Assembly (NCBI GenBank): GCA_041650895.1 | Contig: JBAZKF010000001.1 | Location: 573,181-637,180, forward strand | Length of the DNA stretch: 64,000 bases | Direction: 5' to 3' | Source of the DNA: Patescibacteria group bacterium | GTDB taxonomy: Bacteria > Patescibacteriota > Patescibacteriia > 2-01-FULL-39-33 | Part shown: piece by piece, positions 1 through 64,000 of the stretch | How the letters are laid out: every line of letters begins with the position of its first letter | Position numbering within the stretch: position 1 is the stretch's first letter | Position numbers and translations under genes: made by a program | Notes under the pieces: model-generated | Database searches by the model: none | Seen by the model: the letters and a program-made list of their open reading frames with translations, nothing else | Told to the model about the DNA's origin: nothing

Positions 1-2115
1 GCTGATTCCATGCGGTTCGGGCTCAGCCTCGCTAGATAGATACTTAATGTCATCGCGTGTTTTTATTTTTATCCTTCTTTCACCGGACACTTCCGATATT
101 TCTCCGGTAACTTCCACCTGATCGCCGATTTTCAACTCAGGAAAATCTTTTTTATTGCAATACACTTGTATGCCGGAACCGGCCAAATAAAATATCTGCG
201 TGCCCAAGACACCCGGTTCCACCGACACAACCCCGATCACCCTAACCTTGTCACCGACAGCCAGATCCCTTAACTCTTCCAAAGTAACCGCATGAATTAC
301 ACCGGAACTATTAGTGGCCTTTTTAACTGCCGCCGCTTTAATCGTATTTAAAACTTCAACTGTCTGCTCTTGGCTTAAACCGCTATCAGGAAAAATATTC
401 TCCGCTCCCGGCGTCGGTTGAGCGGTCCAAAGCCATTCGCCCTTATCGGTTCTGGCATAAGCTAAACCCTCGCTTTGCTTAGCAGTATAACTTACTCTAT
501 CTAACAATTCCCCCAATGGTGAAAATAAGTTGGCTGTTTCAAAACCCGTATCATTCAAAGCGATGGACGTAGATGCGCGCTTAATGGCAATAAATCCTTG
601 AGGCAGAATCAGTAAGGCGGGAGGAGCGGCACGCAAATAATGTTTCTTATTGGTGTTATCAGTCAAGTAAAAACCGTTCAGGTCAACCGTAGTGGTGGAA
701 ATATTTTTTAATTCAATAAATTCATCATTGGCTCCCGTGGACGGATGAGGAAACAATTCATTAATAATCACCTTGCCGTAATAGCTTTCTAAGGCAATTC
801 CGGCGGTTGAGGTAGCCGAGCTGGTGGCCGCAGTATCATTCGACTGATAACTAATGTCAGATGATCCGCCACCGGATGAAGTGTTGGTGATCGGCTTGGG
901 TGTTATAATATTTGCCACTCCCTTAGTCGGTGTAATAGTTTCTTCAAAAACACCATTGCCATTGCGCGCCCAGGCCTCGCCTTTCTTATTGGAATAATCA
1001 CCGTAGACCGTCTGATCTAAAATCTGACCGGCCAAATGCAACGCAATCGTATCACCATCGTTATTCAAATTACCGGCAACATCATCAATCACTAAATATT
1101 GTCCGGGAGAAATACTGCCGCTTAAAGTGGTAGTAACAAATTTTCCGCCATCAATGTTAAGTAATATTAAGCCGGATAAATCCCAAGTAGAAGTAGTGGG
1201 ATTGAATAATTCTATCCATTCCTCCTCGCCCGTATTAGGAGCGGGATAAACCTCATTAATGACAAGATCGCCGATTTGCGGCCCTAGCGCGGGGGTAGTA
1301 GTTGGCGTAGAAGTGGGTGTAGAAGTGCTGACAGAGTCAGTAATGGATAAATTTAAAACCGCAGGGGAAGAAGTGGTGCCCTCACTATCCACCACATAAT
1401 AATTGACTGCGTAAGTACCGGACGCTGAAAAACTTTGACTGACATTAACACCATGTTTGATTAATTGCTGGCCAAAATCCCACAGCCAATCAACCAGGGC
1501 GTCGCCATCCGGATCAGATGAACCGTCATCGGAAAATTCTATTTCCTCTCCTGTCTCAGCTATAATTTTGGTGGAAGTGGCCAGGGCTGTCGGCGGATTA
1601 TTGCCGGCTGTTTCAGTAACAACTATCTCATCTAAACCAACACCTTTATTGCCGGTGGCTCCGGGCGTACTAAACATCAATTTAATTTGAGAACCGCAGT
1701 AGGGGCTCAAATCAATAGTCGGCTGTACCGCTAAGGCGTTAGTCGCCGGTTCATTCAAGCTGGTTTCCTGCCAGGAACCGGAACTAAAAACAGAAATAGC
1801 AATAACAGCACTGCTGGAGACCACACCGCCGTAAGTCCGCGCTTGATAAACCAATTGCGCCGCCTGACAACCGTTTAAATCAATTAACGGAGAAGACAAG
1901 GTTGACGACGCTTGTTTTAAAATTAAATATTCCGCAGAACTCTGTTCGACTCCCGTATAAATCCAATCGCTGTTTGAAGCTATCACGCCATTGTTCTGGA
2001 TGACGATCTGACTATTAGCCGCCCAAGACGCGGCACCGAAAGAAAGAATAAAAAATCCGGCGCTTACGACTATCGCCAAGATTAAAAAAGACGCGGCAAA
2101 TAAACCCCTCCTCAT
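1..2115 (-). CDS. Secreted multidomain protein, partial (C-terminus beyond window start): signal peptide/TM, PKD-like region, two lamin-tail-domain (LTD) repeats, C-terminal OB-fold (tRNA_anti-like) domain; ExeM/NucH-like architecture
   Basis: Open frame on minus strand from ATG at 2113-2115 (MRRGLFAASFLILAIVV...) running out of window; LTD motifs INEVYPAP..GEEEWIELFN and INELFPHP..ANDEFIELKN; OB-fold-like C-term VIGVVSVEPG...QIFYL.GSGIQVY; not listed in ORF track because no stop inside window. Confidence 0.55.
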   Translation of the reverse strand, partial: MRRGLFAASFLILAIVVSAGFFILSFGAASWAANSQIVIQNNGVIASNSDWIYTGVEQSSAEYLILKQASSTLSSPLIDLNGCQAAQLVYQARTYGGVVSSSAVIAISVFSSGSWQETSLNEPATNALAVQPTIDLSPYCGSQIKLMFSTPGATGNKGVGLDEIVVTETAGNNPPTALATSTKIIAETGEEIEFSDDGSSDPDGDALVDWLWDFGQQLIKHGVNVSQSFSASGTYAVNYYVVDSEGTTSSPAVLNLSITDSVSTSTPTSTPTTTPALGPQIGDLVINEVYPAPNTGEEEWIELFNPTTSTWDLSGLILLNIDGGKFVTTTLSGSISPGQYLVIDDVAGNLNNDGDTIALHLAGQILDQTVYGDYSNKKGEAWARNGNGVFEETITPTKGVANIITPKPITNTSSGGGSSDISYQSNDTAATSSATSTAGIALESYYGKVIINELFPHPSTGANDEFIELKNISTTTVDLNGFYLTDNTNKKHYLRAAPPALLILPQGFIAIKRASTSIALNDTGFETANLFSPLGELLDRVSYTAKQSEGLAYARTDKGEWLWTAQPTPGAENIFPDSGLSQEQTVEVLNTIKAAAVKKATNSSGVIHAVTLEELRDLAVGDKVRVIGVVSVEPGVLGTQIFYLAGSGIQVYCNKKDFPELKIGDQVEVTGEISEVSGERRIKIKTRDDIKYLSSEAEPEPHGIS

Positions 2116-2203
2116 TTTTCTAAAAATTAATTTTAATATTTTATATTATAACACGGTTATTGACTGGCCGACAATAATCAACTATACTTAATAGGTAGAA
2201 AAT

Positions 2204-2968
2204 ATGCCCAAAATTTCCATCATCATCCCAGCATTAAACGAAGAAAAAACTCTGCCCGATTTATTGGAGTCAATCAAGGATCAGGAGTTTACTGATTATG
2301 AAATCATTATCTCCGACGCCGGCTCAACCGATAAAACAATAGAAATCGCCCAAGACTACGGCTGTCGCATCGTCAAGGGTGGTATGCCGGCGGCTGGACG
2401 CAACCATGGCGCTGCAATCGCCGCCGGAGAATGGCTGCTGTTTTTGGACGCTGATGTTTTTTTGTCCGGAAAATTCCTAAAATTCCTGATTGAGGAAGCG
2501 GAAGAAAAAAAAGTTGATGTTGCTTCCTGTGCTGTCATTCCCTTGAGCGACAAAGTTATTGACGCTATTCTGCATGACATGGCTAACGCTTATATTCAGT
2601 TAACCCGGTATTTTTATCCTCATGCACCGGGGTTCTGCATCTTGATTAAGAAGGCGTTGCATGACCGTGTCGGCGGTTTTGACGAATCACTCAAATTAGC
2701 GGAGGATCATGAATACATCAAGCGCGTCAAAAAGCACGGCGTCTACAAGATACTCAAACGTCCCAAAATTTATGTCTCGGTCCGTCGATTGGAGACAGAC
2801 GGCAGATTCAATGTCGCGGCCAAGTATGTAGCCTGCGAAGTCTACCGAGCGCTGCTGGGAGAAATCAGGACTGATATCTTCAAATATAAATTCGGCCACC
2901 ACTATGCGCAACTGCCCAAGGGTAAAAAAATAAGGGAAAAAATTCTGGAATTCATCAATAAGCTGTAA
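2204..2968 (+). CDS. Family 2 glycosyltransferase
   Basis: SIIIPALNEE...ISDAGSTD...LFLDADV motifs typical of GT2 (DxD); RBS-like upstream. Confidence 0.8.
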   Translation: MPKISIIIPALNEEKTLPDLLESIKDQEFTDYEIIISDAGSTDKTIEIAQDYGCRIVKGGMPAAGRNHGAAIAAGEWLLFLDADVFLSGKFLKFLIEEAEEKKVDVASCAVIPLSDKVIDAILHDMANAYIQLTRYFYPHAPGFCILIKKALHDRVGGFDESLKLAEDHEYIKRVKKHGVYKILKRPKIYVSVRRLETDGRFNVAAKYVACEVYRALLGEIRTDIFKYKFGHHYAQLPKGKKIREKILEFINKL

Positions 2969-2975
2969 CCAAAAT

Positions 2976-3003
2976 CCCCGCCAAACAGCGGGGATTTTTA
3001 ATT
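2976..3003 (+). terminator. Rho-independent terminator after GT2 gene
   Basis: ccccgc-caaaca-gcgggg hairpin followed by T-run. Confidence 0.6.
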
Positions 3004-3108
3004 CTTGCGGCTATGGAGCAAGTAAAAAAACAGAGCAAAAGACCCGTCTCGTAACTCAAATTATTTTTAATTTCATCCAGGCCGGACAATGCTTTGATTT
3101 CATAAAAA

Positions 3109-3297
3109 TTACTTAAGGTAAAACATATAGACAACTAAAGTATCCAAAAGCGCTCCGGCAATCCCCATTAATAGAAGAATAAAAAATGCCCATCTTGGAA
3201 TACGCTTGCCGAATAAACCAAACAAAGCAAGGATGAGGATGTAAATAAATCCTATCGCCCCAAAAATGTCAAAAAAATGCGGTTCTAATAAAAACAT
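3109..3297 (-). CDS. Small membrane protein (62 aa)
   Basis: Two hydrophobic helices; ORF track. Confidence 0.35.
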   Translation of the reverse strand: MFLLEPHFFDIFGAIGFIYILILALFGLFGKRIPRWAFFILLLMGIAGALLDTLVVYMFYLK

Positions 3298-3299
3298 AT

Positions 3300-3376
3300 T
3301 GGTGGACCCGAGCGGAGTCGAACCGCTGACCTCCGCATTGCAAATGCGGCATTCTAACCAACTGAACTACGGGCCC
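3300..3376 (-). tRNA. tRNA-Ala (anticodon UGC), CCA encoded
   Basis: Cloverleaf read by eye: acceptor gggcccg/cgggtcc with G3:U70 Ala identity pair, anticodon loop tttgcaa, T-loop ttcgact, 3-prime CCA. Confidence 0.9.
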
Positions 3377-3381
3377 CTATA

Positions 3382-3681
3382 CTATTTTAAACCTTTAACC
3401 ACCGGCGAAAAAAACCAAGTGAGTAAACTGTAAATCAAATCCGTAGCGATTAAGGCGCCGACAAAAATCACCAGCACGCCGATAACCTTGTAAGCTAGCT
3501 CGTCTTCATGAATGCCAAAAATCTTTTCCGCCCACATTTGATGGCCCATGAAATCATAAAAAAATCTTGGCTTCCAAACCATGAAAAATCCTACGGCAAT
3601 GACGATTAAACCGATTAAAATTCTAACCAGCATAAAAATTTGATTAATTTGGACGGACGATCTATTGACTCCAATAAACAA
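3382..3681 (-). CDS. Membrane protein (99 aa)
   Basis: ORF track; multiple hydrophobic segments. Confidence 0.4.
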   Translation of the reverse strand: MFIGVNRSSVQINQIFMLVRILIGLIVIAVGFFMVWKPRFFYDFMGHQMWAEKIFGIHEDELAYKVIGVLVIFVGALIATDLIYSLLTWFFSPVVKGLK

Positions 3682-3695
3682 CTGAATTTATTCAA

Positions 3696-3769
3696 TGCAC
3701 GCCAAGGGACTCGAACCCCTAACCCTCTCGACGTAAACGAGATGCTCTAACCAATTGAGCTAGGCGTGC
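3696..3769 (-). tRNA. tRNA-Val (anticodon UAC)
   Basis: Acceptor gcacgcc/ggcgtgc, anticodon stem tctcg/cgaga, loop tttacgt, T-loop ttcgagt; no CCA encoded. Confidence 0.85.
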
Positions 3770-3788
3770 TGATTTTAATTAACGGCGA

Positions 3789-4406
3789 TCAATTATTCTC
3801 AATTAATTCTTTTACGGCCACTAGCGCCGACGGCAAGTCCGTAACGCCGGCATCATCGCTAAAATGCCCCTTTTCATGTTCCACGATCGTTTTGGCGTTT
3901 AAATTTTTCTCAAACAATTCCTTATCCCCTAAATCAACATCAGGATCATTATCGGAAAAAATAGCGATGATCTTTCCTGCCCGCTGTTTGATTCTATCAA
4001 AATCCATCAAAGTTTCCAGCCAAGGATGCGCAATCTCTTTTTCTTCATCAGTGCTAAGGTAGGGCAATCTGAACCAGCCAGCCACACAGACGATGCCGCC
4101 GATCGGCTTTGGCAATTGCTCAACGTAACGCAATATTGCCTGACAACCAATACTATGTCCGACAAAATACGTATCTTTATCCGGGTCAACGACAGCGTCA
4201 GCAAGCTGATTAACCCAATCGGCTATCGTAGGATTCTCGGGATGAGGCATGGATAGACTCTGAACAATAATCCCTTCTTCTTCCAGTTTGCTTTTTAGCC
4301 AGGGAAGCCAGCAATCTTGCGGTGAACCATCCCAACCATGGACGATAAAGACTTTAGGAGCCATAAATTTATTAATTAATGCGGACGAGAGGACTTGAAC
4401 CTCCAA
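3789..4406 (-). CDS. Alpha/beta serine hydrolase, YdeN/RBBP9 family
   Basis: IVHGWDGSP..WLPWL, nucleophile elbow GHSIGC; size 205 aa typical of family. Confidence 0.7.
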   Translation of the reverse strand: MEVQVLSSALINKFMAPKVFIVHGWDGSPQDCWLPWLKSKLEEEGIIVQSLSMPHPENPTIADWVNQLADAVVDPDKDTYFVGHSIGCQAILRYVEQLPKPIGGIVCVAGWFRLPYLSTDEEKEIAHPWLETLMDFDRIKQRAGKIIAIFSDNDPDVDLGDKELFEKNLNAKTIVEHEKGHFSDDAGVTDLPSALVAVKELIENN

Positions 4407-4464
4407 GGCCTTGCGACCACAGCCACCTCAAGGCTGCGCGTATACCAAATTCCGCCACGTCCGC
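4380..4464 (-). tRNA. tRNA-Leu (anticodon GAG), long variable arm
   Basis: Acceptor gcggacg/cgtccgc, anticodon stem cagcc/ggctg, loop ttgaggt, long variable arm, T-loop ttcaagt. Confidence 0.85.
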
Positions 4465-4494
4465 ACAAAAGCCCGATTGCTCGGGCTTAATGGT

Positions 4495-4851
4495 TTATTT
4501 GACCTGCTTTTCTGATAATTTCTTCTTATAACCTTTGATATAAGACAGCTTGGCGCGACGCACCTCGGCGATCTTAGTCGCCTCAATCTTAGAAATAGCC
4601 GGCGACCAGATAGGAAAAATTCTTTCCACGCCAATACCGCCAGAAGCGATTTTACGCACTGTAATAGTGGCACTTTTACCCTTGCCGCCGTGGCGACCCA
4701 AAATAATGCCTTCAAAAATCTGGATGCGTTGTTTTTCTTCGCCCTTAGTATTTTTCTCTTTGATGATCTGATGGACTTTGACGGTTACGCCCGCCTTAAG
4801 AAGCGGTAAAACCTTCTCATGCCAATCCTGCTTAACATTTAATTTTGCCAT
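4495..4851 (-). CDS. rplS: 50S ribosomal protein L19
   Basis: 118 aa, strongly conserved L19 sequence (FEGIILGRHGGKGKSATITVRKIASGGIGVERIFPIWSP). Confidence 0.9.
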   Translation of the reverse strand: MAKLNVKQDWHEKVLPLLKAGVTVKVHQIIKEKNTKGEEKQRIQIFEGIILGRHGGKGKSATITVRKIASGGIGVERIFPIWSPAISKIEATKIAEVRRAKLSYIKGYKKKLSEKQVK

Positions 4852-5008
4852 AGTTTTAAATATATGCTTGATAATTTACTCTAAAATCATAACTCATTTT
4901 CCATAAAAAGTCAAGATAACCGATAAAAACAAACAAAAAGACTCAGTCTTTGAGCTCAACTGGAATAAATGATATAATTAGTTAAGATTTTTCTTAATCA
5001 ATTAAGCT

Positions 5009-5849
5009 ATGCCATCAAAAGTCCTATCGGCCGCGATTGTCGGATTGGAGTGCGAGCCGGTGGAAGTGGAAGCGGATAACAGCCCCTACGGTAACCCGGG
5101 GGTTTTTATTGTTGGCCTGCCCGACAAGGCCGTGGATGAAAGCAAAAGCCGTGTCCGTAGCGCCATTAAAAATTCCGGCTTTGAATTCCCGCGTGGCAAT
5201 GTCACTTTCAATTTGGCGCCGGCCGATCTGCGCAAAGGCGGCACACATTATGATTTGCCACTGGCTGTAGCCGCCATGCTTCTAAACGAACAAACCAAAT
5301 TAACCGACTTTGCTTCCTCGCTTTTTGCCGGCGAGCTGGCTCTAAGCGGTGAAGTGCGTCCGGTATCCGGAATATTATCAATTGCCTTATTCGCCAAACA
5401 AGCCGGCATTAGCAGCCTGTTCGTACCGACAGCCAATGCCAAGGAAGCGTCGCTGATTAACGACTTAAACATTTATCCGGTCAAAAATCTGGCACAACTG
5501 GCCCAGCATTTAGCCGGAAAAGAATTAATTGAGCCCTGCGCCGAATGGCAACAAGAGATTGAGGAAATAAATTTTCCGGTAGACCTGCAACATATCCGCG
5601 GCCAGAATTCGGCTAAGCGCGCGCTGGAAATCGCCGCGGCCGGCAGTCATAATATTCTCATGTCCGGTCCTCCTGGTTCCGGCAAAACCATGCTGGCCAA
5701 AGCTTTACCCTCCATTTTACCACAAATGACTCAGGAAGAAAGTTTGGAAGTGACCAAGATTTATTCCGCCGCCGGACTCTTACCGGCTGATCAGCCACTG
5801 ATTACCCTGCGACCATTTCGCGCGCCCCATCATACCGCCTCTGGCGTGG
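5009..5849 (+). pseudogene. comM: comM/yifB (Mg-chelatase-like AAA+ competence protein) 5-prime fragment, interrupted after ...RPFRAPHHTAS by an integrated element (attL at 5842-5848)
   Basis: N-terminal Lon-protease-like and Walker A (GPPGSGKT) regions of YifB/ComM; C-terminal 15 aa of tracked ORF (5009..5890) are read-through into the element; remainder of gene found at 17596..18273. Confidence 0.85.
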
Positions 5850-7456
5850 CTAGTACAATACTGAGGCAATTGGCCACTGTCTCCTGCTGAAACTGGCAAA
5901 AACCCCCTTATTATAAGCTTTTTTTCAACTTCATTTTTAATAATAGATACCTCTTCTATGAAGTTATTAATGAAGCCAATTTTGCCAACTTTGTCTGATT
6001 TATCAATTTTCTTATAATTTCTGCGAGCCATTTTACAAAAATCACCAATACCAATACGAATATCTTTTATTTTTCCTAATAATGCTATTTTCTTGTTTAT
6101 CTCCTGTTTATCAAGTATAAGATCACTGCATTTAGCATCTATCTCATTAATCTTAGCAATATAGTCCTCCTTACTCACATGGCTTTCAGAATATAAGTCT
6201 AAAATTCTCTTTTTCTTTTCTTCCAAACTTACTATCTGCTTGCCAATGCCAACTAACTCACTATTAAGTCCCCTTAGATTCTCCCCCTTTGAATTATTTA
6301 GAATATCAATATACCTTTTGATGATTTTAGGTTGCAATACCTTCTCCAATACAACATTAGATACTACCTCATCTACTACTTCACTTTTTATTGATTGATT
6401 CTTGCATTTTACTAAATCCTCGGTATTATTGTGTTGGTATAACTTTTCCCTATGGTTGCATCTGTAATATTGAACGCCCTTGCTCATACACCCCGAATAA
6501 GTATGATTACAAACCCCGCACTTAACCAAACCGCCTAATAGATAGCGATAACTCGTATTTCTCAATAACTTGCCATTTCTTTTTAGCTTGTTCTGCACTA
6601 TATCAAACAGCTCCTGAGAGATAATTGGAGGGATAGGCACCAAAATCCATTCCGACTGGTCTTTAAACCGAGTAGAAGTCTTGACTGATTTAGCGTATTT
6701 GATTACTCCATTCTTAGATTCAAACTTCTCTGTTTGATTAAAATAATGATTCCCGAAATAGCTAGTATTAGTTAATATCCTTCTAATGACACTGCTCTTC
6801 CAATAAGTCTTACCAGTGGCCGTCTTAATCTTTTTATCTTCTAATATTTTAATTAATCCCGTAATACTTACGCTCGTATTAGCATAAGTTCCATAAATTA
6901 ATTTGATTACTTTGGCATGCTCTTCATTAATAGTGTAATAGCCTCTCTTATTATCAGTCTTCTTATGATGATCATAGCCAAACAATGTTCCAGAATCTAC
7001 TATGTGCCCTTGTCTTGCTTGTTCTCTCCTACCTCTAGTAAATCTCTCAGTTATCCTTGCTTTTTCATACTCATTAACAGCACCCATTACATTTAAATTA
7101 AACTTATTCTCTGGATTGTTAATGTAGTTCTTGCCCTTGATAATTATCTCCTTTTGATATTTCAGAAGCTCCGCAATGATAATATTCTGATAAGAAATAT
7201 CCCTAGCAATCCGATCTGAATCTAAAAAATAGACCACATCAAATTGGTCTGTTTTTAAATCTCCCCTTAATTCATCAAGTGCGGGACGATCTAATCTTCC
7301 GCCACTCCAGCCATTATCGATATACTCCTTAACAAGGATATTGCCATCTTTTTTGATTTGTCTTATCAGCTCGTTTTTTTGACTTTCAATAGTACCTTCA
7401 TTCTCTTGAAGGCTGGTACTAACTCGAGCGTAATAAACTGCTTTTTTCATATACAT
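5780..7456 (-). CDS. Large serine recombinase (resolvase catalytic domain + recombinase domain + zinc ribbon/coiled coil)
   Basis: N-term YARVSTSLQ catalytic serine motif, 558 aa; last ~23 codons (5780-5848) lie outside the element in antisense comM sequence, i.e. ORF reads through attL. Confidence 0.85.
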   Translation of the reverse strand: MYMKKAVYYARVSTSLQENEGTIESQKNELIRQIKKDGNILVKEYIDNGWSGGRLDRPALDELRGDLKTDQFDVVYFLDSDRIARDISYQNIIIAELLKYQKEIIIKGKNYINNPENKFNLNVMGAVNEYEKARITERFTRGRREQARQGHIVDSGTLFGYDHHKKTDNKRGYYTINEEHAKVIKLIYGTYANTSVSITGLIKILEDKKIKTATGKTYWKSSVIRRILTNTSYFGNHYFNQTEKFESKNGVIKYAKSVKTSTRFKDQSEWILVPIPPIISQELFDIVQNKLKRNGKLLRNTSYRYLLGGLVKCGVCNHTYSGCMSKGVQYYRCNHREKLYQHNNTEDLVKCKNQSIKSEVVDEVVSNVVLEKVLQPKIIKRYIDILNNSKGENLRGLNSELVGIGKQIVSLEEKKKRILDLYSESHVSKEDYIAKINEIDAKCSDLILDKQEINKKIALLGKIKDIRIGIGDFCKMARRNYKKIDKSDKVGKIGFINNFIEEVSIIKNEVEKKLIIRGFLPVSAGDSGQLPQYCTSHARGGMMGRAKWSQGNQWLISR

Positions 7457-7487
7457 TTTTTACTCCAGTATTAAAATACCGTGGCAA

Positions 7488-9074
7488 TTATTGATTTCTT
7501 AATATAGCATTAATATTTGATGGCATTATTTTAGAATTAATCATAATATTTGAAACACCAATATAAAGATCCCAATAAGAATACGGGTAACTAGTGGAAA
7601 AATCAGAATAAATATTGATAGTCTTACTGCCATTAGGTAAAATATCAATATTTAAATTATCAAATAATAGATTACAATCTCTTTGTTCACATTTTTCATA
7701 TGGGGTTATATACGTGCCCTCATCTTTTAAAGCAAAGTTTAGATTAGTGTAATCTGTTAAACCATTACCAAGAAGCCCCCTCATCGAAATACTATTAACA
7801 ACTATTTTATCTACTATTGATGAATCAGCAGAAATACGGAGGTCGCCAACCTTACTTGTGCCCACTGTTACTTGGTAGGGAGAACGTGTATATTGATAAC
7901 TTCCATCATAAGAAAAATAAACATTAATAAATTTAGTAGTTGAAGTTGTATTATTTTGACAGTTTAAACTAAGGGTTGAATAAGTCTTTAATGTGTCTGC
8001 TATGTCGTCAGCTGTATTTACAACAAACGAATAAGTACCAGATGTTTCCTTGGCTCCATACCACCCAGCCTTTCCAGAGCCAGTACAGCTACTAGCATTA
8101 GACGTGCTCCAAGTTAATGTCACTGTATCGCCTAATTTTACATATTGTTTATTAACTGCGAGATTAATAGTCACTGGACTCACGCAATTTTGTTCCAAGA
8201 TCGGTTGCTGTATCAATAATGAATTACCAGCTATGCAATTACTAGGGTATGATTGTAAAATTGTTCTGGTCTGTTTTCCATCTAATGAGCAAGTTGACCA
8301 ATCAGAATAAGTCCAAGATGTACAAACGGGTGCGTTAAAATTACAAGATTGGCTAATACTGGGAGAAGGAGTGTTTACACTTGGGCAATCTTGGGACATA
8401 TAGCATGTCCTTGTTTGTGAATTATTTGATTGACATAAACCCCAATTGCCACAAACCCAAGTGTCGCTATAACAAATGGCTTCATTGGTAGTGGTAGGCG
8501 TAAATATGTTATTCGTAATATTATTTACGACATTAAATATATTAGTAATGCCAATGTAATTAATAATTGAAATGGCGGGTAAATCAATTTTAGGTTTAGT
8601 TTTATCACAAGAGTCATCTCTCTTGTAATCATTTTCAAATGAGCTTTGGATGATAACAACGTCTTCATCTGGAACATCAACTGTTAATGGGCAGATTTTC
8701 TTATCCTGATCAACTCGATATTTGATATTACTATTATCAAATTTAATATATTTGGCTCCAGGCTTTGTAGTTATATTGTCACCGTAAGACAAACTATCAA
8801 ATTCTTCTTGGCTTAATATCTTTAATGCCTGATCTGCCCAGCTTCCAGTAAACCAAGTCCAAAAGGTTACTCCATTAACAAACAAATGCCTATTTAAGTC
8901 TTGACCGATAAAATAAACGGCTGGACTTGATGTGGTTTTTATTAAATCGCCAGGACTAGGGGAATAAGCGTTAGTAATTGTGGGTAAGAGAAACACAACG
9001 CCCATAATAATCATTAATAATCTTTTCATATACATATAAATTATTTTAAAATTATTTAGAAGATTTATCACCAC
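7488..9074 (-). CDS. Secreted Cys/Trp-rich protein (signal peptide; repeated W..W..C modules reminiscent of TSP1-like repeats)
   Basis: Probable true start at MKRLLMIIMGVVFLLPTITNA (9029); repeated WVCGNWGLCQ / CTSWTYSDWSTCS motifs. Confidence 0.5.
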   Translation of the reverse strand: MVINLLNNFKIIYMYMKRLLMIIMGVVFLLPTITNAYSPSPGDLIKTTSSPAVYFIGQDLNRHLFVNGVTFWTWFTGSWADQALKILSQEEFDSLSYGDNITTKPGAKYIKFDNSNIKYRVDQDKKICPLTVDVPDEDVVIIQSSFENDYKRDDSCDKTKPKIDLPAISIINYIGITNIFNVVNNITNNIFTPTTTNEAICYSDTWVCGNWGLCQSNNSQTRTCYMSQDCPSVNTPSPSISQSCNFNAPVCTSWTYSDWSTCSLDGKQTRTILQSYPSNCIAGNSLLIQQPILEQNCVSPVTINLAVNKQYVKLGDTVTLTWSTSNASSCTGSGKAGWYGAKETSGTYSFVVNTADDIADTLKTYSTLSLNCQNNTTSTTKFINVYFSYDGSYQYTRSPYQVTVGTSKVGDLRISADSSIVDKIVVNSISMRGLLGNGLTDYTNLNFALKDEGTYITPYEKCEQRDCNLLFDNLNIDILPNGSKTINIYSDFSTSYPYSYWDLYIGVSNIMINSKIMPSNINAILRNQ

Positions 9075-9246
9075 AAATACCTACGCAAGCCAATGGATTT
9101 TCACTTAAGACAGTATGCATACATTTACTATAACAGGCGTCAAACTCAGTTTGAGGAATTAATATTGTAGATAAGGTCATCACCGCAATACTCACCGTTA
9201 TAATAGTAATCCCTATAATTATCACATTCCTTAATATATCGTCCAT
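9052..9246 (-). CDS. Small membrane protein (64 aa)
   Basis: ORF track; hydrophobic core. Confidence 0.3.
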   Translation of the reverse strand: MDDILRNVIIIGITIITVSIAVMTLSTILIPQTEFDACYSKCMHTVLSENPLACVGICGDKSSK

Positions 9247-9389
9247 ATTATTTTTCTTTATTTTTTAAACGCTCATTAATGTTATATAAAACCTCAAAAA
9301 ATCCCACTAAATTATTTTTTGCTTCAGCGACTTCCTCTTCTTTTAGATCAAAACTTTCGGCAAATTTTTTATCTTTATCATCCATATAA

Positions 9390-9809
9390 TTAATCTATGT
9401 ATTTTTTTATATCAGAAAAAGATTGTTCAATTATAGCTATCATTTTTTTTCTCTCATAAGCTGTCGCCTCTAAATCAACCCCATCATTTTCTTCATTTGT
9501 AAAAATATTAGTAAATTTAATAGCTCCAGCATTTATTAGATTATTAATTTTATAGTCGAGATCTAATACTTTATCTATAACCTCACTAGCTAATATAATC
9601 TTACTAACAAGCTCTCCTCTTAATTTTTTGTTTCCATTTGTGTGAGATAAGATCCTAACTCCCATTTCTTCTGGGTTAAAATCCAACCACTTTTTATAAA
9701 GCTCTAAATCAGCAAAAGATGCTTGATTCTGAATTATTTTTCGCAATCTTGTTGTGGTATTATTAAGTTTTTTATCCATTTTTCTGATGGCCCAATTTTG
9801 AAAAAACAT
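9390..9809 (-). CDS. Hypothetical protein (139 aa)
   Basis: ORF track, element cargo. Confidence 0.4.
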   Translation of the reverse strand: MFFQNWAIRKMDKKLNNTTTRLRKIIQNQASFADLELYKKWLDFNPEEMGVRILSHTNGNKKLRGELVSKIILASEVIDKVLDLDYKINNLINAGAIKFTNIFTNEENDGVDLEATAYERKKMIAIIEQSFSDIKKYID

Positions 9810-9821
9810 ATTATTATATAT

Positions 9822-10187
9822 TTAGTATAACCATTGGGCCACACCTCCATGCCCCGAACAAGTCCCTTGTCTATGTTGGCTATAACTATAACTCCCATCT
9901 CTGCATTTAGCAGATGCTCCAGAAGGATTAGAACTAGGAACGTGAACACAATTACCATCTATATTCTTGTAATAACCAGAGCCACAAGCAACTGGTGCTG
10001 GAGTACTAACAGCTTCATTAACTACTGGACTTACCTCGACTGCAGTTGCCCGCTCAACTTCTTGTACTACTGGAGCTATTTGTCTTACTCCGTTGCTACT
10101 ATTTAAACTTGTATCGTAATCAGCAACACAACCCGATAGAGTGATTACAAATAAAATTAATGTTAATGCTTTAAATAATGTTTTCAT
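9822..10187 (-). CDS. Lipoprotein (121 aa)
   Basis: Signal peptide with lipobox LSGC. Confidence 0.5.
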   Translation of the reverse strand: MKTLFKALTLILFVITLSGCVADYDTSLNSSNGVRQIAPVVQEVERATAVEVSPVVNEAVSTPAPVACGSGYYKNIDGNCVHVPSSNPSGASAKCRDGSYSYSQHRQGTCSGHGGVAQWLY

Positions 10188-10192
10188 ATTAT

Positions 10193-10792
10193 TTAATTAC
10201 CATATTTTTTATAACAGTCATCTTTATCATTTTTATAATATTCGTTTACGCTGTCTGCACGGCCAGAATAAAGAGAGCAATCATTACTAGGATCAACAAT
10301 CCACATAGACCTACAAAAACTTTCACCAAGCACTCCATTAGCTAGGCAATCATTAAGGTTTAAACTAATTTGATTGGCCTGGTTCTTACATGCATTGGCC
10401 CAATTTTGAGAATAATTGTAACTAGCCACAGATAAACATAAACTTAACTTATTCTCCCTTTCTTGTTCAGCCTGTTGTTGAACAGCTGCCGCTGCCCTTG
10501 CTTCTGAAGCTGCTTTTGCTTTAGCCACTTCTGCTTCTGAAACTGCTTTTGCTTTAGCCACTTCTGCTTCTGAAACTGCTTTTGCTTTTAATGCTTCAGC
10601 CTCATTATTTTTTACTTCAAGTTCCACATCTTTTTGCTGAGTCTCAACAGCAGCCCTTGCGTCTTCTCTTTTTTGTGTTTCAGCCGCTGCATTAAGCTTA
10701 CTTACTTCCGTCATATAATAAAATCCACCCAGAATTGTACATGCTGATACAATACTAACCGGTAAAATTAATTTATGTAGATCTATTTTCAT
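10193..10792 (-). CDS. Membrane-anchored coiled-coil protein with KAKAVSEAEVA tandem repeats
   Basis: N-terminal TM, Ala/Glu/Lys-rich repeats, Cys-containing C-terminal domain. Confidence 0.5.
   Translation of the reverse strand: MKIDLHKLILPVSIVSACTILGGFYYMTEVSKLNAAAETQKREDARAAVETQQKDVELEVKNNEAEALKAKAVSEAEVAKAKAVSEAEVAKAKAASEARAAAAVQQQAEQERENKLSLCLSVASYNYSQNWANACKNQANQISLNLNDCLANGVLGESFCRSMWIVDPSNDCSLYSGRADSVNEYYKNDKDDCYKKYGN
10501..10599. repeat. 3 x 33-bp tandem repeat inside coiled-coil gene
   Basis: cttctgaaRctgcttttgctttagccacttctg repeated three times head-to-tail. Confidence 0.8.
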
Positions 10793-10796
10793 ATTA

Positions 10797-10967
10797 TCAT
10801 TTAATTAATTTATCCAAATCTTCTTTTTTAATTCTCCATTCACGGCCAAGTATCTTGGAGGCCTTGATCTTGCCACTTTTTATATATCTAAAAATTGTCC
10901 TTTGATGAACCTTTAAAATATCGGCTACTTCTTGAGTTGTATATAATATATGTTCTTGTTTTTTCAT
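10797..10967 (-). CDS. Helix-turn-helix excisionase-like DNA-binding protein (56 aa; below ORF-track size cutoff)
   Basis: MKKQEHILYTTQEVADILKVHQRTIFRYIKSGKIKASKILGREWRIKKEDLDKLIK; MerR/Xis-type HTH; found by manual translation. Confidence 0.55.
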   Translation of the reverse strand: MKKQEHILYTTQEVADILKVHQRTIFRYIKSGKIKASKILGREWRIKKEDLDKLIK

Positions 10968-10973
10968 AGTATA

Positions 10974-11210
10974 TTATTTTTCAATGCCGTTGTCTCTTAA
11001 GCATTTTTTATAATTATTATCATAATCTTGCTCTAGTTGTTTAAATTCTTCGAAAGCCTGATCTAGACCACCATTAGTATTAATTTGCATAACCTTAACA
11101 CTGCAATCTTTCCTAATTTGAGTAGGTCTCCACTGGAACCAATAAAATAATCCTCCACCTACAATAACCATTAATAAAATTATTATCCAATACTGTTTTA
11201 ATTTTTGCAT
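10974..11210 (-). CDS. Small membrane protein (78 aa)
   Basis: ORF track; N-terminal TM. Confidence 0.4.
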   Translation of the reverse strand: MQKLKQYWIIILLMVIVGGGLFYWFQWRPTQIRKDCSVKVMQINTNGGLDQAFEEFKQLEQDYDNNYKKCLRDNGIEK

Positions 11211-11219
11211 ATATTATTC

Positions 11220-11681
11220 TTATTCATATTGTGAAACTAAATCGGTATAAAAATCATCTTTAAAACTCAACCAATTATATTCTGAAGGGGTTACACTGGC
11301 TAATTCTAAAGATTCTCCAGTTAAATAATCAATTAACTCAAAAGATTTATAGAACTGAGAGTGATCATCTTTAAACGCTTCAAAAGAATACACATATAGA
11401 CATGAGTTTCTACTAGAGCTATAAAAAATTTTATCAAGTTTATATTCTGCATAAACACCAGAAGACATAGCTATATCTTCCGCTCTTACTTTATCTTCTT
11501 TGTCCTGAAGTTTTTTTTCTATTTCATTAATATATTTTTGACACTCTTGTTTTTGTAAGAGTAAATAATTTTTCTTTTGATAATCTGCGTTATTAATTGA
11601 TGTTAAATAATAATATCCAACACCCAAGATAATACACCCCAATACAATACTAACCAGCAAAATCAATTTGTGTTTATCCAT
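11220..11681 (-). CDS. Hypothetical membrane-anchored protein (153 aa)
   Basis: ORF track; N-terminal TM. Confidence 0.4.
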   Translation of the reverse strand: MDKHKLILLVSIVLGCIILGVGYYYLTSINNADYQKKNYLLLQKQECQKYINEIEKKLQDKEDKVRAEDIAMSSGVYAEYKLDKIFYSSSRNSCLYVYSFEAFKDDHSQFYKSFELIDYLTGESLELASVTPSEYNWLSFKDDFYTDLVSQYE

Positions 11682-11691
11682 ATAATTTAAA

Positions 11692-12219
11692 TTATTTCTT
11701 GATATAATAACTACTAACTAATAAATCACCACCATCCTGCTTACAAATCCCTACTCCCACTTCTTTAAAATCTCCCAGCATAATCTCCTTATGACTTTCA
11801 CTCTCCATCCATCTATTAACTATTTCTTTTGGCTCATTAATATCTCTGGCTATATTTTCTCCTACCCCACCACTGATTCCTAGCTCACTTACAAAATCCA
11901 CCATATTCCTACCTTCTCTGTCGTGGTCAAAATAATCGTATTTAATCATGTCCTCGCAGTGATCTTGCCCTGCTCTCGATAGTAATCGGTTGTACTTTAA
12001 TATCGGCAATCCTTGTTCTTTTCTTACTTGGTTTATTTGATTAAATATCTCAACTCCTATTACCTTAGTATCACTACTACGCTTCATCCTCTGGTAATCG
12101 TGCAAAGCCAACGTGCCTATAACGATTACAAATAAAGCAGTCCAGATTATTAAGAATATTTTAAATGATTTATTAGACTTCATTAATATTTCTATTTGTT
12201 TTTTTATTCTTAACCCCAT
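11692..12219 (-). CDS. CAP/SCP (cysteine-rich secretory protein) domain protein, membrane-anchored
   Basis: N-terminal TM; GENIARD..PKEIVNRWMESESHKEIMLGDFKEVGVG resembles CAP/YkwD domain signature. Confidence 0.55.
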   Translation of the reverse strand: MGLRIKKQIEILMKSNKSFKIFLIIWTALFVIVIGTLALHDYQRMKRSSDTKVIGVEIFNQINQVRKEQGLPILKYNRLLSRAGQDHCEDMIKYDYFDHDREGRNMVDFVSELGISGGVGENIARDINEPKEIVNRWMESESHKEIMLGDFKEVGVGICKQDGGDLLVSSYYIKK

Positions 12220-12469
12220 TAATCAACTTGTTTAAATCTTTTTTTGGTATTATTGGGCAAGACTCCCCCCATCTCCAAGTTCCCTTTGTCTTACCAATTT
12301 GACCAATTATATAATAGCCGATCCTGTATTCAATATCTCCTTCTTTCCAAGAATGGGGATATGCCAACTTACCTTCAAAAAATACTTTTCTAAATTTTTC
12401 AACAACAAATACTTTTTCTGGTAAATTTGTTTGTTGTAAAAAAGACCAACCATCTCTAATAAAAAACAT
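12173..12469 (-). CDS. Hypothetical protein (98 aa), overlaps upstream gene by 47 nt
   Basis: ORF track only. Confidence 0.25.
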   Translation of the reverse strand: MFFIRDGWSFLQQTNLPEKVFVVEKFRKVFFEGKLAYPHSWKEGDIEYRIGYYIIGQIGKTKGTWRWGESCPIIPKKDLNKLINGVKNKKTNRNINEV

Positions 12470-12705
12470 TTTTCCCTTTCGACCGATATCGTCAATTACA
12501 AAATATAGATAATTTGGAATTCGCTTTCCCGCTTTTATTTTTTCTACATAATCTATCCTGTTCTTCCTTGAATTGAGCTTCTTTTCTATATATAAACTGC
12601 CGAGCCGTCTCCATATTTATGTTATTTAATGTATATATCAATTGTATCATATTGTCATACTATGTCAAATAGAGTTTTCCCCTGTTTTTCCAAGGTTTTC
12701 CAAGA

Positions 12706-13041
12706 TTAAAATCTACCACTTTCCACCATTCCCTTATATCTTCTACACCTATATTCTAAGTTTAAGCACGTCCTACAGCCTAGAATCTGGCTTACAGGGT
12801 GCTTATAAAGCTTTCCTGCCCTATATCCGCATAATGGGCATTTGAACCAGAATCTAAGCCCTTTGTAGTTAGTTTGACTGGTTATTAGCCCGATCTGTAG
12901 GCCATCCGCCTCAATCTCCGAGCTGATCGCCATTTCCTTTAGCTGTTCTTTAACTCCTTTGAGATACTTGGATATATCAATACTTTGGCATTGTTCGACT
13001 AAATATTTTTTTCCTAAATTATTTGGGGTTGATTGTTTCAT
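12706..13041 (-). CDS. Zinc-ribbon containing hypothetical protein (111 aa)
   Basis: CPLCGYRAG...GCRTC. Confidence 0.4.
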   Translation of the reverse strand: MKQSTPNNLGKKYLVEQCQSIDISKYLKGVKEQLKEMAISSEIEADGLQIGLITSQTNYKGLRFWFKCPLCGYRAGKLYKHPVSQILGCRTCLNLEYRCRRYKGMVESGRF

Positions 13042-13045
13042 GGTG

Positions 13046-13075
13046 TTGACAAATTATTGGTTATGTGATAAATAT
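13046..13075 (+). promoter_or_regulatory. Putative promoter (TTGACA-17-TAAATA) for 13117 ORF in divergent control region of element
   Basis: ttgacaaattattggttatgtgataaata followed by RBS aggagga and ATG. Confidence 0.4.
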
Positions 13076-13116
13076 AAGATATCGTTCATTAGCCAAAACG
13101 TAGGAGGAGATAAGAC

Positions 13117-13356
13117 ATGCGTAGTGACATGGTTGTTGTGGTTTTTTCTAACAGTGAAGAATTTGAAGAGATTAGAACCGTTGGTCCATTTGATAATGTT
13201 CCACACTACGATCCCAAATCTGCTGATAGTTTTTTACAATCAAAGGGATTTAGAAAAGATGGAAAGCATTATTTTCGTTATGAATCTACTACCTGTGATT
13301 ATAAATATGCAATAATGTCTGCAGTTAGAGCTCCCAATCTTGATCAAATCATATAA
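13117..13356 (+). CDS. Hypothetical protein (79 aa)
   Basis: Strong RBS aggagga; only plus-strand gene of element. Confidence 0.4.
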   Translation: MRSDMVVVVFSNSEEFEEIRTVGPFDNVPHYDPKSADSFLQSKGFRKDGKHYFRYESTTCDYKYAIMSAVRAPNLDQII

Positions 13357-13386
13357 CCCCCCACCGACTGGGGGTTTTATTTTTGT

Positions 13387-14022
13387 CTATTTCTTATTAA
13401 ACTCTTGATTCTGGCTAATAAAAGCATTCTTAGTCTTTACGTTGATATTCATGCTCGGTTGCTTCAATTGCCTTAATGTTTCTAGGGCGGTTAAAAAATG
13501 CCTATTAGCCCGATCAATCTCCTTACTTGCTATTCCCATCATGCCATTTCCCTCAGAAGATATATACTCCGAATCCTTAAGACAAAGAAGCTTCTTGGAA
13601 TATGTTAGATTACGAGCATACGCCCCTATTATCATATCAACTAGGGCTTTTTCACTATAAGTACTACAATTATATTCTTTAATCAAACCTCGTCTTAAAT
13701 TCATTACTAACCCTCTATATCTTGCTTCTACTGCCTCAACCATCGATAAATCATTATCTAAGCCACAATCAATATTGAGCCGAGATATTAACTCTAATTC
13801 TTCCTCGCTAAGATCACTAATGTTTTTCCCCTCTATATGGATCTTTGGTATTATGCTTTTACTCGCCCTGTCTAGAGTATACCTTGGATCACAGTCATAA
13901 GTTCCATTTTTTAATATAAGATCTTTGGTTATTTTACGTGCCTCGCCACTCTTTACCTTGACTGCCCATTCTTCCAACTCTTTTTGCTGGCTAACAGTTA
14001 AAGCTTTAGTTGTTTTCTTCAT
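13387..14022 (-). CDS. Hypothetical protein (211 aa)
   Basis: ORF track; followed 4 nt later by primase gene. Confidence 0.4.
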   Translation of the reverse strand: MKKTTKALTVSQQKELEEWAVKVKSGEARKITKDLILKNGTYDCDPRYTLDRASKSIIPKIHIEGKNISDLSEEELELISRLNIDCGLDNDLSMVEAVEARYRGLVMNLRRGLIKEYNCSTYSEKALVDMIIGAYARNLTYSKKLLCLKDSEYISSEGNGMMGIASKEIDRANRHFLTALETLRQLKQPSMNINVKTKNAFISQNQEFNKK

Positions 14023-14026
14023 AAAT

Positions 14027-16282
14027 TTAGTTAAAATAAGCTAACGTATCTTGAATTACATTGGACTGATTATCTACTGCATTATTCACCCCCGGGTCGT
14101 CTCCACTATAGTTTTGATCGGTAATCTCCTCAATTATAATGGCATTATCAGCTGATTCTGTTTGATTTGAAACTATAGTGTAGTTGGCCGTAGGGTAAAT
14201 AAGCGACTTCCGTTTATCTTTGGGGTCATTGTGCTCTTGGACTATAAGCCCAGCCGATTCAAGGGCGGGCAAAACCTGTAATCTTAGGTTATTGTTATCA
14301 ATATTTCTCCCATAAACATCTAAATGCTTTCGGCATAACTCCTGCCTACTTAACCCTAAAGCACCATCTACGGCCTCTTGATAGCTAATATCGCCATTTA
14401 ACTCCTGCCAAAGCTTTAAAATCACATCATTATAGAAGTCATAAATATAGGGGGGCAAATTCAACTCCTGAACAACTGATACTTTCTCCCAAACATCAAA
14501 GGCCACATCAATATCCTCGCTATTGGCTATAATCATTGATCCTTCCTTTTTCCGCCACCACAGGTTAAGAAGAGCATGGGCTTTTATAAGAGAAATAAGT
14601 TTTTTAATATCTCTCTGATGTCGGGGCTTAAGAACCTTATTTTTGTCAAAAAAACGCTTTTTTATTGTGCCATCATCCTCAATCTTAATATCTACAATAT
14701 ATTCGCTTCGAATAGCTAAAATCCTCTCTTTTAACAGCTTCCTTTCGGGGTCATTATCAAGCCATTTTCTGAACTCATCCTTGTTGGTTTCTTTAATGAT
14801 AGTTTGACTAATACCCTCCCTGATTTTGTCTTGATTAATCTCTGGACTTAATAGGAAAAACCTTGAGGCCTCTTGCTCGTCAATCTTAAGTCCTGTCGTG
14901 CAAAAGATAACCGATGGATAACCAATTAGCTTAATGTTCTTAACCTTTAATCCACCCTTCTGACTCTTATCTGTAATCTTTAATTCAATAACCTTTTTAT
15001 CGTGGGAGAGAAACGGCCTTAACTTGCTCAACAGATCATTATGTGGCTGATCCAAGAAGGTGATAATCTTTCTGGAAAAATCTACTGTAATACAATTAGT
15101 TTCCTTATCATATTCGCCTGATTCGTGGAAAAAGGCGGTGGGTGAGCAATATGCTAATTCCCTGACATCCTCTTTGGGAAATAACTTGGCGATCTCCATT
15201 GGAATATAACTTTTGCCAGTTGAAGATGGGGCATTAAAACTGATATTGAATTGCGAATCTTCGGTATAAGCCGATAATAAACAAAGAAAAGTAATAATTT
15301 TATTGGTTTGGTCATATTTGATAGTTAAATTCAAAGTCTCCGCTAAATCCTTAACATTCAACGGCTTAAATTTATCCGTATTGATTCCCTCCTTAACTAT
15401 GCTCGCGTATTTGTCGAACAAGTCATCAATGCCATTGGTATATTTGATAAAGTAATCAGTAATATCTCCCTTGTCTCCCAAATCTGCTGGGAGATTGATT
15501 TGATAGACTTCTGTTTTAGTCAAAATCTCCGTCATTTCAATCACCCTTTGAGCACCACTCTTACCAGCTACATCATTATCAAAACAGACATATATTTTCT
15601 TAAACTTTCTCAATTTCTCAATCCATTCTGACTTAAATGTGCCCGCCCCGTGGGTTGATGTGATAGCAGGCACCCCCTTGGATAATAATACCAATCTATC
15701 CAACTCCCCCTCGCAAATCACTATTAAATCATCATCCTTTTGGAGCGAATCCCAATCATAGATCTGGGCTTTGCCATTTGGATATGTCATTTTATCACTT
15801 CCATCCTTTGGATCTTGTCTTAACTTAAAAAAAGCGTAATCACCTAACTCATCTTTGATGGGTATGGTGATCCAATTTTTGCTATAAAAAGTACCATAAC
15901 CAAGTTTGAAATTGTTTATGGTAAAATTATCAATACCTCGCTTATTAAGGTATTCTCTAATATTATCTGGTAATGCCAGATGGCATCTCTCAACTAATCC
16001 GGGGTTGAATTTTCTATTCTGAGTTGATTTGTTTTGACTAAAAACAGGTTTATCTAAGTCATCATTGAAGTGCTTGAATAAAGTAATTAAGTTGCCTTTT
16101 TCAAGGCATTTTTTACATTCGTATTGGCCAGTTTCCTTATTAAAGTATAAGTGTAATTCATTGGGCTGGCTATCTTTGTCGCAATCATTAAACAGGCACT
16201 TAGTAATTAGTTCGTTGCCCCTTTCAGTATAATTAACGCCTTTTTGGTTTAAGTATTCTTTAATAGTAATATCTTTATTCAT
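14027..16282 (-). CDS. DNA primase (CHC2 zinc finger + Toprim) fused to C-terminal P-loop/helicase-like domain
   Basis: N-term C..C...H....C..C zinc finger, Toprim VICEGELD...FDNDVAGKSG, later NAPSSTGKSY P-loop-like. Confidence 0.7.
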   Translation of the reverse strand: MNKDITIKEYLNQKGVNYTERGNELITKCLFNDCDKDSQPNELHLYFNKETGQYECKKCLEKGNLITLFKHFNDDLDKPVFSQNKSTQNRKFNPGLVERCHLALPDNIREYLNKRGIDNFTINNFKLGYGTFYSKNWITIPIKDELGDYAFFKLRQDPKDGSDKMTYPNGKAQIYDWDSLQKDDDLIVICEGELDRLVLLSKGVPAITSTHGAGTFKSEWIEKLRKFKKIYVCFDNDVAGKSGAQRVIEMTEILTKTEVYQINLPADLGDKGDITDYFIKYTNGIDDLFDKYASIVKEGINTDKFKPLNVKDLAETLNLTIKYDQTNKIITFLCLLSAYTEDSQFNISFNAPSSTGKSYIPMEIAKLFPKEDVRELAYCSPTAFFHESGEYDKETNCITVDFSRKIITFLDQPHNDLLSKLRPFLSHDKKVIELKITDKSQKGGLKVKNIKLIGYPSVIFCTTGLKIDEQEASRFFLLSPEINQDKIREGISQTIIKETNKDEFRKWLDNDPERKLLKERILAIRSEYIVDIKIEDDGTIKKRFFDKNKVLKPRHQRDIKKLISLIKAHALLNLWWRKKEGSMIIANSEDIDVAFDVWEKVSVVQELNLPPYIYDFYNDVILKLWQELNGDISYQEAVDGALGLSRQELCRKHLDVYGRNIDNNNLRLQVLPALESAGLIVQEHNDPKDKRKSLIYPTANYTIVSNQTESADNAIIIEEITDQNYSGDDPGVNNAVDNQSNVIQDTLAYFN

Positions 16283-16293
16283 ACATTTTAATT

Positions 16294-16539
16294 TTATTTT
16301 TTTAACATACCTTTAATTGTTCGCAAAGCATCTTCCAGATTCTTACTATTAATCCTTAATTCTCCATTAATGTGTTGGTTAATAATTCGTTTACACCTCT
16401 CCTCATCTTCAAAAATCCAGTGTAATACTCCTCTGTCATCCCATTCAGTATTTTCTAATTTTTGGCCCCTTCCATACAATAACGAGGCATAAAAAAAATC
16501 CTTTTCTTCATAATAAGGCACATACTTAATCTTGTTCAT
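16294..16539 (-). CDS. Hypothetical protein (81 aa)
   Basis: ORF track. Confidence 0.35.
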   Translation of the reverse strand: MNKIKYVPYYEEKDFFYASLLYGRGQKLENTEWDDRGVLHWIFEDEERCKRIINQHINGELRINSKNLEDALRTIKGMLKK

Positions 16540-16743
16540 AGTTTTGTTTATTAATTTTTAAATTTTGATATAAATCTTCAGGGGATACTAAAAAACTAAG
16601 AGCTCTATAGATTTTCCTATCTAATTCTTCTGGTGAAATTTCGATTTGTTCGTAACTAATTTCAATATTTCTGTACATAAAAAAAGCCACAATATATCTC
16701 AATTGTAGCTTCTATAACTATTTCAGTATAAGAAATTAAGTGA

Positions 16744-17514
16744 TTACACTTCTTTTTTTCTTTTATTGATTAAAGATATAATACTTGATATATCTTGATA
16801 GCCAAGATCTCTTTTAAATTTATCATTAACTAGTTTTGCAATCTCCTTCCTTGGTTTTTCTTGGATACTACTTATATAATCGTACATTTTAACAGTATTA
16901 GCGTCTTTATCTCTAAATTTACCAATTTTTATATTACTTCTCCTATGCCTTTTTTGTAGTTCCTTAATCTTCTCGTCATTTTTTTTAATAAAATCAACGA
17001 TCTCATTTTGACTAGCATAGGGGCTAATTCCAATAGATATTGGATATTCTAAGTCTTGTAGGTATTCTAACGCATCATTTTCTTCATATTCTTCTTTAGT
17101 AATTCTTTCTTTTATTCGTTCTTTATCCTTACATCTTCTCAGCCACATTTTATCTAATAGTATACATAGATCCCAACTCCTTATTGTGATTGGTTTGTTA
17201 TAAACAATAAAAAAGTATACCTCGGCATAAAGAGATGATCTACCCAATCCCTTTTTTATACAAAAATCTTGGACATTAACTAAAATAGTTTTATTGTCAT
17301 TTTCACTACCTATTCCTTTCAACCTCCACTCAACTGGCAAACTAAAGGGGGAATTATAATTATTAGGCGTAGTAAGGCCTGTTTGTGGTATTTGATATTT
17401 TTCTCTCAACTGCAATACCATTTGATTAAACTCGTCCGATTTTAACAATTCTATAGTGTAGTTATTAATATTCTTTATTCCTTTTGTAATTTTGTTGTCT
17501 TTTTCCATATACAT
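16744..17514 (-). CDS. Hypothetical protein (256 aa), first gene at right end of element
   Basis: ORF track. Confidence 0.4.
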   Translation of the reverse strand: MYMEKDNKITKGIKNINNYTIELLKSDEFNQMVLQLREKYQIPQTGLTTPNNYNSPFSLPVEWRLKGIGSENDNKTILVNVQDFCIKKGLGRSSLYAEVYFFIVYNKPITIRSWDLCILLDKMWLRRCKDKERIKERITKEEYEENDALEYLQDLEYPISIGISPYASQNEIVDFIKKNDEKIKELQKRHRRSNIKIGKFRDKDANTVKMYDYISSIQEKPRKEIAKLVNDKFKRDLGYQDISSIISLINKRKKEV

Positions 17515-17595
17515 TTACATATTATTGCCCTAATTCTACCCCAATCTCTCAATTATCTCAAATCTGACTACCTCACCATTGTACACGCCATTGGC

Positions 17596-18273
17596 GTGTC
17601 GCTGGTAGGCGGCGGTGCCTGGCCGCGTCCGGGGGAAATCTCCCTGGCGCATCGTGGTGTATTGTTTCTGGATGAATTCCTGGAGTTCCCTAAGACTGTT
17701 CTGGAGAATCTGCGCCAACCGCTGGAAGACGGATTAATCAATGTTTCCCGCGCCGCCGGCACCTTGCGCTTTCCCGCTAAATTTATCCTGACCGCTGCGC
17801 TTAATCCTTGTCCCTGCGGTTATCTGACTGACCCGGAAAAAGAATGCACTTGTTCGGCCGCAGAAATATTACGCTATACCAAACGCGCTTCCGGACCACT
17901 TATGGACAGAATTGACATGCATCTGGAAGTGCCGCGAATAAAATTTGAAGAACTCTCCGGCAATAGCAACAGCGAACCGTCAGCGACGGTGCGTGGACGA
18001 GTCCAAAACGCTCGTGATATTCAATTAATCAGATTTAAAACGGAAAGAATATTCGCCAACAGTGAAATGTCTTCCGAACAAGTTAATATTTATTGTAAAA
18101 TTGACGAACCAGCTAAGCAACTTATCCGCCAAGCCGTAGAAAAATTGCGTTTATCTCCGCGCGTTTATTTCCGTATTCTCAAACTTACCCGCACTATTGC
18201 CGACTTGGAAGTTAGTGAAGAGATAAAGTGCGAACATATAGCCGAAGCCTTGCAATACCGGCCAAAAGAATAA
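17596..18273 (+). pseudogene. comM: comM/yifB 3-prime fragment (C-terminal AAA+ lid and Mg-chelatase C-terminal domain)
   Basis: [27 protein letters not shown]... matches YifB downstream of HHSAS; frame open upstream into element arm with no start. Confidence 0.85.
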
Positions 18274-18291
18274 CAAGATATAAAAAATACA

Positions 18292-18330
18292 AAAGCCGCC
18301 CTAACTTAGAGCGGCTTGTTTGTTTAAAAG
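18292..18330. terminator. Bidirectional terminator hairpin
   Basis: aagccgcc-ctaacttaga-gcggctt flanked by A/T runs. Confidence 0.55.
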
Positions 18331-18365
18331 AATCTTCACCGGTCATTATGAATTAACCATGCCCA

Positions 18366-18755
18366 CTAAGATGCTTTCTCTTCTTGACTCTCTGAATCAT
18401 CCGGTGACGCACCAGTAGCAGAAGATGCCTTTCCTTTTTTCCCTGCCGTGACAGGTAATGGTGAGGATAACGGGTACTCCTGCTGAGACTTGCCCAACTC
18501 CGGTACCGCAGCGGAAGTAAATCGACCGGCAAAACTAAGCTCGCCGACATGCCTCCGCGTGATTCCGTCATGTTCCCGGTCATTCGGCTTGGGCACATAA
18601 AGCTCAGCGGAGTTATTCCGTTGGCAATGCGGACAAATAATTTCCAGCTTGACTGTTTCCATGTGCTTAGCGTCAGCAACGAAGGTCTGAAAGGCATTAG
18701 CCGGAGTCATTACAAACAACTTATTACAATCACCGCACAGAATCTGAATCGCCAT
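18366..18755 (-). CDS. Zinc-ribbon protein (129 aa)
   Basis: CGDC...CPHC pairs; alternative overlapping frame 18353..18697 judged spurious. Confidence 0.45.
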   Translation of the reverse strand: MAIQILCGDCNKLFVMTPANAFQTFVADAKHMETVKLEIICPHCQRNNSAELYVPKPNDREHDGITRRHVGELSFAGRFTSAAVPELGKSQQEYPLSSPLPVTAGKKGKASSATGASPDDSESQEEKAS

Positions 18756-18889
18756 GGTTTTCTCCTTCTTTTTTTCGGTTGAGTTGACTGTACTTTAAGG
18801 TTCTATATTGAATATCCAATTTTAGCAGATTAACTTTAAACTGTCAAGGGACTGCCTGTCATAACCTACAGCGCATAATAAACAATAAA

Positions 18890-20185
18890 CTAACGAATAT
18901 AACCCAAGGGATTGACTTGCGTGCCGTTAATACGCACTTCAAAATGTAAATGAGGTCCGGTAGAACGACCAGTGGAACCTTCAGCTCCGATTACCTCGCC
19001 CTTTTCCACACTTTGTCCAACAACCACGTCAATTCGACTCATATGGCCGTAAAGAGTGCTAATTCCGCCACCATGATTAATGATCACATTATAACCATAA
19101 CCAGTTCTGCCGTATTGGACGCGAGTAACTGTGCCTGAATCAGCGGCCCGAAGCGGTGTACCCCACGGACAGGCAATATCCAATCCGGTATGAAGCCAGC
19201 CCTTGTAATATTGAGAGATGCGATAACAACCGTTTGGCCAGCTCATACTGCCAGTACCCTGAACTACCACCTCATTATCGGCAGCGGTGCGAGCCGGTAC
19301 GGCGGCAGTAGTGGCCACGACGCGCGGCTTGGCTGTTTCAATAATCTTGGCACCGGGCACGATCACCAGTTTGCCAATAGTCAAATTGTCCTCACTTAAA
19401 GCGTTAGCTTCAACAATCTTAGCTTCGGGTATGCCATACTTCTTGGCAATTTTAGAAATTGTATCACCTTTGACCACCTTATAGACTACGCCACTCATTG
19501 ACGGCACAATCAACTTTTGCCCCGGTTTAACATAAGAGGAAAAAGACAGATTATTCGCCCATAAAATAGTATTAACTGAAACACCGAATCTGGCCGCAAT
19601 CTTACCGATAGAATCTCCTTGCACCACCTCATACTCCTGAATAACTCCGACTGTATTTTTGGCTTCATCAGTAGAAACCACCGGCTTGATCAAAGCTAAA
19701 TCACCTTGCACCGCCATTGACTGATCCGTATAAATATTATCTTGATCAACACCCTGGCTATCAGAATAAAAATTACCTTGCACATACAATCCCTGATCCT
19801 GATAATTATAAATTTTAGTATCATCAAAGATATTATTGGAGTCCTCAATAATCTCAATATCGCTTAAACCGGCTAATTTATAAACTAAAGCATTTTGTCC
19901 GTAATCTTCCTTATTCTCATAGGCTAATAAATTGGAAGTAACCACGCCGATACCTAACAACACTAAGAGAATATGATACAAATAGCGACTGGTTAAAAGC
20001 AATAAAAATTTATCAGTCCGCTGTGAAGATTTCTTGGTTAATTGTGACTTAAACCAAAGATACCTGCCGTATAATGGCAAGGTGACTGATTTAAAAAATA
20101 ACTGCCCGAGCGGCCGGAAGGCTACCACTGAACGACTTCCTGACCAGACTAAAACTTCACCTGACTTAAGCAAGCCTCTTAACAA
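18890..20185 (-). CDS. LysM-domain M23 family metallopeptidase (peptidoglycan hydrolase), membrane anchored
   Basis: Two LysM repeats (YKVVKGDTISKIAKKYG, YEVVQGDSIGKIAARFG) and M23 motifs HTGLDIA...HLHFEV. Confidence 0.8.
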   Translation of the reverse strand: MLRGLLKSGEVLVWSGSRSVVAFRPLGQLFFKSVTLPLYGRYLWFKSQLTKKSSQRTDKFLLLLTSRYLYHILLVLLGIGVVTSNLLAYENKEDYGQNALVYKLAGLSDIEIIEDSNNIFDDTKIYNYQDQGLYVQGNFYSDSQGVDQDNIYTDQSMAVQGDLALIKPVVSTDEAKNTVGVIQEYEVVQGDSIGKIAARFGVSVNTILWANNLSFSSYVKPGQKLIVPSMSGVVYKVVKGDTISKIAKKYGIPEAKIVEANALSEDNLTIGKLVIVPGAKIIETAKPRVVATTAAVPARTAADNEVVVQGTGSMSWPNGCYRISQYYKGWLHTGLDIACPWGTPLRAADSGTVTRVQYGRTGYGYNVIINHGGGISTLYGHMSRIDVVVGQSVEKGEVIGAEGSTGRSTGPHLHFEVRINGTQVNPLGYIR

Positions 20186-20439
20186 AAAAGCTAATAACCG
20201 CGTTATTAGTTTGTCCCATTGTCTCTTAATATGCTTAACAATTATTGTTATTTTACCTGTTTGATTATACCAAAAAACCAGCCTGAACGCAACTTAAAAA
20301 CCTCTTGACAACAGAGGGCTTATCTCCTACAATACCTTCAGTTAAGCGATTAGCACTCTTGCGTTATGAGTGCTAACTGATAAAAATCGGAAGTAAATTT
20401 CAGGCAATATTCAATAAAAATTATTAATAAAAAAACCAT

Positions 20440-20712
20440 ATGAACATTAAACCGCTGGGCGACCGCGTGCTGGTTGCCACCATTAAGGAAGAAGAAATGA
20501 CTAAATCGGGCATCATCCTGCCGGATACCGCAAAAGAAAAAAAAGCGGAGGGCGAAGTTGTTGCCGTCGGCGAGGGCGAAAAAGTATCCAAACTGAGACT
20601 TAAACCGGGTGATAAGATTATCTGCAGTAAGTATGCCGGGGACGAAATAAAAATTGACGATAAAGAATACAAAATATTGTCATCGGAAGACGTATTGGCG
20701 GTAATTGAATAA
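20440..20712 (+). CDS. groS: Co-chaperonin GroES
   Basis: IKPLGDRVLV...GIILPDTAKEK conserved. Confidence 0.95.
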   Translation: MNIKPLGDRVLVATIKEEEMTKSGIILPDTAKEKKAEGEVVAVGEGEKVSKLRLKPGDKIICSKYAGDEIKIDDKEYKILSSEDVLAVIE

Positions 20713-20823
20713 GCTAATCGTTAGTTAATTAATTATTGGTCAGCAATTGAATTAAACTGCCAACTAACAATTACAAACTAACAATTGAATAATAACCGCA
20801 ATCCAACAACTAAAAACTAATAA

Positions 20824-22485
<1,662 letters not shown>

Positions 22486-22518
22486 AAACATGGCAGATGG
22501 CAAATAGTTAAAATTAAT

Positions 22519-22552
22519 AAAGAAAGACCTCGGATAATTCCGGGGTCTTTTT
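22519..22552. terminator. Bidirectional terminator between groEL and small peptide gene
   Basis: agacctcgg-ataatt-ccggggtct hairpin with flanking T/A runs. Confidence 0.6.
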
Positions 22553-22567
22553 GTACTTTTATAATCT

Positions 22568-22693
22568 TTATGAATAGGACTTGCAGGCCGCCCTGCACGA
22601 ACACTTACCGCTGCCACCGCAATGCGGACATTTATACGTATGCTCTGGCCATTTTATAGTGCCACTTCCTCCGCAGTATTGATATGTAGCCAT
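22568..22693 (-). CDS. Small Cys-rich peptide (41 aa, 7 Cys; SCIFF-like/zinc-ribbon-like), candidate RiPP precursor
   Basis: MATYQYCGGSGTIKWPEHTYKCPHCGGSGKCSCRAACKSYS; strong RBS aaggaga 6 nt upstream; immediately downstream of rSAM/SPASM gene; manual translation (below ORF-track cutoff). Confidence 0.45.
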   Translation of the reverse strand: MATYQYCGGSGTIKWPEHTYKCPHCGGSGKCSCRAACKSYS

Positions 22694-22739
22694 ACGGATA
22701 TCTCCTTTTGTTGTTTTTTACAAACTACCCAAAAAATAA

Positions 22740-23897
22740 TTAAATCTCCCGCATGATTCTTTCTTTTATCTCTGAAAAAATTCTCTGATATTGCCGACAA
22801 TTATAATCCGGCTTATTTAATCCTCCATTCAAAATTCCCTGTAACGGACAACCGCCATTGCAAATCTTTTGATACTCGCATGATTGACATGTCTTGAGGT
22901 GCTTTCCTCTTGCCAATAGTGCTAATCTTGATGGATGATTTATAACCTGCTTCCATGAATCATTAACAAGATTGCCATATTTAAAACTACCGCTACCGCA
23001 GAAACGTCCGCAAGGATAGACATCGCCATTACAATCAACACCGATAAATGATAACTGGCAATTTTCAAAAAAAATACATTCGATCGGCCTTCCTGTCAAA
23101 ATGGGGACGATATATTTCCAAAGGGCAGCGCGATCGGTAAAGTGACCCTGATCAAGCCAATATCTAAATAACAGTATTTGGGAATCAGAATAATTATTCC
23201 CTTCAGTCATAATTAAATCATAGGCCTCGGCCGCGCGCCCGATCGGCGATACGGATACCAATTTATATCTTTTTTTCTCTTCGTGCATGAATTCAATAAT
23301 CTGTTCTATCCATTGAACGTTCAACCGACTAATAACCACCAAATAACCGTGTTGTACCTCATGTCGGGTAAGTATTTCCGAACCGCGTTTAATTGCTTCA
23401 AATGCCCCTTGGGAATTGGGGAATACTCGTGTTTTGTTAGTAATATCTCGAGGACCGTCAATACTTAAACCAACGCCGAAACCATGGTCTTTAAAAAACT
23501 TTGCCCATTCATCGCTAATCAAGGTGCCATTGGATTGCACCACATTGGCTATGTGATAACCGCCAGCTAATAATGGTTTTTGTATTTCCACCACTTGACG
23601 ATAAAAATTCAATCCGGCCAAAAGCGGTTCTCCGCCATGCCAAATGAATTTCGTGTAACTGTCAATCTGCCTTCCGACTATCTTCTCAATTATTGTCCCA
23701 ACTTCGGTAATGGTTAATGTCCTGGCTTTCGGATCTCCAGCTGAACAATAAACACATCTTAAGTTGCAGTTTCTGGTGGGTTTAATAACCACTGTCAGAT
23801 CTTTCATTGCTGTTTCCATTTTTTTTCTCCTAATCGCAATAATCGCCGTGACTAGGACCGCCAGAATCGTTATGGGCCTCATAATCGGTATGATCAC
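22740..23897 (-). CDS. Radical SAM/SPASM domain enzyme (anSME/peptide maturase-like); likely true start at METAMKD (about 23819)
   Basis: CNLRCVYC (CxxxCxxC) and C-terminal SPASM cysteines CQSCEYQKICNGGC. Confidence 0.75.
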   Translation of the reverse strand: MIIPIMRPITILAVLVTAIIAIRRKKMETAMKDLTVVIKPTRNCNLRCVYCSAGDPKARTLTITEVGTIIEKIVGRQIDSYTKFIWHGGEPLLAGLNFYRQVVEIQKPLLAGGYHIANVVQSNGTLISDEWAKFFKDHGFGVGLSIDGPRDITNKTRVFPNSQGAFEAIKRGSEILTRHEVQHGYLVVISRLNVQWIEQIIEFMHEEKKRYKLVSVSPIGRAAEAYDLIMTEGNNYSDSQILLFRYWLDQGHFTDRAALWKYIVPILTGRPIECIFFENCQLSFIGVDCNGDVYPCGRFCGSGSFKYGNLVNDSWKQVINHPSRLALLARGKHLKTCQSCEYQKICNGGCPLQGILNGGLNKPDYNCRQYQRIFSEIKERIMREI

Positions 23898-24054
23898 TAT
23901 GATGGTGCCACTTATCCTGAAACAATTGGGCGGTTCCGGGTGTGGCTATTAATGGATCAACTTCTAAAGCACCCATCTGTTTTAGATGTTTGATTAATTC
24001 TTTCAAATATGGATTTCTAACTCTTTCTTCTTTAATTTTATCAAGCAGCGGCAT
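23830..24054 (-). CDS. Small His/Asp-rich peptide (74 aa), candidate precursor/partner, translationally coupled to rSAM gene
   Basis: C-terminal WHHHSDHTDYEAHNDSGGPSHGDYCD; overlaps rSAM start region. Confidence 0.35.
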   Translation of the reverse strand: MPLLDKIKEERVRNPYLKELIKHLKQMGALEVDPLIATPGTAQLFQDKWHHHSDHTDYEAHNDSGGPSHGDYCD

Positions 24055-24202
24055 ACTATAACCTCCTATTAGTTGCTTTGTTTTTGGATTGTAAAAGAAC
24101 TCCCGTACACTTTAATATTATAAACAACCGGCTACCGATAATCCAATAAAAATTGATTAACTAACACTTTGCTCTAATTTTAAATAAAATACCTTATTAT
24201 TT

Positions 24203-25045
24203 TTGACAATATTCTTGTCATTTTATATGATGAAAGATATGAAACACAAAAATACCCCGTCTTTTCTGGAACTCCAGCCGGAAGAAACAAAAATCATTCA
24301 GGCGTTTAACGACGAGAAGAGTTTGACGCCGACTGCCCTGTCCCGCCAAGCCGGCGTCAAAAGAACGACGGTTAACTTCCTATTGAACAAATTATTAGAG
24401 CGGGGGATAATCAAAAAAACAAAAATCGGCGGGCACTTTGAATGGCGGCTGGCCGATGAAAACCATTTGGCGGAAAAAATAAATTCGCTGTACGGCTTTT
24501 TTAATCTGACTTTATCCAAGGCCTTAATCAATCTGCCGGATATCGGCGTGGAAGTTTTTAAAAGCCAGGCGGCGATTCTGGACGCTTACCGCCAGTCGCT
24601 GAAAACCAACAAAAACAGCCGCGTCTATGCCATCCAGGGCAACAAATCAATCAAAGCGCAAAAATCCCTAAGCTCTGATTATTTAAACGACATTCAAAAC
24701 CAATTCAAACAGAAAAAAATTATTATTGAAGGCATCGCCGGAGAAAGTTCGCTGGAATACTTCAACGACCTGCCGCTTTATTTGTTGAAAACTTATGAAA
24801 ACCGTCTGACCGTAATGTATTTGATCAGCGACGAACTGATTGACTTTGACCTGGATATTTTAATCCTGGATAAAGAAGTGATTTTAATAAACTTTGAGAA
24901 AAAAATCGTGGTTAAGATAAAAAACGACAGCATCAGATTGGCGCTTAAGGCGCTGTATGAAACCATGAAATTTTCCGCCCAAAAAATTGACTTGAATAAT
25001 TACCTGAAAAACCTAATCAAACAAAAAACGCCGCTAACCCAATGA
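24203..25045 (+). CDS. Winged-helix DNA-binding regulator with C-terminal domain of unknown function
   Basis: N-terminal wHTH (SLTPTALSRQAGVKRTTVNFLLNKLLERGIIKK); divergent from rSAM cluster. Confidence 0.45.
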   Translation: MTIFLSFYMMKDMKHKNTPSFLELQPEETKIIQAFNDEKSLTPTALSRQAGVKRTTVNFLLNKLLERGIIKKTKIGGHFEWRLADENHLAEKINSLYGFFNLTLSKALINLPDIGVEVFKSQAAILDAYRQSLKTNKNSRVYAIQGNKSIKAQKSLSSDYLNDIQNQFKQKKIIIEGIAGESSLEYFNDLPLYLLKTYENRLTVMYLISDELIDFDLDILILDKEVILINFEKKIVVKIKNDSIRLALKALYETMKFSAQKIDLNNYLKNLIKQKTPLTQ

Positions 25046-25126
25046 TTCCTGGCGTAGCGGCGTAGTTGGTTTTAGAATAAAACGAGGCGCCGACTGGATA
25101 GTCAGCGCCCCTAAAGGGACTAAAAA

Positions 25127-25561
25127 TTACAATGCTTCGATGGCTTGCCGCACAAAGAAACGGTCCTTCTCCTTCTCCGCCTCGCTCAACTCATCGTAGG
25201 GAACCTTCTGACTGTCCGGAGCCCAGGCGCCGTTCCGTTCCAGCCACTTCTTGTGCTGGATAGCGGACACGGCTTCAATGAAGTCATCATCCAAAGCGAC
25301 GTCCTGGTCAATCGCGGCCAGGACGCTGTCCACCGCGACTTCGGCGGCCGCCTTGTTTTCGGCCTGCCAGTCAGTCGGCAGTTCTTCGTAAAGCAACGAG
25401 GCGATGTCCACCTCCGCGATACCGCGTGCCAAGAAAGCCGGATCCTTGGTCTTCTTCATCCGCGGTTCGTTGCCCTTGGCGGCCCGATACTGTTTTCGCC
25501 AATCCTCATGCCTCGCGCTGGCCACTGCCAAAACCATCCGTTCAAACTTATCCATAACCAT
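25127..25561 (-). CDS. Hypothetical protein (144 aa), anomalously GC-rich
   Basis: ORF track; GC clearly above neighbours. Confidence 0.4.
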   Translation of the reverse strand: MVMDKFERMVLAVASARHEDWRKQYRAAKGNEPRMKKTKDPAFLARGIAEVDIASLLYEELPTDWQAENKAAAEVAVDSVLAAIDQDVALDDDFIEAVSAIQHKKWLERNGAWAPDSQKVPYDELSEAEKEKDRFFVRQAIEAL

Positions 25562-25799
25562 CTTTCTGACTCCGATCCCAAAGGATCTGCCGGGTTGGTA
25601 GAGTCATTTTACCGGCAAATGACAGTATAAAAAAACTGCTCCCAACTGACGTTAAACTGAATCAATAATAAACGCCACACCCTCTGTTGTCAATAGCCAA
25701 AAAAATACTTTTGAAAAATTTACCTTAAATTAGATAAATGAACAAAAATACCGCCTTAATCATGGCGGTATTCTACCGAGGGTCGGTCATTACCTAAAA

Positions 25800-26843
25800 T
25801 TATTCCAATTTTTTCAATATCTCTGCCAGTCCTTCCGGCAGATCGGATTGGTAAATCTTCTCTTCGTCTTGTTGATTTTTAAAACCCAGGCAGTAAGCAT
25901 GCAAAAACACCCGGCCCGGCCTGAGTTTTTCTTTCAGGCGGTTATTACGGTAAAGATTATCACCGACAATAGGATGACCTAAAGCCAAAAGGTGCACGCG
26001 AATCTGGTGGGTGCGGCCGGTTAAGATTTCCAACTCCAATAAAGTATAATTCTTGAATCTTTTTTTGACAGTAAACAAGGTTTTGGCTTCTTTGCCGGCT
26101 TCGGCGGCGACGGGGAAGGCGGCAAATTTGCCCTCTCCCGATTTGCCGCGGCCAATACGGAAATTAATCTCACCTACATCTTGGCCGACTCGGCCATAAA
26201 CCAAAGCCAAATATTTCTTGGTCAATTGTCTGGTCTTGAATAATCTTTTAAAATAATCAAAAGCGTCTTGGGTCTTCGGTATTACCATTAACCCCGATAC
26301 TTCGCGATCCAAACGATGCACGATGCCGGCGCGAGCCGGATCTTCGCCAATCTTTTTGATTTGCGAGTACTTGGCAATCGCCCAATCCATTAAAGTATGG
26401 GTTTCATTCTGATCAGTCGGATGCACCAAAAGTCCCGCCGGTTTTTCTATAATCAAATAATCATCATTATCATCAATGACCTTGATACTCGGCCAAAGCT
26501 GTTTATCATTCCAACCAAACCCAGATGAAACAAAAGAGCCCTTTTTGCCTTTCGTTGGCTTCTCTATTTGTTTGACGGGTTCCGCTGAAATAACAACGGA
26601 ATCGTTTTCTTTTAAAAACCGATGCACGGTGGGCTTATCATTATTTACTAAAACCGCTCCTGATTTGATCAGTTTCTGAATCTGCGACCGCGTTCGTCCC
26701 AGTTGTTCGACCAAAAACAAATCCAGACGTCGGCCTTGACTTTCTTTGCTAATTGTAATAATATTATTTGACATAAAGATTGTTCTGTTAAAAACAGAGG
26801 AGGAATTAATTGTGCCTAAACAAACACTGAATCCCGACATCAA
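25800..26843 (-). CDS. RluA-family pseudouridine synthase with S4 domain (RluD-like); true start probably MSNNIITIS (about 26774)
   Basis: HRLDREVSGLMV catalytic motif, N-terminal S4 RNA-binding region. Confidence 0.8.
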   Translation of the reverse strand: MMSGFSVCLGTINSSSVFNRTIFMSNNIITISKESQGRRLDLFLVEQLGRTRSQIQKLIKSGAVLVNNDKPTVHRFLKENDSVVISAEPVKQIEKPTKGKKGSFVSSGFGWNDKQLWPSIKVIDDNDDYLIIEKPAGLLVHPTDQNETHTLMDWAIAKYSQIKKIGEDPARAGIVHRLDREVSGLMVIPKTQDAFDYFKRLFKTRQLTKKYLALVYGRVGQDVGEINFRIGRGKSGEGKFAAFPVAAEAGKEAKTLFTVKKRFKNYTLLELEILTGRTHQIRVHLLALGHPIVGDNLYRNNRLKEKLRPGRVFLHAYCLGFKNQQDEEKIYQSDLPEGLAEILKKLE

Positions 26844-27111
26844 AATCGGTTGTTACTATTTCCAAATCACCTCTAACGCCAGAACCGGCAATATCCTTTG
26901 GGTCACTGCCATTGATCAGCTTAGAGGACTCTATATCTGCGATATTCTTAATGTGCACGACTACAAAGTCTACGCTGATAAGATGGTTCCCTTAGAAAAC
27001 ATTGACCCCACCTGTACCGTACCAAAAGAGACCAAGCAAATAATCGAAGAAAAAATCCGGCAGTCTCTGGAGCGGCGTCTCGCCGACATAAAAAAATTCT
27101 TCAAGCGATAA
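26812..27111 (+). CDS. Hypothetical protein (~100 aa, GTG start after RBS ggagga)
   Basis: ORF track 26746..27111 trimmed to RBS-supported start. Confidence 0.3.
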   Translation: MPKQTLNPDIKIGCYYFQITSNARTGNILWVTAIDQLRGLYICDILNVHDYKVYADKMVPLENIDPTCTVPKETKQIIEEKIRQSLERRLADIKKFFKR

Positions 27112-27153
27112 ACAGCACTTTCATAACTCGGTTCCGGCCGAGTTTTTTAATCT

Positions 27154-28692
27154 CTAAGCATCATCACCGGGACTGACGCGGTGTAAATTTCTTTTTCTTT
27201 CTTCGTCATAAAACTTCACATCCGGATTAAGTTGCTTTAATTCTTCATCAGACAATCCCTGCAGTTTCTTGGCCCGTTTAATCAAATACTCATGATCATT
27301 GTTCTTGGGTTCTTCCAATACTTCTCCTAACAAAGCATTCAAGATTAAGCCGACGCGCGGTCCAGGATCAATACCCAAAGTTTCCATTAACTCATCGCCC
27401 TTAAGTTTTAACATTTTAGGCGTAATCGGATCCAACTGCACTTCTTTAAACCGGCGCTCCAATTGAATCAGTTTCCAGGGTTTGGCCTTGGGTCGGCCCA
27501 TGCCCAGGCGGTCGCAAATACGCACGGCGATAAAATCATCAATATGTTCTTTGCCCAGCCGTGCCAATAATCGACGTACACCGGCATCAGAGACAGTATC
27601 CAAAGCATAATAAAACATATGATAACGAACCAGATGAGTGGCATAATCCACAATCTCATTAGAATAATTCAGACGGCGCAGAATTTTTTTAGCAATTTTA
27701 GAGCCGACAATGTCGTGATTGTAAAAAGTTGCTTTAGGGCCATCACCTTCCTTGGTTTGCGGTTTACCGATGTCATGAAAAAGCGCGGCCAAGCGGACTT
27801 CCAGTTTGAAACCGCGGTCAGCTCCGGCCTGAACTGCTCGGACGCTATGTTCAAAAACATCATAGATATGATGCAAATTTTGCGTCACGCCATAGGCGGC
27901 GGATAATTCCGGAATCAAAACCTGGAGTAAGCCGATATCTTGCATCATCCTGATACCTTTTTCCGGACTGTCGGACATGACAATCTTAGTGAATTCTTCA
28001 TTAATTCGCTCCGGCGCGATGGTTTTGATTTTTTGCGCTTTAGCTTTTATAGTTTCATAAGTAGCTGACTCCAAGACAAGATCAAGCTGGCAAACAAAAC
28101 GGATACCGCGCAACATGCGGGTATAATCCTCCTGAAATCTTTGCGCCGGATCACCAATGGCTCGAAGTATTTTGTTTTTTAAATCCTGCAAGCCGCCGAA
28201 CTCGTCAATTATCTTACCGAGCGTCAAATCCCAAGCCAAAGCATTGACGGTAAAATCGCGACGTGATAAGTCAGCCTCGATCGGCAGACTCGGATCACTC
28301 TGCACTGTGAAATCCTTATAGCCGCCACTCATGCCCGCCACCTCAGTACGTGGCAAAGCAATATCAATTGCTTCGAAATTATTCTCGCCGACATGGAATC
28401 CTTCTGGTACGAATTTGAATACGCCGAAACTTTTACCCACCAAATCAACTTCACCTAACGAGCTGAAAAATTCTTCTACTATCTTAGCGGACGCGCCGGC
28501 AATGACGAAATCATAGTCCTTAGTAATACGCTCCAACAAAATATCGCGCACCGCGCCACCCACCAAGTAAATCCTTGCCTCCGGATACTGCTTAATAAAT
28601 TTTTTAATGAATGCAAACTCAGGCAAGCTCAGAGCCGCCTTCTGCCAATTCTTCAATTTTGTCATCGCTTTATCCATAACTACATTATACAA
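27154..28692 (-). CDS. cca: CCA-adding tRNA nucleotidyltransferase with HD domain
   Basis: LVGGAVRD, RRDFTVNA, DPAQRFQED head-domain motifs; HD region LFHDIGK. Confidence 0.75.
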   Translation of the reverse strand: MYNVVMDKAMTKLKNWQKAALSLPEFAFIKKFIKQYPEARIYLVGGAVRDILLERITKDYDFVIAGASAKIVEEFFSSLGEVDLVGKSFGVFKFVPEGFHVGENNFEAIDIALPRTEVAGMSGGYKDFTVQSDPSLPIEADLSRRDFTVNALAWDLTLGKIIDEFGGLQDLKNKILRAIGDPAQRFQEDYTRMLRGIRFVCQLDLVLESATYETIKAKAQKIKTIAPERINEEFTKIVMSDSPEKGIRMMQDIGLLQVLIPELSAAYGVTQNLHHIYDVFEHSVRAVQAGADRGFKLEVRLAALFHDIGKPQTKEGDGPKATFYNHDIVGSKIAKKILRRLNYSNEIVDYATHLVRYHMFYYALDTVSDAGVRRLLARLGKEHIDDFIAVRICDRLGMGRPKAKPWKLIQLERRFKEVQLDPITPKMLKLKGDELMETLGIDPGPRVGLILNALLGEVLEEPKNNDHEYLIKRAKKLQGLSDEELKQLNPDVKFYDEERKRNLHRVSPGDDA

Positions 28693-28841
28693 TACATTAG
28701 ATAGAAGATAAATTTTAGCTTAATTTTGACAAAAAGTCAACCTTGGTACTTGAATAATAAACCTTTTTTTGTTAGTATTCCTTTTAGTTGCATTTGTCTT
28801 GACTTTTGACTTTGCGGACTTTCAGCTTTATAAACTGTTTC

Positions 28842-28914
28842 GGGCCTGTAGCTCAGGGGTTAGAGCGCTACCCTTATAAGGTAGATGTCGATGGTTCAAA
28901 TCCATCCAGGCCTA
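28842..28914 (+). tRNA. tRNA-Ile (anticodon UAU, AUA-decoding)
   Basis: Backbone nearly identical to canonical tRNA-Ile(GAU) but anticodon loop cttataa; acceptor gggcctg/caggcct; no CCA encoded. Confidence 0.7.
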
Positions 28915-29115
28915 CTAAGAGAACCTTTTCAAACCACAGACAGAAAAAGAAAGGTTAATCTTATTTGCTTGTCTATATATTACTCTGATTGTTGCCAGCC
29001 ACCGAGGGAGTTTTTAGAGTAACCAACCGTCCTTCTTGAAGAGAGTTAATGAATTAGTAGATTATATAGAAAACGAGGTAAAAATAAGTGGATCATAAAA
29101 ATTTTTTGAGATAAA

Positions 29116-29147
29116 AAAACGAAGTTCAAAAACTCCGTTTTTATTTT
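29116..29147. terminator. Terminator hairpin upstream of tRNA-Val
   Basis: aaaaacgaag-ttcaaaaa-cttcgtttttatttt. Confidence 0.5.
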
Positions 29148-29150
29148 ATG

Positions 29151-29224
29151 TGGGCAATAGTGGATTCGAACCACTGACCTTCTCGACGTCAACGAGACGC
29201 TCTAACCAACTGAGCTAATTGCCC
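29151..29224 (-). tRNA. tRNA-Val (anticodon GAC)
   Basis: Acceptor gggcaat/attgccc, anticodon loop ttgacgt, T-loop ttcgaat. Confidence 0.85.
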
Positions 29225-29324
29225 TCAAAAACAATAGTATACTATCATATTAATCAAAATCTGTAAAGCATTGACAAGGAATCGCAAATTAACTAAAATA
29301 TAATCAAAATAACAACAATAATCT

Positions 29325-30260
29325 ATGAAATGCTTAGTAACTGGCGGCGCCGGATTTATTGGTTCCAACCTGGTTGATGAATTAATCAGCCAAGGACACG
29401 AAGTGACCATCTTGGACAATCTTTCTACTGGACTGAAAGAAAACATCAACCCGGCCGCCAGATTGATTGAAGCGGATATTAGAGATCTGGAGGCCATCCG
29501 TTCCGCCTTCATCGGCCAGGACTGGGTGTTTCATTTGGCCGCTCTGCCCCGCGTTCAGTTGTCTATCGAAAATCCGATCACTGCGCATGATATCAACATT
29601 AATGGTACGCTTAATGTTTTGGTGGCGGCGCGCGATGCCAAGGTCAAAAAATTAATCTATTCCGCTTCCTCTTCGGCTTACGGCAATCAAGACACTATGC
29701 CCTTGCAAGAGACCATGTTGCCCTCGCCCATCAGCCCCTATGCTGTCCAAAAATACGTCGGTGAACATTACGCCAGAAATTTTTCTTTGCTTTACGGCTT
29801 GCCCACCGTCTCTTTAAGATATTTCAATGCCTACGGTCCGCGCCTGGCCATGTCCGGAGGTTATGTGACCGTTATTGCCGTCTTCTTACAGCAGAAACGC
29901 GACGGCAAAACTATGACCATCACCGGTGATGGCACGCAGACACGCGATTTCACTTATGTCGGTGATATTGTCCGCGCCAATGTCCTGGCGGCACAAAGCG
30001 ACAAAGTCGGCCAAGGCGAGGTAATCAATATCGGCGGTGGCCAAAACTATTCCGTCAACGCTATCGCGCAAAAAATCGGCGGGATCGCTGACTACCTGCC
30101 ACCGCGCATTGAACCGCATGACACTTTGGCGGATATTTCCCGCGCCAGAGAATTGATCAGCTGGGAACCGCAAATCGGCATTGACGACGGCCTAAAAAAT
30201 ACGATTGTCTGGTTCGTAGATGACGCCAGAAAAAAGTTAGCAGAGAGATTCGGCTTATGA
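29325..30260 (+). CDS. NAD-dependent epimerase/dehydratase (UDP-sugar 4-epimerase/decarboxylase family)
   Basis: VTGGAGFIGSNLV Rossmann motif, YxxxK (YAVQKYVGE). Confidence 0.85.
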   Translation: MKCLVTGGAGFIGSNLVDELISQGHEVTILDNLSTGLKENINPAARLIEADIRDLEAIRSAFIGQDWVFHLAALPRVQLSIENPITAHDININGTLNVLVAARDAKVKKLIYSASSSAYGNQDTMPLQETMLPSPISPYAVQKYVGEHYARNFSLLYGLPTVSLRYFNAYGPRLAMSGGYVTVIAVFLQQKRDGKTMTITGDGTQTRDFTYVGDIVRANVLAAQSDKVGQGEVINIGGGQNYSVNAIAQKIGGIADYLPPRIEPHDTLADISRARELISWEPQIGIDDGLKNTIVWFVDDARKKLAERFGL

Positions 30261-30405
30261 AAATACAATAACTACTAAAAACATCCGCTCAGGCGGATGT
30301 TTTCTATTGACAAAAAAGAAATAACATGATAAGCTGTCTTTTCAAGCTCTTTATATTACGACTGAATCATAAAATCAACCTCCCAACTGAAAAAAGGAGA
30401 TAGTC

Positions 30406-31023
30406 ATGACAAAAACGCAAAAATTCCTTGCAGTGTTCGGCATGATTTCGCTGATTCTGCTGGCAATGACCTCCTTATGTTTTAATAATTACTATCGGCG
30501 ACAATTTCTTAACTTTCAAAAGCAAATCAACGCCAGTAGCCCCAGTCAGTTTAACGGCGGGAATGATTGTTATAACTTCAGTCCCGCTTTCGGGGCAGAA
30601 ATGCGACGGTTACGGGGTAATTTTAACCGAACTGACGGCCCAGCAAGAGACCAGATTGCCGATCAGGCTATCCATACGGCTTTCGGTTATCACTGCCAAA
30701 AAGAACGCCTACCCCAATACCACCAATATCTCTGCGATGCCATGGCTAGTGATCTGATCCAATGGCCGGCGCTCTGTCGAGTTGATCCGGCAACGGCTCA
30801 GGCGGTGAAAGAGAGAATGCTTGATCTCCATCAACAGACTATCAAAAAATTCAACCAAGAACCGCCTATTGACCCGCGAGCCGGCTGCGCCATTCTTGAA
30901 CAAGTCATAACTCTGCAGGCCAAGGGAGTTTTCACTTGGGAAGAACTGGGAACGAATCAAGACAAATTACGACAATTAATGCAACTCAAGCGCCGAGGAA
31001 CCGACAATAGGATGAAGAAATGA
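30406..31023 (+). CDS. Membrane-anchored hypothetical protein (205 aa)
   Basis: N-terminal TM; RBS aaaaaggaga. Confidence 0.4.
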   Translation: MTKTQKFLAVFGMISLILLAMTSLCFNNYYRRQFLNFQKQINASSPSQFNGGNDCYNFSPAFGAEMRRLRGNFNRTDGPARDQIADQAIHTAFGYHCQKERLPQYHQYLCDAMASDLIQWPALCRVDPATAQAVKERMLDLHQQTIKKFNQEPPIDPRAGCAILEQVITLQAKGVFTWEELGTNQDKLRQLMQLKRRGTDNRMKK

Positions 31024-31238
31024 AAAAACGCCGGCATCACAATAACGATGGTCGACGGCAGATAAAACGAGGCCGAACAGAAAAACAAGTTAAATGCATG
31101 GCGCGCCGGCTGAAAATACCCTATGGCACGCCAAAGAAATAGTACAAAAAAACTCGATTCCGTGCCGGTCTCGAGTTTTATATTTATTTGTTTCTTCAGT
31201 ATTCTGCCAAAATTAATCCAACACCCCGCTTAATGGTT

Positions 31239-31946
31239 TTAGATCTTATAAACCACATCTTTTCTCTCTACCACGATTTCCCAGCCCCGGCGTCTGGCCT
31301 CCTGATATAATTTACTATTAGGATTAAAGGCAATCGGCCTATCCACTGATCGAAGCAACGTAATGTCTCCCTCGGAATCACCCACACCGACTGAACCGCG
31401 CAAAGCCAGGCCTTCCTTGGCCACGGCCCGTTTAAGAATCTTAGCTTTATCAGAAATCAACTCTTCATGTTCCACCCGACCCGTAAACTTGCCGTGTCCG
31501 TCCGATAAAAGAACTCGGCCGTACACCTTGTCAAACCCCAATCCTTGAGCGAACAGTTCTACCAACTCTCGCGGCGAATGGGAGATGGCTAAAAGAAAAT
31601 ATCCGCGTTTTTGCAAATCTTTCACTAAATCACGCGTAAAACGATAAACCCGATTCTGATGGAAAGCGATAACCTTTCTGCCTACGCGCATATAATCGCT
31701 TCGTCGGACCTGCTTGATATTTTTTTCAAACGCCTTAATAACATCATAAATATACTTATCGTAAGAATCTTGGCGATTAAGCCAGGCAGTGAATGACTTG
31801 GCGTAAACCTTTTTGGCTGAAGCCGGAAACAAACCCTCGGAAATCAACGCCTCAGTTACCTCAATCAATAAGCTGGAACGGAAAATGGTTCCGTCAATAT
31901 CAAATACGGCGACTTTTTTATTTTTCACTGACTTAATCTTTTTCAT
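31239..31946 (-). CDS. HAD-superfamily hydrolase
   Basis: VFDIDGTIF motif I. Confidence 0.7.
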   Translation of the reverse strand: MKKIKSVKNKKVAVFDIDGTIFRSSLLIEVTEALISEGLFPASAKKVYAKSFTAWLNRQDSYDKYIYDVIKAFEKNIKQVRRSDYMRVGRKVIAFHQNRVYRFTRDLVKDLQKRGYFLLAISHSPRELVELFAQGLGFDKVYGRVLLSDGHGKFTGRVEHEELISDKAKILKRAVAKEGLALRGSVGVGDSEGDITLLRSVDRPIAFNPNSKLYQEARRRGWEIVVERKDVVYKI

Positions 31947-32105
31947 AAATTAGCATTAAAAAGTAACCTTATCTTACCATAAAAAAACCGAGTTGAATAT
32001 GGCAACATAAACCGTTGACATACTATGCATAATATGATAAAAAGAGATGTGTAAGTGTTTTTTATTTGAACATTAAAATAGAACAACAAAGGAAGGAAAA
32101 CTACC

Positions 32106-33161
32106 ATGTCAAAAAGCAAAAAAATCATGGTCACCGGAATTCCCGGCAGTGGCAGTACTGAATTTTGCAAAAAATATATTGAGGCCGACCCTAGCCGCTT
32201 AGAAGTTAATAGTTATCACTTGGGCGATAGACTGCTGGCGCTAGCTCAAGAAACCCCCCAAAAGCCTCCGGTAACCGCCAAAAATCTGCTTAATCTCAAC
32301 CCGGAATTATTGAGCGCCTTGGGTGGTAGGGCTTTTGATTCAGTATTGGCTCTAACCACTCACGATCAAGAAAAATATGACCGGCTGATCATTGACCTGC
32401 ACGCTCAATTTTTCTGGAATGACATTTTTACCAATGCCCATGATTGGCATCACTTGTCTCAGCTTATGCCTGATTTATTTATAACATTGATCGAAAAACC
32501 ATCTACGATCCAACAACGGCAAATGGCTACGCCACAAGGCCGGACACAAAGTCACGGCCTGCGCGATATTTTGCTTTGGCAAAATATAGAAGTCAATACG
32601 GTTGCGGGTTTAGCTGCCAACCTCGGCAAACCGCATTATATTCTACCCGGTAGGCAAGACCCCTTAACCATTGAGAGCCTATTAGCCAGCGCTTTTCTGA
32701 TTTATTTTCAAATGCCCATGACTGATGCCAGCTCGCAAGCCGATCAAATGATCACGGCATTCAAAGAGAAACTCCTTACTCTGGGGCGCCGCCTAACCGG
32801 CCTGCCGACACCGCTAATTGATCCCAGAACGATTGACATGGAATCGGGGGCCGGGCTTTCTGCCCAAGAAGAGCTGATTATTCGCCGACACACAGTCCAT
32901 CGGGATTTGAACTGGTATATTCCTGAAGCATCAGACCAAGTCGCCTATTATCCCCCGGGAACAACTTTATCCAAGGGTGTCGCCGATGAATGTACCAGAG
33001 GCTTTGAGACCGGCAAAAACGTCTTTGTGATCTGGCCCAACCAACACACTAGTCCGTTTATGGATATCGCCACTAAAGTCTTTACCTCTGAAGAAGCTTT
33101 CTTTGAATTTTTCTCCGACTATCTACCGGAAAGAATTAAAGAATTAAAACGTGCCAATTAA
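32106..33161 (+). CDS. P-loop containing hypothetical protein (351 aa)
   Basis: Walker A-like GIPGSGST. Confidence 0.4.
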   Translation: MSKSKKIMVTGIPGSGSTEFCKKYIEADPSRLEVNSYHLGDRLLALAQETPQKPPVTAKNLLNLNPELLSALGGRAFDSVLALTTHDQEKYDRLIIDLHAQFFWNDIFTNAHDWHHLSQLMPDLFITLIEKPSTIQQRQMATPQGRTQSHGLRDILLWQNIEVNTVAGLAANLGKPHYILPGRQDPLTIESLLASAFLIYFQMPMTDASSQADQMITAFKEKLLTLGRRLTGLPTPLIDPRTIDMESGAGLSAQEELIIRRHTVHRDLNWYIPEASDQVAYYPPGTTLSKGVADECTRGFETGKNVFVIWPNQHTSPFMDIATKVFTSEEAFFEFFSDYLPERIKELKRAN

Positions 33162-33186
33162 AATTGGCTGAAAGGAAGATAAAGAA

Positions 33187-33840
33187 ATGGGCCGGAACAG
33201 CAAGGAAACTATTAAGAAATTACAAGTCGTCAGCTTTCACTCCAGAAGCGGAGGAGTCGGCAAAAGCACTGAGGCCTTACGATTGGCTAAAAGGCTAAGT
33301 GCTCAAGGCAAGCGGGTTTGTGTTATTGACCTGGATGTCATAGGCGCCGGCTTAATGCCTTTGCTGGCAAACAATGCCATGAAAAAATATCTGAGACAAA
33401 ACACCGTAGCGTTTTTGGAACAATATCTACTGGCCACCGATACCAATGATTTTGATATCGGTAAATTGATTATCCCTTGCCAGGCTTTTGGTGTTATTCT
33501 GCAACTCCGCGGTATTGATTTAGAAAGAATACAAATCAATATTTGGCGAGATCACCGTAGTGATGAAAAATCACTAACCAAGTTAGCTAAAATCCTTGAT
33601 GACAACGTTGACATGCTATTCAGGAATGAGTTACATTTCAAAGAGATAGCAATTAGACTTAACATTCTGTTTAAAAAGTTAATTGAAAAAGGCTTTGACT
33701 CGGTGATACTTGATTGCCATACCGGTGTCAAATTTGTCGCGGAAAGTCTGATAGAGATGGCCACTAAAAAACGATATGACTGGAAACTGGTTTGGATCAG
33801 TCCAAAACCACCACAAAATACCCGCCGAAACGTAGTCTGA
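33187..33840 (+). CDS. P-loop ATPase, ParA/MinD/Mrp-like deviant Walker A
   Basis: SRSGGVGKST. Confidence 0.4.
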   Translation: MGRNSKETIKKLQVVSFHSRSGGVGKSTEALRLAKRLSAQGKRVCVIDLDVIGAGLMPLLANNAMKKYLRQNTVAFLEQYLLATDTNDFDIGKLIIPCQAFGVILQLRGIDLERIQINIWRDHRSDEKSLTKLAKILDDNVDMLFRNELHFKEIAIRLNILFKKLIEKGFDSVILDCHTGVKFVAESLIEMATKKRYDWKLVWISPKPPQNTRRNVV

Positions 33841-33983
33841 ATCACATTATTTATTTTGTTCATTCATTATCCGTTGCCTCAGACAACGGATTTTTTAATA
33901 CGATTGACACAATAACCAATCAATGCTAATCTGCCTTAAAGTTCTTTTCAATTGAATGAAGGACGATTTATAAGGAGGCTTAT

Positions 33984-34310
33984 ATGTTCCCTATCGCCAT
34001 AACCTACCTGATTTGGATACCTGTGGAAATCGCTTTTTATGCTGTCATCGCCTACTTTTCCAAAAAGAATAATGAGGTCAAAAGCAAAAAATTATTAGCA
34101 ATAATGATCGGCTTAAACTTGATACCGCTTTGGGCGTTTATTGCTCCCGATTCCACTAGTTTAGCTTTTGATATGTTGCTTTACGATACGCTGATGACTA
34201 TGACATTGACCTTGGCCTTGGTAACGCTAGGCGTTGCCATAGAGTTCAAACGTCACAATTGGTTAGGAGTAATGATTGTAATTATTGGTTTTATCCTAAT
34301 GAAACTCTAA
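33984..34310 (+). CDS. Small multi-pass membrane protein (108 aa), paralog of next gene
   Basis: Similar topology and motifs (LIPLWAFIAPDS vs IAPLWPFISKYS). Confidence 0.45.
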   Translation: MFPIAITYLIWIPVEIAFYAVIAYFSKKNNEVKSKKLLAIMIGLNLIPLWAFIAPDSTSLAFDMLLYDTLMTMTLTLALVTLGVAIEFKRHNWLGVMIVIIGFILMKL

Positions 34311-34320
34311 GGAGGAAGAC

Positions 34321-34665
34321 ATGGTTGTCTATTGGTTGCTAATACCGCTAACCATACTTGACGGCATGGCCATGAGCTACTTTTCCTGGCAAAGCAGTTT
34401 GACGCAGAATTGGTGGTCGTTTATCTGTTTAATATTGATTAATATCGCACCGCTCTGGCCTTTCATCAGTAAGTATTCAAAAAATCTTATCTTTGACGGA
34501 TTGCTTTTCGTCGTTTCTTTGACTGCCGCCGAACTGATCACTGTTTCTTTTCTGGATAGAACCCAAAGTCCTTTGCTAATAAACTGGCTGGGTCTCTTTA
34601 TCGCTTTTATCGGTTTTGTCCTGATAAAACTGCCCTGGCCATTAAAAAAATCAACAACTTTGTAA
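34321..34665 (+). CDS. Small multi-pass membrane protein (114 aa), paralog of previous gene
   Basis: Tandem duplicate; RBS ggagga. Confidence 0.45.
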   Translation: MVVYWLLIPLTILDGMAMSYFSWQSSLTQNWWSFICLILINIAPLWPFISKYSKNLIFDGLLFVVSLTAAELITVSFLDRTQSPLLINWLGLFIAFIGFVLIKLPWPLKKSTTL

Positions 34666-34815
34666 GACATCTTATCTGATGATCGACAGAAACCCTTGAC
34701 TTTGCGTGATTACTATGGTATACTGGATTATTAACAGTTCTTTAGGTTGGCAAGCTTGTAATCAGTGTCTTGTGATGCTGATAGGAAGTAAGCCAAAAAA
34801 AGAAAGGAAAACGAG

Positions 34816-35343
34816 ATGAGTAAGAGTGATTTAATTAACGCCTGCGGTCTTGGGTCGGAAATATTAAGAATAATGACCGACCTGATTCATCAAGTGAAAA
34901 ATGCAGGGGGCGACGAAAGAGACATCCGACTGCTAAAAGATGAAAGAATTTTAAAACGCGTCGCGACCATCCTGGCAAGGGCCGGAAGATTACATAAGCC
35001 TTTCCGGGTAAACAGTCGCTCTTATCCCGATGGCCATGTTGATGTTTTCTTCGTCGGGTTAAAAGTCAAGTACCTTTCTGATATAAGCTCCGCTCTACCG
35101 GAACATTGCCGCTTAGCCACTTGCCAAGAATTACGTGACCTCTGGTTAGAATACAGCAAAGAATTAAGTGGCGAGAGTGATCTCAAAATCATCGGTGATT
35201 ATTGTTCTGAAAATGGAAAACAGGAATACGGGATGCTCGAATTAGATAGCCCCGATTTCAGTTATCATCATCTGTTACGCGTTTTCAACGAGGATATCAG
35301 CAAGAATATCAGCGACTGCTTATTCGCCGTAGTCATTAACTAA
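34816..35343 (+). CDS. Hypothetical protein (175 aa)
   Basis: ORF track. Confidence 0.4.
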   Translation: MSKSDLINACGLGSEILRIMTDLIHQVKNAGGDERDIRLLKDERILKRVATILARAGRLHKPFRVNSRSYPDGHVDVFFVGLKVKYLSDISSALPEHCRLATCQELRDLWLEYSKELSGESDLKIIGDYCSENGKQEYGMLELDSPDFSYHHLLRVFNEDISKNISDCLFAVVIN

Positions 35344-35437
35344 AACGATCTAAGAACATTATCAAAACCGCCCAGTCATCTGACTGGGCGGTTCTTATTT
35401 TTTCTAACTTAATTTGTAGGTGATTTGATATGGCTCG

Positions 35438-35758
35438 TTATTTTTTACGAAAAAGATAATAGAAAATAAAAAACCCGACTAGTCCGATAATCAAATCCCA
35501 AATCCTGTCCACTGCTGTCTCTGCAACAAATAAAATACCGGTCAAAAGAATCTCAATAATCTCATAAATAATCAAAATAACGAGAGTAAATAACCAAGAA
35601 TACTTCTTAGGATAATAAATGGCAAATAACAACCCCAAGATCGCGCCGGAACAAAAATGAAGCGCTGACCAATAATCAATATAAACATAGGGTCGACTGA
35701 TAATGATCCGCCCCAAAAATTCTTGTATGGGATTGTTGTTTATGAATGACTTGTCCAT
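35438..35758 (-). CDS. Membrane protein (106 aa)
   Basis: ORF track. Confidence 0.4.
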   Translation of the reverse strand: MDKSFINNNPIQEFLGRIIISRPYVYIDYWSALHFCSGAILGLLFAIYYPKKYSWLFTLVILIIYEIIEILLTGILFVAETAVDRIWDLIIGLVGFFIFYYLFRKK

Positions 35759-35883
35759 TACCTTAATAATACCAAAAAAGCTTGTTTTGAGCCATTACTT
35801 GTTAGATATTGACAAAATAACTATAATCTGATAAGATATCTAATTGATAAGGCAGAACCTTAACAAAACACAAGGAGAGACAA

Positions 35884-36945
35884 ATGGATCAATCATTAAT
35901 GACGGTTGAAACGACTGGCATTATACCAGGCAAAGAGTATGCTATTGACGAAAGTAATCCAATAAGAATGATGGCTAGAGAAATTTTAGCTGGCAGGACA
36001 GAGCCATTTTCAGAAGAGGAAGTGACTGAGTTGATTGACCGACGCTATTTCTCTTTTGAGTCAATCGTTCCCATAACCGATAACGAGGAAGAATTATTAA
36101 AAACAACGTTATTGGAGGATTTAATGTACTATCTCAATAACGGCCCGACCAGAAAATTCCTATTGGCAGAATGTTTTCTGGTTGGAAATGCGGGCAGACG
36201 GAACGACCAAGAAATAGTCTCGGTCAATTCTCGTACTCCGATTCCCAAGAGCCTCAACCCGATGACTCCGGAAGAAAAAATAATTTTTTTAAGCGACCCT
36301 AAAAATTTAAAGGTTTTCTGGGAATACGAGTATGGCTCTTCAACATTAGCATTGATGGGTTACCGCCCGATCAGCGATTATGGTATGTTCGGCTCCACTG
36401 AGAGGTTCACTCAAACCATAAGAAGAATCCAAAAAGCCACAGGAAAAAGTCAATTAAACATTCTGGATCTCGGCGGAGGGGTCGGACTGGCTCTATATGA
36501 TGCAAAAAGGCTTCATCCGGAATTAGTTACTTACAACACCACCAGAGATGAAGAATACGGATCATACGGAGTTGATTTTCAAATAGTATGTTTTCTAGAG
36601 AGAATGCCTCGGCAATTGCGGGGAAAAATCGATTACATTTTCTCCAATATGGCCACCAGGTATATTGCTTTCTGCGATTTAACTCTTCAAGGATGTATTG
36701 AGGCTCTCGCTATCGGCGGAACCATGGAAGTGCTTTTTTCCTCGGAAAAATCATGCAACCGTAACTTAGAAGACGTGAAAAATAGAACAAAGACCGCTTA
36801 CGAATATCTTAAGGATTTGGAAACGGCGAAACTCATTCAACTTCAAATTAATGGTAGAATTGGCAATAATATCAGTAGAAGTACCTTCATGGCTAATGAG
36901 CGTAGTCTTTATCCCGCTTCAAAGGTCATTGTTACAAGATTATAA
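35884..36945 (+). CDS. Hypothetical protein, possible class I SAM-dependent methyltransferase fold
   Basis: ILDLGGGVGLALYD resembles MTase motif I; otherwise unrecognised. Confidence 0.35.
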   Translation: MDQSLMTVETTGIIPGKEYAIDESNPIRMMAREILAGRTEPFSEEEVTELIDRRYFSFESIVPITDNEEELLKTTLLEDLMYYLNNGPTRKFLLAECFLVGNAGRRNDQEIVSVNSRTPIPKSLNPMTPEEKIIFLSDPKNLKVFWEYEYGSSTLALMGYRPISDYGMFGSTERFTQTIRRIQKATGKSQLNILDLGGGVGLALYDAKRLHPELVTYNTTRDEEYGSYGVDFQIVCFLERMPRQLRGKIDYIFSNMATRYIAFCDLTLQGCIEALAIGGTMEVLFSSEKSCNRNLEDVKNRTKTAYEYLKDLETAKLIQLQINGRIGNNISRSTFMANERSLYPASKVIVTRL

Positions 36946-37071
36946 TCAAGCAAAAAGACCCGCATCCAACTATTTGGATGCGGTTTTAATTTTACCTATG
37001 CTTATCGATTAACAAAACAAAATAACCGGCCACCGGGCCGGTTATTTTATTAAAATCACAACAAAAACAAA

Positions 37072-37527
37072 CTAAAACCTTATTAAACTGGAAAATATTA
37101 GCACTATGCCGGCACCCAACAGGCAACCGGCCATTTTGCCGACGGCCGACTTAAGGACCGTTCTTTCTTCATTCACTTTTTTGGTTCGTAAATTCTCAGC
37201 CGAATATCCCTCAAACACGCCGGCGATGGCATCGGTGATGGAATTGCCGACAACCCCGCCGATTATAGCGCCCGCCACACCGGCAAAGTAGCCGCCGACT
37301 ATTGCCATGATTGCCAGGATACCGTTGTCAATAACACCGAATATAATATCGGGCTGGATAGATTTTACACTAATACTGAATGGAATAAGAGAAACAATAC
37401 AGAGAATAGACAACCCAATCAAGACAAAGCCTATCAACTGCGAGTTGTTAATAAAAAAGATGCTGACAGTAAAAACAATAACGCATAAAATGGCAATATT
37501 AAGTAGAGAAAGGATCTTTAATTTCAT
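37072..37527 (-). CDS. Multi-pass membrane protein (151 aa)
   Basis: Gly-rich TM helices. Confidence 0.4.
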   Translation of the reverse strand: MKLKILSLLNIAILCVIVFTVSIFFINNSQLIGFVLIGLSILCIVSLIPFSISVKSIQPDIIFGVIDNGILAIMAIVGGYFAGVAGAIIGGVVGNSITDAIAGVFEGYSAENLRTKKVNEERTVLKSAVGKMAGCLLGAGIVLIFSSLIRF

Positions 37528-37610
37528 AAGTGATTTATTATTTATATATATTATAACAAAAAATTACTATTTTTGCAGACTCAACTTTTCCAATACCACC
37601 TTCCAAGCCC

Positions 37611-40600
37611 TTAATCACCGATTAATCTGGCGCTCCTGATGGTAAAGCGTCCGTTAGGCAGCTTACCTCCGCCAGCATCACTATAGACATATGTGCTACG
37701 GCTATTATTATTATGCAAATCGGCGGTGACCAATTCTTGATTAAAATCAACAGGAACAACGTCTACATATAAATCGACACCCATCCTTTTTGCTTTAAGC
37801 TTAGCAAAATTAACAATAGCTTCATTGATTTTGGGATGCGGATTGACTGAATAAACTCTCTCAATAAATAATTGCGGTTTGTTGTTATCGTCTTCAACTA
37901 AACGCATGACACTACGCGCAACAATATCTCCGCTCTCATTATACATTTGGATAATCTTAATATTGGGATCAGACAAATAAGACATTAAACCGGCATTCAT
38001 ACCACTTCTACTGTCATAGCTTTGACAAGAAGCAACCGGTCTTTCTCCAATAAAAGCGTAAACCTCCAGATCAATCTTGTCAGTCAGATAAAGTTTTTCC
38101 TTTGAAACTTTTTTACCGCCATACATTTGCTCAAAACCGCCGGCGAGCAATTGACGAATGCGATTGATATCCCCTATGAAATCAGGGAATTCTTCTCCAA
38201 AGTGTCTTTCTATCAGACTAAGCGCTTTTTTCAACGGCAACTGGTTTTTATTGCCAAGAGTAAGTACTTGACTCTCTAATTCATGAGCGGTTAAATTTTT
38301 CAAGCTATTTAAATATTTAAGAGCTAAAATATAGGTCATTTCATCATTATGCTCCCGGCGGTAATCGGCTATTTGGCGCGCCAATTCCTTATACTCCGCT
38401 TGCTGTTCTTCGGTCAATCCCACTGTTTTTGATAATTCACGTAACTCCTTCTGGCGGGTGGTAAAAATATTTAATGGTTCAATTAGAACATCATACTTTT
38501 CTTCAATATTAGACAAATCTATAGACTCCTCGGTAATATGGCCGTCAGCCACGGCATCGCCGATTATATCCCTGATGCCGGCTTTCATGTCAGAGATACG
38601 GTAACTAAGAGTTTCTTCAAAATCATTTTTTTCTCCATTAAGCCATTCCTGATATTGCTCCAGAGATAAGCTTTTAGGTATTAATTTTTCCTCTTGTAAT
38701 TTATTGAGCTGCAAAAGCTTATCTTTCGGTTCAGTACTACTACCCCAATTGCGCCAGAAATCATATGTGCCGCGCAAAACATGAGTAATGAATTCCTTAA
38801 AAACCAGCTCTTGGCGATAGTTTTTTTTGCAAGACCCGTAATAATAAGTCATCAATGCGCGAGATAGATCAACTGATAAACCTTCAAAGGACAGCCCCGA
38901 CAACTCCTCCAGACCAAAAACATACAAGAGGAACCCCTCAACACCCTCTTGCAAATCTTTTTTTATTTCAGCGAAATCTTCCGATCGCAATATCTGACCC
39001 AAGAAACCTAAGTTATTAAGAAGCGAAAACTCCAACAAGCCTACAAGTTCCGTTCGTTGATTCTCCGGCAGAGACATTAGCCAGACGGCATGTTCCCTAA
39101 TCGCCGAATGGCTATTAAGCAAAAAAATTGTTCTTACCATCCGTTCAAAACCTTCGTCAGGATTGAAAGATCCAGCGATGATCACTGACTCGCCCTCTTC
39201 CTTCTTGTTGTTAATTATTTTCTCCAATTCTTTTTGATATAATCCAACAAATGGCGTTTGTTTTACTTGACTTAAAATTGCGGAATAATGATCTATTTCC
39301 TTCTGGCTTTGGCCAAACGAATCAATTAAAGGATTCATTTCCTTGATCTGTTCTAATATTTCTGGTTGGACATCATCATTATCAAAAACAAACCCGCCAT
39401 ATTTACTTTTCCTGAAAGCCAAAAGTCGCGCATTCTCTCGCATGAGCAAATAATACTCTTTACCACCCAAAATATTCTCGCATAATGTTGGTGATTCGCC
39501 CTTATCTGGACGGTTATCCATTTTAAATAGTATTTCGGGATAGATAGCTATATACCCGGACAAATCTCTAGTGATATATTTGGCAGTATCCAACCCCTTA
39601 GTCCTTAAAATATTTTCATCAAAAACCAGGAATCTGTTTAACTCACAGGCCCGGTCCAAAATTTCTATGATTCTCTTTGCTAATAACTCTAAATTACGAT
39701 TATTTGCTTCATACCCATTGTCAATCAGTTCCGTTAACTCTTGATTGAGCTGTCTCTTCTTCTCCTGCCTCTTCGGCGAATGTTCTAATTGTTGGAAAGA
39801 TTGCAATTCCTTTTGCAGTCTCTGATCTTCTTTGCCGTACAGGTTGATTTCCCTATTCAACTGAGCCAGCGCTGAGAAATTACTTAACTTCGTTAAACGG
39901 TCCACCAAAGCCGCCGCCCTGGCCGGCTTCTTTCCTAACTCGGCTACCAAATAAAAATCATCAAATAATGATGAAAAATCTATATATTCTGCGTGGCGGA
40001 TCACCAAATCAATCAAATCTTTTGTTTCAATGAGTTCTTTAGCTTCTTTCCATTGATAAGAATACTCCGTTACAGCGGCGAATAGATGACCATTCTCAAC
40101 TAAAAGCTTTTTGCAAGTGTCCGCATGTTGGCCAATATATTTAGATGACAGCAGGGCTGAAAAAAAATTAGAATTAACATTGCCAGTCAGCTGTTCCGCA
40201 ATGAATTGTTGCTGTTCCGCCCGGGAATAAATGTTCTCCACTATCTTGACGGATTCCTTTCCGAGAAATAGACTAGGATTGGCGGAGAAAAGCAATTTGG
40301 CTTTATCGGCTAATGATTCTACTGAGGTTTCTAACGGCTTGCCCTCTCGCCGTAATTGATGCAAGTGATACAATAACTTATTGTAATTTTTAATGAAGCT
40401 TTGACTATCAGTAGAACAAGTCCTGACTAATTCATCAAAGGCCATAACCTGATGTTTAAGGACATAACTTATATTATTAAGCCAGATATCGGGAGCGAGT
40501 TTAGTTACAGCCTCCTGAATTTTCTGTCGATCATCAGCGTTAAAGGCTAAAAAGAATCCTTCGGAGTTTAAATTTGTTATTCGTCCTACAAAGCCATAAC

Positions 40601-41834
40601 CGCTATTCTCTTGCAAATCTTGAATCAAATAGCGGACTAATAATTGCTCCAAATCAATTCCAGAGCCAGACTCTTGTTGACGATTAAATTCTACGAATTT
40701 CTTAAGGTCGCTTAAATCAGTCAATAAACCGAAGGGGGAAGAACCCTCTTCAACACAACGACTAAATAGAGTCGCAATCTCCTTTTTTGACAAGCCCAGA
40801 TTATTAATCTGAGCAAATATCGGGATACCATTGTCTTCAACCAATTTGAATAAATAATCCAACTTATCCTGACCTAACTCGTTTTGACGGCACTCCCGAA
40901 ACGTACTCAATAACGTCTGAGCTCCTCTCAAAAGAGTACGGTTATTTATTCTAGCCAGTTTCATGCCTAATTTTAGCGGAGTAACATCTGTCGGATGATA
41001 ATAATTCAAATTTGCTCTCTCATCTTCATTGGGATAATACGCCCCTAATTCTTTCATCAGTGTCCTTTTTTCCTCAATGTCTTTAGTTGTCAGAAAAATG
41101 CCAACCGGCAAGAACCTTTCCGGGGCTACAGCGATTCTTTTTATTTGTTGCTGGCTTAAAATATTCAGGGCCCTTATCCGATCCAAATAGGGGATCAACA
41201 AAATCGGATTTATATTGGACAAATTATCCTCGACCGCAGCGCTATTTTCATCCGGATGGCTTTCCATATATCGCAACAATCCTTCTATTAATTCAGAATT
41301 CTTATCATAAGTGGAAAATTTGTCACGTTGTAAACTATCGGTGGCAGCAACTTCACCAAACTGAGTATATTTACCGTTTTGAGACCAACGGTTTAGTTTC
41401 ACGAAAGGAACGATCATCAATAAAAGATCGGGATGTTCTCTGATAATAGACAGGACCATCTCACTTCTTTTACCATAGTCAATAGCCGACCAACAAGCCT
41501 GGAAAGTTTGAGTGAACTTTAATCCGTCAAGCACACGATAAATAAAAATACCAATCTCAGCTCTTGAGCCAAAATCGATTCTATTAGCAAACTCCAGACT
41601 TTCCTTATCATCAAACTCTTTCACTGACATTAATTGCTCTAAAAACTCTACCCTATCATTATTACTTAAAGACTCAAAATCACTCCTATACCAACGCGCC
41701 ACTTGCGCCAGTTGGTCAGGAGATAAAGAACGCAAATCCACATGGCCGGATTCCTTGACTGTCTCAATCAGTCCGGCAATGTCTGCTTCGGGAGTGGTTT
41801 CAGTAATTTGTTCGTATCGCTGTTTTTCTCTCAT
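37611..41834 (-). CDS. Giant hypothetical protein (1407 aa), no recognisable domains by eye
   Basis: Single uninterrupted ORF; terminators on both sides. Confidence 0.6.
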   Translation of the reverse strand: MREKQRYEQITETTPEADIAGLIETVKESGHVDLRSLSPDQLAQVARWYRSDFESLSNNDRVEFLEQLMSVKEFDDKESLEFANRIDFGSRAEIGIFIYRVLDGLKFTQTFQACWSAIDYGKRSEMVLSIIREHPDLLLMIVPFVKLNRWSQNGKYTQFGEVAATDSLQRDKFSTYDKNSELIEGLLRYMESHPDENSAAVEDNLSNINPILLIPYLDRIRALNILSQQQIKRIAVAPERFLPVGIFLTTKDIEEKRTLMKELGAYYPNEDERANLNYYHPTDVTPLKLGMKLARINNRTLLRGAQTLLSTFRECRQNELGQDKLDYLFKLVEDNGIPIFAQINNLGLSKKEIATLFSRCVEEGSSPFGLLTDLSDLKKFVEFNRQQESGSGIDLEQLLVRYLIQDLQENSGYGFVGRITNLNSEGFFLAFNADDRQKIQEAVTKLAPDIWLNNISYVLKHQVMAFDELVRTCSTDSQSFIKNYNKLLYHLHQLRREGKPLETSVESLADKAKLLFSANPSLFLGKESVKIVENIYSRAEQQQFIAEQLTGNVNSNFFSALLSSKYIGQHADTCKKLLVENGHLFAAVTEYSYQWKEAKELIETKDLIDLVIRHAEYIDFSSLFDDFYLVAELGKKPARAAALVDRLTKLSNFSALAQLNREINLYGKEDQRLQKELQSFQQLEHSPKRQEKKRQLNQELTELIDNGYEANNRNLELLAKRIIEILDRACELNRFLVFDENILRTKGLDTAKYITRDLSGYIAIYPEILFKMDNRPDKGESPTLCENILGGKEYYLLMRENARLLAFRKSKYGGFVFDNDDVQPEILEQIKEMNPLIDSFGQSQKEIDHYSAILSQVKQTPFVGLYQKELEKIINNKKEEGESVIIAGSFNPDEGFERMVRTIFLLNSHSAIREHAVWLMSLPENQRTELVGLLEFSLLNNLGFLGQILRSEDFAEIKKDLQEGVEGFLLYVFGLEELSGLSFEGLSVDLSRALMTYYYGSCKKNYRQELVFKEFITHVLRGTYDFWRNWGSSTEPKDKLLQLNKLQEEKLIPKSLSLEQYQEWLNGEKNDFEETLSYRISDMKAGIRDIIGDAVADGHITEESIDLSNIEEKYDVLIEPLNIFTTRQKELRELSKTVGLTEEQQAEYKELARQIADYRREHNDEMTYILALKYLNSLKNLTAHELESQVLTLGNKNQLPLKKALSLIERHFGEEFPDFIGDINRIRQLLAGGFEQMYGGKKVSKEKLYLTDKIDLEVYAFIGERPVASCQSYDSRSGMNAGLMSYLSDPNIKIIQMYNESGDIVARSVMRLVEDDNNKPQLFIERVYSVNPHPKINEAIVNFAKLKAKRMGVDLYVDVVPVDFNQELVTADLHNNNSRSTYVYSDAGGGKLPNGRFTIRSARLIGD

Positions 41835-41949
41835 AATGACCTAATTTTACCATAAAACATAACCGATTAAAAATTAAATGCAAAAGAGGACGGCCGGCAA
41901 CAACTGTCCTCTTTTAAAAATTGAATATATTATCTTAATTGTTAATTAC

Positions 41950-43665
41950 TTACTTTTTCACTTCATTGGCAAAATAGATGGGATTGAGTTTCTCGCCGGT
42001 TGACCTCTTAATAAAATCATTCCAAATATAACGCGATCCCGGAGCAAAAACTTTCTTAACCAAATATTCTCCGACCTCTTTCATTCCGGTGTAACTTGGG
42101 AATTTCTCAATGGTTTTGATTACTTTTGTGTTAATATAATGCCTCAGCTGAGCCGCATAAAGATAACCGAGCATATAATTATGGTAATAAATCGGAGTCT
42201 GAATGATATGAATTTTCGAGGCCCAATCAGCGGAATTTCTGCCTGCCGGCTTTTTAATCAACTGGTACTTTTCCACTAAATCCCACCATAACTGATTCAA
42301 ATCCTGATCAGGATTTTCATACATTGATTTTTCAAAGCGATACATAACCTGCGTCCAACGACTAAAAATCAAAGCATTCAATCGATTGTATTCCAACGCA
42401 TTCGAACTTACGGCGGCCACATTAATATCACTCATATTTAAATCTTGGCGCATCCACTCTGGCGAATATACCATGTCCTGGAATAGAACCGCGACTGCTT
42501 CCGTGGTAAAGGTATGCGCTGGAAGACGCAACTCCCAAGGAAGCTCCGGATCAATCTTTTGAAAATACAATGCATGCCCAAATTCATGGAGCATAGTATT
42601 CATCCAATAATTGTCATTTTGGATATTAGTAATCACTCGGATATCCTGCCCTCGATCCATATCAAAAGCGACTGCGTGCTGATATTTTCCCGGTTTGGTG
42701 TAAAGATCGCTATTTTTGACCAGGTCGTCTATCGGAAGCCCCAATTTCTCATAGTAATCTTTGGTAAGGACTAAGACGTCTTTATTAACATACAGACTAT
42801 CCAAATTAACATCAAAAATTCCCGGTACTTCCTGAAAATACCTGTTTTGATAATGCCAAGGTTGAAGCTCGGAGACCTTTATGCCGTACTGTTTGGCCAG
42901 GGCAGAGTCAATTTCACCCTTGGCGTCACGATAAATGTCTTTAGTGGCCACATCCAAATCATCAAAAATCTTTTCGATTTCCGCAGGATCATACTCGTCT
43001 AAGGTCAAAGCCATTTGCTGATAATTACTGAATCCCAAATCGCGTGCATATTCATTTCGGAGTTTTACTAATTGTAAAACGTCACTACTCATCAAATTAC
43101 CAATTTTCTTGCTTCCTTCCCAGACTGCCTTAAGTTCGACTGAGTTTTTTGAGGTTCTTAGAATATTCTCCACTTCATTATCGGTAATGCTTTTACCCTT
43201 GTAAGTGACTCTGTAAGTATTAAATTTCTCTTCAGATTGATTTTGTAATGCTGTGATTTCATCCACTTTTGCTTTATCCGACATGCTGGTCATAAACTTG
43301 ATATATTGCAATTCCAACTGACGCTTATAAAGCGGATTTTGAATATAGCCGGAGTCCTTGAAAGCTTTAATTTTTTCAAAAGTTGCTTTATCCAAATAAA
43401 TATTATTAAGTTTAATGTTCAGCTCAGTTGATTTTTCATAAGCTTCGTTACGACCAGAAATATAGGCGTCAAAATACGCCTGGCTGACTTCTTTTGAGAG
43501 CGACACCACCTGGCTTTCATAACTCGTCAAGAACTTCTTATATTCGGCCTCAGTTTGCATAATTTTTACCTGCCTATATCCCAAGACCATAATAGTAACT
43601 GCTACCGCGACCAGCAGCAAGTATGTGACCGCCGTATTTGAAAATTTCTTTTTGTTTTTTTTCAT
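41950..43665 (-). CDS. Membrane-anchored zinc metallopeptidase, M3 (oligoendopeptidase F)-like
   Basis: N-terminal TM; HEFGHALY HExxH motif. Confidence 0.6.
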   Translation of the reverse strand: MKKNKKKFSNTAVTYLLLVAVAVTIMVLGYRQVKIMQTEAEYKKFLTSYESQVVSLSKEVSQAYFDAYISGRNEAYEKSTELNIKLNNIYLDKATFEKIKAFKDSGYIQNPLYKRQLELQYIKFMTSMSDKAKVDEITALQNQSEEKFNTYRVTYKGKSITDNEVENILRTSKNSVELKAVWEGSKKIGNLMSSDVLQLVKLRNEYARDLGFSNYQQMALTLDEYDPAEIEKIFDDLDVATKDIYRDAKGEIDSALAKQYGIKVSELQPWHYQNRYFQEVPGIFDVNLDSLYVNKDVLVLTKDYYEKLGLPIDDLVKNSDLYTKPGKYQHAVAFDMDRGQDIRVITNIQNDNYWMNTMLHEFGHALYFQKIDPELPWELRLPAHTFTTEAVAVLFQDMVYSPEWMRQDLNMSDINVAAVSSNALEYNRLNALIFSRWTQVMYRFEKSMYENPDQDLNQLWWDLVEKYQLIKKPAGRNSADWASKIHIIQTPIYYHNYMLGYLYAAQLRHYINTKVIKTIEKFPSYTGMKEVGEYLVKKVFAPGSRYIWNDFIKRSTGEKLNPIYFANEVKK

Positions 43666-43703
43666 ACGATTTTTATTTTATTACAGTTTTACTCATTTAA
43701 GTA

Positions 43704-43736
43704 TAACAAAAAATCGCCATTTGGGCGACTCTTTGA
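43704..43736. repeat. T0 hairpin repeat copy 1 (aaaaatcgccattt-gggcgact)
   Basis: Near-identical copies at 45402-45436 and 58995-59024. Confidence 0.6.
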
Positions 43737-43768
43737 AAAAATAACTACTGCTATATAACAAATTTGAA

Positions 43769-44506
43769 TTATAGCTTAACAGCCTCAATCGCTAAGCTTT
43801 CCAAAGGCAATCCCTGGTACTGTTGCTTGCTAATATTTTTATTTTCGCCCAAAATATTAACTTCGAGCCCTGACTCTTTTATAATTGCGATATAATCATC
43901 TTTCAATAAAGCTCCACCGACGCAACCAGCAATTAGTGTTTCGTCGTTTTTTTGTTCTTCCGTTAAATTATCTAATAGCACTATGTCAGAAATATACATT
44001 CTACCGCCAGTTTTCAAAACTCTGTAAGCTTCCTTAAACACTTTTAGCTTATTGGGAGCTAAATTTATAACACAATTACTGATAATAATATCGATAGAAT
44101 TATCATCGATCGGTAAAGCTTCAATATCTCCCAACCTAAACTCCACATTTACGTAATTATATTTATCGGCACTTTCCTTGGCCTTAGTGATCATTTCTTC
44201 AGTCATATCAACGCCAATAACCTTGCCGCTATCGCCCACCCGTTTAGTCGCAAGAAAAGCATCAAAACCAGCGCCACTGCCCAAATCCAAAACAATATCA
44301 CCCTCTTTAATTTTCCCCAAAGCAATGGGGTTGCCACATCCTAACCCTAAATTAGCTTCTGGAACGGCGTCCATATCTTCATCGGAATAACCGATACTTT
44401 TTGATATGGCCTGAGCCGACTTACAACCGCAACCACACCCTGATTGGGCTGTGGCTATATTAGCGTAACTTTTCTTAACAATATCCTTAACCTTATTCTG
44501 TTCCAT
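43769..44506 (-). CDS. arsM: Arsenite S-adenosylmethionine methyltransferase (ArsM)
   Basis: [30 protein letters not shown] conserved ArsM motifs. Confidence 0.75.
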
Positions 44507-44571
44507 ATAATTATTGTTAGTTAATCAGTCATAAAATTCTATCACTATTATAAGTTAATAACAATCATTGA

Positions 44572-44672
44572 TTCCATTGCCCCGTCCTCCATATAAAAAA
44601 ACACCCCGTCCGCGTCATCCTCCGCCAATTAACGGAGGCGGATGGCCGGAATGAGGCGCTTTTCGTAAGTGA
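44572..44672. repeat. Degenerate R4-type repeat module (with insertion) at proximal end of cassette array
   Basis: ttccattgccccgtcctccatataaaaaaacacccc ... gcgcttttcgtaagtgag resembles R4 consensus. Confidence 0.45.
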
Positions 44673-44767
44673 GACCAACACCATACCCAATGCAGTTGCC
44701 CTGATACCTCAACCGCTTGGCGACGAAATCAACTCTATTTAGGGGTTAGTTTTTTTGTCTTACTAGT

Positions 44768-44989
44768 TTATGATGATGTTATTTTTATTTGTTTGATTCC
44801 TGCGCGCAAAAGAATAGATAAAACAATAATTAGGGCAATAGTGATTATGATTAAGGGAGTGATCATTAGAAATGATCCACCGGAACTGATACCAAGAATA
44901 GAAAATATAACAGCATACCCAATTACTATGATCATGAGAATGCTGGCCGAAGAAATCATTAAAATTCCTGACATTTTTGATTTTTGCAT
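44768..44989 (-). CDS. Small membrane protein (73 aa)
   Basis: ORF track. Confidence 0.35.
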   Translation of the reverse strand: MQKSKMSGILMISSASILMIIVIGYAVIFSILGISSGGSFLMITPLIIITIALIIVLSILLRAGIKQIKITSS

Positions 44990-45006
44990 AAATACAATTT
45001 ATTTGA

Positions 45007-45378
45007 TTACTTTAGGCAAGACTGGGCTTGATATAAATCTATTGCGGTAATAATACTACCCTGCTTAATTTCATTAGTTCTTGTTGCTCCTAGTTTTGCA
45101 GTGAGACAAGCCTCCATTGTTGAACTGATCGACGTCGGTATTTTTGAAGTATCAATGCCAAGTTTCTTTAATCCTGCAATCTGCTCTTGAGTAAGCAATG
45201 GATTACTGCTGGGAGTTTTGTTCACGGCGTTATCCGCCGTGATTTGAGAAGGAAATATCAATGGTTTGATATTAAGTGGGTCTGCAATCCAGAAATATAT
45301 TCCGGCCAACAATAAAATAAAGAAGATAACCCCCAAAACGGTAAAGAAAACATTAATGATTTTAAGCAGTATTTTCAT
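45007..45378 (-). CDS. Membrane-anchored/secreted hypothetical protein (123 aa)
   Basis: N-terminal TM. Confidence 0.4.
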   Translation of the reverse strand: MKILLKIINVFFTVLGVIFFILLLAGIYFWIADPLNIKPLIFPSQITADNAVNKTPSSNPLLTQEQIAGLKKLGIDTSKIPTSISSTMEACLTAKLGATRTNEIKQGSIITAIDLYQAQSCLK

Positions 45379-45401
45379 AGTATGATATTATATTCTTTAT
45401 T

Positions 45402-45436
45402 ATAACAAAAAATCTCCATTTAAGCGACTTTTTTAT
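45402..45436. repeat. T0 hairpin repeat copy 2
   Basis: aaaaatctccatttaagcgactttttt. Confidence 0.55.
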
Positions 45437-45450
45437 AATCAGTTCCATTC

Positions 45451-45492
45451 TACGAGGATTACGAGTCGATTTTGGAAAAATTGATTGGGTGG
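45451..45492. repeat. R1 repeat (degenerate copy)
   Basis: tacgaggattacgagtcgattttggaaaaattgattgggtgg. Confidence 0.6.
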
Positions 45493-45536
45493 GGTTGAGT
45501 GGTTTAATAGATGTTTCTATGTGCAATTTTAGATAC

Positions 45537-45567
45537 TTGACAAAATAATACCTACATGATATACAAT
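45537..45567 (+). promoter_or_regulatory. Cassette promoter (TTGACA-17-TATACA, extended -10 TG)
   Basis: Part of conserved promoter family preceding cassette genes. Confidence 0.5.
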
Positions 45568-45618
45568 CATAAATTGTAAAGGTTAAATTGTTCTTTAAAA
45601 AACGGAGGAAAAATTCAG

Positions 45619-46584
45619 ATGAGTCTACGCTTAAGTAAAATTTTACCAATTGGCTGTGGCCAAACATATTTGGTTAAAACTCATGATGGTCATTATCTTG
45701 AGATGGGTGATGTGTTTATGGCTCGCGAGCTAAGTTTGGGAAGCAGGCCATATGCCTACGCTGATTTTGTTGACCCATCGGACACCAACAAGCGAGTGAT
45801 GACTATCTGTACAATGGCGGGCTGTTCGATGCATTGTCGATTTTGCTCCATGCACGATAGTTTCAAGAGAAATTTATCGGCAGAGGAAATAGTTGAACAG
45901 GTTGGGTTCATGGCTGAACAGGGTATTGCGCTAGGTCGAAATCCCGACCTAAACGCAGCTAAAGAGTTTCGAGTACTGTATACCCGTATGGGTGAACCAA
46001 TGGTTAACATTAATGCCGTTATCGACTCAATCCAAAGACTCATTGAACTGTATCCGCATGTGATTATCGGCATGAGTACGTCTGGGGTTATATCTGGATT
46101 AGAAAAACTTTTAGAATGCCCCGATATCCTACCTCACATCGATATGCAAATCAGCCTACACTCAACTGATGCGGATGAACGGCGCGAATTATTCGGTCGC
46201 AATGCCATGCCACTTGAACTAATTGCTGAATATGCAAAACGGTGGCACCACATTACAGGAAAACAATTATCATTAAATGTGATCCTGTTTGAGGGATACA
46301 GTTATGACTTCAAATCAATGGTGGAAAATTTTGAGTTTGATCCCAAAAGTATTTGGTTTAGACTTTCCCCCTGGAATGTTGTTGCCGGAGCAGACTTTGA
46401 CAGCCTACTCAAGGTCCAGGATATCATTGCGAAGCAGCCACTTTCCGGTGATGTCATAGCTATGATTATCCACGATATTAAAGATCTCGGCATTGCCTTT
46501 GCTTATGCACCGGCAATCGACAAGGAGATAGAGAATCAAGTGGCTTGCGGCCAAGCACTTGAGGCCTTCAAGAATATGATTTAG
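45619..46584 (+). CDS. Radical SAM RNA methyltransferase of the RlmN/Cfr family, N-terminally short (321 aa)
   Basis: GCSMHCRFCS..FKRNLSAEEIVEQV, MGEPMVNINAV, STSGV, ISLHSTDADERRELFGRN and C-terminal ACGQ match RlmN/Cfr landmarks. Confidence 0.7.
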   Translation: MSLRLSKILPIGCGQTYLVKTHDGHYLEMGDVFMARELSLGSRPYAYADFVDPSDTNKRVMTICTMAGCSMHCRFCSMHDSFKRNLSAEEIVEQVGFMAEQGIALGRNPDLNAAKEFRVLYTRMGEPMVNINAVIDSIQRLIELYPHVIIGMSTSGVISGLEKLLECPDILPHIDMQISLHSTDADERRELFGRNAMPLELIAEYAKRWHHITGKQLSLNVILFEGYSYDFKSMVENFEFDPKSIWFRLSPWNVVAGADFDSLLKVQDIIAKQPLSGDVIAMIIHDIKDLGIAFAYAPAIDKEIENQVACGQALEAFKNMI

Positions 46585-46649
46585 CTCATTAACTACGCAC
46601 TTACCCCGCGCAATTTCTTTCGGAGCTTCCGAAGAATCGCGTGGGGTTT

Positions 46650-46790
46650 TTCTTTTTCTCAAAATCACCTTCATCCTACCTGCCTGCCAGTAGGCAGACC
46701 CACCCTAGTAGCAAACCAACATAAAAAGACCTACAATTATAGGCCCTTTTATATCGTTCCATAAAGCGGGAGAAAGTGGACGAAGTTATA
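46650..46790. repeat. R2/R3-type repeat module (divergent copy) incl. terminator
   Basis: ...aaaaagacctacaattataggccctttt atatcgttccataaagcgggagaaagtggacgaagttataac. Confidence 0.55.
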
Positions 46791-46853
46791 ACTTTTTTTA
46801 TTAAAAATGAGGCGTTTGTGGTATAATGTATGTGTTATAAATAATAAATAAAT

Positions 46854-47519
46854 ATGAATAAAAAAATAATAGCGATTGTAATTATTTTGGTTATGGTTGT
46901 TGGTGTATTGTTTTTGACTTTTCAAGATAATATAAAAGATATATTATTTAAATCAAATATATCATTGGATAATGTAAGTATTGAAATAATTCAACCTCAT
47001 GCTAACCACAAATTGTCTCCAACACAGTTGGCTAAAGCAAAAGAACTTTTTGGCAAGAATAATATTAGTGAAGATTTTAATGAAGATTTATGGATTTATA
47101 ATTTAATAGAAGGAAATAATGGTGATTATATAATTAAAGCTCTCCAGTTATATAATGGACTCACCATTTTTTCTAGTGATTTGTATTATCATTTTAGAGA
47201 AAACGGCAATATTAGGTATTTGGTTGGAGATGTAGCTCATGTCGATATAAACTCTCTTGAACCAAAAATTTCACCAGAAGAAGCTATTTTAAAAATTAAA
47301 CGTAAACATAAATTAAAGTTGAATGATTTTAATATTGAATTAGGTCTTAGGGATAGGTATATTTCTATGGGTGAAAACAAACAAGAATACCTTTTAGTTT
47401 GGAAAATTACTAGGAATAATAAGGATAATAGTATTGGATTATCTGGCATGTTTAGTGAAGCAATAGTTGATGCAGTCACTGGAGACATTCTATATTATTT
47501 TGATGGCGTGTTTAATTAA
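46854..47519 (+). CDS. Secreted/membrane-anchored hypothetical protein (221 aa), very AT-rich
   Basis: N-terminal TM/signal. Confidence 0.45.
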   Translation: MNKKIIAIVIILVMVVGVLFLTFQDNIKDILFKSNISLDNVSIEIIQPHANHKLSPTQLAKAKELFGKNNISEDFNEDLWIYNLIEGNNGDYIIKALQLYNGLTIFSSDLYYHFRENGNIRYLVGDVAHVDINSLEPKISPEEAILKIKRKHKLKLNDFNIELGLRDRYISMGENKQEYLLVWKITRNNKDNSIGLSGMFSEAIVDAVTGDILYYFDGVFN

Positions 47520-47599
47520 AAAGTTTAGATCCCGCCCAGCCTCATAAAAAAGTATCAAAAAAACACCTAATATAATAGGTGTTTTTTTATCCAGATTTT

Positions 47600-47640
47600 G
47601 CGGGGCTTACGGGGTGATTTTGGAAAAATTGATTGGGTGG
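47600..47640. repeat. R1 repeat
   Basis: gcggggcttacggggtgattttggaaaaattgattgggtgg. Confidence 0.8.
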
Positions 47641-47706
47641 AGGTGGCGGGTAGTTTACCTAATTATCTAAAATTAGACAAACATTTTGGTTGAGGATAAA
47701 TTGATA

Positions 47707-47735
47707 TTGACATAATTATGACCATATGATATAAT
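47707..47735 (+). promoter_or_regulatory. Cassette promoter TTGACA-17-TATAAT
   Basis: Consensus sigma70 elements with TG extended -10. Confidence 0.6.
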
Positions 47736-47809
47736 TATATATTATCAAATGGTATAATTCAGCCATGGGATTAATCGTGGAAACGGCACTTAACATAAAG
47801 GAGACAAAA

Positions 47810-48184
47810 ATGAGGATTGGAATGTTTAATAAAAATAGCAATGGCTGTACACCATTGCTTCACCATCTTGCTTCTACTCTTGACATCAAAATTCAGTATG
47901 TAGATAAACTCTCTTATCTGACCGGCGAGGACTGTGAATTCAAACTTGATGTTTTGTTGGTGCACCCCAATCTGAGCCCGATTATGTGGGCTGCTCTGCG
48001 AGAATGTGTGCAAAAAAATCCGCACATCAAATTCGTAATTTTACTGGACTCCGAAAGCGTTAGTTGCTTTAATGCTAGCGGACTATCCGGCACCGCCAAT
48101 ATTGAAACGATCCATTGGACCAATGAGAGAGAGTTTCAAAAAATTATCCAACTCATGGAGAATGCGAGGCACTCTGCGGATTGA
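47810..48184 (+). CDS. Hypothetical protein (124 aa; RBS-supported start, track ORF 47765)
   Basis: aaggaga RBS then ATG MRIGMFNK. Confidence 0.45.
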   Translation: MRIGMFNKNSNGCTPLLHHLASTLDIKIQYVDKLSYLTGEDCEFKLDVLLVHPNLSPIMWAALRECVQKNPHIKFVILLDSESVSCFNASGLSGTANIETIHWTNEREFQKIIQLMENARHSAD

Positions 48185-48212
48185 GATTATTCTATTACAT
48201 TTTAGTTCATTA

Positions 48213-48247
48213 CGCCGGGAACAAGGAAGTTCTCGGCATTTTCATTT
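48213..48247 (+). terminator. Cassette terminator (gccgggaac-aagg-aagttctcggc + T-run)
   Basis: Hairpin family shared by several cassettes. Confidence 0.6.
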
Positions 48248-48362
48248 TCCTAAAATCCACTCCATCCCATCCGCCCTAGCCACAAATCAACAAAAAAAGA
48301 CCTACAAAAATAAGCCTTTTTAATCGTCTTATTATGCGAAGAGTAATAGACGATGTTAGAAC
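48241..48362. repeat. R2+R3 repeat module
   Basis: ttttcctaaaatccactcc..ccgccctagccacaaatcaacaaaaaaagacctacaaaaataagcc..cgtcttattatgcgaagagtaatagacgatgttagaacc. Confidence 0.8.
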
Positions 48363-48420
48363 CTATATTAGGCTTCACGATGGTGGTTTTGATATGCCAA
48401 TAATAAGATTGATATTAAGC

Positions 48421-48449
48421 TTGACAACATAATATTTATATGATATGTA
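48421..48449 (+). promoter_or_regulatory. Cassette promoter TTGACA-17-TATGTA
   Basis: Conserved tatgatat extended -10 region. Confidence 0.5.
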
Positions 48450-48502
48450 TAGTGTATTGAACATTAACAGAAAACAATAGGCAACTCAAAGGAGATACTA
48501 TT

Positions 48503-48901
48503 ATGGCAACACAAGAGTATATGTTAGTAACTTATTGGTGTTGGGATCATTTTCATAATGAATATTCAACAATTGCTATTGAAATGGATAGTGAAACAGA
48601 TGAGAGTATTGAATCTGTTTTTGACTCTAATGCACCACATTACCTAAAAAACTATCTTATTGGGATATTAAAGAGTATATTTGATACCCGAGAACGCAGC
48701 TCAAATATTTCAATGGGAAAAGGTAAAATGATTCGTCTTTTCAAAATTGTTGGTTCTAATGGATGTCCATTTGGTATTTCTCCGATTCCAAATCATGATT
48801 GCAAGGAATGGAAAATAGGCTTTACTTTGAAGCCAATATGCGACTTTGATAGGGATGGAAATCCAATTCCCCTAGGCTCTTTATATGAATTAAAGCGATA
48901 A
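48503..48901 (+). CDS. Hypothetical protein (132 aa), AT-rich
   Basis: RBS aaggaga. Confidence 0.45.
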   Translation: MATQEYMLVTYWCWDHFHNEYSTIAIEMDSETDESIESVFDSNAPHYLKNYLIGILKSIFDTRERSSNISMGKGKMIRLFKIVGSNGCPFGISPIPNHDCKEWKIGFTLKPICDFDRDGNPIPLGSLYELKR

Positions 48902-48970
48902 GTAAATAAAAAACTTCCACCTCGGACCGTCATCCTTGGGATGGGAGTTTTCTTTTTTTATTCTAATTTT

Positions 48971-49011
48971 GCGGGGCTTACGGGGTGATTTTGGAAAAAT
49001 CGATTGGGTGG
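48971..49011. repeat. R1 repeat
   Basis: gcggggcttacggggtgattttggaaaaatcgattgggtgg. Confidence 0.8.
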
Positions 49012-49232
49012 ATATTTCAGTAAAATTTAGTCAAAATTGTCTAAATTTAGGTAATTTAACATAATTATTTAATTTTAAATAAGACATAGATGAATAAAAT
49101 ACTTTACAAAAATGTATTTTTTGCTATAATACATTGTTAATTCCTAATGGAATTTTCAGTCGATCCGGACTGGTATAATACTAAAGGATAAAAATTGATC
49201 ATTAAAAAACAACAAAAAGGAGAGACAGCACC

Positions 49233-50315
49233 ATGAATAAGAGCTTGAGTTACGCCGTTAGGGCGACGGATCGTTGCAATCTGAATTGCCGTTATTGCTA
49301 TGCCAAGACCGAGAAACCACAGGATATGTCATTGGCGACATTAGTCAGAATTCTTGAGCAAATGGCTGATTATAATGCGGGGGAAACAGTAATTAGTTGG
49401 ACTGGTGGCGAACCATTGTTGATGGGTCGCGCTTTCTTTGAGCTCGTCTTGGCAACACAACGCCGACTCGGCAAAAAGTTTACTAATATTCTCCAAACCA
49501 ACGCCATCCTACTGGATAAAAATTGGATTGAGTTTCTGTTGGCTAATAACTTTCAGGTACGCACTAGCCTGGACTTTCCGCCCGAGTTGCATGATGAAAT
49601 GCGACAAGCCGGCAACTTTTCCGCTACTTTAGAAAAAATCAAATTAATGGTTGCCACCGGTTTGCCGGTTAACGTCAATACGGTCATCACCAATCGCAAT
49701 ATCGACAAGGTCGAAGAGATTTACGCTTTCCTTAAACAATTGGCGATTAGCAGTTTTTCTGTTTCTCGCATGGTGCTACAAGGCAATGCGTTGATCAATC
49801 ACGATCTGGCGATCCGCGAGAACAGTGAATTCGGATTATTCCTAGTCAAGCTCTTTGACTTGTGGATCAATGACCGAAACGAACCGCGGATTGCCCGGAT
49901 TACTCCGCTCGACAAACTACTCAATGCTTGCCAAAGCTATCTGCGGCATGACGACAAGGATCCTTGCTTCCATTGCCAAGATCAGCTTCTGGCCATCGGG
50001 CCGGGCGGGGAAGTTTATCCTTCCTGCAATAAATTCTTCGGCGTGCCAGAATCCTGCCTGGGCAATATTACTGACCGCAACTTAGCGGAAGTGCTAAAGT
50101 CTCCGGAACGAGGTAAGTTTCTCAGCGAAGTCAGCGCAGTAACCGAGCGACTCTGCAGCGAATGCGAATTCATGCCGATCTGCGAAGGCGGTTGTTTCTA
50201 TATCGCCTATAATATTCGCCACGAAGCCGAGCAAATTACCGGCCGCGAGCAATTCTGCAAAGGTTATTATCTTATCTTAGCCCGAATCATGGATTACCTG
50301 AGGGAGGGCAAATGA
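49233..50315 (+). CDS. Radical SAM/SPASM domain enzyme (360 aa)
   Basis: CNLNCRYC cluster; C-terminal CSECEFMPICEGGC. Confidence 0.7.
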   Translation: MNKSLSYAVRATDRCNLNCRYCYAKTEKPQDMSLATLVRILEQMADYNAGETVISWTGGEPLLMGRAFFELVLATQRRLGKKFTNILQTNAILLDKNWIEFLLANNFQVRTSLDFPPELHDEMRQAGNFSATLEKIKLMVATGLPVNVNTVITNRNIDKVEEIYAFLKQLAISSFSVSRMVLQGNALINHDLAIRENSEFGLFLVKLFDLWINDRNEPRIARITPLDKLLNACQSYLRHDDKDPCFHCQDQLLAIGPGGEVYPSCNKFFGVPESCLGNITDRNLAEVLKSPERGKFLSEVSAVTERLCSECEFMPICEGGCFYIAYNIRHEAEQITGREQFCKGYYLILARIMDYLREGK

Positions 50316-51313
50316 TGATCCAGATACCGACACTACACCAACTCAAATTCGCTGTCGGTTATGATTGTAATCGACGTTGCGGCTTTTGCCTGCAACAGAA
50401 TAGTGACCACCAGCCGATTCTTGACTTTGCCATCGTCGAGAAGATTTTTCAAGAGGAAATGGTGGCGCGAGATGTTAATCTTGTTACCTTAACTGGCGGT
50501 GAGCCGACCTTCGGCCGTTATTTACCCTTGACTCTACGCATCATCAGTCATATATCTCAGCTTGGCAAGCAATCTTGCATTTTCACTAACGGTGATTTTC
50601 TTGATGAGAATGCGCTCAGTGTCTTCCGCCAGGCTGGTGCAACGCGTTTTCGAGTCAGTTTGTATGACCCGATTGATTGGGATAGTACCGGTCGATTGAT
50701 TAAGACTCTTAAGTCTTTCGGTTATCCGGCGATGTTCAAATATACGGTAACCAAAGAGAGTTATGATAATTTACTACAAATCTTGATACGTTTTGGCGAG
50801 TCGGAAATCGAATGGTTCCAAATCAAGCCTTATAACAGGACTGAAATCCCAGCTCAAGACAAGCTTTATGAGATGTCACCTTATCAGGTTCTATCCATGG
50901 CTCGAATGCTGCTAGACTTTCGCAAACAATACCCGCGTATTAAAGTTGATCTACTACCTCTATGTTACGAATTTTTAGTTGATGAAACTCTGGATATTGG
51001 CGATCTCAGTCTGTGTCATTGTGGCAAGGGTTCACGCGGCTATCTGGTAATTGGCCCGACTGGCGACATACGCATCTGCGGCGCTTATCCCGATCCGATC
51101 GGTAATGCCCAAACCGATTCGATTACTGAGCTATGGCAGAATCACCCTTTGCTACAGCAAGTACGCGGTTTGGCGAGCCGTCCCAAACCCCAGGAATGCG
51201 CGGGGTGCGCGCACTGGAAAAAATGCGCGGCTACTGATTGTCATAGTGCAACTTTCGCTAGATACGGTAATTTCGCACATGGCAACCCGCAATGTCCGCT
51301 ACTGGCTCAATAA
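50312..51313 (+). CDS. Radical SAM/SPASM-like enzyme (333 aa), start overlaps previous stop (ATGATGA)
   Basis: CNRRCGFC cluster; C-terminal Cys motifs CAGCAHWKKC. Confidence 0.65.
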   Translation: MMIQIPTLHQLKFAVGYDCNRRCGFCLQQNSDHQPILDFAIVEKIFQEEMVARDVNLVTLTGGEPTFGRYLPLTLRIISHISQLGKQSCIFTNGDFLDENALSVFRQAGATRFRVSLYDPIDWDSTGRLIKTLKSFGYPAMFKYTVTKESYDNLLQILIRFGESEIEWFQIKPYNRTEIPAQDKLYEMSPYQVLSMARMLLDFRKQYPRIKVDLLPLCYEFLVDETLDIGDLSLCHCGKGSRGYLVIGPTGDIRICGAYPDPIGNAQTDSITELWQNHPLLQQVRGLASRPKPQECAGCAHWKKCAATDCHSATFARYGNFAHGNPQCPLLAQ

Positions 51314-51330
51314 TCTGCTCATTACTACAC

Positions 51331-51365
51331 GCCGAGAACAAGGAAGTTCTCGGCGTTTTCTTTTT
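51331..51365 (+). terminator. Cassette terminator (gccgagaac-aagg-aagttctcggc perfect hairpin + T-run)
   Basis: Perfect 9-bp stem. Confidence 0.65.
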
Positions 51366-51380
51366 GTAAAAATCTGCAAT

Positions 51381-51467
51381 CGATTCCATCGTCCCGTTCT
51401 TAGTATAAAAAACACCCCAATTATGGGGCGTTTTTCGTAGGCGGGCTCGAGTGGGACTGATTATAAC
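51381..51467. repeat. R4 repeat + tRNA-Asp-3-prime-like segment
   Basis: ttccatcgtcccgttcttagtataaaaaacaccccaattatggggcgtttttcgtaggcgg gctcgagtgggactgattataac. Confidence 0.75.
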
Positions 51468-51553
51468 TTATTTTAAGGAGCATAAAGGGGTTTATTATGT
51501 ACCGAATTTAGCTAAAATTAGATGAAATTGAGAATATGTGGATAAATCGCTAT

Positions 51554-51581
51554 TGACAAAATAATTGCTATATGCTATAAT
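51554..51581 (+). promoter_or_regulatory. Cassette promoter TTGACA-16-TATAAT
   Basis: Consensus elements. Confidence 0.55.
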
Positions 51582-51699
51582 TGAATATTAAAACTGATTC
51601 CTATTTTTGCGAGATAATAACTCAGAAAACATCGATTTTCTTGGCTGTAGTGTCTCAAAAATCACGAAACTAAAAACTTAGGCAAAAAAGGAGTTTACC

Positions 51700-52179
51700 A
51701 TGAATCAGTCCGCACTTTCCCAATATGAACAAGGTTCCGCTGAACGAGTTATCGCTCATGCCGCTTGGAAACATTCGCGGGGTCGCCAACCCTCGATGAC
51801 TTTCATACTGGAGCACAATCCCCGCAAAGCTCTGGCGCTCGCAAAGTCTGTTATCCGTTGCAATCAACAAACCAAGCTGCTCGATCGAATCGGGGCAAAG
51901 ATTGTCGAGTCCAAAACATACGACAACATGACCGACGCCGAGATCAAAATCGCAGTAAGAAGTATCATCTCCTCATCATCATCTGAAGAAGAAGTGAAAC
52001 AGAGGGTCCGCGATGAACTCGGCTGTCCCTACGGTATCTGTCTTAGCACCGATGTTCCTACCGACGTAGTCGGGAGAGAAGCAAGAGAACTGGTGCGTGG
52101 CCTCGGTGGTCTTGTAATGAAGAACGGCGCCATGGCGATGGCTACGATACACGGCCATAATGGAGTCATTTTGATTTGA
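51700..52179 (+). CDS. Hypothetical protein (159 aa)
   Basis: RBS aaggag. Confidence 0.45.
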   Translation: MNQSALSQYEQGSAERVIAHAAWKHSRGRQPSMTFILEHNPRKALALAKSVIRCNQQTKLLDRIGAKIVESKTYDNMTDAEIKIAVRSIISSSSSEEEVKQRVRDELGCPYGICLSTDVPTDVVGREARELVRGLGGLVMKNGAMAMATIHGHNGVILI

Positions 52180-52212
52180 CCACCAAATAACGAAGCACAT
52201 TCCCCCGCACGA

Positions 52213-52257
52213 TTTTGGGAAGCCCCAAACATTGTGCGGGGCTTTTCATTTTGTTAA
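52213..52257 (+). terminator. Cassette terminator (ccccgcac...gtgcgggg hairpin type 2)
   Basis: Same hairpin at 54027-54065. Confidence 0.6.
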
Positions 52258-52294
52258 AATTTCACTAAGTTATAATGTCCCATTACCCCTATCA

Positions 52295-52355
52295 AAAAAC
52301 ACCCCGATTATGGGGCGTTTTTCGTAGGCGGAGGGTAATAAACGATGTTAGAACC
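52295..52355. repeat. Partial R4 + R3 module
   Basis: aacaccccgattatggggcgtttttcgtaggcggagggtaataaacgatgttagaacc. Confidence 0.7.
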
Positions 52356-52404
52356 CGTCTTAAGGAAAACGACAAATTTAGTTTACCCAGTTCGGCAATT
52401 ATAA

Positions 52405-53178
52405 CTAGAATGATTTAGATAAAAAAATTGGAAACTCAAATTTAAGACGATAGCCATTCTTTGTCACTGAAGCAGCCTTCCTGTCCTTAGATAAAATGGT
52501 TTGCATTCGCTTTATATCGCTATTATCTAGCTTATATCTATCAATATGGTCCTTATCTGAAAGCAACATTTGTTTTCCTCTACCTATTAATTGTGGAGCC
52601 GTAAAACCGGCTCTTTTATAAATATCAACCATATCTAATGATTGAAAAAAACGGTTGCCAATTTTATTAGATGAATTATAGGCGAGACTTAAAGTGTCGC
52701 GGTCATCTAAGTTAGGAATGTAGGCTGGCTGATTTACAAAGAGTCCATCTTTTTTTAGATGCTTTTTAATAATTTTAAGAACCTTTATTTGCAATTTTTT
52801 AGAAGGAAAATAATCAAGGGAACTCCTCATTATTACAAGGTCGAATTTTTTGTGAAGATTCATTTTAAGCAAATCAACGCACACCTTAGTTGTTTTGGGA
52901 TTTTTGTTTTCGCTCAAGTGTTTTGACGAAGCGTCAACAATAGTTAATCGTCCTCGTCCTAAGCTATTTATAAGTTTCTCTCCCAAAAGTCCGGAAGCCG
53001 AAGCAACATATAAGATATCTAAATTCCTCTTTGGTAAATAAGGTTTTACTGCTTTAATAAAGAGCTTGAAATTTTGTTCATCAGAAAAATAACCGCCATA
53101 GGTTAATAGCCAATCTTTTCCCAGAACATTTTTATCTTTATCTAAATTATACTTAACTATTTTGGAAGGAGTGGTCAC
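52405..53178 (-). CDS. Probable class I SAM-dependent methyltransferase (257 aa), inverted orientation in array
   Basis: LDILYVASASGLLGEKL motif I-like; DLVIMRSSLDYF. Confidence 0.45.
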   Translation of the reverse strand: MTTPSKIVKYNLDKDKNVLGKDWLLTYGGYFSDEQNFKLFIKAVKPYLPKRNLDILYVASASGLLGEKLINSLGRGRLTIVDASSKHLSENKNPKTTKVCVDLLKMNLHKKFDLVIMRSSLDYFPSKKLQIKVLKIIKKHLKKDGLFVNQPAYIPNLDDRDTLSLAYNSSNKIGNRFFQSLDMVDIYKRAGFTAPQLIGRGKQMLLSDKDHIDRYKLDNSDIKRMQTILSKDRKAASVTKNGYRLKFEFPIFLSKSF

Positions 53179-53244
53179 AAGATTAAAAAAATAATTATTT
53201 ATTTACTAAATTTTATCATTTTTGGGCACCAAAAACAATCAAAA

Positions 53245-53343
53245 GTTCTATCGTCCCGTTCTTAGTACAAAAAACACCCCGATTATGGGGCGTTTTTCGT
53301 AGGCGGGGCTTACGGGGTGATTTTGGAAAAATTGATTGGGTGG
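53245..53343. repeat. R4 + R1 composite repeat
   Basis: ctatcgtcccgttcttagtacaaaaaacaccccgattatggggcgtttttcgtaggcggggcttacggggtgattttggaaaaattgattgggtgg. Confidence 0.8.
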
Positions 53344-53445
53344 ATTTTTCATCAAAATTTAGTCAAAACTGTTTAAATTTAGGTAATTTATGATAATTAT
53401 TTAGCTAATTTTAGAGAAAATACAGTGAATATGTGGATAAAATAC

Positions 53446-53474
53446 TTGACAAAATTTAATTCATATGATAAAAT
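53446..53474 (+). promoter_or_regulatory. Cassette promoter TTGACA-17-TAAAAT
   Basis: Conserved. Confidence 0.55.
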
Positions 53475-53541
53475 AATATAATGACAATTTTATCAGAGGG
53501 TAATTTAGTACAATAACAACAACCAACAGGAGACAAAAGAC

Positions 53542-53844
53542 ATGGGAGACTCGGTGAACATTCACGGGTTGGACAAGGCTGCGGTTTTGGCGGCGTTATA
53601 TAACGCTTCGAGGCCGCAAGGGCTTGGCATTTTACAATTCGATGCGAAGCCAATGACGCGCGATGAGGCGGCCAAAATCCTCGAGCAGCAAACCCACTTC
53701 GACTATCTCAAAGGCCGGGTCATGAAAATCGACCTGTCCAAGGACGAAGTTGGTATTTGGGGTTACGACCGTGACAACGGTGCCGGTGCCGCCGCAAAGG
53801 CGATTGAAGCGCTGCATATCAGTGGCAACGCCAACAATGAATGA
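53542..53844 (+). CDS. Hypothetical protein (100 aa), GC-rich
   Basis: RBS caggaga. Confidence 0.45.
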   Translation: MGDSVNIHGLDKAAVLAALYNASRPQGLGILQFDAKPMTRDEAAKILEQQTHFDYLKGRVMKIDLSKDEVGIWGYDRDNGAGAAAKAIEALHISGNANNE

Positions 53845-54019
53845 TACCATCCAAGCCACTCACGCACAAGGCGCGCACGATGCCGCGAAGGCTGCCCGTG
53901 AGATGATGGGACAGGAAACGGCCTTCCGTCAGGAAAACGGGATAGCCGTCATGAATCTTGGCCTCGCCGATATGTGCGATGTTCTCGATCCAGCTATCGA
54001 CCGCGGCCTCAAGCAGTAG
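53839..54019 (+). CDS. Small hypothetical protein (59 aa), translationally coupled (ATGA overlap) to previous ORF
   Basis: MNDTIQATHAQGAHDAAKAAREMMGQ...; track ORF 53750..54019 trimmed to coupled ATG. Confidence 0.35.
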
Positions 54020-54026
54020 CACAACG

Positions 54027-54071
54027 CCCCGCACGATTTTGGGAAGCCCCAAACATTGTGCGGGGCTTTTC
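54027..54071 (+). terminator. Cassette terminator (hairpin type 2)
   Basis: ccccgcacgattttgggaagccccaaacattgtgcgggg + T-run. Confidence 0.6.
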
Positions 54072-54191
54072 ATTTTCCTAAAATCCACTCCGTCCCGTCC
54101 GCCCTACCCATTAAATCAACAAAAAAAGACCTACAAAAATAAGCTTTTTTAATCGTCTTATTATGCGAAGAGTAATAGACGATGTTAGAAC
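54071..54191. repeat. R2+R3 module
   Basis: Near-identical to 48241-48362. Confidence 0.8.
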
Positions 54192-54249
54192 TTATCTAAG
54201 TGGATGCAAGAAGTGTTTTGAAATAACTAGAATCAACCAGAATTGATGC

Positions 54250-54278
54250 TTGACAAAATTATTCTTATATGATACAAT
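54250..54278 (+). promoter_or_regulatory. Cassette promoter TTGACA-17-TACAAT
   Basis: Conserved. Confidence 0.55.
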
Positions 54279-54348
54279 CATATGTTAATAGTTCATTAGC
54301 TTGATAGGATTATTATTACCCAAACAAACACAAAGGAGGTCACTAATA

Positions 54349-54687
54349 ATGACGACTCAAAACTATCTCCAAATCGCAAGGGACAATGAAGCGATATTCA
54401 GAAATGTGCTGAGAGACCTAAGGGATAATAGAACAATCAGACCTATGGGACTCTATGTTCCTGAAGACCTGGAAACGGAAGCGGAGCTTGAAAAGATTTT
54501 TGAAGAATACTCTTCTGGAAATAGATACGGAATATTCACGATTACCGATTTCACGGTCGGCGAAGGGTTTGCAACTATTGCGTTTCAAGACATTGCTTGC
54601 TTATCCGGAGGCGGGGCAAGATTAAAGTATTCTGTCAGTGACGACGACGTGCAATACCTTGAGCCAGAATTCACAATGATGAGTTAA
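54349..54687 (+). CDS. Hypothetical protein (112 aa; RBS-supported start)
   Basis: aaggagg RBS then ATG MTTQNYLQ. Confidence 0.45.
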   Translation: MTTQNYLQIARDNEAIFRNVLRDLRDNRTIRPMGLYVPEDLETEAELEKIFEEYSSGNRYGIFTITDFTVGEGFATIAFQDIACLSGGGARLKYSVSDDDVQYLEPEFTMMS

Positions 54688-54756
54688 ATACCGCCAGCCA
54701 CAAACAAAGTACAACTACGCAATTAACGCCGAGGACAAGGAAATCCCCGGCGTTTT

Positions 54757-54892
54757 CTTTTTTCCTAAAATCCCCTCCGTCCCGTCCGCCCTAGCCATAA
54801 ATCAACAAAAAAAGACCTACAAAAGTAGGCCTTTTTATATCGTTCCATAAAGCGGGGCTTACGGGGCGATTTTGGAAAAATCGATTGGGTGG
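54757..54892. repeat. R2 + R1 composite repeat
   Basis: ttttcctaaaatcccctccgtcccgtccgccctagccataaatcaac...tatatcgttccataaagcggggcttacggggcgattttggaaaaatcgattgggtgg. Confidence 0.8.
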
Positions 54893-54969
54893 GATTAGTA
54901 TTATATTTGCCAAATTATCTAAATTTAAACAATTATTTAGGTTAATTCATTAATTTTGTTAAACATCAA

Positions 54970-54998
54970 TTGACAAATTACCAAACTTGTATTAAGAT
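54970..54998 (+). promoter_or_regulatory. Cassette promoter TTGACA-17-TAAGAT
   Basis: Conserved. Confidence 0.5.
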
Positions 54999-55077
54999 AC
55001 TCTATTGTACTCCTCATTTATTTCAAGTGGGGGTAAATAGTACAATGCACATTAACAGGAAAAAAGGAGAAGACTTC

Positions 55078-56421
55078 ATGAACCTAACTATAATCGTAAC
55101 ACTGGGCGCTATTGGATTAGTGGTACTAATCGGATTGGCATCCGCACTGTTATTTCGACATGTGGTGAGCACCAATATGGTGCACATTGTACAAAGTCGA
55201 GCAAAAACAACTCCATATGGCACTGGGCAAAAATCCGGTAACGTCTACTACAAATGGCCATCTTGGATTCCAATTTTAGGCGTGACAGTAATTGAATTGC
55301 CGGTAAGCAACTTTGATTTGTCGCTGAACGGCTATGAAGCCTATGATAAAGACAGGGTACCCTTTATGATTGATGTTACTGCCTTCTTTCGCATCAATAA
55401 TACGGCTGAAGCCGCTCAACGCGTCGCCAGTATTCAAGAGATGCGTGAACAATTGGAACTCATTGTAAAGGGTGCTGTAAGAAAAGTCTTGGCATCAGAC
55501 GTTATTGATGCTATTATGGTAGAACGCTCAAAATTTGGAGACCAGTTCACCCATGAAGTTAAAGATCAGCTGATCCAATGGGGCGTCGAATCTGTCAAAG
55601 CTATGGAATTGATGGATATTCGCGACACCAAGGGGTTCGAGGTTATTGCCAATATAATGGCGAAAAAGACATCTTTTATCGCCATGGAAAGCCGCTTAGA
55701 GGTGGCAAGCAATCATCGGAAAGCTGAGAATGCGGAAATTGAGGCGGAACAAGCCATCAGCGTTCGCCAACAAGAATCCCAACAGGTGGTTGGTGAACGG
55801 ACTGCTCAAAAAGATAAGTTGGTGGGAATCGCCCAACAACAGGCACAACAAGAAGTTCTCGAACAAGAAAAAGAAACCCGCGAACGACAAATGGCTGTGC
55901 AACGGGTTCAGCAGGTTCGCGCGGCGGAAATCAGTAAGGACGAAAAAGTCGTTGCTGCTGAGCAAGACAAGGCTACTCGCGTCATTATGGCCGATGGCTC
56001 TCTGTTAGCCCAAATTAAGGAAGCTGAGGGTATCGAAAAACTCGGTGAAGCCAGAGCCGCAGCCGAAAAAGCGATGCAATTGGCACCGGTTCAAGCCAAT
56101 ATTACGTTGGCGAAAGAAATCGGACAAAATGCTGGCTATCAACAATACCTGGCGATGATTGAAGCCATCAAGGCATACATTACTGTTGGAGGTGAACAAG
56201 CAAAGGCTCTGCAAAAAGCTGATGTTAAGGTAATTGCCAATGCTGGACAGCCGACAGAAGGCGTCAAAAATGTCATGGATATGTTCACTTCCAAAGGTGG
56301 AACGAACATGGCGGCAATGATTGAAGCACTCGCTCAGACGCCAATGGGTGCCAAACTTTTGGCAACATTCATCGGCAATAATAGCGATAATGCCGAGGCT
56401 ACTATCGATACTGAGGCATAA
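55078..56421 (+). CDS. SPFH/band-7 (flotillin-like) protein with N-terminal TM and Ala/Glu/Gln-rich coiled coil
   Basis: TM then SPFH-like region, long EAQ-rich coiled coil; start at RBS-supported MNLTII (track 54970). Confidence 0.6.
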   Translation: MNLTIIVTLGAIGLVVLIGLASALLFRHVVSTNMVHIVQSRAKTTPYGTGQKSGNVYYKWPSWIPILGVTVIELPVSNFDLSLNGYEAYDKDRVPFMIDVTAFFRINNTAEAAQRVASIQEMREQLELIVKGAVRKVLASDVIDAIMVERSKFGDQFTHEVKDQLIQWGVESVKAMELMDIRDTKGFEVIANIMAKKTSFIAMESRLEVASNHRKAENAEIEAEQAISVRQQESQQVVGERTAQKDKLVGIAQQQAQQEVLEQEKETRERQMAVQRVQQVRAAEISKDEKVVAAEQDKATRVIMADGSLLAQIKEAEGIEKLGEARAAAEKAMQLAPVQANITLAKEIGQNAGYQQYLAMIEAIKAYITVGGEQAKALQKADVKVIANAGQPTEGVKNVMDMFTSKGGTNMAAMIEALAQTPMGAKLLATFIGNNSDNAEATIDTEA

Positions 56422-56442
56422 GTATAATTTTTTTTCAACAAC

Positions 56443-56472
56443 GCTGAAGACATTCGTCTTCAGCTTTTTTAT
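56443..56472 (+). terminator. Cassette terminator (gctgaagac-attc-gtcttcagc + T-run)
   Basis: Perfect 9-bp stem. Confidence 0.65.
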
Positions 56473-56590
56473 TTTTCTAAAATCATCGTTACCCCATCCG
56501 CCCTAGCCACGAATCAACAAAAAAAGACCTACAAAAATAGGCCTTTTTATATCGTTCCATCTAGCGGAGAGTAATAGACGATGTTAGAAC
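56465..56590. repeat. R2+R3 module
   Basis: ...ccgccctagccacgaatcaacaaaaaaagacctacaaaaataggcctttttatatcgttccatctagcggagagtaatagacgatgttagaac. Confidence 0.8.
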
Positions 56591-56638
56591 TTATATAGGT
56601 GGATGCGAGAGGAATTATGAGATACCAAGAATATGAGC

Positions 56639-56667
56639 TTGACAAAATTAACTGTAATTGCTAAGGT
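56639..56667 (+). promoter_or_regulatory. Cassette promoter TTGACA-17-TAAGGT
   Basis: Weaker -10. Confidence 0.4.
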
Positions 56668-56708
56668 CTAATATCGAACATTCGACTACAACCAAGGGGA
56701 GATACATA

Positions 56709-57089
56709 ATGACTAAACGAGAATACATACCAAAAGCAAGTGTAAAGAAAAGTGATATAAAAAGAGAAATTTTAGTGGCAATGATTGATTGCGCAGAAAA
56801 TATACGTGGTTATTATGAAGCTGCTGCTGGTTTAATATTTGAGGATGGTTATATACCTCCAGAAGAATTTAGACCCGGGGTAGCTGACAGATTTTTGTTT
56901 TCAAAAATTATTGACGATGATTGGGAAAGAGTGTTAGATATCTACTGTTGCGCACCACTACACCCCAGAATGATTGGGTTTGGACTAATGATAGAAAAAT
57001 ACTATCCCCAGTATGGCACTTTCAGAAAAATGAGCGAGGAAGAAAAAAGAGAGAGAATGAAGCTTAAAAAAACTTGTAGACGAGGATGA
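56709..57089 (+). CDS. Hypothetical protein (126 aa; RBS-supported start), AT-rich
   Basis: aagggga RBS then ATG MTKREY. Confidence 0.45.
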   Translation: MTKREYIPKASVKKSDIKREILVAMIDCAENIRGYYEAAAGLIFEDGYIPPEEFRPGVADRFLFSKIIDDDWERVLDIYCCAPLHPRMIGFGLMIEKYYPQYGTFRKMSEEEKRERMKLKKTCRRG

Positions 57090-57141
57090 AATCAGCCAAT
57101 AAAAAACTCCCAAATTGGGAGTTTATTTTTATTTGGAAAAT

Positions 57142-57182
57142 GCGGGGCTTACGGGGTGATTTTGGAAAAATTGATTGGTTGG
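57142..57182. repeat. R1 repeat
   Basis: gcggggcttacggggtgattttggaaaaattgattggttgg. Confidence 0.8.
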
Positions 57183-57249
57183 AATTAATATCTGGTTTAC
57201 CTAGTTATCTAAAATTAGATAAATACTTAATCTATTAATAATCCTAGTA

Positions 57250-57278
57250 TTGACAAAAAAATACTACTATGATATACT
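57250..57278 (+). promoter_or_regulatory. Cassette promoter TTGACA-17-TATACT
   Basis: Conserved. Confidence 0.55.
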
Positions 57279-57372
57279 AATTTGATATTCCATTATTGGA
57301 ATCTCATCCCAGTCCGGGATGGCAGTCGCCAAAAGGACAAAGAACCTTACAGTTAGAAAGGAAAAACCGACC

Positions 57373-58065
57373 ATGGATGACATGCTTGGTGATGCTCTGA
57401 AGACCATCTTCGGACCATTGAAAAACCTCATGGAGCAATTACAGGGAAACAAACGTGAACTGTGGTTGCAAGTATTACAGCAATTATCGAGAATGAAACC
57501 GGAAACGGTTTTACTTAAACTCAGCCGACCACTTTCTCCTCCCCTTTGGATTAAAATCGAGGTTGGCGGACTTAAACTCAAACCGTTGCAAATTATTGAA
57601 AAATTTACTGCGGCAGGAGTCGGTCCAAACCATAAATTCCCATTGATGTTTAGTTTGATTGAGTATCAGCGAGGAATCAACGCTGAAACTAAAGATGTTG
57701 AGTTCGTTAAGGGCAATCTTTATGAACTATTTGGAATCACAAAAGAGAAGATTTCCGTCGACTATTTTCTAAACAATGAATTTCTGGCGCAATATGGACT
57801 AGAGCTATGTGAACCTGCCGATGCAATCTCTATTCGTCTCGCTTGGAAAGATCAAAGAAAGGGCGAAAGGGCTTTTGTGGGGACAAAGCCTTACTACTAT
57901 ACAAGAAAAGAACAGCCAGATGGATACCTCTACCCAACAGTTCCTTCGCTGATGGGAGCGGCTGGAAAGGTATGGTTTGGAGAGGATTGGGCCACGGCCG
58001 ACATGGGACCTTGTAGTTACACTCGTAATGTTTGGATATTCAGACGTAAGTGCATCCAATCGTAA
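57373..58065 (+). CDS. Hypothetical protein (230 aa; track ORF starts 57319)
   Basis: RBS-like aaggaaaaa before ATG 57373. Confidence 0.4.
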   Translation: MDDMLGDALKTIFGPLKNLMEQLQGNKRELWLQVLQQLSRMKPETVLLKLSRPLSPPLWIKIEVGGLKLKPLQIIEKFTAAGVGPNHKFPLMFSLIEYQRGINAETKDVEFVKGNLYELFGITKEKISVDYFLNNEFLAQYGLELCEPADAISIRLAWKDQRKGERAFVGTKPYYYTRKEQPDGYLYPTVPSLMGAAGKVWFGEDWATADMGPCSYTRNVWIFRRKCIQS

Positions 58066-58085
58066 GCACATTCGATAAATTTCAA

Positions 58086-58117
58086 CACCGAGGACAAGAA
58101 AGTTCTCGGTGTTTTCA
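58086..58117 (+). terminator. Cassette terminator (caccgagga-caagaaa-gttctcggtg)
   Basis: Same hairpin at 61685-61710. Confidence 0.6.
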
Positions 58118-58236
58118 TTTTCCTAAAATCCACTCCGTCCCGTCCGCCCTAACCACAAATCAACTAAAAAAGACCTACAAAAGTAGGCCTTTTTATATCG
58201 TTTCATCTAGCGGGAGAAAGTGGACGAAGTTATAAC
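58112..58236. repeat. R2 + R3-variant module
   Basis: ...ccgccctaaccacaaatcaactaaaaaagacctacaaaagtaggcctttttatatcgtttcatctagcgggagaaagtggacgaagttataacc. Confidence 0.8.
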
Positions 58237-58300
58237 CTTTTTTAATACATACGAAGGTTATTATTACATACCAAACTTAAGTTCAATAAAATAACTACTT

Positions 58301-58957
58301 TTATTTCACTCCTTTCCATTCATTAAAAAATTCTTGCAAAAACCCCTCCATATACCTATGCCTTTTGTTAGCCATCTTTTTGCCAGTAGCCGTGTTCATA
58401 TTATCTTTTAATTTCAATAACTTACTATAAAAGTGGTGAACCGTGGAAACGTCTTCTTTATTTTCATTAAAATATTTGCGTTTAAATGCTTTTTCTGGAA
58501 CCCACATATTTAAAGAGTGGGCGCCTCCATATGCAAAAGTTCGACCAATTCCAATAGCTCCAATAGCGTCCAAATTATCAGCATCTTGGATAATTAGAGT
58601 TTCAATATCTGAAACGGTTTTGCCTTTCTTGGAAAAGTTGTATTCTTCGTGATATTCAATGCAATGCAATATCTTCTTTTTTTGTTCTGAAGTTAATTTT
58701 GTTTTATCAATAATCTCTTTAATTTTAGGCAATGAATCTTTTGGTGAACAAAATTTGTTTGTTTCTTTTCCAATGATTCTATGCATATCGTGCAAAAATG
58801 CTCCAACAGCAATAACCACTCTGTCCCCACCTTCTTTTTTTTGTAAATAATTAGCAATATTTAAAACTCTCTTTAAATGATAAATATCGTGGCCGCTGCC
58901 TTCGTTAGAGAATAATGATTTAATTTCTTTTTCGATTTTGCCAATAATCTTTTCCAT
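58301..58957 (-). CDS. HD-domain metal-dependent phosphohydrolase (218 aa)
   Basis: FLHDMHR and QDADNLDAIGAIG HD motifs. Confidence 0.6.
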   Translation of the reverse strand: MEKIIGKIEKEIKSLFSNEGSGHDIYHLKRVLNIANYLQKKEGGDRVVIAVGAFLHDMHRIIGKETNKFCSPKDSLPKIKEIIDKTKLTSEQKKKILHCIEYHEEYNFSKKGKTVSDIETLIIQDADNLDAIGAIGIGRTFAYGGAHSLNMWVPEKAFKRKYFNENKEDVSTVHHFYSKLLKLKDNMNTATGKKMANKRHRYMEGFLQEFFNEWKGVK

Positions 58958-58994
58958 AGTTTTTAATTGTTTTCATTTATACGTTTAGTATACT

Positions 58995-59024
58995 AAAAAA
59001 TCGCCATTTAGGCGACTTTTTATA
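58995..59024. repeat. T0 hairpin repeat copy 3
   Basis: aaaaatcgccatttaggcgacttttt then ataatctgttccgtttgcggac (degenerate junction motif). Confidence 0.55.
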
Positions 59025-59135
59025 ATCTGTTCCGTTTGCGGACTGGTGAGGTCAAGTACCAAAATATAGAGGTCTTTCAAAGCTTTTTTGGACTATTTAT
59101 TTTAGAAAATTTGAGGTGTTAGGGTCATGATATAT

Positions 59136-60125
59136 TTAAAATGGCTTATTTTTTTCAAGCCAATTTAACGAATAAAAATCACCAAGATGCATTTCTAAAG
59201 ATAAAAATTGATCCTCTAGGAAAAAAGCATACTGTTTTAAGTCCTCTTCAGATCCATAATTTTTATATACCTCATTTATCAAATGAGTTACTCTTTTTCC
59301 TAGTCTTTTACCGTCTATTGGGTCTAATCGTTTGCCATCATGGACAATATCATTTCTAATCTTGTATGCTTCCCAAATTACATTTGCAGCATTTTCACCA
59401 TTCATAGGACACACGATATTCATATGAGTCTGTAATGTGTTTTTAAAATCAATCTTTCCATTTGATTTATAAACTTGGATTCCATGATACTTGATAAATG
59501 TTTCAATTGATGTTATGGATTTTCTAATACAATCTTCATAATTGCCGCTAAAATATGCATGCATTGAATCAACCAAATCTCGTATATATGTCCGATTAAA
59601 TTTTGATTGCAAATCAACTAATGGAGGAAATGAACCAATGGCCATGGGCCACATCACTAAAATCCTTTCACACGTTTCGCTTATAATAATACAGAGATCA
59701 GAGATATCCATTACTGAATACGTCCGTATCAAAAAATGTCCCTTTAAATATCTTTGATTGAGAATCTCATGATTCACATACGGCATTATTTCAGCAATAT
59801 ATGCAACTATAAAATTATCGCCTCTATGCTTTTGCTGAATGTCTTCAATCAATTTTTTAGAAAGTTTCTCTCTAATAGTAATACTAATAATAGAGCCTCG
59901 CTGATTTAGCCAAACCGTTTTTTCATCAAAATTTATGACGGCATCACTAATCTCTCCTGGAGAAAATAGCTGGGCATGAATTTCTACTGGAATTTTTACA
60001 TTGTCCTCTACATATTCTTGCCCTATGTAATATCTTAAATGTTTTGGTTTATATGCTGTATTTTTCAATTTTTTAAATATTTTCGAAAAACTCATAAAAA
60101 TGTAATTAAAAAAAATCGAGCACAA
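59136..60125 (-). CDS. Hypothetical protein (329 aa)
   Basis: ORF track. Confidence 0.45.
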   Translation of the reverse strand: MCSIFFNYIFMSFSKIFKKLKNTAYKPKHLRYYIGQEYVEDNVKIPVEIHAQLFSPGEISDAVINFDEKTVWLNQRGSIISITIREKLSKKLIEDIQQKHRGDNFIVAYIAEIMPYVNHEILNQRYLKGHFLIRTYSVMDISDLCIIISETCERILVMWPMAIGSFPPLVDLQSKFNRTYIRDLVDSMHAYFSGNYEDCIRKSITSIETFIKYHGIQVYKSNGKIDFKNTLQTHMNIVCPMNGENAANVIWEAYKIRNDIVHDGKRLDPIDGKRLGKRVTHLINEVYKNYGSEEDLKQYAFFLEDQFLSLEMHLGDFYSLNWLEKNKPF

Positions 60126-60185
60126 AGCTCGATCTTTTTATGCACATTTGAAGTGCTCGGGTCGCTCGATAAAACGAGCTTAGTG

Positions 60186-60226
60186 GCGGGGCTTACGGGG
60201 CAATTTTGGAAAAATTGATTGGATGG
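60186..60226. repeat. R1 repeat
   Basis: gcggggcttacggggcaattttggaaaaattgattggatgg. Confidence 0.75.
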
Positions 60227-60293
60227 AGGTGGTGATAGATTGGCCAAATTGTCTAAAATTTAACAAGCGCTTTATTTGTTGATAATTTTCTCC

Positions 60294-60322
60294 TTGACGG
60301 GGCAATAATAATATGGTAATAT
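60294..60322 (+). promoter_or_regulatory. Cassette promoter TTGACG-17-TAATAT
   Basis: Conserved. Confidence 0.5.
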
Positions 60323-60418
60323 TAGCTATTACTCAATGTGCGAGTAATGTAGTTGGAATTGGGCGGAAGGCCTAATTTCAAGGTTCCTTACAACGGCGGA
60401 ATGCCGAAGGAGAACATA

Positions 60419-61666
60419 ATGGGAACGAAACATAAACAAAAAAGACAGCCGCAGGACAAATTGGGATACTGGCTACGAAAACTCCCAATTTGTCGAGAAA
60501 TTGTGGTCTCGCAAATGCAAGAGTGTCCGCCGATAGTCCCCGAGTTAGATGTCAAATATCAAATCGCGGATACGGCAACAATGCATTTACAGGCAAACAA
60601 CATTCATCTTTATAGTGGTCGGTATCTCATCGGCGACAATAATGAGCGTGGCACACGTTTTGAATATGCCTTGGCCGTGGATGCTAAGGGAAAAGTCATT
60701 AGCCGATTAGAATGGCGACGAGGTACTCTCGGACCAAATAATACCGAACTCTATCTTAAATATATTTTTGGTTTTGGTAAAAAACCTGAGGTTATCACAC
60801 AAATCAAGGAAATCTATTGGGTGACTATCTATCATTGGTATACCGCTCCGACACCCACTGATACTAATCCAGTAGAACCGAACTTCGGTAATACCATGAA
60901 GAAGATTGAAACTCACATCATCGTCTTCCGTAAGCCAAGAAATAAATCGTTTGCTGAGCTGATTGAACAAGCAGAACGCGAGAAGGAGGAATGCGAAACC
61001 GCATACCTGAGATTCCCAAAAAAGATGCCAAAATATCACGGCATTGAGGCGGCCTTACGCGCCGGATGCAAAATGCACGCCTTTTCTTCCGGTGGTGGCC
61101 TGCGAGTGGTACGTCTGGAAAGAGCTGCAAAAGACGGAAAGCGAAACATCAATTATCCAAAATTAATGGGCTATGGCGAACATCCACATATTGAGGAAGC
61201 TCTCAAACAACTTAATGAAGATTATTTAGCCGGCGGACGACCTTATAAAAAGGTTTACGGCAAACTCTATCCCCACTATCTTACTGGCGACACAGTTTCT
61301 ACCAGCAACATTGATTGGTGGATTCGTAAAGGCAGTACCTTTGATTGCTGGTTTGAAAATGGTGAGGTAATATTCCAATTGGCCGGTCTAATTCAAACAG
61401 AGACGCCACCATTAGTACTGGCTGCAGTCGAAACTGAAGGAAAAACAGTTCGTTGTAGTAATCGAGGATACACCTATGAGGCCTCGCCATATCTTTTTGC
61501 TAATGGAGAAATAGGCAGCTCATCGACTGTAATTGAAGGACCGGCTGACCAACCCAATAGCGATGCATGGATGTATCACATCAATAAAACTGGACACGGC
61601 CAGAGTTTCTGGGAGGCAATGAAAGCCGCTTTTGAAGCGCCAGAAATTGAGGTCACGAGTAACTAA
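60419..61666 (+). CDS. Hypothetical protein (415 aa; RBS-supported start)
   Basis: aaggaga RBS then ATG MGTKHKQ. Confidence 0.45.
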   Translation: MGTKHKQKRQPQDKLGYWLRKLPICREIVVSQMQECPPIVPELDVKYQIADTATMHLQANNIHLYSGRYLIGDNNERGTRFEYALAVDAKGKVISRLEWRRGTLGPNNTELYLKYIFGFGKKPEVITQIKEIYWVTIYHWYTAPTPTDTNPVEPNFGNTMKKIETHIIVFRKPRNKSFAELIEQAEREKEECETAYLRFPKKMPKYHGIEAALRAGCKMHAFSSGGGLRVVRLERAAKDGKRNINYPKLMGYGEHPHIEEALKQLNEDYLAGGRPYKKVYGKLYPHYLTGDTVSTSNIDWWIRKGSTFDCWFENGEVIFQLAGLIQTETPPLVLAAVETEGKTVRCSNRGYTYEASPYLFANGEIGSSSTVIEGPADQPNSDAWMYHINKTGHGQSFWEAMKAAFEAPEIEVTSN

Positions 61667-61684
61667 GCACACCAACACCGAGGA

Positions 61685-61721
61685 CAAGAAAGTTCTCGGT
61701 GTTTTCTTTTTTCTAAAATCA
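61685..61721 (+). terminator. Cassette terminator
   Basis: caccgaggacaagaaagttctcggtg + T-run. Confidence 0.6.
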
Positions 61722-61824
61722 CCTCTGTCCCGTCCGCCCTAACCGCAAATCAACAAAAAAAGATCTACTTTTATAGGCCTTTTTATGTTGTTCCATTAAG
61801 CGGAGGGTAATAGACGATGTTAGA
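61704..61824. repeat. R2+R3 module
   Basis: ...ccgccctaaccgcaaatcaacaaaaaaagatctacttttataggcctttttatgttgttccattaagcggagggtaatagacgatgttagaac. Confidence 0.75.
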
Positions 61825-61874
61825 ACTTATCTTGATGGGTGTAAGGAGAGTTTTGAGATGCCTAAAATTGGCGT

Positions 61875-61903
61875 TTGACATAATAATAAGATTATGATAA
61901 GTT
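61875..61903 (+). promoter_or_regulatory. Cassette promoter TTGACA-17-TAAGTT
   Basis: Weaker -10. Confidence 0.4.
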
Positions 61904-61982
61904 ATTACATTAGTTGTAATAATTTTGGTCTTTAACAAAACAGGCTATCCTAATCGGGAGGCCATAACAAGGAGAATATCAG

Positions 61983-62807
61983 ATGCACAAGAAAGAGCTG
62001 ATTGGCCGATTAGAGCAGTTTGTTGTCACTTTTGAACAACGTAGGCCGGCGTGGAAGGGTCAGCGGTCATTCGCCAACTTCCTAATTTACTATCTCGGCA
62101 AGCTCAATATACCCAACGACGAAAAGTATGACTTCTGGGATATTGACCACTACCTGCCAGAACTGATGGTGGATGCTTTTGAGCAGCTGCGAACCGGCAC
62201 CGATGAGGAGACCGCTCGTTTTCGTAGCGAGTATGAAAAGGATGCAGAACACGAAGTGCCTAATATCACTGACCTTGGCGTGACTGATACTTTACATCAA
62301 TGTTTTGCCGTTCAGACCACGCTAGGATTTCTGCTCAAAGATGTTATGGAAAATGATTGGATTGAACACCACATTGAGACCTACTGCAATGCCCAATTAC
62401 ACGTTCTTCAACAGACCTTTGATAAATTCACCCGACTTGTCTATCGACGAGGATTGGGTGAAATTATTGAAAAATGTCCCAAAAGCGGGATGAGCGGTAA
62501 GTTTGGTGATGTTGAACTCCGTACCTTCATAACAGCCGGTCGCATTATGTTCACTTTTGCCAAACCAATAGACAAGAGTAAGAAAAGCTACTATAAGGAC
62601 GGTGATAAAACGTATTGCAACGAATGGAGTGTTTCATTTATTGGCGAAGATGGCGACCCGCTCTTATTGAGTGCCGGCATGCAATCAATTGGAGCAGACT
62701 TCCGCACCGCTCTTAATTTGATTGAAGAGGTTATTAAGAACTGGCCATCAGCCCCGAAACAACAAAAGAGGATTTACAAAGCAAGCCCCAATGTCAGTTT
62801 AGTATAA
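61983..62807 (+). CDS. Hypothetical protein (274 aa)
   Basis: RBS aaggaga. Confidence 0.45.
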   Translation: MHKKELIGRLEQFVVTFEQRRPAWKGQRSFANFLIYYLGKLNIPNDEKYDFWDIDHYLPELMVDAFEQLRTGTDEETARFRSEYEKDAEHEVPNITDLGVTDTLHQCFAVQTTLGFLLKDVMENDWIEHHIETYCNAQLHVLQQTFDKFTRLVYRRGLGEIIEKCPKSGMSGKFGDVELRTFITAGRIMFTFAKPIDKSKKSYYKDGDKTYCNEWSVSFIGEDGDPLLLSAGMQSIGADFRTALNLIEEVIKNWPSAPKQQKRIYKASPNVSLV

Positions 62808-62884
62808 CGATTAACAATGTTAGATGCTCATTGCGTCCCGTGGTATTTTTTACACGGGGCGCTTTTTATTTCCCGAATGCCGTC

Positions 62885-62971
62885 GGTTCCATCGTCCCGT
62901 TCTCAGTATAAAAAAACACCCCGATTATGGGGCGTTTTTCGTAGGCGGAGGGTAATAGACGATGTTAGAAC
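62885..62971. repeat. R4 + R3 module
   Basis: ggttccatcgtcccgttctcagtataaaaaaacaccccgattatggggcgtttttcgtaggcggagggtaatagacgatgttagaacc. Confidence 0.8.
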
Positions 62972-63078
62972 CTATATTGGTGGGTGTGGAAGGAGCTTTG
63001 AGATACCCCAAATAATCCCCTGACAAAAAAACGCTCCAGGTTATACCTGAAGCGGATGATGATATGCGACTTTAATCA

Positions 63079-63747
63079 TTAGCCCTTAAGTGATGCGGAA
63101 ATTCGTTTGCAAGAATCTTCAAGTAGGTCATGGTTCCACGACCAACGTGCTGGACAATCCCTACAAAGACAAATTACGCTTCTGCGGCCATTCGGATTTT
63201 TCATAATATCACCAAAGAAGTAAACGCATTCTACTCCCTTACTGTCATATAATTTCTCCAACACACAATCTTTGCCGTAAGCTATGTAGTTCCGCCAAAG
63301 AATGAGAAAGGCCTTGACCCCAAGTTGGATATTACCACTCTCTTCGGCGCGTCTCAATTTTTCCTCGCCGGTGATTTTTAACTCACCCTTATTGAGATGC
63401 GTCTCAAAAAGCACATTCTCCCAATTGATAAACACTAATCTTTCAGCGCGTAAGTCACGCTTGTCCCAATCATAAATTTCAAGACACTCACCAAAAAAAT
63501 CCCGTATACTGCATCTATCGAAAGATTGGACATTGATTGTCACACAAGACAGCCCCAGTAAATCCAGAAATCTATGGAATTTTCGCTTAAGGAATTGAGT
63601 AGCCACTGTCGGGTTTTGAAGTTTATAACCACTGGGAATTTTACTTGTAACGGGCAATGATGAATCAAGAGCCGAAAGCATAAAGCCACCAGGAACATCC
63701 TGGTCATTCAATACGGCTGATTCATTGACTTTTTGAACTCTTGCCAT
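63079..63747 (-). CDS. Hypothetical protein (222 aa)
   Basis: ORF track. Confidence 0.45.
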   Translation of the reverse strand: MARVQKVNESAVLNDQDVPGGFMLSALDSSLPVTSKIPSGYKLQNPTVATQFLKRKFHRFLDLLGLSCVTINVQSFDRCSIRDFFGECLEIYDWDKRDLRAERLVFINWENVLFETHLNKGELKITGEEKLRRAEESGNIQLGVKAFLILWRNYIAYGKDCVLEKLYDSKGVECVYFFGDIMKNPNGRRSVICLCRDCPARWSWNHDLLEDSCKRISASLKG

Positions 63748-63835
63748 TGTTCATTTTCTCCTCTCGAGTTTGTTTTTATGAAAGAACACTCCATATTCGG
63801 ATAAGTTATAATATCAAAACAATCAATACTTGTCA

Positions 63836-63899
63836 ATCGGTTCCATCGTCCCGTTCTCGGTATAAAAAAACACCCCAATTATGGGGCGTTTTTTGTAGG
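63836..63899. repeat. R4 repeat abutting tRNA-Asp 3-prime end (native tRNA terminator)
   Basis: ggttccatcgtcccgttctcggtataaaaaaacaccccaattatggggcgttttttgtaggcgg directly followed by tRNA. Confidence 0.8.
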
Positions 63900-63973
63900 C
63901 GGACCGGACGGGACTCGAACCCGCGACCTCTGCCGTGACAGGGCAGCGCTCTAACCAACTGAGCTACCGATCC
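63900..63973 (-). tRNA. tRNA-Asp (anticodon GUC)
   Basis: Acceptor ggatcgg/ccggtcc, anticodon loop ctgtcac, T-loop ttcgagt; no CCA encoded. Confidence 0.85.
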
Positions 63974-64000
63974 AAAACTCTCTCTAATATTATAGAGAGA

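Follow-up and report, generated by a model that had tools for sequence, protein, structure and literature searches.

Probable att-like boundary repeats and a separate palindrome at the front of gene cassettes in a tRNA-anchored array of a Patescibacteria chromosome

The 136 bases that start at R1 of the flagged cassette raise the question of whether they form one regulatory region or the edge of a larger, movable unit. The initial annotation had read them as a conserved regulatory architecture, with a repeat (R1), an operator-like palindrome and an extended -10 promoter, by which a single DNA-binding factor could co-regulate many otherwise unrelated cassettes. The stretch of DNA analyzed here, called the window, is 64,000 nucleotides long. 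It belongs to the Buchananbacteria-like chromosome of a tiny uncultured CPR bacterium (Patescibacteria). The genomes of CPR bacteria are about 1 Mb in size and are thought to hold few classical mobile elements; therefore, the gain and loss of accessory genes in this group is poorly understood.

All four features, namely R1, the direct repeats within it, the palindrome and the extended -10 promoter, are present where they were claimed and occur far above chance. The two direct repeats of the flagged R1 copy lie 14 bp apart, counted from start to start. The palindrome, which has the form TTATCTAA-AA-TTAGATAA, recurs at matching coordinates in all six R1-type cassettes and begins 66 or 69 nt from the start of R1; the copy at 53372 is weaker. 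The promoter in the flagged bases is a predicted strong, constitutive-type promoter of the extended -10 class. Six promoters on the + strand of the array match at least 11 of 12 positions, all of them with the TG extension, compared with 0.46 expected. The description of a TTGACA box, a 17-bp spacer and an extended -10 fits the flagged copy fully and other copies less well: behind the R1 at 54852 the -10 is TAAGAT without the TG, and behind the one at 60186 the boxes are TTGACG and TAATAT. On balance, it is probable that the flagged bases are the front end (5' boundary and promoter region) of one cassette, C3, of a long array (Table 1), as part of a single reading in which the R repeats serve as att-like sites that mimic a tRNA end, the cassettes are self-contained and the palindrome acts as a portable cis-element distinct from R1.

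Table 1. Coordinates of the array and of its boundary, promoter and terminator features in the window
Feature	Position	Strand	Remarks
Whole array	44567..63897	+	Boundary repeats all co-oriented; right end closed by tRNA-Asp
T_b, diverged copy	44567		Array left edge
R1 (GCGGGGCTTACGGGGYRATTTTGGAAAAATYGATTGGNTGG), all starts	47600, 48971, 53303, 54852, 57142, 60186	+	Degenerate copy 45452
Palindrome motif, all starts	47666, 49040, 53372, 54918, 57208, 60252		
C1, degenerate R1 (ACGAGGATTACGAG...)	45452..45492	+	Cassette start; radical SAM gene 45619-46584
R3 boundary repeat (GCGGGAGAAAGTGGACGAAGTTATAAC)	46766..46792	+	Second copy 58210, variant 51442
R1 of C3, flagged copy	47600..47640	+	Direct repeats TGATTTTGG 47615-47623 and TTGATTGGG 47629-47637
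Dyad-symmetric block TTATCTAAAATTAGACAA	47663..47680	.	Centre 35.5 nt upstream of -35 hexamer
Sigma-70-type promoter	47707..47735	+	TTGACA-17-TATAAT with TG extension; 12/12 match
C3 ORF	ATG 47810, stop 48184	+	Start SD-supported; leader of about 68 nt between promoter and ORF
R2 boundary repeat (GCGRAGRGTAATAGACGATGTTAGAAC)	48336..48362	+	More copies start 52329, 54165, 56564, 61800, 62945
C5	48971..49130	+	R1 48971-49011; palindrome block 49037-49054; promoter TTTACA-16-TATAAT 49103-49130; two radical SAM/SPASM genes
C8	53303..53474	+	R1 53303-53343; weaker palindrome block 53369-53386; promoter 53446-53474
T_a right-end module	54726..54851	+	Terminator hairpin, inverted R1-like arm (ATTTTCCTAAAATC..CCGTCCCGTCCGCCC), second bidirectional hairpin, then ATATCGTTCCAT
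T_a, other copies	near 46630, 48212, 54040, 56439, 58085, 61675		
C10	54852..54998	+	R1 54852-54892; palindrome block 54915-54932; promoter 54970-54998; SPFH protein, ATG 55078
C12	57142..57278	+	R1 57142-57182; best palindrome TTATCTAAAATTAGATAA 57205-57222; promoter 57250-57278
C14	60186..60322	+	R1 60186-60226; palindrome block 60249-60266; promoter TTGACG-17-TAATAT 60294-60322
T_b right-end module	63836..63897	+	ATCGGTTCCATCGTCCCGTTCT, hairpin, TTTTTTGTAG; abuts tRNA-Asp
T_b, other copies	start 51379, 52265, 53241, 62882		
tRNA-Asp(GTC)	63898..63973	-	3' end on + strand is GGCGGACCGGACGGGACTCGAACC (GCGGACC...); closes the array in the R1/R2/R3 slot

The array extends over 19.3 kb. Of its 17 cassettes, 16 begin with an R repeat and one has none. 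Each cassette is about 0.6-2.5 kb long, carries one or two genes, and has its own promoter and its own terminator. The order is that of boundary repeat, leader, sigma-70 promoter, 5' UTR, one or two ORFs and terminator module. The boundary repeats keep their orientation even where the cargo gene is reversed, as with the R2 copies at 52329 and 62945, which stand before minus-strand genes. Terminator-like sites number 41, compared with 16.3+/-5.2 expected. The T_a and T_b modules hold inverted R-like or tRNA-like arms (z down to -4.0 in one test and 4.3-7.0 in another), and junctions of these two types are imperfect palindromes of 100-130 nt that fold as hairpins with bulged bases. Junctions with unique terminators gave no significant inverted-repeat pairing, and about half of the junctions have no inverted-repeat partner. 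Modules from different genomes have 75-90% identity, and every combination of them is seen.

The cargo gives few names. NCBIfam named none of ten cargo proteins, and the protein of C16 is an ORFan. Exact-protein look-ups returned short contigs only, which were identical or 99.9% identical to the window. PADLOC reported generic radical-SAM and methyltransferase similarity only, and the reading of the array as a defence island was dropped. The flanks of the array are cellular core genes (groEL, the gene for the CCA-adding enzyme, and rpsP in the syntenic relative). A phage origin was rejected since IMG/VR has no match to the R1 and R2 patterns.

R1 belongs with R2 and R3 to a group of three related repeats that mark boundaries and have a common architecture, GCGG-N9-GRYGAWKTTDKAA. 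All copies of R1 are on the + strand, with no further copy within the 64 kb. In 34 junctions from 12 loci the repeats start sharply at GCG[GA][AG][GA], the sequence to the left is unrelated, and the halves are never chimeric between types; outside of this set, two copies (L028-3238 and one in L054) are without the first part of R1. R2 and R3 have no palindrome. The loci of relatives, which carry L numbers, show R1 in other settings as well. The promoter directly follows R1, with no palindrome, in L039, L028 and L042, and the 3' end of a convergent gene follows it in L044, L046 and L028. The distance from R1 to the -35 box varies from 62 to 143 nt, and the second direct repeat is poorly kept in relatives (TTGAGTGG, TTGGATGG, TTAAGCGG). 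Since R1 also stands before convergent genes or directly against a promoter, it seems to be a boundary or att-like module and not an operator, and it is most likely the mark of cassette joining. A pattern scan of the genome contigs gave 37 matches, of which 35 were chance matches without the GCGGGGCTTACGGGG part because the pattern is too AT-rich. Rfam at the gathering threshold and at E<=1 gave only real tRNAs, and an RNA-gene reading of the repeats was rejected.

The end of the array suggests what these repeats may imitate. At this end, the 3' end of a tRNA gene occupies the same slot as R1, R2 or R3 elsewhere. The final junction is T_b with tRNA-Asp in the window, T_a with tRNA-Asp in L054, the syntenic relative that was used as a stand-in for the DNA beyond the tRNA, and T_b with tRNA-Ser in L052, a third relative with the same kind of array. 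L051 and L058 have the empty site, and in L058 a T_d hairpin and tRNA-Asp lie directly beside ArsM. The number of cassettes between ArsM and tRNA-Asp is 0 in L058, 2 in L054 and 16-17 in the window, which amounts to a fast, modular turnover of single-gene cassettes at one tRNA locus in three related genomes. Four left partners (T_a, T_b, T_d and a unique one) abut the tRNA or an R repeat at the identical base. Positions 8954-8111 of L054 match 54025-54855 of the window at 79%, after which L054 abuts the tRNA and the window has an additional 9.0 kb; the homology ends exactly at base 54852, where the GCGG of the R1 of C10 begins. A given cassette has different neighbours from genome to genome, and the C14 gene with its 5' UTR, which follows R1 and the palindrome in the window, follows an R2 module in L052. 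Some breakpoints are at ORF edges and not at R, namely a gene gain or loss between L042 and L039 and the upstream region of C2 between the window and L028; therefore, other recombination acts here too.

By alignment, R1-R3 appear to resemble the 3' half of a tRNA. The R repeats and the tRNA ends have in common the GCGG and a spaced, T-loop-like core, a short likeness that the Rfam tRNA model and blastn-short do not detect. Since blastn-short of the R and T modules against tRNA gave only matches of 10-14 nt (E ~3), the case for tRNA mimicry is made from position, spacing and alignment, and the modules were rejected as clear tRNA fragments. At 44.65-44.72 kb, on the left edge of the array, a candidate pseudo-tRNA-Ser was dropped because of an unconvincing alignment.

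Insertion at such sites would need a recombinase. No tyrosine recombinase was found by Pfam in the larger ORFs of the window (mostly of at least 100-120 aa) and in ten proteins from relative loci, or by XerD tblastn in the window and 15 relative loci (L004, L028, L030, L031 and L039-L049). Precomputed Pfam tables, with L051-L062 also covered, list no recombinase for L054 and L052 up to a distance of 8-10 kb from both ends of the array, and the scanned cassette proteins include no element-encoded integrase. The sole match is a large serine recombinase in a separate, unrelated element at 5780-7456 of the window. A recombinase encoded elsewhere would join the junction of a circular cassette (terminator to GCGG-R) to the terminal GCGG of the tRNA. 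The newest cassettes would then adjoin the tRNA, and junctions of T_old with R_new would arise in every combination. As a tentative proposal, somewhat short of probable, the array may represent an undescribed gene-capture system of CPR/Patescibacteria. Insulated, transcriptionally self-sufficient small cassettes, each starting with a mimic of a tRNA 3' end (R1-R4), would be inserted serially at the terminal GCGG of a tRNA by a trans-encoded recombinase; the resulting arrays would be integron-like without intI, attI or attC, and portable operator-promoter modules would put subsets of cassettes under a common regulator.

The lack of a recombinase near any array also agrees with a scheme that has no dedicated recombinase at all. 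The modules (T_a, T_b and the R1-R3 leaders) would then be portable homology through which homologous recombination shuffles genes, for example after natural transformation, and GCGG would be merely the start of the shared sequence. The identity of the modules between genomes and their free combination fit this explanation, as do the breakpoints at ORF edges and the precedent of the PeSLs of T4-type phages, in which a promoter and a stem-loop flank ORFans (PMC2839356, PMC4122927). However, homologous recombination cannot make the first junction between a terminator and a tRNA, which have only GCGG(A/G) in common. The meeting of four left partners with the tRNA or R at the same base, the presence of arrays at the 3' ends of two different tRNAs, and the co-orientation of the boundary repeats despite reversed cargo also speak against it, and we regard this explanation as unlikely. 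It is far less credible, to the point of being highly improbable, that the array is a true integron remnant (CALIN) with attC sites at the T...R junctions and with cassettes that are moved by an IntI encoded elsewhere. attC sites are imperfect inverted repeats of the form R''(RYYYAAC)...R'(GTTRRRY) with the crossover between G and TT, and integron cassettes are promoterless and expressed from a common Pc. The array does share several traits with integrons and CALINs such as the Vibrio cholerae repeats: a long, co-oriented series of cassettes of one or two genes, most of them with no known function, at one constant place in the chromosome; a hypervariable content that is very different between relatives; and junction repeats that are in part imperfect palindromes of about 100-130 nt with bulged hairpins. 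R2 also holds GTTAGAA, which is close to the attC core GTTRRRY. However, no intI, attI or Pc was found with Pfam on the larger window ORFs, XerD tblastn on the window and 15 loci, and the Pfam tables of L052 and L054. The cassettes have their own strong promoters, near consensus before individual cassettes, and their own terminators. The conserved boundary is GCGG with a tRNA-3'-like core and not the R''/R' pair with its G|TTRRRY, the R halves are not exchanged in the 34 junctions (the two truncated R1 copies being outside of that set), many junctions have no inverted-repeat partner, and the array is anchored on the 3' ends of tRNA genes in a CPR host.

The att-like reading may also be compared with two other known systems. 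Tycheposons are tRNA-targeting islands that insert at the tRNA 3' end, where newer ones push older ones away, and that have tRNA-like repeat boundaries and form flexible islands in streamlined genomes (bioRxiv 10.1101/2020.12.28.424599). The array is similarly placed at a tRNA 3' end (tRNA-Asp in the window and L054, tRNA-Ser in L052), but its cassettes of 0.6-2.5 kb have no integrase or replication genes, and R1-R3 are conserved families that seem to mimic tRNA ends (GCGG, 5 nt and a T-arm-like core) and not decaying, exact partial tRNAs. In the PeSLs of T4-type phages, a conserved sigma-70 promoter and a terminator flank ORFans in a hyperplastic region and mark indels or replacements (PMC2839356, PMC4122927). 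A strong promoter and a stem-loop terminator likewise flank ORFan or unknown cargo here, and the indel between L054 and the window is bounded by modules. In contrast to PeSLs, the array is in a cellular chromosome and not in a T4-type phage, with R1 and R2 lacking from IMG/VR, and it is anchored on tRNA genes and also has a boundary repeat that is not a promoter and a palindrome that resembles an operator. Full-text searches on CPR/Patescibacteria/Parcubacteria cassette arrays, attC, tRNA islands and Buchananbacteria gave no matching description. If the R repeats are tRNA-mimic recombination sites, the array would resemble an integron as a platform for gene capture, but with sites that follow a different logic. 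Promoters, terminators and sometimes a shared operator would arrive with the cassettes themselves, and the captured genes may form a flexible regulon under one regulator. The modules would also serve as markers of flexible islands in CPR metagenomes.

The palindrome remains as the element most closely tied to regulation. In the alignment it is a conserved island with variable flanks. Ten sites in five genomes share a conserved block, AATTATCTAAA followed directly by ATTAGAYAA. Of the 12 mirrored positions, 6-10 are paired, and the AT-rich arms measure no more than 5-8 bp. In the window, 4 matches to the strict motif TCTAAAWTTWRA were counted where 0.52 were expected, and all 4 are palindrome blocks. 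The motif TCTAAAWTTAG has 4 matches compared with 0.12 expected; three are palindrome blocks, and the fourth, at 53415 on the minus strand, is inside the same R1 leader as the 53372 block. The palindrome is also present behind R4, a repeat other than R1, at +39. Its distance to the -35 box is 35.5, 36.5, 36.5, 46.5, 57.5 and 68.5 nt in the window and 35.5, 46.5, 35.5 and 45.5 nt in relatives, so the ten sites fall into classes of 35.5-36.5 (n=5), 45.5-46.5 (n=3), 57.5 and 68.5 nt. An extra site in L056, 31.5 nt from a weak -35, is out of phase. The fixed position relative to the -35 box that had been looked for is thus borne out only in part: the palindrome has no constant distance, yet its distances differ by steps of about 10.5 bp. 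The helical phasing test was post hoc, and its p of ~0.01 is our own estimate.

These spacings bear on whether R1 and the palindrome belong together. A single regulatory region, with one factor that recognizes R1 and/or the palindrome, would explain why their spacing is fixed in 6/6 window copies, why the direct repeats are real, and why the palindrome shows both conservation and phasing relative to the promoter. Nevertheless, this is quite unlikely, given the variable distance from R1 to the -35 box, the copies of R1 in relatives that stand against a promoter or before convergent genes, and the poorly kept second direct repeat. Since R1 is without the palindrome in relatives, shares its architecture with R2 and R3, is interchangeable with a tRNA end in the same slot, and is replaced by R4 in front of some palindromes, it does not seem to be part of the regulatory unit. 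The suggestion of a single factor for many cassettes keeps the recurrence, conservation and helical phase of the palindrome and promoter, and loses R1. The fixed distance from R1 might instead mean that a DNA-bending protein (IHF/HU-like) of an R1-site recombination apparatus uses the palindrome as an architectural site. Arm sites of this kind are typical in attP regions, and TATCTAAAATTAG fits 7/9 specified positions of the IHF consensus WATCAANNNNTTR, taken from textbook knowledge. However, most R1 copies of relatives have no palindrome, the distance differs behind R4, and the phase is kept to the promoter and not to R; such a role is very unlikely.

With the palindrome taken as a separate, portable element, its spacings fall on one helical face, and therefore a transcription-factor site is a plausible prediction. 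Most likely it would be bound by a dimeric transcription factor, either in a class I activator-like manner or as a repressor or looping site, and those cassettes that have the palindrome would be co-regulated by this factor. Class I activator sites with CRP-type geometry are centred at -61.5, -71.5, -82.5 and -92.5. The palindrome, a dyad site as well, has its centres at about -71, -82, -93 and -104, also at whole-turn-spaced distances upstream of the -35 box; the likeness is one of geometry, since the sequence is unlike any operator that we can name. The HTH regulator that was to be sought near the array was not found among its genes, for which the larger window ORFs were scanned with Pfam and ten cargo proteins were searched with NCBIfam. 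Among relatives, the cassette of L030/L039 encodes a Fic-wHTH protein. Elsewhere in the window, a weak half-match to the palindrome lies 26.5 nt upstream of the -35 box of a TrmB/HTH_24-like gene at 24240-25045, which is the sole lead to a regulator.

The flagged segment (47600-47735) is the front of C3, one of the numbered cassettes of an array that lies against a tRNA-Asp gene. It consists of a boundary repeat (R1), a dyad-symmetric block (the palindrome) and a promoter. The initial annotation took all three as regulatory architecture through which a single factor could co-regulate many cassettes. The two direct repeats in R1 are present, and the palindrome and extended -10 promoter downstream of it are confirmed, both above their expected counts. 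The regulatory reading is plausible for the palindrome and promoter, but not for R1, which is separable from both in relatives and is very likely not an operator but a boundary module. The R1 core is not found outside the tabulated copies on either strand of the 64 kb.

Features of the flagged segment, the cassette array and the surrounding window
Feature	Position	Strand	Remark
R1, GCGGGGCTTACGGGGTGATTTTGGAAAAATTGATTGGGTGG	starts 47600	+	opens flagged segment
R1 direct repeats	47615-47623; 47629-47637		flagged copy
Variable stretch	22 nt		between R1 and palindrome block
Palindrome block, TTATCTAAAATTAGACAA	after variable stretch		26 nt before TTGACA
Promoter	3' end of flagged segment	+	TTGACA, 17-nt spacer, TATAAT preceded by TG
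Other R1 copies	start 48971, 53303, 54852, 57142, 60186	+	degenerate copy at 45452 (+)
R2, GCGGAGGGTAATAGACGATGTTAGAAC			six copies in array
R3, GCGGGAGAAAGTGGACGAAGTTATAAC			three copies in array
T_a module			hairpin, C-rich arm, bidirectional hairpin, then ATATCGTTCCAT
T_b module			ATCGGTTCCATCGTCCCGTTCT, then hairpin
T_d module, TATAACAAAAAATCGCCATTTAGGCGACTTTTT	43697-43739; 45396-45438; 58984-59026
Cassette chain	44567-63897
tRNA-Asp(GTC)	63898-63973	-	closes array
M2/M32-type peptidase gene	41950-43665
Radical SAM/SPASM gene pair	49233-51313		360 + 333 aa, 4-nt overlap
Radical SAM gene	45619-46584
SPASM protein	22740-23897
C14 5' UTR	60329-60418		~90 nt
Split ComM/Mg-chelatase-like gene	5009-18273		N-terminal part 5009-5890, C-terminal part 17596-18273
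Large serine recombinase	5780-7456	-	opens ~11.7-kb insertion
Half-match TCTAATTTTAAA	24173-24184
TrmB/HTH_24-like gene	24240-25045		ATG 24240
CCA-adding enzyme gene	27154-28692
tRNA-Ile(TAT)	28842-28915

The R1 pattern and, with it, the R2, R3, T_a and T_b modules also occur in 2 Candidatus Buchananbacteria MAGs and 11 JGI metagenome stretches; the R1 pattern is absent from IMG/VR. Among the relatives' loci (L handles), R1 is followed immediately by a promoter, with no palindrome, in L039, L028-3238 and L042-2980, and by the 3' end of a convergent gene in L044, L046 and L028-893. Therefore, R1 is separable from the palindrome and promoter. All 34 junctions from 12 loci start sharply at GCG[GA][AG][GA], and the sequence to their left is unrelated between junctions. 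The R1 copies at L028 3238 and L054 9942 (both minus strand) lack the first 17-19 nt (GCGGGGCTTACGGGGTG) and start at (GA)TTTTGGAA, which hints at a second recurrent breakpoint within the R core.

The palindrome lies at +66 or +69 from each full R1 start and at +39 from R4, a fourth repeat type (L030, L039); its stable relation is therefore with the promoter, not the boundary repeat. The motif is above chance frequency in the window: the strict form occurs 4 times against 0.52 expected, always as a palindrome block, and a narrower core 4 times against 0.12, three of these being palindrome blocks and the fourth (53415, minus strand) falling in an R1 leader. When the copies are aligned, the block stands out as conserved against flanks that vary. 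Across nine aligned sites (six in the window plus L049, L030 and L028) the conserved block is AATTATCTAAA/ATTAGAYAA, with 6-10 of 12 mirrored positions paired and variable flanks; L039 has a tenth site. The initial annotation had made co-regulation depend on a conserved palindrome position relative to the -35. The distance varies, but in steps of ~10.5 bp: from palindrome centre to -35 start it is 35.5, 36.5, 36.5, 46.5, 57.5 and 68.5 nt in the window, and 35.5 (L049), 46.5 (L030), 35.5 (L028) and 45.5 nt (L039) in relatives, with centres near -71, -82, -93 and -104. Four of five independent non-36 spacings are in phase (p ~0.01, our own estimate from a post hoc test). In L056 a further site is 31.5 nt away from a weak -35. 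On the + strand of the 19.6-kb region, six promoters have a TG extension and score at least 11/12, against 0.46 expected, and the promoter reading is convincing. It is rather likely that the palindrome is a transcription-factor site, and its sequence and spacing support binding of a dimeric factor, which would act in a class I activator-like geometry or as a repressor. No regulator gene is found in the array, and the search for a cognate HTH regulator near it yields only one lead elsewhere, the TrmB/HTH_24-like gene. The half-match lies 26.5 nt upstream of that gene's TTGACA -35, a helical turn nearer than in the 36.5-nt class, and chance alone would give about 2 matches this loose in the window.

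Each cassette opens with a boundary repeat, then has a leader, a promoter and a 60-110-nt 5' UTR before a start codon with an upstream SD; one or two ORFs and a terminator module follow. Sixteen units start with a repeat (seven R1, six R2, three R3). On the right they end in a unique terminator or in a repeated module, T_a or T_b, and every combination of T and R types is seen. Genes are on the minus strand in three cassettes; the boundary repeat is still + oriented. Terminator-like hairpins in the array region number 41 against 16.3+/-5.2 expected. The T_d module, also present at L030, L040, L054, L056 and L058, lies upstream of minus-strand genes (for the peptidase, a 123-aa protein and the HD protein; ArsM in relatives). 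In relatives it directly adjoins R repeats, or the tRNA at the empty site. T_d is probably a terminator plus promoter region for reversed cassettes.

The cargo is mixed and mostly of unknown kind, and includes three radical-SAM proteins, a methyltransferase, an SPFH protein and an HD protein. Ten cargo proteins have no NCBIfam match and one is an ORFan. The two adjoining radical SAM/SPASM genes of one cassette could be a peptide-maturase (RiPP-like) set. PADLOC finds nothing specific in the window cassettes. The arrays of relatives (L056 1-16200, L039, L030) encode Fic/DOC (some with a C-terminal winged helix), AbiEii, a MerR-type regulator, macro-domain, DUF3800 and RecQ-like proteins, so the cargo tilts to toxin/defence-type functions in some genomes; the L056 locus also holds GmrSD and HsdR-like genes.

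R1, R2 and R3 share GCGG-N9-G[GA][TC]GA[TA][TG]TT[GAT][GT]AA. Aligned with the 3' halves of tRNA-Asp and tRNA-Ser, they show GCGG, a 5-nt insert (lacking in R4) and an acceptor/T-arm-like part ending in ..TTNGAAC. On the + strand the tRNA-Asp 3' end reads GGCGGACCGGACGGG..., so that GCGG occupies the exact start position of R1, R2 and R3. The similarity is short and is reported by neither blastn-short nor the Rfam tRNA model, so that we infer tRNA-end mimicry by the R repeats from position and spacing. The T_a left arm matches R1 significantly in inverted orientation (z 5.4-7.0), and the left arms of both T_a and T_b are similar to the sense-strand sequence of the tRNA-Asp 3' end (z 4.3-4.6). 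Junctions of these types are therefore imperfect palindromes of ~100-130 nt around the terminator. They fold as bulged hairpins (duplex z -4.0, -3.25, -2.6, -2.2), and no comparable pairing is found at junctions with unique terminators. We lean towards R1 being an att-like cassette-boundary module.

Synteny between L054 and the window extends over 20 kb (epimerase, HAD, AAA_17, ParA, 1409-aa protein, ArsM, array, tRNA-Asp, rpsP); L054 has just two cassettes (1.9 kb) separating ArsM from this tRNA-Asp. The final one is window C9 with both flanking T_a modules (79% identity, 860 nt). The homology ends at TTCCATAAA/GCGG, past which L054 enters the tRNA; in the window, R1 and another 9.0 kb of cassettes intervene before the tRNA. 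L058 has the empty site, where tRNA-Asp comes straight after the hairpin that lies upstream of ArsM (...TTTTTTAAAAT/GCGGAGCGGACGGG). Cassette content at this locus is thus 0 (L058), 2 (L054) or 16-17 (window). L052 has a five-cassette array, in which ArsM itself is a reversed cassette and the terminus is T_b/CGGAGAAGGAGAGATTTGAAC, the 3' end of tRNA-Ser(CGA). Shared cassettes have different neighbours from genome to genome, and the C14 gene with its conserved 5' UTR is preceded by R1 and the palindrome in the window and by an R2 module in L052. This 5' UTR (...GGGCGGAAGGCC...AAGGTTCCTTACAACGGCGGAATGCCGAAGGAG) is kept at L052 ~7440-7362 (minus strand) despite the different upstream promoter module and may be a structured leader RNA; it has no Rfam match at E<=1. 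The peptidase gene between those for the 1407-aa protein and ArsM is absent at L054 10740-10951. Since this indel is outside the R-bounded array, the flexible region reaches left of 44.5 kb.

A circular cassette with a T/GCGG-R junction may recombine at the terminal GCGG of the tRNA, which would yield X/R-cargo-T/tRNA. This would account for the free pairing of old T with new R, the sharp GCGG boundary, the shared orientation of all boundary repeats, and 0, 2 or 16-17 cassettes at one locus. Certain gene-level indels have no R boundary, so homologous or illegitimate recombination contributes too. In the window, Pfam on the larger ORFs and an XerD tblastn detect no tyrosine recombinase; in L052 and L054 none turns up within 8-10 kb of either end of the array. 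The only recombinase found in the window is of the large serine type and belongs to a separate element.

Like integrons, the array has variable cassette content at a fixed locus. An integron is very unlikely: intI, attI and Pc are not found, the cassettes carry promoters, and the boundary is GCGG, not GTTRRRY. The tRNA anchoring and the proposed push-away accretion are shared with tRNA-targeting islands and tycheposons (bioRxiv 10.1101/2020.12.28.424599); unlike in those elements, the units are integrase-less 1-2-gene cassettes bounded by conserved mimic repeats. The promoter/terminator composites resemble PeSLs of T4-type phages (PMC2839356; PMC4122927), but the array is in a cellular genome and has an additional boundary site. 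It is a new variation on known types of cassette array. Full-text searches covering cassette arrays, attC sites or tRNA islands of CPR/Patescibacteria/Parcubacteria, and papers naming Buchananbacteria, retrieve no description of it.

The window has further features of note. A low-GC insertion of ~11.7 kb (32-35% vs ~43% around) splits the ComM/Mg-chelatase-like gene. Besides the serine recombinase it encodes a Toprim/primase-like protein (751 aa), DUF3761 and CAP-domain proteins. The whole resembles an integrated mobile element or a prophage-like island, with no link to the cassette array. The tRNA-Asp gene lacks a full encoded CCA end. The tRNA-Ile with anticodon TAT, an uncommon species in bacteria, adjoins tRNA-Val(GAC) and the CCA-adding enzyme gene.

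Follow-up and report, generated by a model that had tools for sequence, protein, structure and literature searches.

Escherichia coli harbors mosaic intergenic repeats, the BIMEs. Mosaic intergenic repeats have also been described in Neisseria, as NIMEs (PMC1797815), and the hyperplastic regions of T4-type phages contain promoter-early stem-loops, or PeSLs (Arbiol et al. 2010, PMC2839356; Comeau et al. 2014, PMC4122927). PeSLs combine a terminator stem-loop with a strong sigma-70-like promoter and are repeated, within a hypervariable region, between small genes of mostly unknown function, with related genomes differing by the replacement, insertion or deletion of ORFs between conserved modules. 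In integron arrays, and in the attC clusters without an integron integrase known as CALINs, single-gene cassettes with diverse accessory cargo are associated with co-oriented, partly palindromic sites, and tRNA-linked islands, characterized by att repeats and tandem accretion, place variable DNA immediately 3' of a tRNA gene. The CPR/Patescibacteria have tiny genomes, and their acquisition of accessory and defence genes is little known; our literature searches returned nothing relevant on integrons or islands in the CPR, and no description of a bacterial-chromosome counterpart of phage PeSL shuffling.

Here we analyzed a 64,000-nucleotide stretch (hereafter, the window) of a Patescibacteria (Buchananbacteria-like) chromosome, in a setting that includes genes for GroEL and a CCA-adding enzyme. 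A preliminary description of this DNA had interpreted direct repeats beside the tRNA-Asp gene as the remnants of serial integration. We hold, with moderate confidence, that they mark instead the end, next to the tRNA, of a hyperplastic array of gene cassettes. The array is bordered by a peptidase M2-like gene on one side and by tRNA-Asp on the other, and its limits (Table 1) are based on a module scan, repeat families, the intergenic read-out and ORF calls in the window. Its units hold one gene, in one case two, and follow a regular order, in which a gene terminator (T1 or another) is followed by a second, bidirectional hairpin module (R3 or A), a B block starting with GCGG (B1, B2, B3 or B4 in the standard frame) and a near-consensus sigma-70 promoter; for minus-strand genes, the frame reads B1...promoter-R3. 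Every gene is flanked on each side by 60-300 nt of shared sequence, and identical regulatory frames hold unrelated ORFs. All 60-odd copies of the modules (T1, A5/A3, R3a/R3b, B1-B4, D14 and P) detected by the module scan fall within 43702-63902 and on the plus strand, even though 6 of the 20 ORFs are encoded on the minus strand, and the same scan returned no copies in window positions 1-43700. Terminator-like sites number 42, against an expectation of 17.3 ± 3.8, promoter matches at module P reach 11-12/12, and most cassettes carry a promoter scoring 11-12/12. The cassette proteins are mutually unrelated, ORF GC content ranges from 0.27 to 0.54 and 12 of the 20 ORFs lack a Pfam family; the cargo includes SPFH, HD and radical SAM-SPASM proteins and methyltransferases, which are accessory or defence-like.

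Table 1. Coordinates of the cassette array, of representative modules and of the tRNA-Asp boundary in the window.
Feature	Position	Strand	Description
Whole cassette array	43702..63897	+	About 20 ORFs with individual promoters and terminators, spaced by mosaic modules
Degenerate R3-like copy	44570..44690	+	Enlarged hairpin (repeat family D13); near the tRNA-distal array end
B2 module	47600..47640	+	GCGGGGCTTACGGGGTGATTTTGGAAAAATTGATTGGGTGG; others at 45452 (degenerate), 48971, 53303, 54852, 57142, 60186
T1 gene terminator	51329..51360	+	ACGCCGAGAACAAGGAAGTTCTCGGCGTTTTC; repeat family D10; others at 48212, 54726, 58085, 61675
R3 copy with B4	51382..51467	+	Joined at GCGG; B4 is GCGGGCTCGAGTGGGACTGATTATAAC; the 51444-51467 copy of the preliminary description
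Module promoter P	51553..51581	+	TTGACA, 17-nt spacer, TATAAT, 12/12; others start at 45537, 47707, 48421, 53446, 54250, 57250, 61875
R3b copy joined to B1	52265..52354	+	Divergent left arm GTTATAATGTCCCATTACCCC; pattern match, module scan
R3 copy joined to B2	53244..53343	+	R1 of the preliminary description; same composite in L085, L088, L092, L099
A5-A3-B2	54764..54892	+	Example of an alternative junction; other A copies start at 46714, 48249, 54077, 56512, 58122, 61712
B3 module	58210..58236	+	GCGGGAGAAAGTGGACGAAGTTATAAC; second copy at 46766-46792
Right arm after D14 hairpin	59038..59060	+	GCGGACTGGTGAGGTCAAGTACC; best non-tRNA window match to the tRNA-Asp 3' end, 15/23, marginal
R3 copy nearest the tRNA-flank copy	62883..62950	+	954 bp from tRNA-Asp; joined at GCGG to B1
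B1 with variable extension B1x	62945..63007	+	GCGGAGGGTAATAGACGATGTTAGAAC; R4 of the preliminary description; 9 B1 copies in 3 sources (window, L092, L099)
Terminator-like hairpin	63032..63054	-	For the minus-strand ORF (222 aa); kept in L092, where the ORF is unrelated
Cassette gene, 222 aa	63079..63747	-	Not a recombinase
Promoter of the 222-aa gene	63808..63836	-	TTGACA, 17-nt spacer, TATTAT, TG before the second hexamer; 11/12; immediately left of R3a
R3 module abutting tRNA-Asp	63837..63904	+	R3a GGTTCCATCGTCCCGTTCTC; R3b bidirectional terminator hairpin AAAAAAACACCCCAATTATGGGGCGTTTTTT; end GTAGGCGGA
Intact tRNA-Asp, anticodon GTC	63898..63973	-	ARAGORN; Rfam RF00005, 71.3 bits; right-hand anchor of the array

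The tRNA-Asp gene is the sole Rfam match in the window at E <= 1. Read in its orientation, it is followed by cctac, a hairpin (aaaaaacgcccc-ataatt-ggggtg-T7) and atggaacc, the native layout that had been described, and the direct repeats reported beside its 3' end are real. R3, a 68-nt module formed by a bidirectional terminator and about 30 additional nt, is present in five window copies and one degenerate copy, with 64/68 identical positions between the two copies closest to the tRNA gene. A 30-nt pattern of its terminator matched five times (51406, 52293, 53268, 62910 and 63864), always on the plus strand, compared with no match in 100 shuffles. Identity to the tRNA-flank copy is 95% at 1 kb and 88%, 80% and 91% at 10.6-12.5 kb, in a matrix that leaves out the degenerate copy at 19 kb; beyond that copy lies one more unit, composed of a methyltransferase gene and a D14 module. 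The position of the direct repeats against the tRNA 3' end and this rough fall of identity with distance both speak for the model under which self-integrating elements entered the tRNA-Asp 3' end serially, leaving R3, R4 and R1 behind as decayed att remnants. Against it, the repeat holds just 5 nt of the tRNA gene: the last 5 nt of GTAGGCGGA coincide with the tRNA-Asp 3' end, and in-register identity, 94% up to the fifth base of the gene (GCGGA), is 23% (7/30) past it (Fisher p = 1.7e-12). R3 copies do not group by genome, and the tRNA-flank copy, which departs from the R3 consensus at four positions, one of them altered in no other copy, is a derived tip and not the ancestor that derivation from the tRNA flank implied; the copy closest to the consensus (one difference) is that at 62883..62950.

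The similarity to the T-arm that the preliminary description assigned to R4 (B1), R1 (B2) and the copy at 51444 (B4) was likewise found to be at chance level (p 0.13-0.88). With GCGG as the anchor, alignments of B1, B3, B4 and B2 to the 3' end of tRNA-Asp gave p = 0.13-0.48 against shuffles, with other tRNAs (Val-gac, Leu) scoring above tRNA-Asp, and local alignments in the orientation originally proposed gave p = 0.19-0.88. B4, put forward as an even better match, agrees with the T-arm at 13 of its first 19 positions with one gap (p ~0.14). The right arm at 59038 has 8 mismatches to the tRNA-Asp 3' end, next to ten chance matches with 9, and its local alignment is not significant. Some resemblance to the sense strand of the tRNA was detected in pieces on the opposite strand: A5 carries GTCCCGTCCG, a 10-nt exact match to tRNA-Asp (shuffle p = 0.004-0.01), and the sense T-arm is resembled by left arms of the related contig L099 (GTTCRARTCCCG; shuffle p <= 0.002) and by R3a (GGTTCCATCGTCCCGT), stretches containing R3 yielding p = 0.11-0.54. 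Since other tRNAs score the same throughout, this likeness reads as a generic T-loop-like motif, and descent of these pieces from tRNA-Asp was rejected.

The short motifs invoked to link the junctions fared unevenly. The motif gcctac is a genuine part of R3 but does not belong to R1, preceding only one of the seven R1/B2 copies in the window. GTTCCAT, said to recur at every junction variant, does occur eight times in the array, always on the plus strand and in seven cases inside repeated modules, but its count in the window (10) is close to the 8.9 expected by chance; the eighth array instance (44500-44506) reads, in reverse complement, as the sequence around the start codon of the methyltransferase ORF. 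Instead of decaying, as had been proposed, B1 and B2 are conserved across species. B2 was identified in 22 copies from 7 sources, includes 28 nt that are identical across species, and always starts with GCGG behind at least 12 different preceding sequences. In the 27 nt of B1, mismatches number at most 2 among the six window copies and 1-5 in the three copies from two other sources.

Comparison with related contigs extended these observations beyond the window. In L099, a related Buchananbacteria contig, a homologous array is likewise bounded by tRNA-Asp, beyond which lies rpsP, with no modules outside 5850-14442 of that contig, and arrays with the same grammar and different genes were found in contigs of other species-level lineages. 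Cargo in the related arrays includes Fic, Macro, CYTH and DUF4238. The repeat marks a gene-swapping hotspot kept beside tRNA-Asp in at least two species. R3, presented as the native tRNA-Asp terminator, does not hold this position in L099, where the tRNA-Asp gene is followed by a different hairpin and R3 lies within the array, joined to B2; the R3-B2 composite is also present in L085, L088 and L092, without a tRNA in the recovered stretches. The tRNA flank itself has been copied into the array in L099, and at their left ends both copies show a weak likeness to the 3' end of tRNA-Asp (GGCGGACAGG-CGGGACT compared with GGCGGACCGGACGGGACT; p ~0.02). Other Rfam matches in L099 are spurious matches to miRNA precursors, arising from a long palindrome.

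The weak tRNA-like right arms of L099 and of window position 59038 can be counted in favor of att remnants. The serial integration claim is partly supported, by the reality of the repeats, the association of the array with tRNA-Asp in two species, the copied tRNA flank of L099 and the GCGG start of every right-hand module. The units, however, are single-gene cassettes of about 1 kb, and the searches for an integrase were negative. No recombinase was identified among the 20 array ORFs by Pfam, complemented by NCBIfam for the ORFs without a Pfam family and by PHROGs for most of these, or among ten array ORFs scanned from L082, L085, L087 and L089, and the Pfam hits recorded for the L099 locus (the array and ~6 kb on each side) include none. 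Phage_integrase had no match in the window ORFs scanned (the 20 of the array and, elsewhere in the window, every ORF of 150 aa or more), where the only recombinase is a serine recombinase encoded by a real integrated element of the same genome, an 11.7-kb, low-GC island inserted in a comM-like gene that looks quite different from the array. A phage origin was rejected, as megablast matched none of 50,697 phage records, and neither B2 nor R3 had a match in IMG/VR. Like tRNA-linked islands, the array consists of variable DNA immediately 3' of a tRNA gene, with repeats touching the tRNA end and an anchor kept between species, but its repeat spans 5 nt of the tRNA instead of 15-60, and members of the repeat family are found away from any tRNA in relatives. 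With T-arm likeness at chance, and equaled or exceeded by other tRNAs, decayed att remnants are very unlikely, and we regard that model as largely refuted.

Sequence comparison between species also bears on how the array has changed. The window and L099 have shared flanks, yet only 2 of ~20 genes are common to both, and the relative order of these two cassettes differs. Between species, modules are 85-93% identical, compared with 72-76% for coding DNA, and copies of R3 and B2 are as alike between species as within one genome. L092 contains the frame A3-B1-B1x-terminator...promoter-R3 corresponding to window positions 62945-63902 around an unrelated ORF (BLASTP E = 0.55), its R3 being followed by B2 and not by a tRNA. 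The reverse is seen in a 221/230-aa ORF common to the window and L099, where homology is restricted to the stretch that begins ~4 nt ahead of the ATG and ceases at the stop codon, and the upstream frame is not the same. This turnover of cassettes, the unrelated ORFs within the same frame, the likeness of R3 and B2 between species and the heterogeneous GC content of the ORFs make it quite unlikely that the array is static, having arisen when a tRNA-Asp/terminator/promoter unit was duplicated in tandem long ago, with later gene insertion, concerted evolution of the intergenic blocks through gene conversion and no ongoing mobility of cassettes. Such a history would fit the paralogy of the module families (A with R3, from which A5/A3 differs in its hairpin stem, GACCTAC...GTAGGCC; B1 with B3 and B4) and the identical order seen in two strains, and tandem duplication is frequent among tRNA genes.

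A chimera generated by collapsed or mis-joined repeats is exceedingly improbable. The window does come from a metagenome-assembled genome, and contigs built from short reads (L001, L101) break at modules, but three independent assemblies match the window base for base across junctions (L001 over 62928-63928, L101 over 61677-62940 and L102 over 54302-63335), confirming the array order over 54302-63928, and the same architecture is present in another species (L099). The sole second strain, L102, was recovered from another metagenome and has an unchanged order, differing by 4 SNPs over 9 kb; in this comparison of the window with one other, collinear strain, no exchange event was seen.

The reading that we favor, with the chances near even, is that of a hyperplastic cassette array shuffled by recombination between its regulatory modules and anchored at tRNA-Asp. 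The 60-300 nt of flanking homology would enable RecA-type homologous recombination to add, delete, duplicate and swap cassettes, with partners located either within the array or in the incoming DNA of relatives, in the way that PeSL terminator-promoter modules operate in T4-type phages. Because shared flanking sequence allows homologous exchange, the direct repeats would constitute exchange substrates, not integration scars, and the stable edge of the array would be set simply by the tRNA gene and the conserved genes beyond it. R3 would have a dual role, acting as a terminator and, in minus-strand cassettes, forming the block next to the promoter; since the last cassette is of the minus-strand type, its R3 abuts tRNA-Asp and doubles as the tRNA terminator. 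Homologous recombination leaves unexplained the uniform GCGG 5' edge of the B blocks behind their many upstream sequences, and the first joining of R3/A to four different right arms. The weak tRNA-Asp-3'-like start of both L099 tRNA-flank copies also speaks against it, and a site-specific mechanism confined to one strand would likewise give strictly co-oriented modules.

An alternative that we lean against is an integron-like capture platform, in which the tRNA-Asp 3' end (GCGG...) serves as a fixed attachment site and the modules are the arms of recombination sites and not tRNA remnants. Circular cassettes with a composite (A or R3 arm)-GCGG-(B arm) site would be inserted serially at GCGG by a recombinase encoded elsewhere, each internal junction joining the left arm of one cassette to the right arm of the next. 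In agreement with this scheme, every right-hand module begins abruptly at GCGG, which equals the end of tRNA-Asp, left modules (R3, A and others) and right modules (B1-B4 and the tRNA) assort freely, and all modules are co-oriented. B1 and B2 appear to be conserved in the manner of protein-binding sites, without RNA structure; RNAalifold predicts no pairs in the consensus of B1+B1x, a result on which a minus-strand small RNA was rejected. Left and right arms, being in part inverted copies of each other, can pair across the central hairpin, with junctions J9, J11, J14 and J19 beating shuffles, and two ORF-less units were identified in L099, one of them adjoining the tRNA. Moreover, the tRNA-Asp genes of the window and L099 differ only in their last 18 nt, which hints at possible crossovers inside the tRNA 3' end.

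Several lines of evidence stand against such a platform. With the exception of the comM-island serine recombinase, no integrase emerged from the array, from the other window ORFs scanned or from the L099 Pfam hits on record. The sequence to the left of GCGG is not conserved, leaving no symmetric core, arms of the same junction pair no better than arms of different junctions (-10.7 and -11.6 kcal/mol, respectively), and pairing at A-B1 junctions is at chance level. Cassettes have their own promoters and occur in both orientations, conserved frames reach more than 100 nt inward, including promoter and terminator, so that the ORF alone differs, and the cassettes shared with L099 have changed their relative order. 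A related proposal, an undescribed CPR cassette-capture system with the tRNA-Asp 3' terminus as fixed site, composite GCGG sites and a recombinase or HUH-type nuclease encoded elsewhere, is rather unlikely; in it, recognition would probably take place on one strand, and cassettes with promoter and terminator would be stacked beside the tRNA by an integron analogue without IntI or attC.

Set against integron arrays and CALINs, the locus shares single-gene cassettes, co-oriented and partly palindromic sites, diverse accessory cargo and junctions that behave as hybrids of a left and a right arm. It differs from them in lacking IntI and, as judged by eye, RYYYAAC/GTTRRRY core sites, in having a tRNA gene and not attI at its fixed end, in carrying genes with their own promoters, 6 of 20 ORFs lying on the opposite strand, and in not keeping arm pairing within junctions. 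Inspection for attC-type boxes turned up nothing closer than GTTAGAA and, in the opposite strand, TTCTAAC, and some junction folds have outer helices; the test comparing arm pairing within and between junctions was negative and does not favor attC-like folding.

The array appears to work like the phage PeSLs without being a PeSL member. Both present a composite of terminator stem-loop and strong sigma-70-like promoter repeated between small genes of mostly unknown function in a hypervariable region, and in both related genomes differ by ORF replacement or indels between conserved modules, exemplified here by the L092 frame with its unrelated ORF and by the L099 ORF with its other upstream frame. 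Unlike PeSLs, the array resides in a bacterial (CPR) chromosome and not in a T4-type phage, its modules are co-oriented, anchored at a tRNA gene and common to several species, and they are larger (~150-330 nt) and mosaic, with two hairpins and the additional conserved blocks B1/B2. The array resembles NIMEs and BIMEs, which are thought to favor recombination and gene replacement, in building its intergenic regions from a small vocabulary of short modules in varied combinations. Those repeats are genome-wide and devoid of promoters, whereas the copies seen here all lie in one array and form complete expression frames, and the modules have no sequence similarity to REP or dRS3.

In a group with such small genomes, the array constitutes a compact cross-species hotspot in which SPFH, HD, radical SAM, Fic, Macro and CYTH genes, together with unknowns, occupy interchangeable frames, ready for expression, next to the tRNA-Asp gene. 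Should the modules drive exchange, it would be the first bacterial-chromosome counterpart of PeSL shuffling found so far in the literature searched; if a dedicated enzyme is involved, it would represent a new integron-like system. Module sequences, such as the 28 nt of B2 that are identical across species, could serve as probes for arrays of this kind in metagenomes.

The gene closest to the tRNA encodes a 222-aa protein without a Pfam, NCBIfam or PHROG match, for which HMMER searches retrieved 380 remote relatives, also without a Pfam family. Its alignment-based AlphaFold2 model (pLDDT 80.6) yielded no recombinase fold, and the only fold matches of this predicted structure were weak and C-type-lectin-like (E ~0.1). 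The promoter region of this gene is conserved in L092. At the opposite end of the array, relatives of the peptidase M2 gene (L002-L004, L094-L098) were found with different neighbors and no array. In L002, a tRNA-Asn gene adjoins the peptidase gene.

The window is part of a bacterial chromosome, encoding GroEL and a CCA-adding enzyme, and derives from a Patescibacteria, Buchananbacteria-like organism, judging by the annotation of the closest homologues to a flanking peptidase and one cassette protein. Positions 43702-63897 hold an array of about 20 genes, the intergenic regions of which are assembled from a small set of modules (see the table). All module copies fall within this interval and on the plus strand, though 6 of the 20 genes lie on the minus strand. 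In total, 42 terminator-like sites were counted (expected, 17.3 ± 3.8), and promoters of the modules reach match scores of 11-12 out of 12. Cassette genes are mutually unrelated, except for one radical SAM pair, and span a GC content of 0.27 to 0.54. Their products comprise methyltransferases, radical SAM-SPASM enzymes, an SPFH protein, an HD protein and numerous proteins without a known function, and no recombinase was found among the approximately 20 genes. The 222-aa protein of the tRNA-proximal cassette was ORFan-like in a word-indexed search, and an exhaustive HMMER search yielded 380 cluster representatives, which have in common a C-terminal domain of ~115 aa without a Pfam family; its AF2 model is confident (pLDDT 80.6), with no more than weak similarity to C-type lectin CRDs (E about 0.1). 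The sole two-gene cassette (49233-51313) contains two radical SAM-SPASM genes that overlap, and for these PADLOC gives weak matches to viperin (pVip). Just upstream of the -35 element in two module promoters, TGTGGATAA (51538-51546 and 53433-53441), the DnaA-box consensus, lies within a shared block, GAATATGTGGATAAA.

Features of the window and modules of the cassette array
Feature	Position	Strand	Remarks
T1			gene terminator module
A5+A3 or paralogous R3a+R3b			second hairpin block, bidirectional
B1, B2, B3 or B4			block with invariant GCGG start
P			near-consensus promoter, TTGACAAAATAAT...TATGATATAAT
R3, sixth copy	44570-44690		degenerate
222-aa cassette gene	63079-63747	-	uncharacterised family
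tRNA-Asp(gtc)	63898-63973	-	intact; Rfam 71.3 bits
Large serine recombinase	5780-7456	-	11.7-kb island
Toprim/primase-like protein, 751 aa	14027-16282	-	11.7-kb island
CAP-domain protein			11.7-kb island
tRNA-Ile, anticodon TAT (UAU)	28842-28915
tRNA-Val(gac)	29150-29224		adjoins tRNA-Ile(UAU)

As the preliminary description had reported, the sequence downstream of tRNA-Asp, in the tRNA orientation, consists of cctac, then a hairpin carrying a T-run (reverse complement of AAAAAAACACCCCAATTATGGGGCGTTTTTT) and then atggaacc. The tRNA adjoins a repeat, the 68-nt bidirectional terminator module R3. A 30-nt pattern of the R3 hairpin matched the window five times (51406, 52293, 53268, 62910 and 63864), on the plus strand only, and was absent from 100 shuffles. 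The R3 copy at 62883-62950 is identical at 64 of 68 positions to the native flank 954 bp away (63837-63904). These results, together with the degenerate sixth copy, establish that the R3 repeat is real and far above chance.

The same description interpreted B1, B2 and B4 (the last at 51444-51467) as decayed copies of the tRNA-Asp 3' end, a derivation that the alignments do not bear out. When the proximal copy is compared in register with the native locus, identity falls from 94% to 23% (7/30) exactly where the first five bases of the tRNA, GCGGA, have been passed (Fisher p = 1.7e-12). With GCGG as the anchor, alignments of B1, B2, B3 and B4 with the 3' end of tRNA-Asp resulted in p = 0.13-0.48 against shuffles, with tRNA-Val(gac) and tRNA-Leu outscoring tRNA-Asp, and local unanchored alignments in the orientation proposed resulted in p = 0.19-0.88. 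The six B1 copies of the window show no more than 2 mismatches over 27 nt and a further three, found in two other sources, carry 1-5; B2 is retained in 22 copies spread over seven sources. Neither block is decaying. A decayed tRNA half is not compatible with this pattern, in which the terminator half is 94% conserved and the supposedly randomised tRNA half is conserved across species.

Scanning JGI metagenomes for exact matches to 28 nt of B2 returned 11 loci with the same module grammar and different genes, and ARAGORN found no tRNA in their recovered stretches. A 143-kb Candidatus Buchananbacteria contig (L099), which was reached through a cassette-protein homologue with 63% identity, has flanks 74-76% identical to window 32-37 kb. 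Its array is shorter (5850-14670) and likewise has a tRNA-Asp gene on the minus strand at its end, with rpsP next, so the position beside tRNA-Asp is conserved between the two species. Only two cassette proteins are common to both arrays (63% and 35% identity), in different relative order, and between-species identity is 85-93% in modules and 72-76% in coding DNA. R3 had been regarded as the native terminator of tRNA-Asp, but in L099 another hairpin, AACCCAGAGTAAATCTGGGTT, comes after this tRNA, and R3 is internal to the array, joined to B2 in a composite also present in the related sequences L085, L088 and L092. In the R3 core identity matrix, copies from other species (91-94% for L085) match window copies as well as these match one another, and the copy at the tRNA flank, which departs from the consensus at four positions, one of them private, is a derived tip. 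Accordingly, R3 is one member of the family, which in the window happens to adjoin tRNA-Asp, rather than the source of the family. A hotspot anchored at tRNA-Asp, found also in L099, is supported, and descent of the repeats from this tRNA is not; the literal model of decayed tRNA copies left by self-integrating elements is highly improbable.

Some A5 modules contain a nested palindrome, GCCTGCCTGCC.G..GGCAGGC, at an equivalent place in the window (46660-46685) and L099 (~8285-8310 and ~12035-12060), which looks like a small hairpin insertion inside the module. In the closest relative reached through the flanking peptidase (L002, 74% identity), a tRNA-Asn (5931-6005) directly precedes the peptidase and an array is lacking, so the left flank of the array is not syntenic there. 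Four related arrays (L082, L085, L087 and L089) include among their cargo two Fic/DOC proteins, one MerR/HTH_17 protein and the domains CYTH, Macro, DUF4238 and VTT, which, together with the SPFH and HD proteins of the window, resemble defence-island or toxin-antitoxin cargo.

Frames and ORFs move independently. An A3-B1-B1x-terminator...promoter-R3 frame in L092 (B1x being the variable extension of B1) matches window 62945-63902, down to the terminator and promoter on the minus strand, and its ORF is unrelated to that of the window (219 vs 222 aa, BLASTP E = 0.55); the unit is followed by B2, with no tRNA. A second B1...R3 unit in the window (52328-53306) encloses a third unrelated gene, on the minus strand. 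For an ORF common to L099 and the window, homology spans only from ~4 nt upstream of the ATG through the stop, and the upstream frame differs. The best-supported reading is that of a hyperplastic cassette array that would exchange genes by recombination between shared terminator-promoter modules. These would provide both expression signals and homology, with recombination at modules leading to gene gain, loss and swapping. R3 constitutes the promoter-proximal, terminator-bearing block of minus-strand cassettes and, the last cassette being of the minus-strand B1...R3 type, for this reason abuts tRNA-Asp. In this double role the modules resemble the promoter-early stem-loops (PeSLs) of T4-type phages, which supply expression signals and homology for adding, removing or swapping genes (PMC2839356, PMC4122927). 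The module anatomy, its conservation, the independence of frames and ORFs and the absence of a recombinase from the array are shown, whereas recombination as the driver of array change is something we infer, no exchange event having been caught; the sole other strain available (L102, from a different metagenome) is collinear with the window, carrying 4 SNPs over 9 kb, and with L001 and L101 it validates the window assembly.

Cassettes could alternatively be exchanged by a site-specific, integron-like mechanism in which the recombinase would act in trans. Right arms all start exactly at GCGG, the terminal bases of the tRNA, and at least 12 distinct sequences precede them, but no conserved sequence was found left of GCGG. 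Left and right modules assort freely, co-orientation is maintained throughout, and the A5 and R3a left arms are partly inverted copies of right arms that can pair around the central hairpin; arms of the same junction, however, pair no better than arms of different junctions, and pairing at A-B1 junctions is at chance. We consider this mechanism unlikely, even though the tRNA flank of L099, a 230-nt unit without an ORF, has been duplicated independently into its array beside B2, and both flank copies open with a stretch weakly resembling the tRNA-Asp 3' end (16/18 matches to the window tRNA with one gap, p about 0.02). Also in favour of a site-specific mechanism, the tRNA-Asp genes of window and L099 (14671-14745) are identical at positions 1-57 and differ solely at positions 58, 60 and 70; their comparison hints at exchange or faster evolution of the 3' end. 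The window tRNA-Asp has a U4.G wobble in its acceptor stem. The GC-rich 230-nt unit, found only in the species of L099, occupies a cassette position twice (9580-9812 and 14448-14670, 80% identity). Differences between the internal hairpins of its two copies are paired (CCAATCAT/ATGATTGG vs CCGATGTG/CACATCGG), so that it may represent either a structured RNA or an 'empty cassette'.

The structure combines known kinds, namely PeSL-like regulatory cassettes, mosaic intergenic repeats and integron-like logic, and no description of such arrays in CPR bacteria was found in the searchable literature. It is wholly unlike the integrated element of the window itself, an 11.7-kb low-GC island with a serine recombinase that interrupts a comM/YifB-like Mg-chelatase gene (N-part 5009-5890, C-part 17596-18273) and is probably a phage-like or mobile element. 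Elsewhere in the window lies a tRNA-Ile with a UAU anticodon, which is unusual in bacteria.
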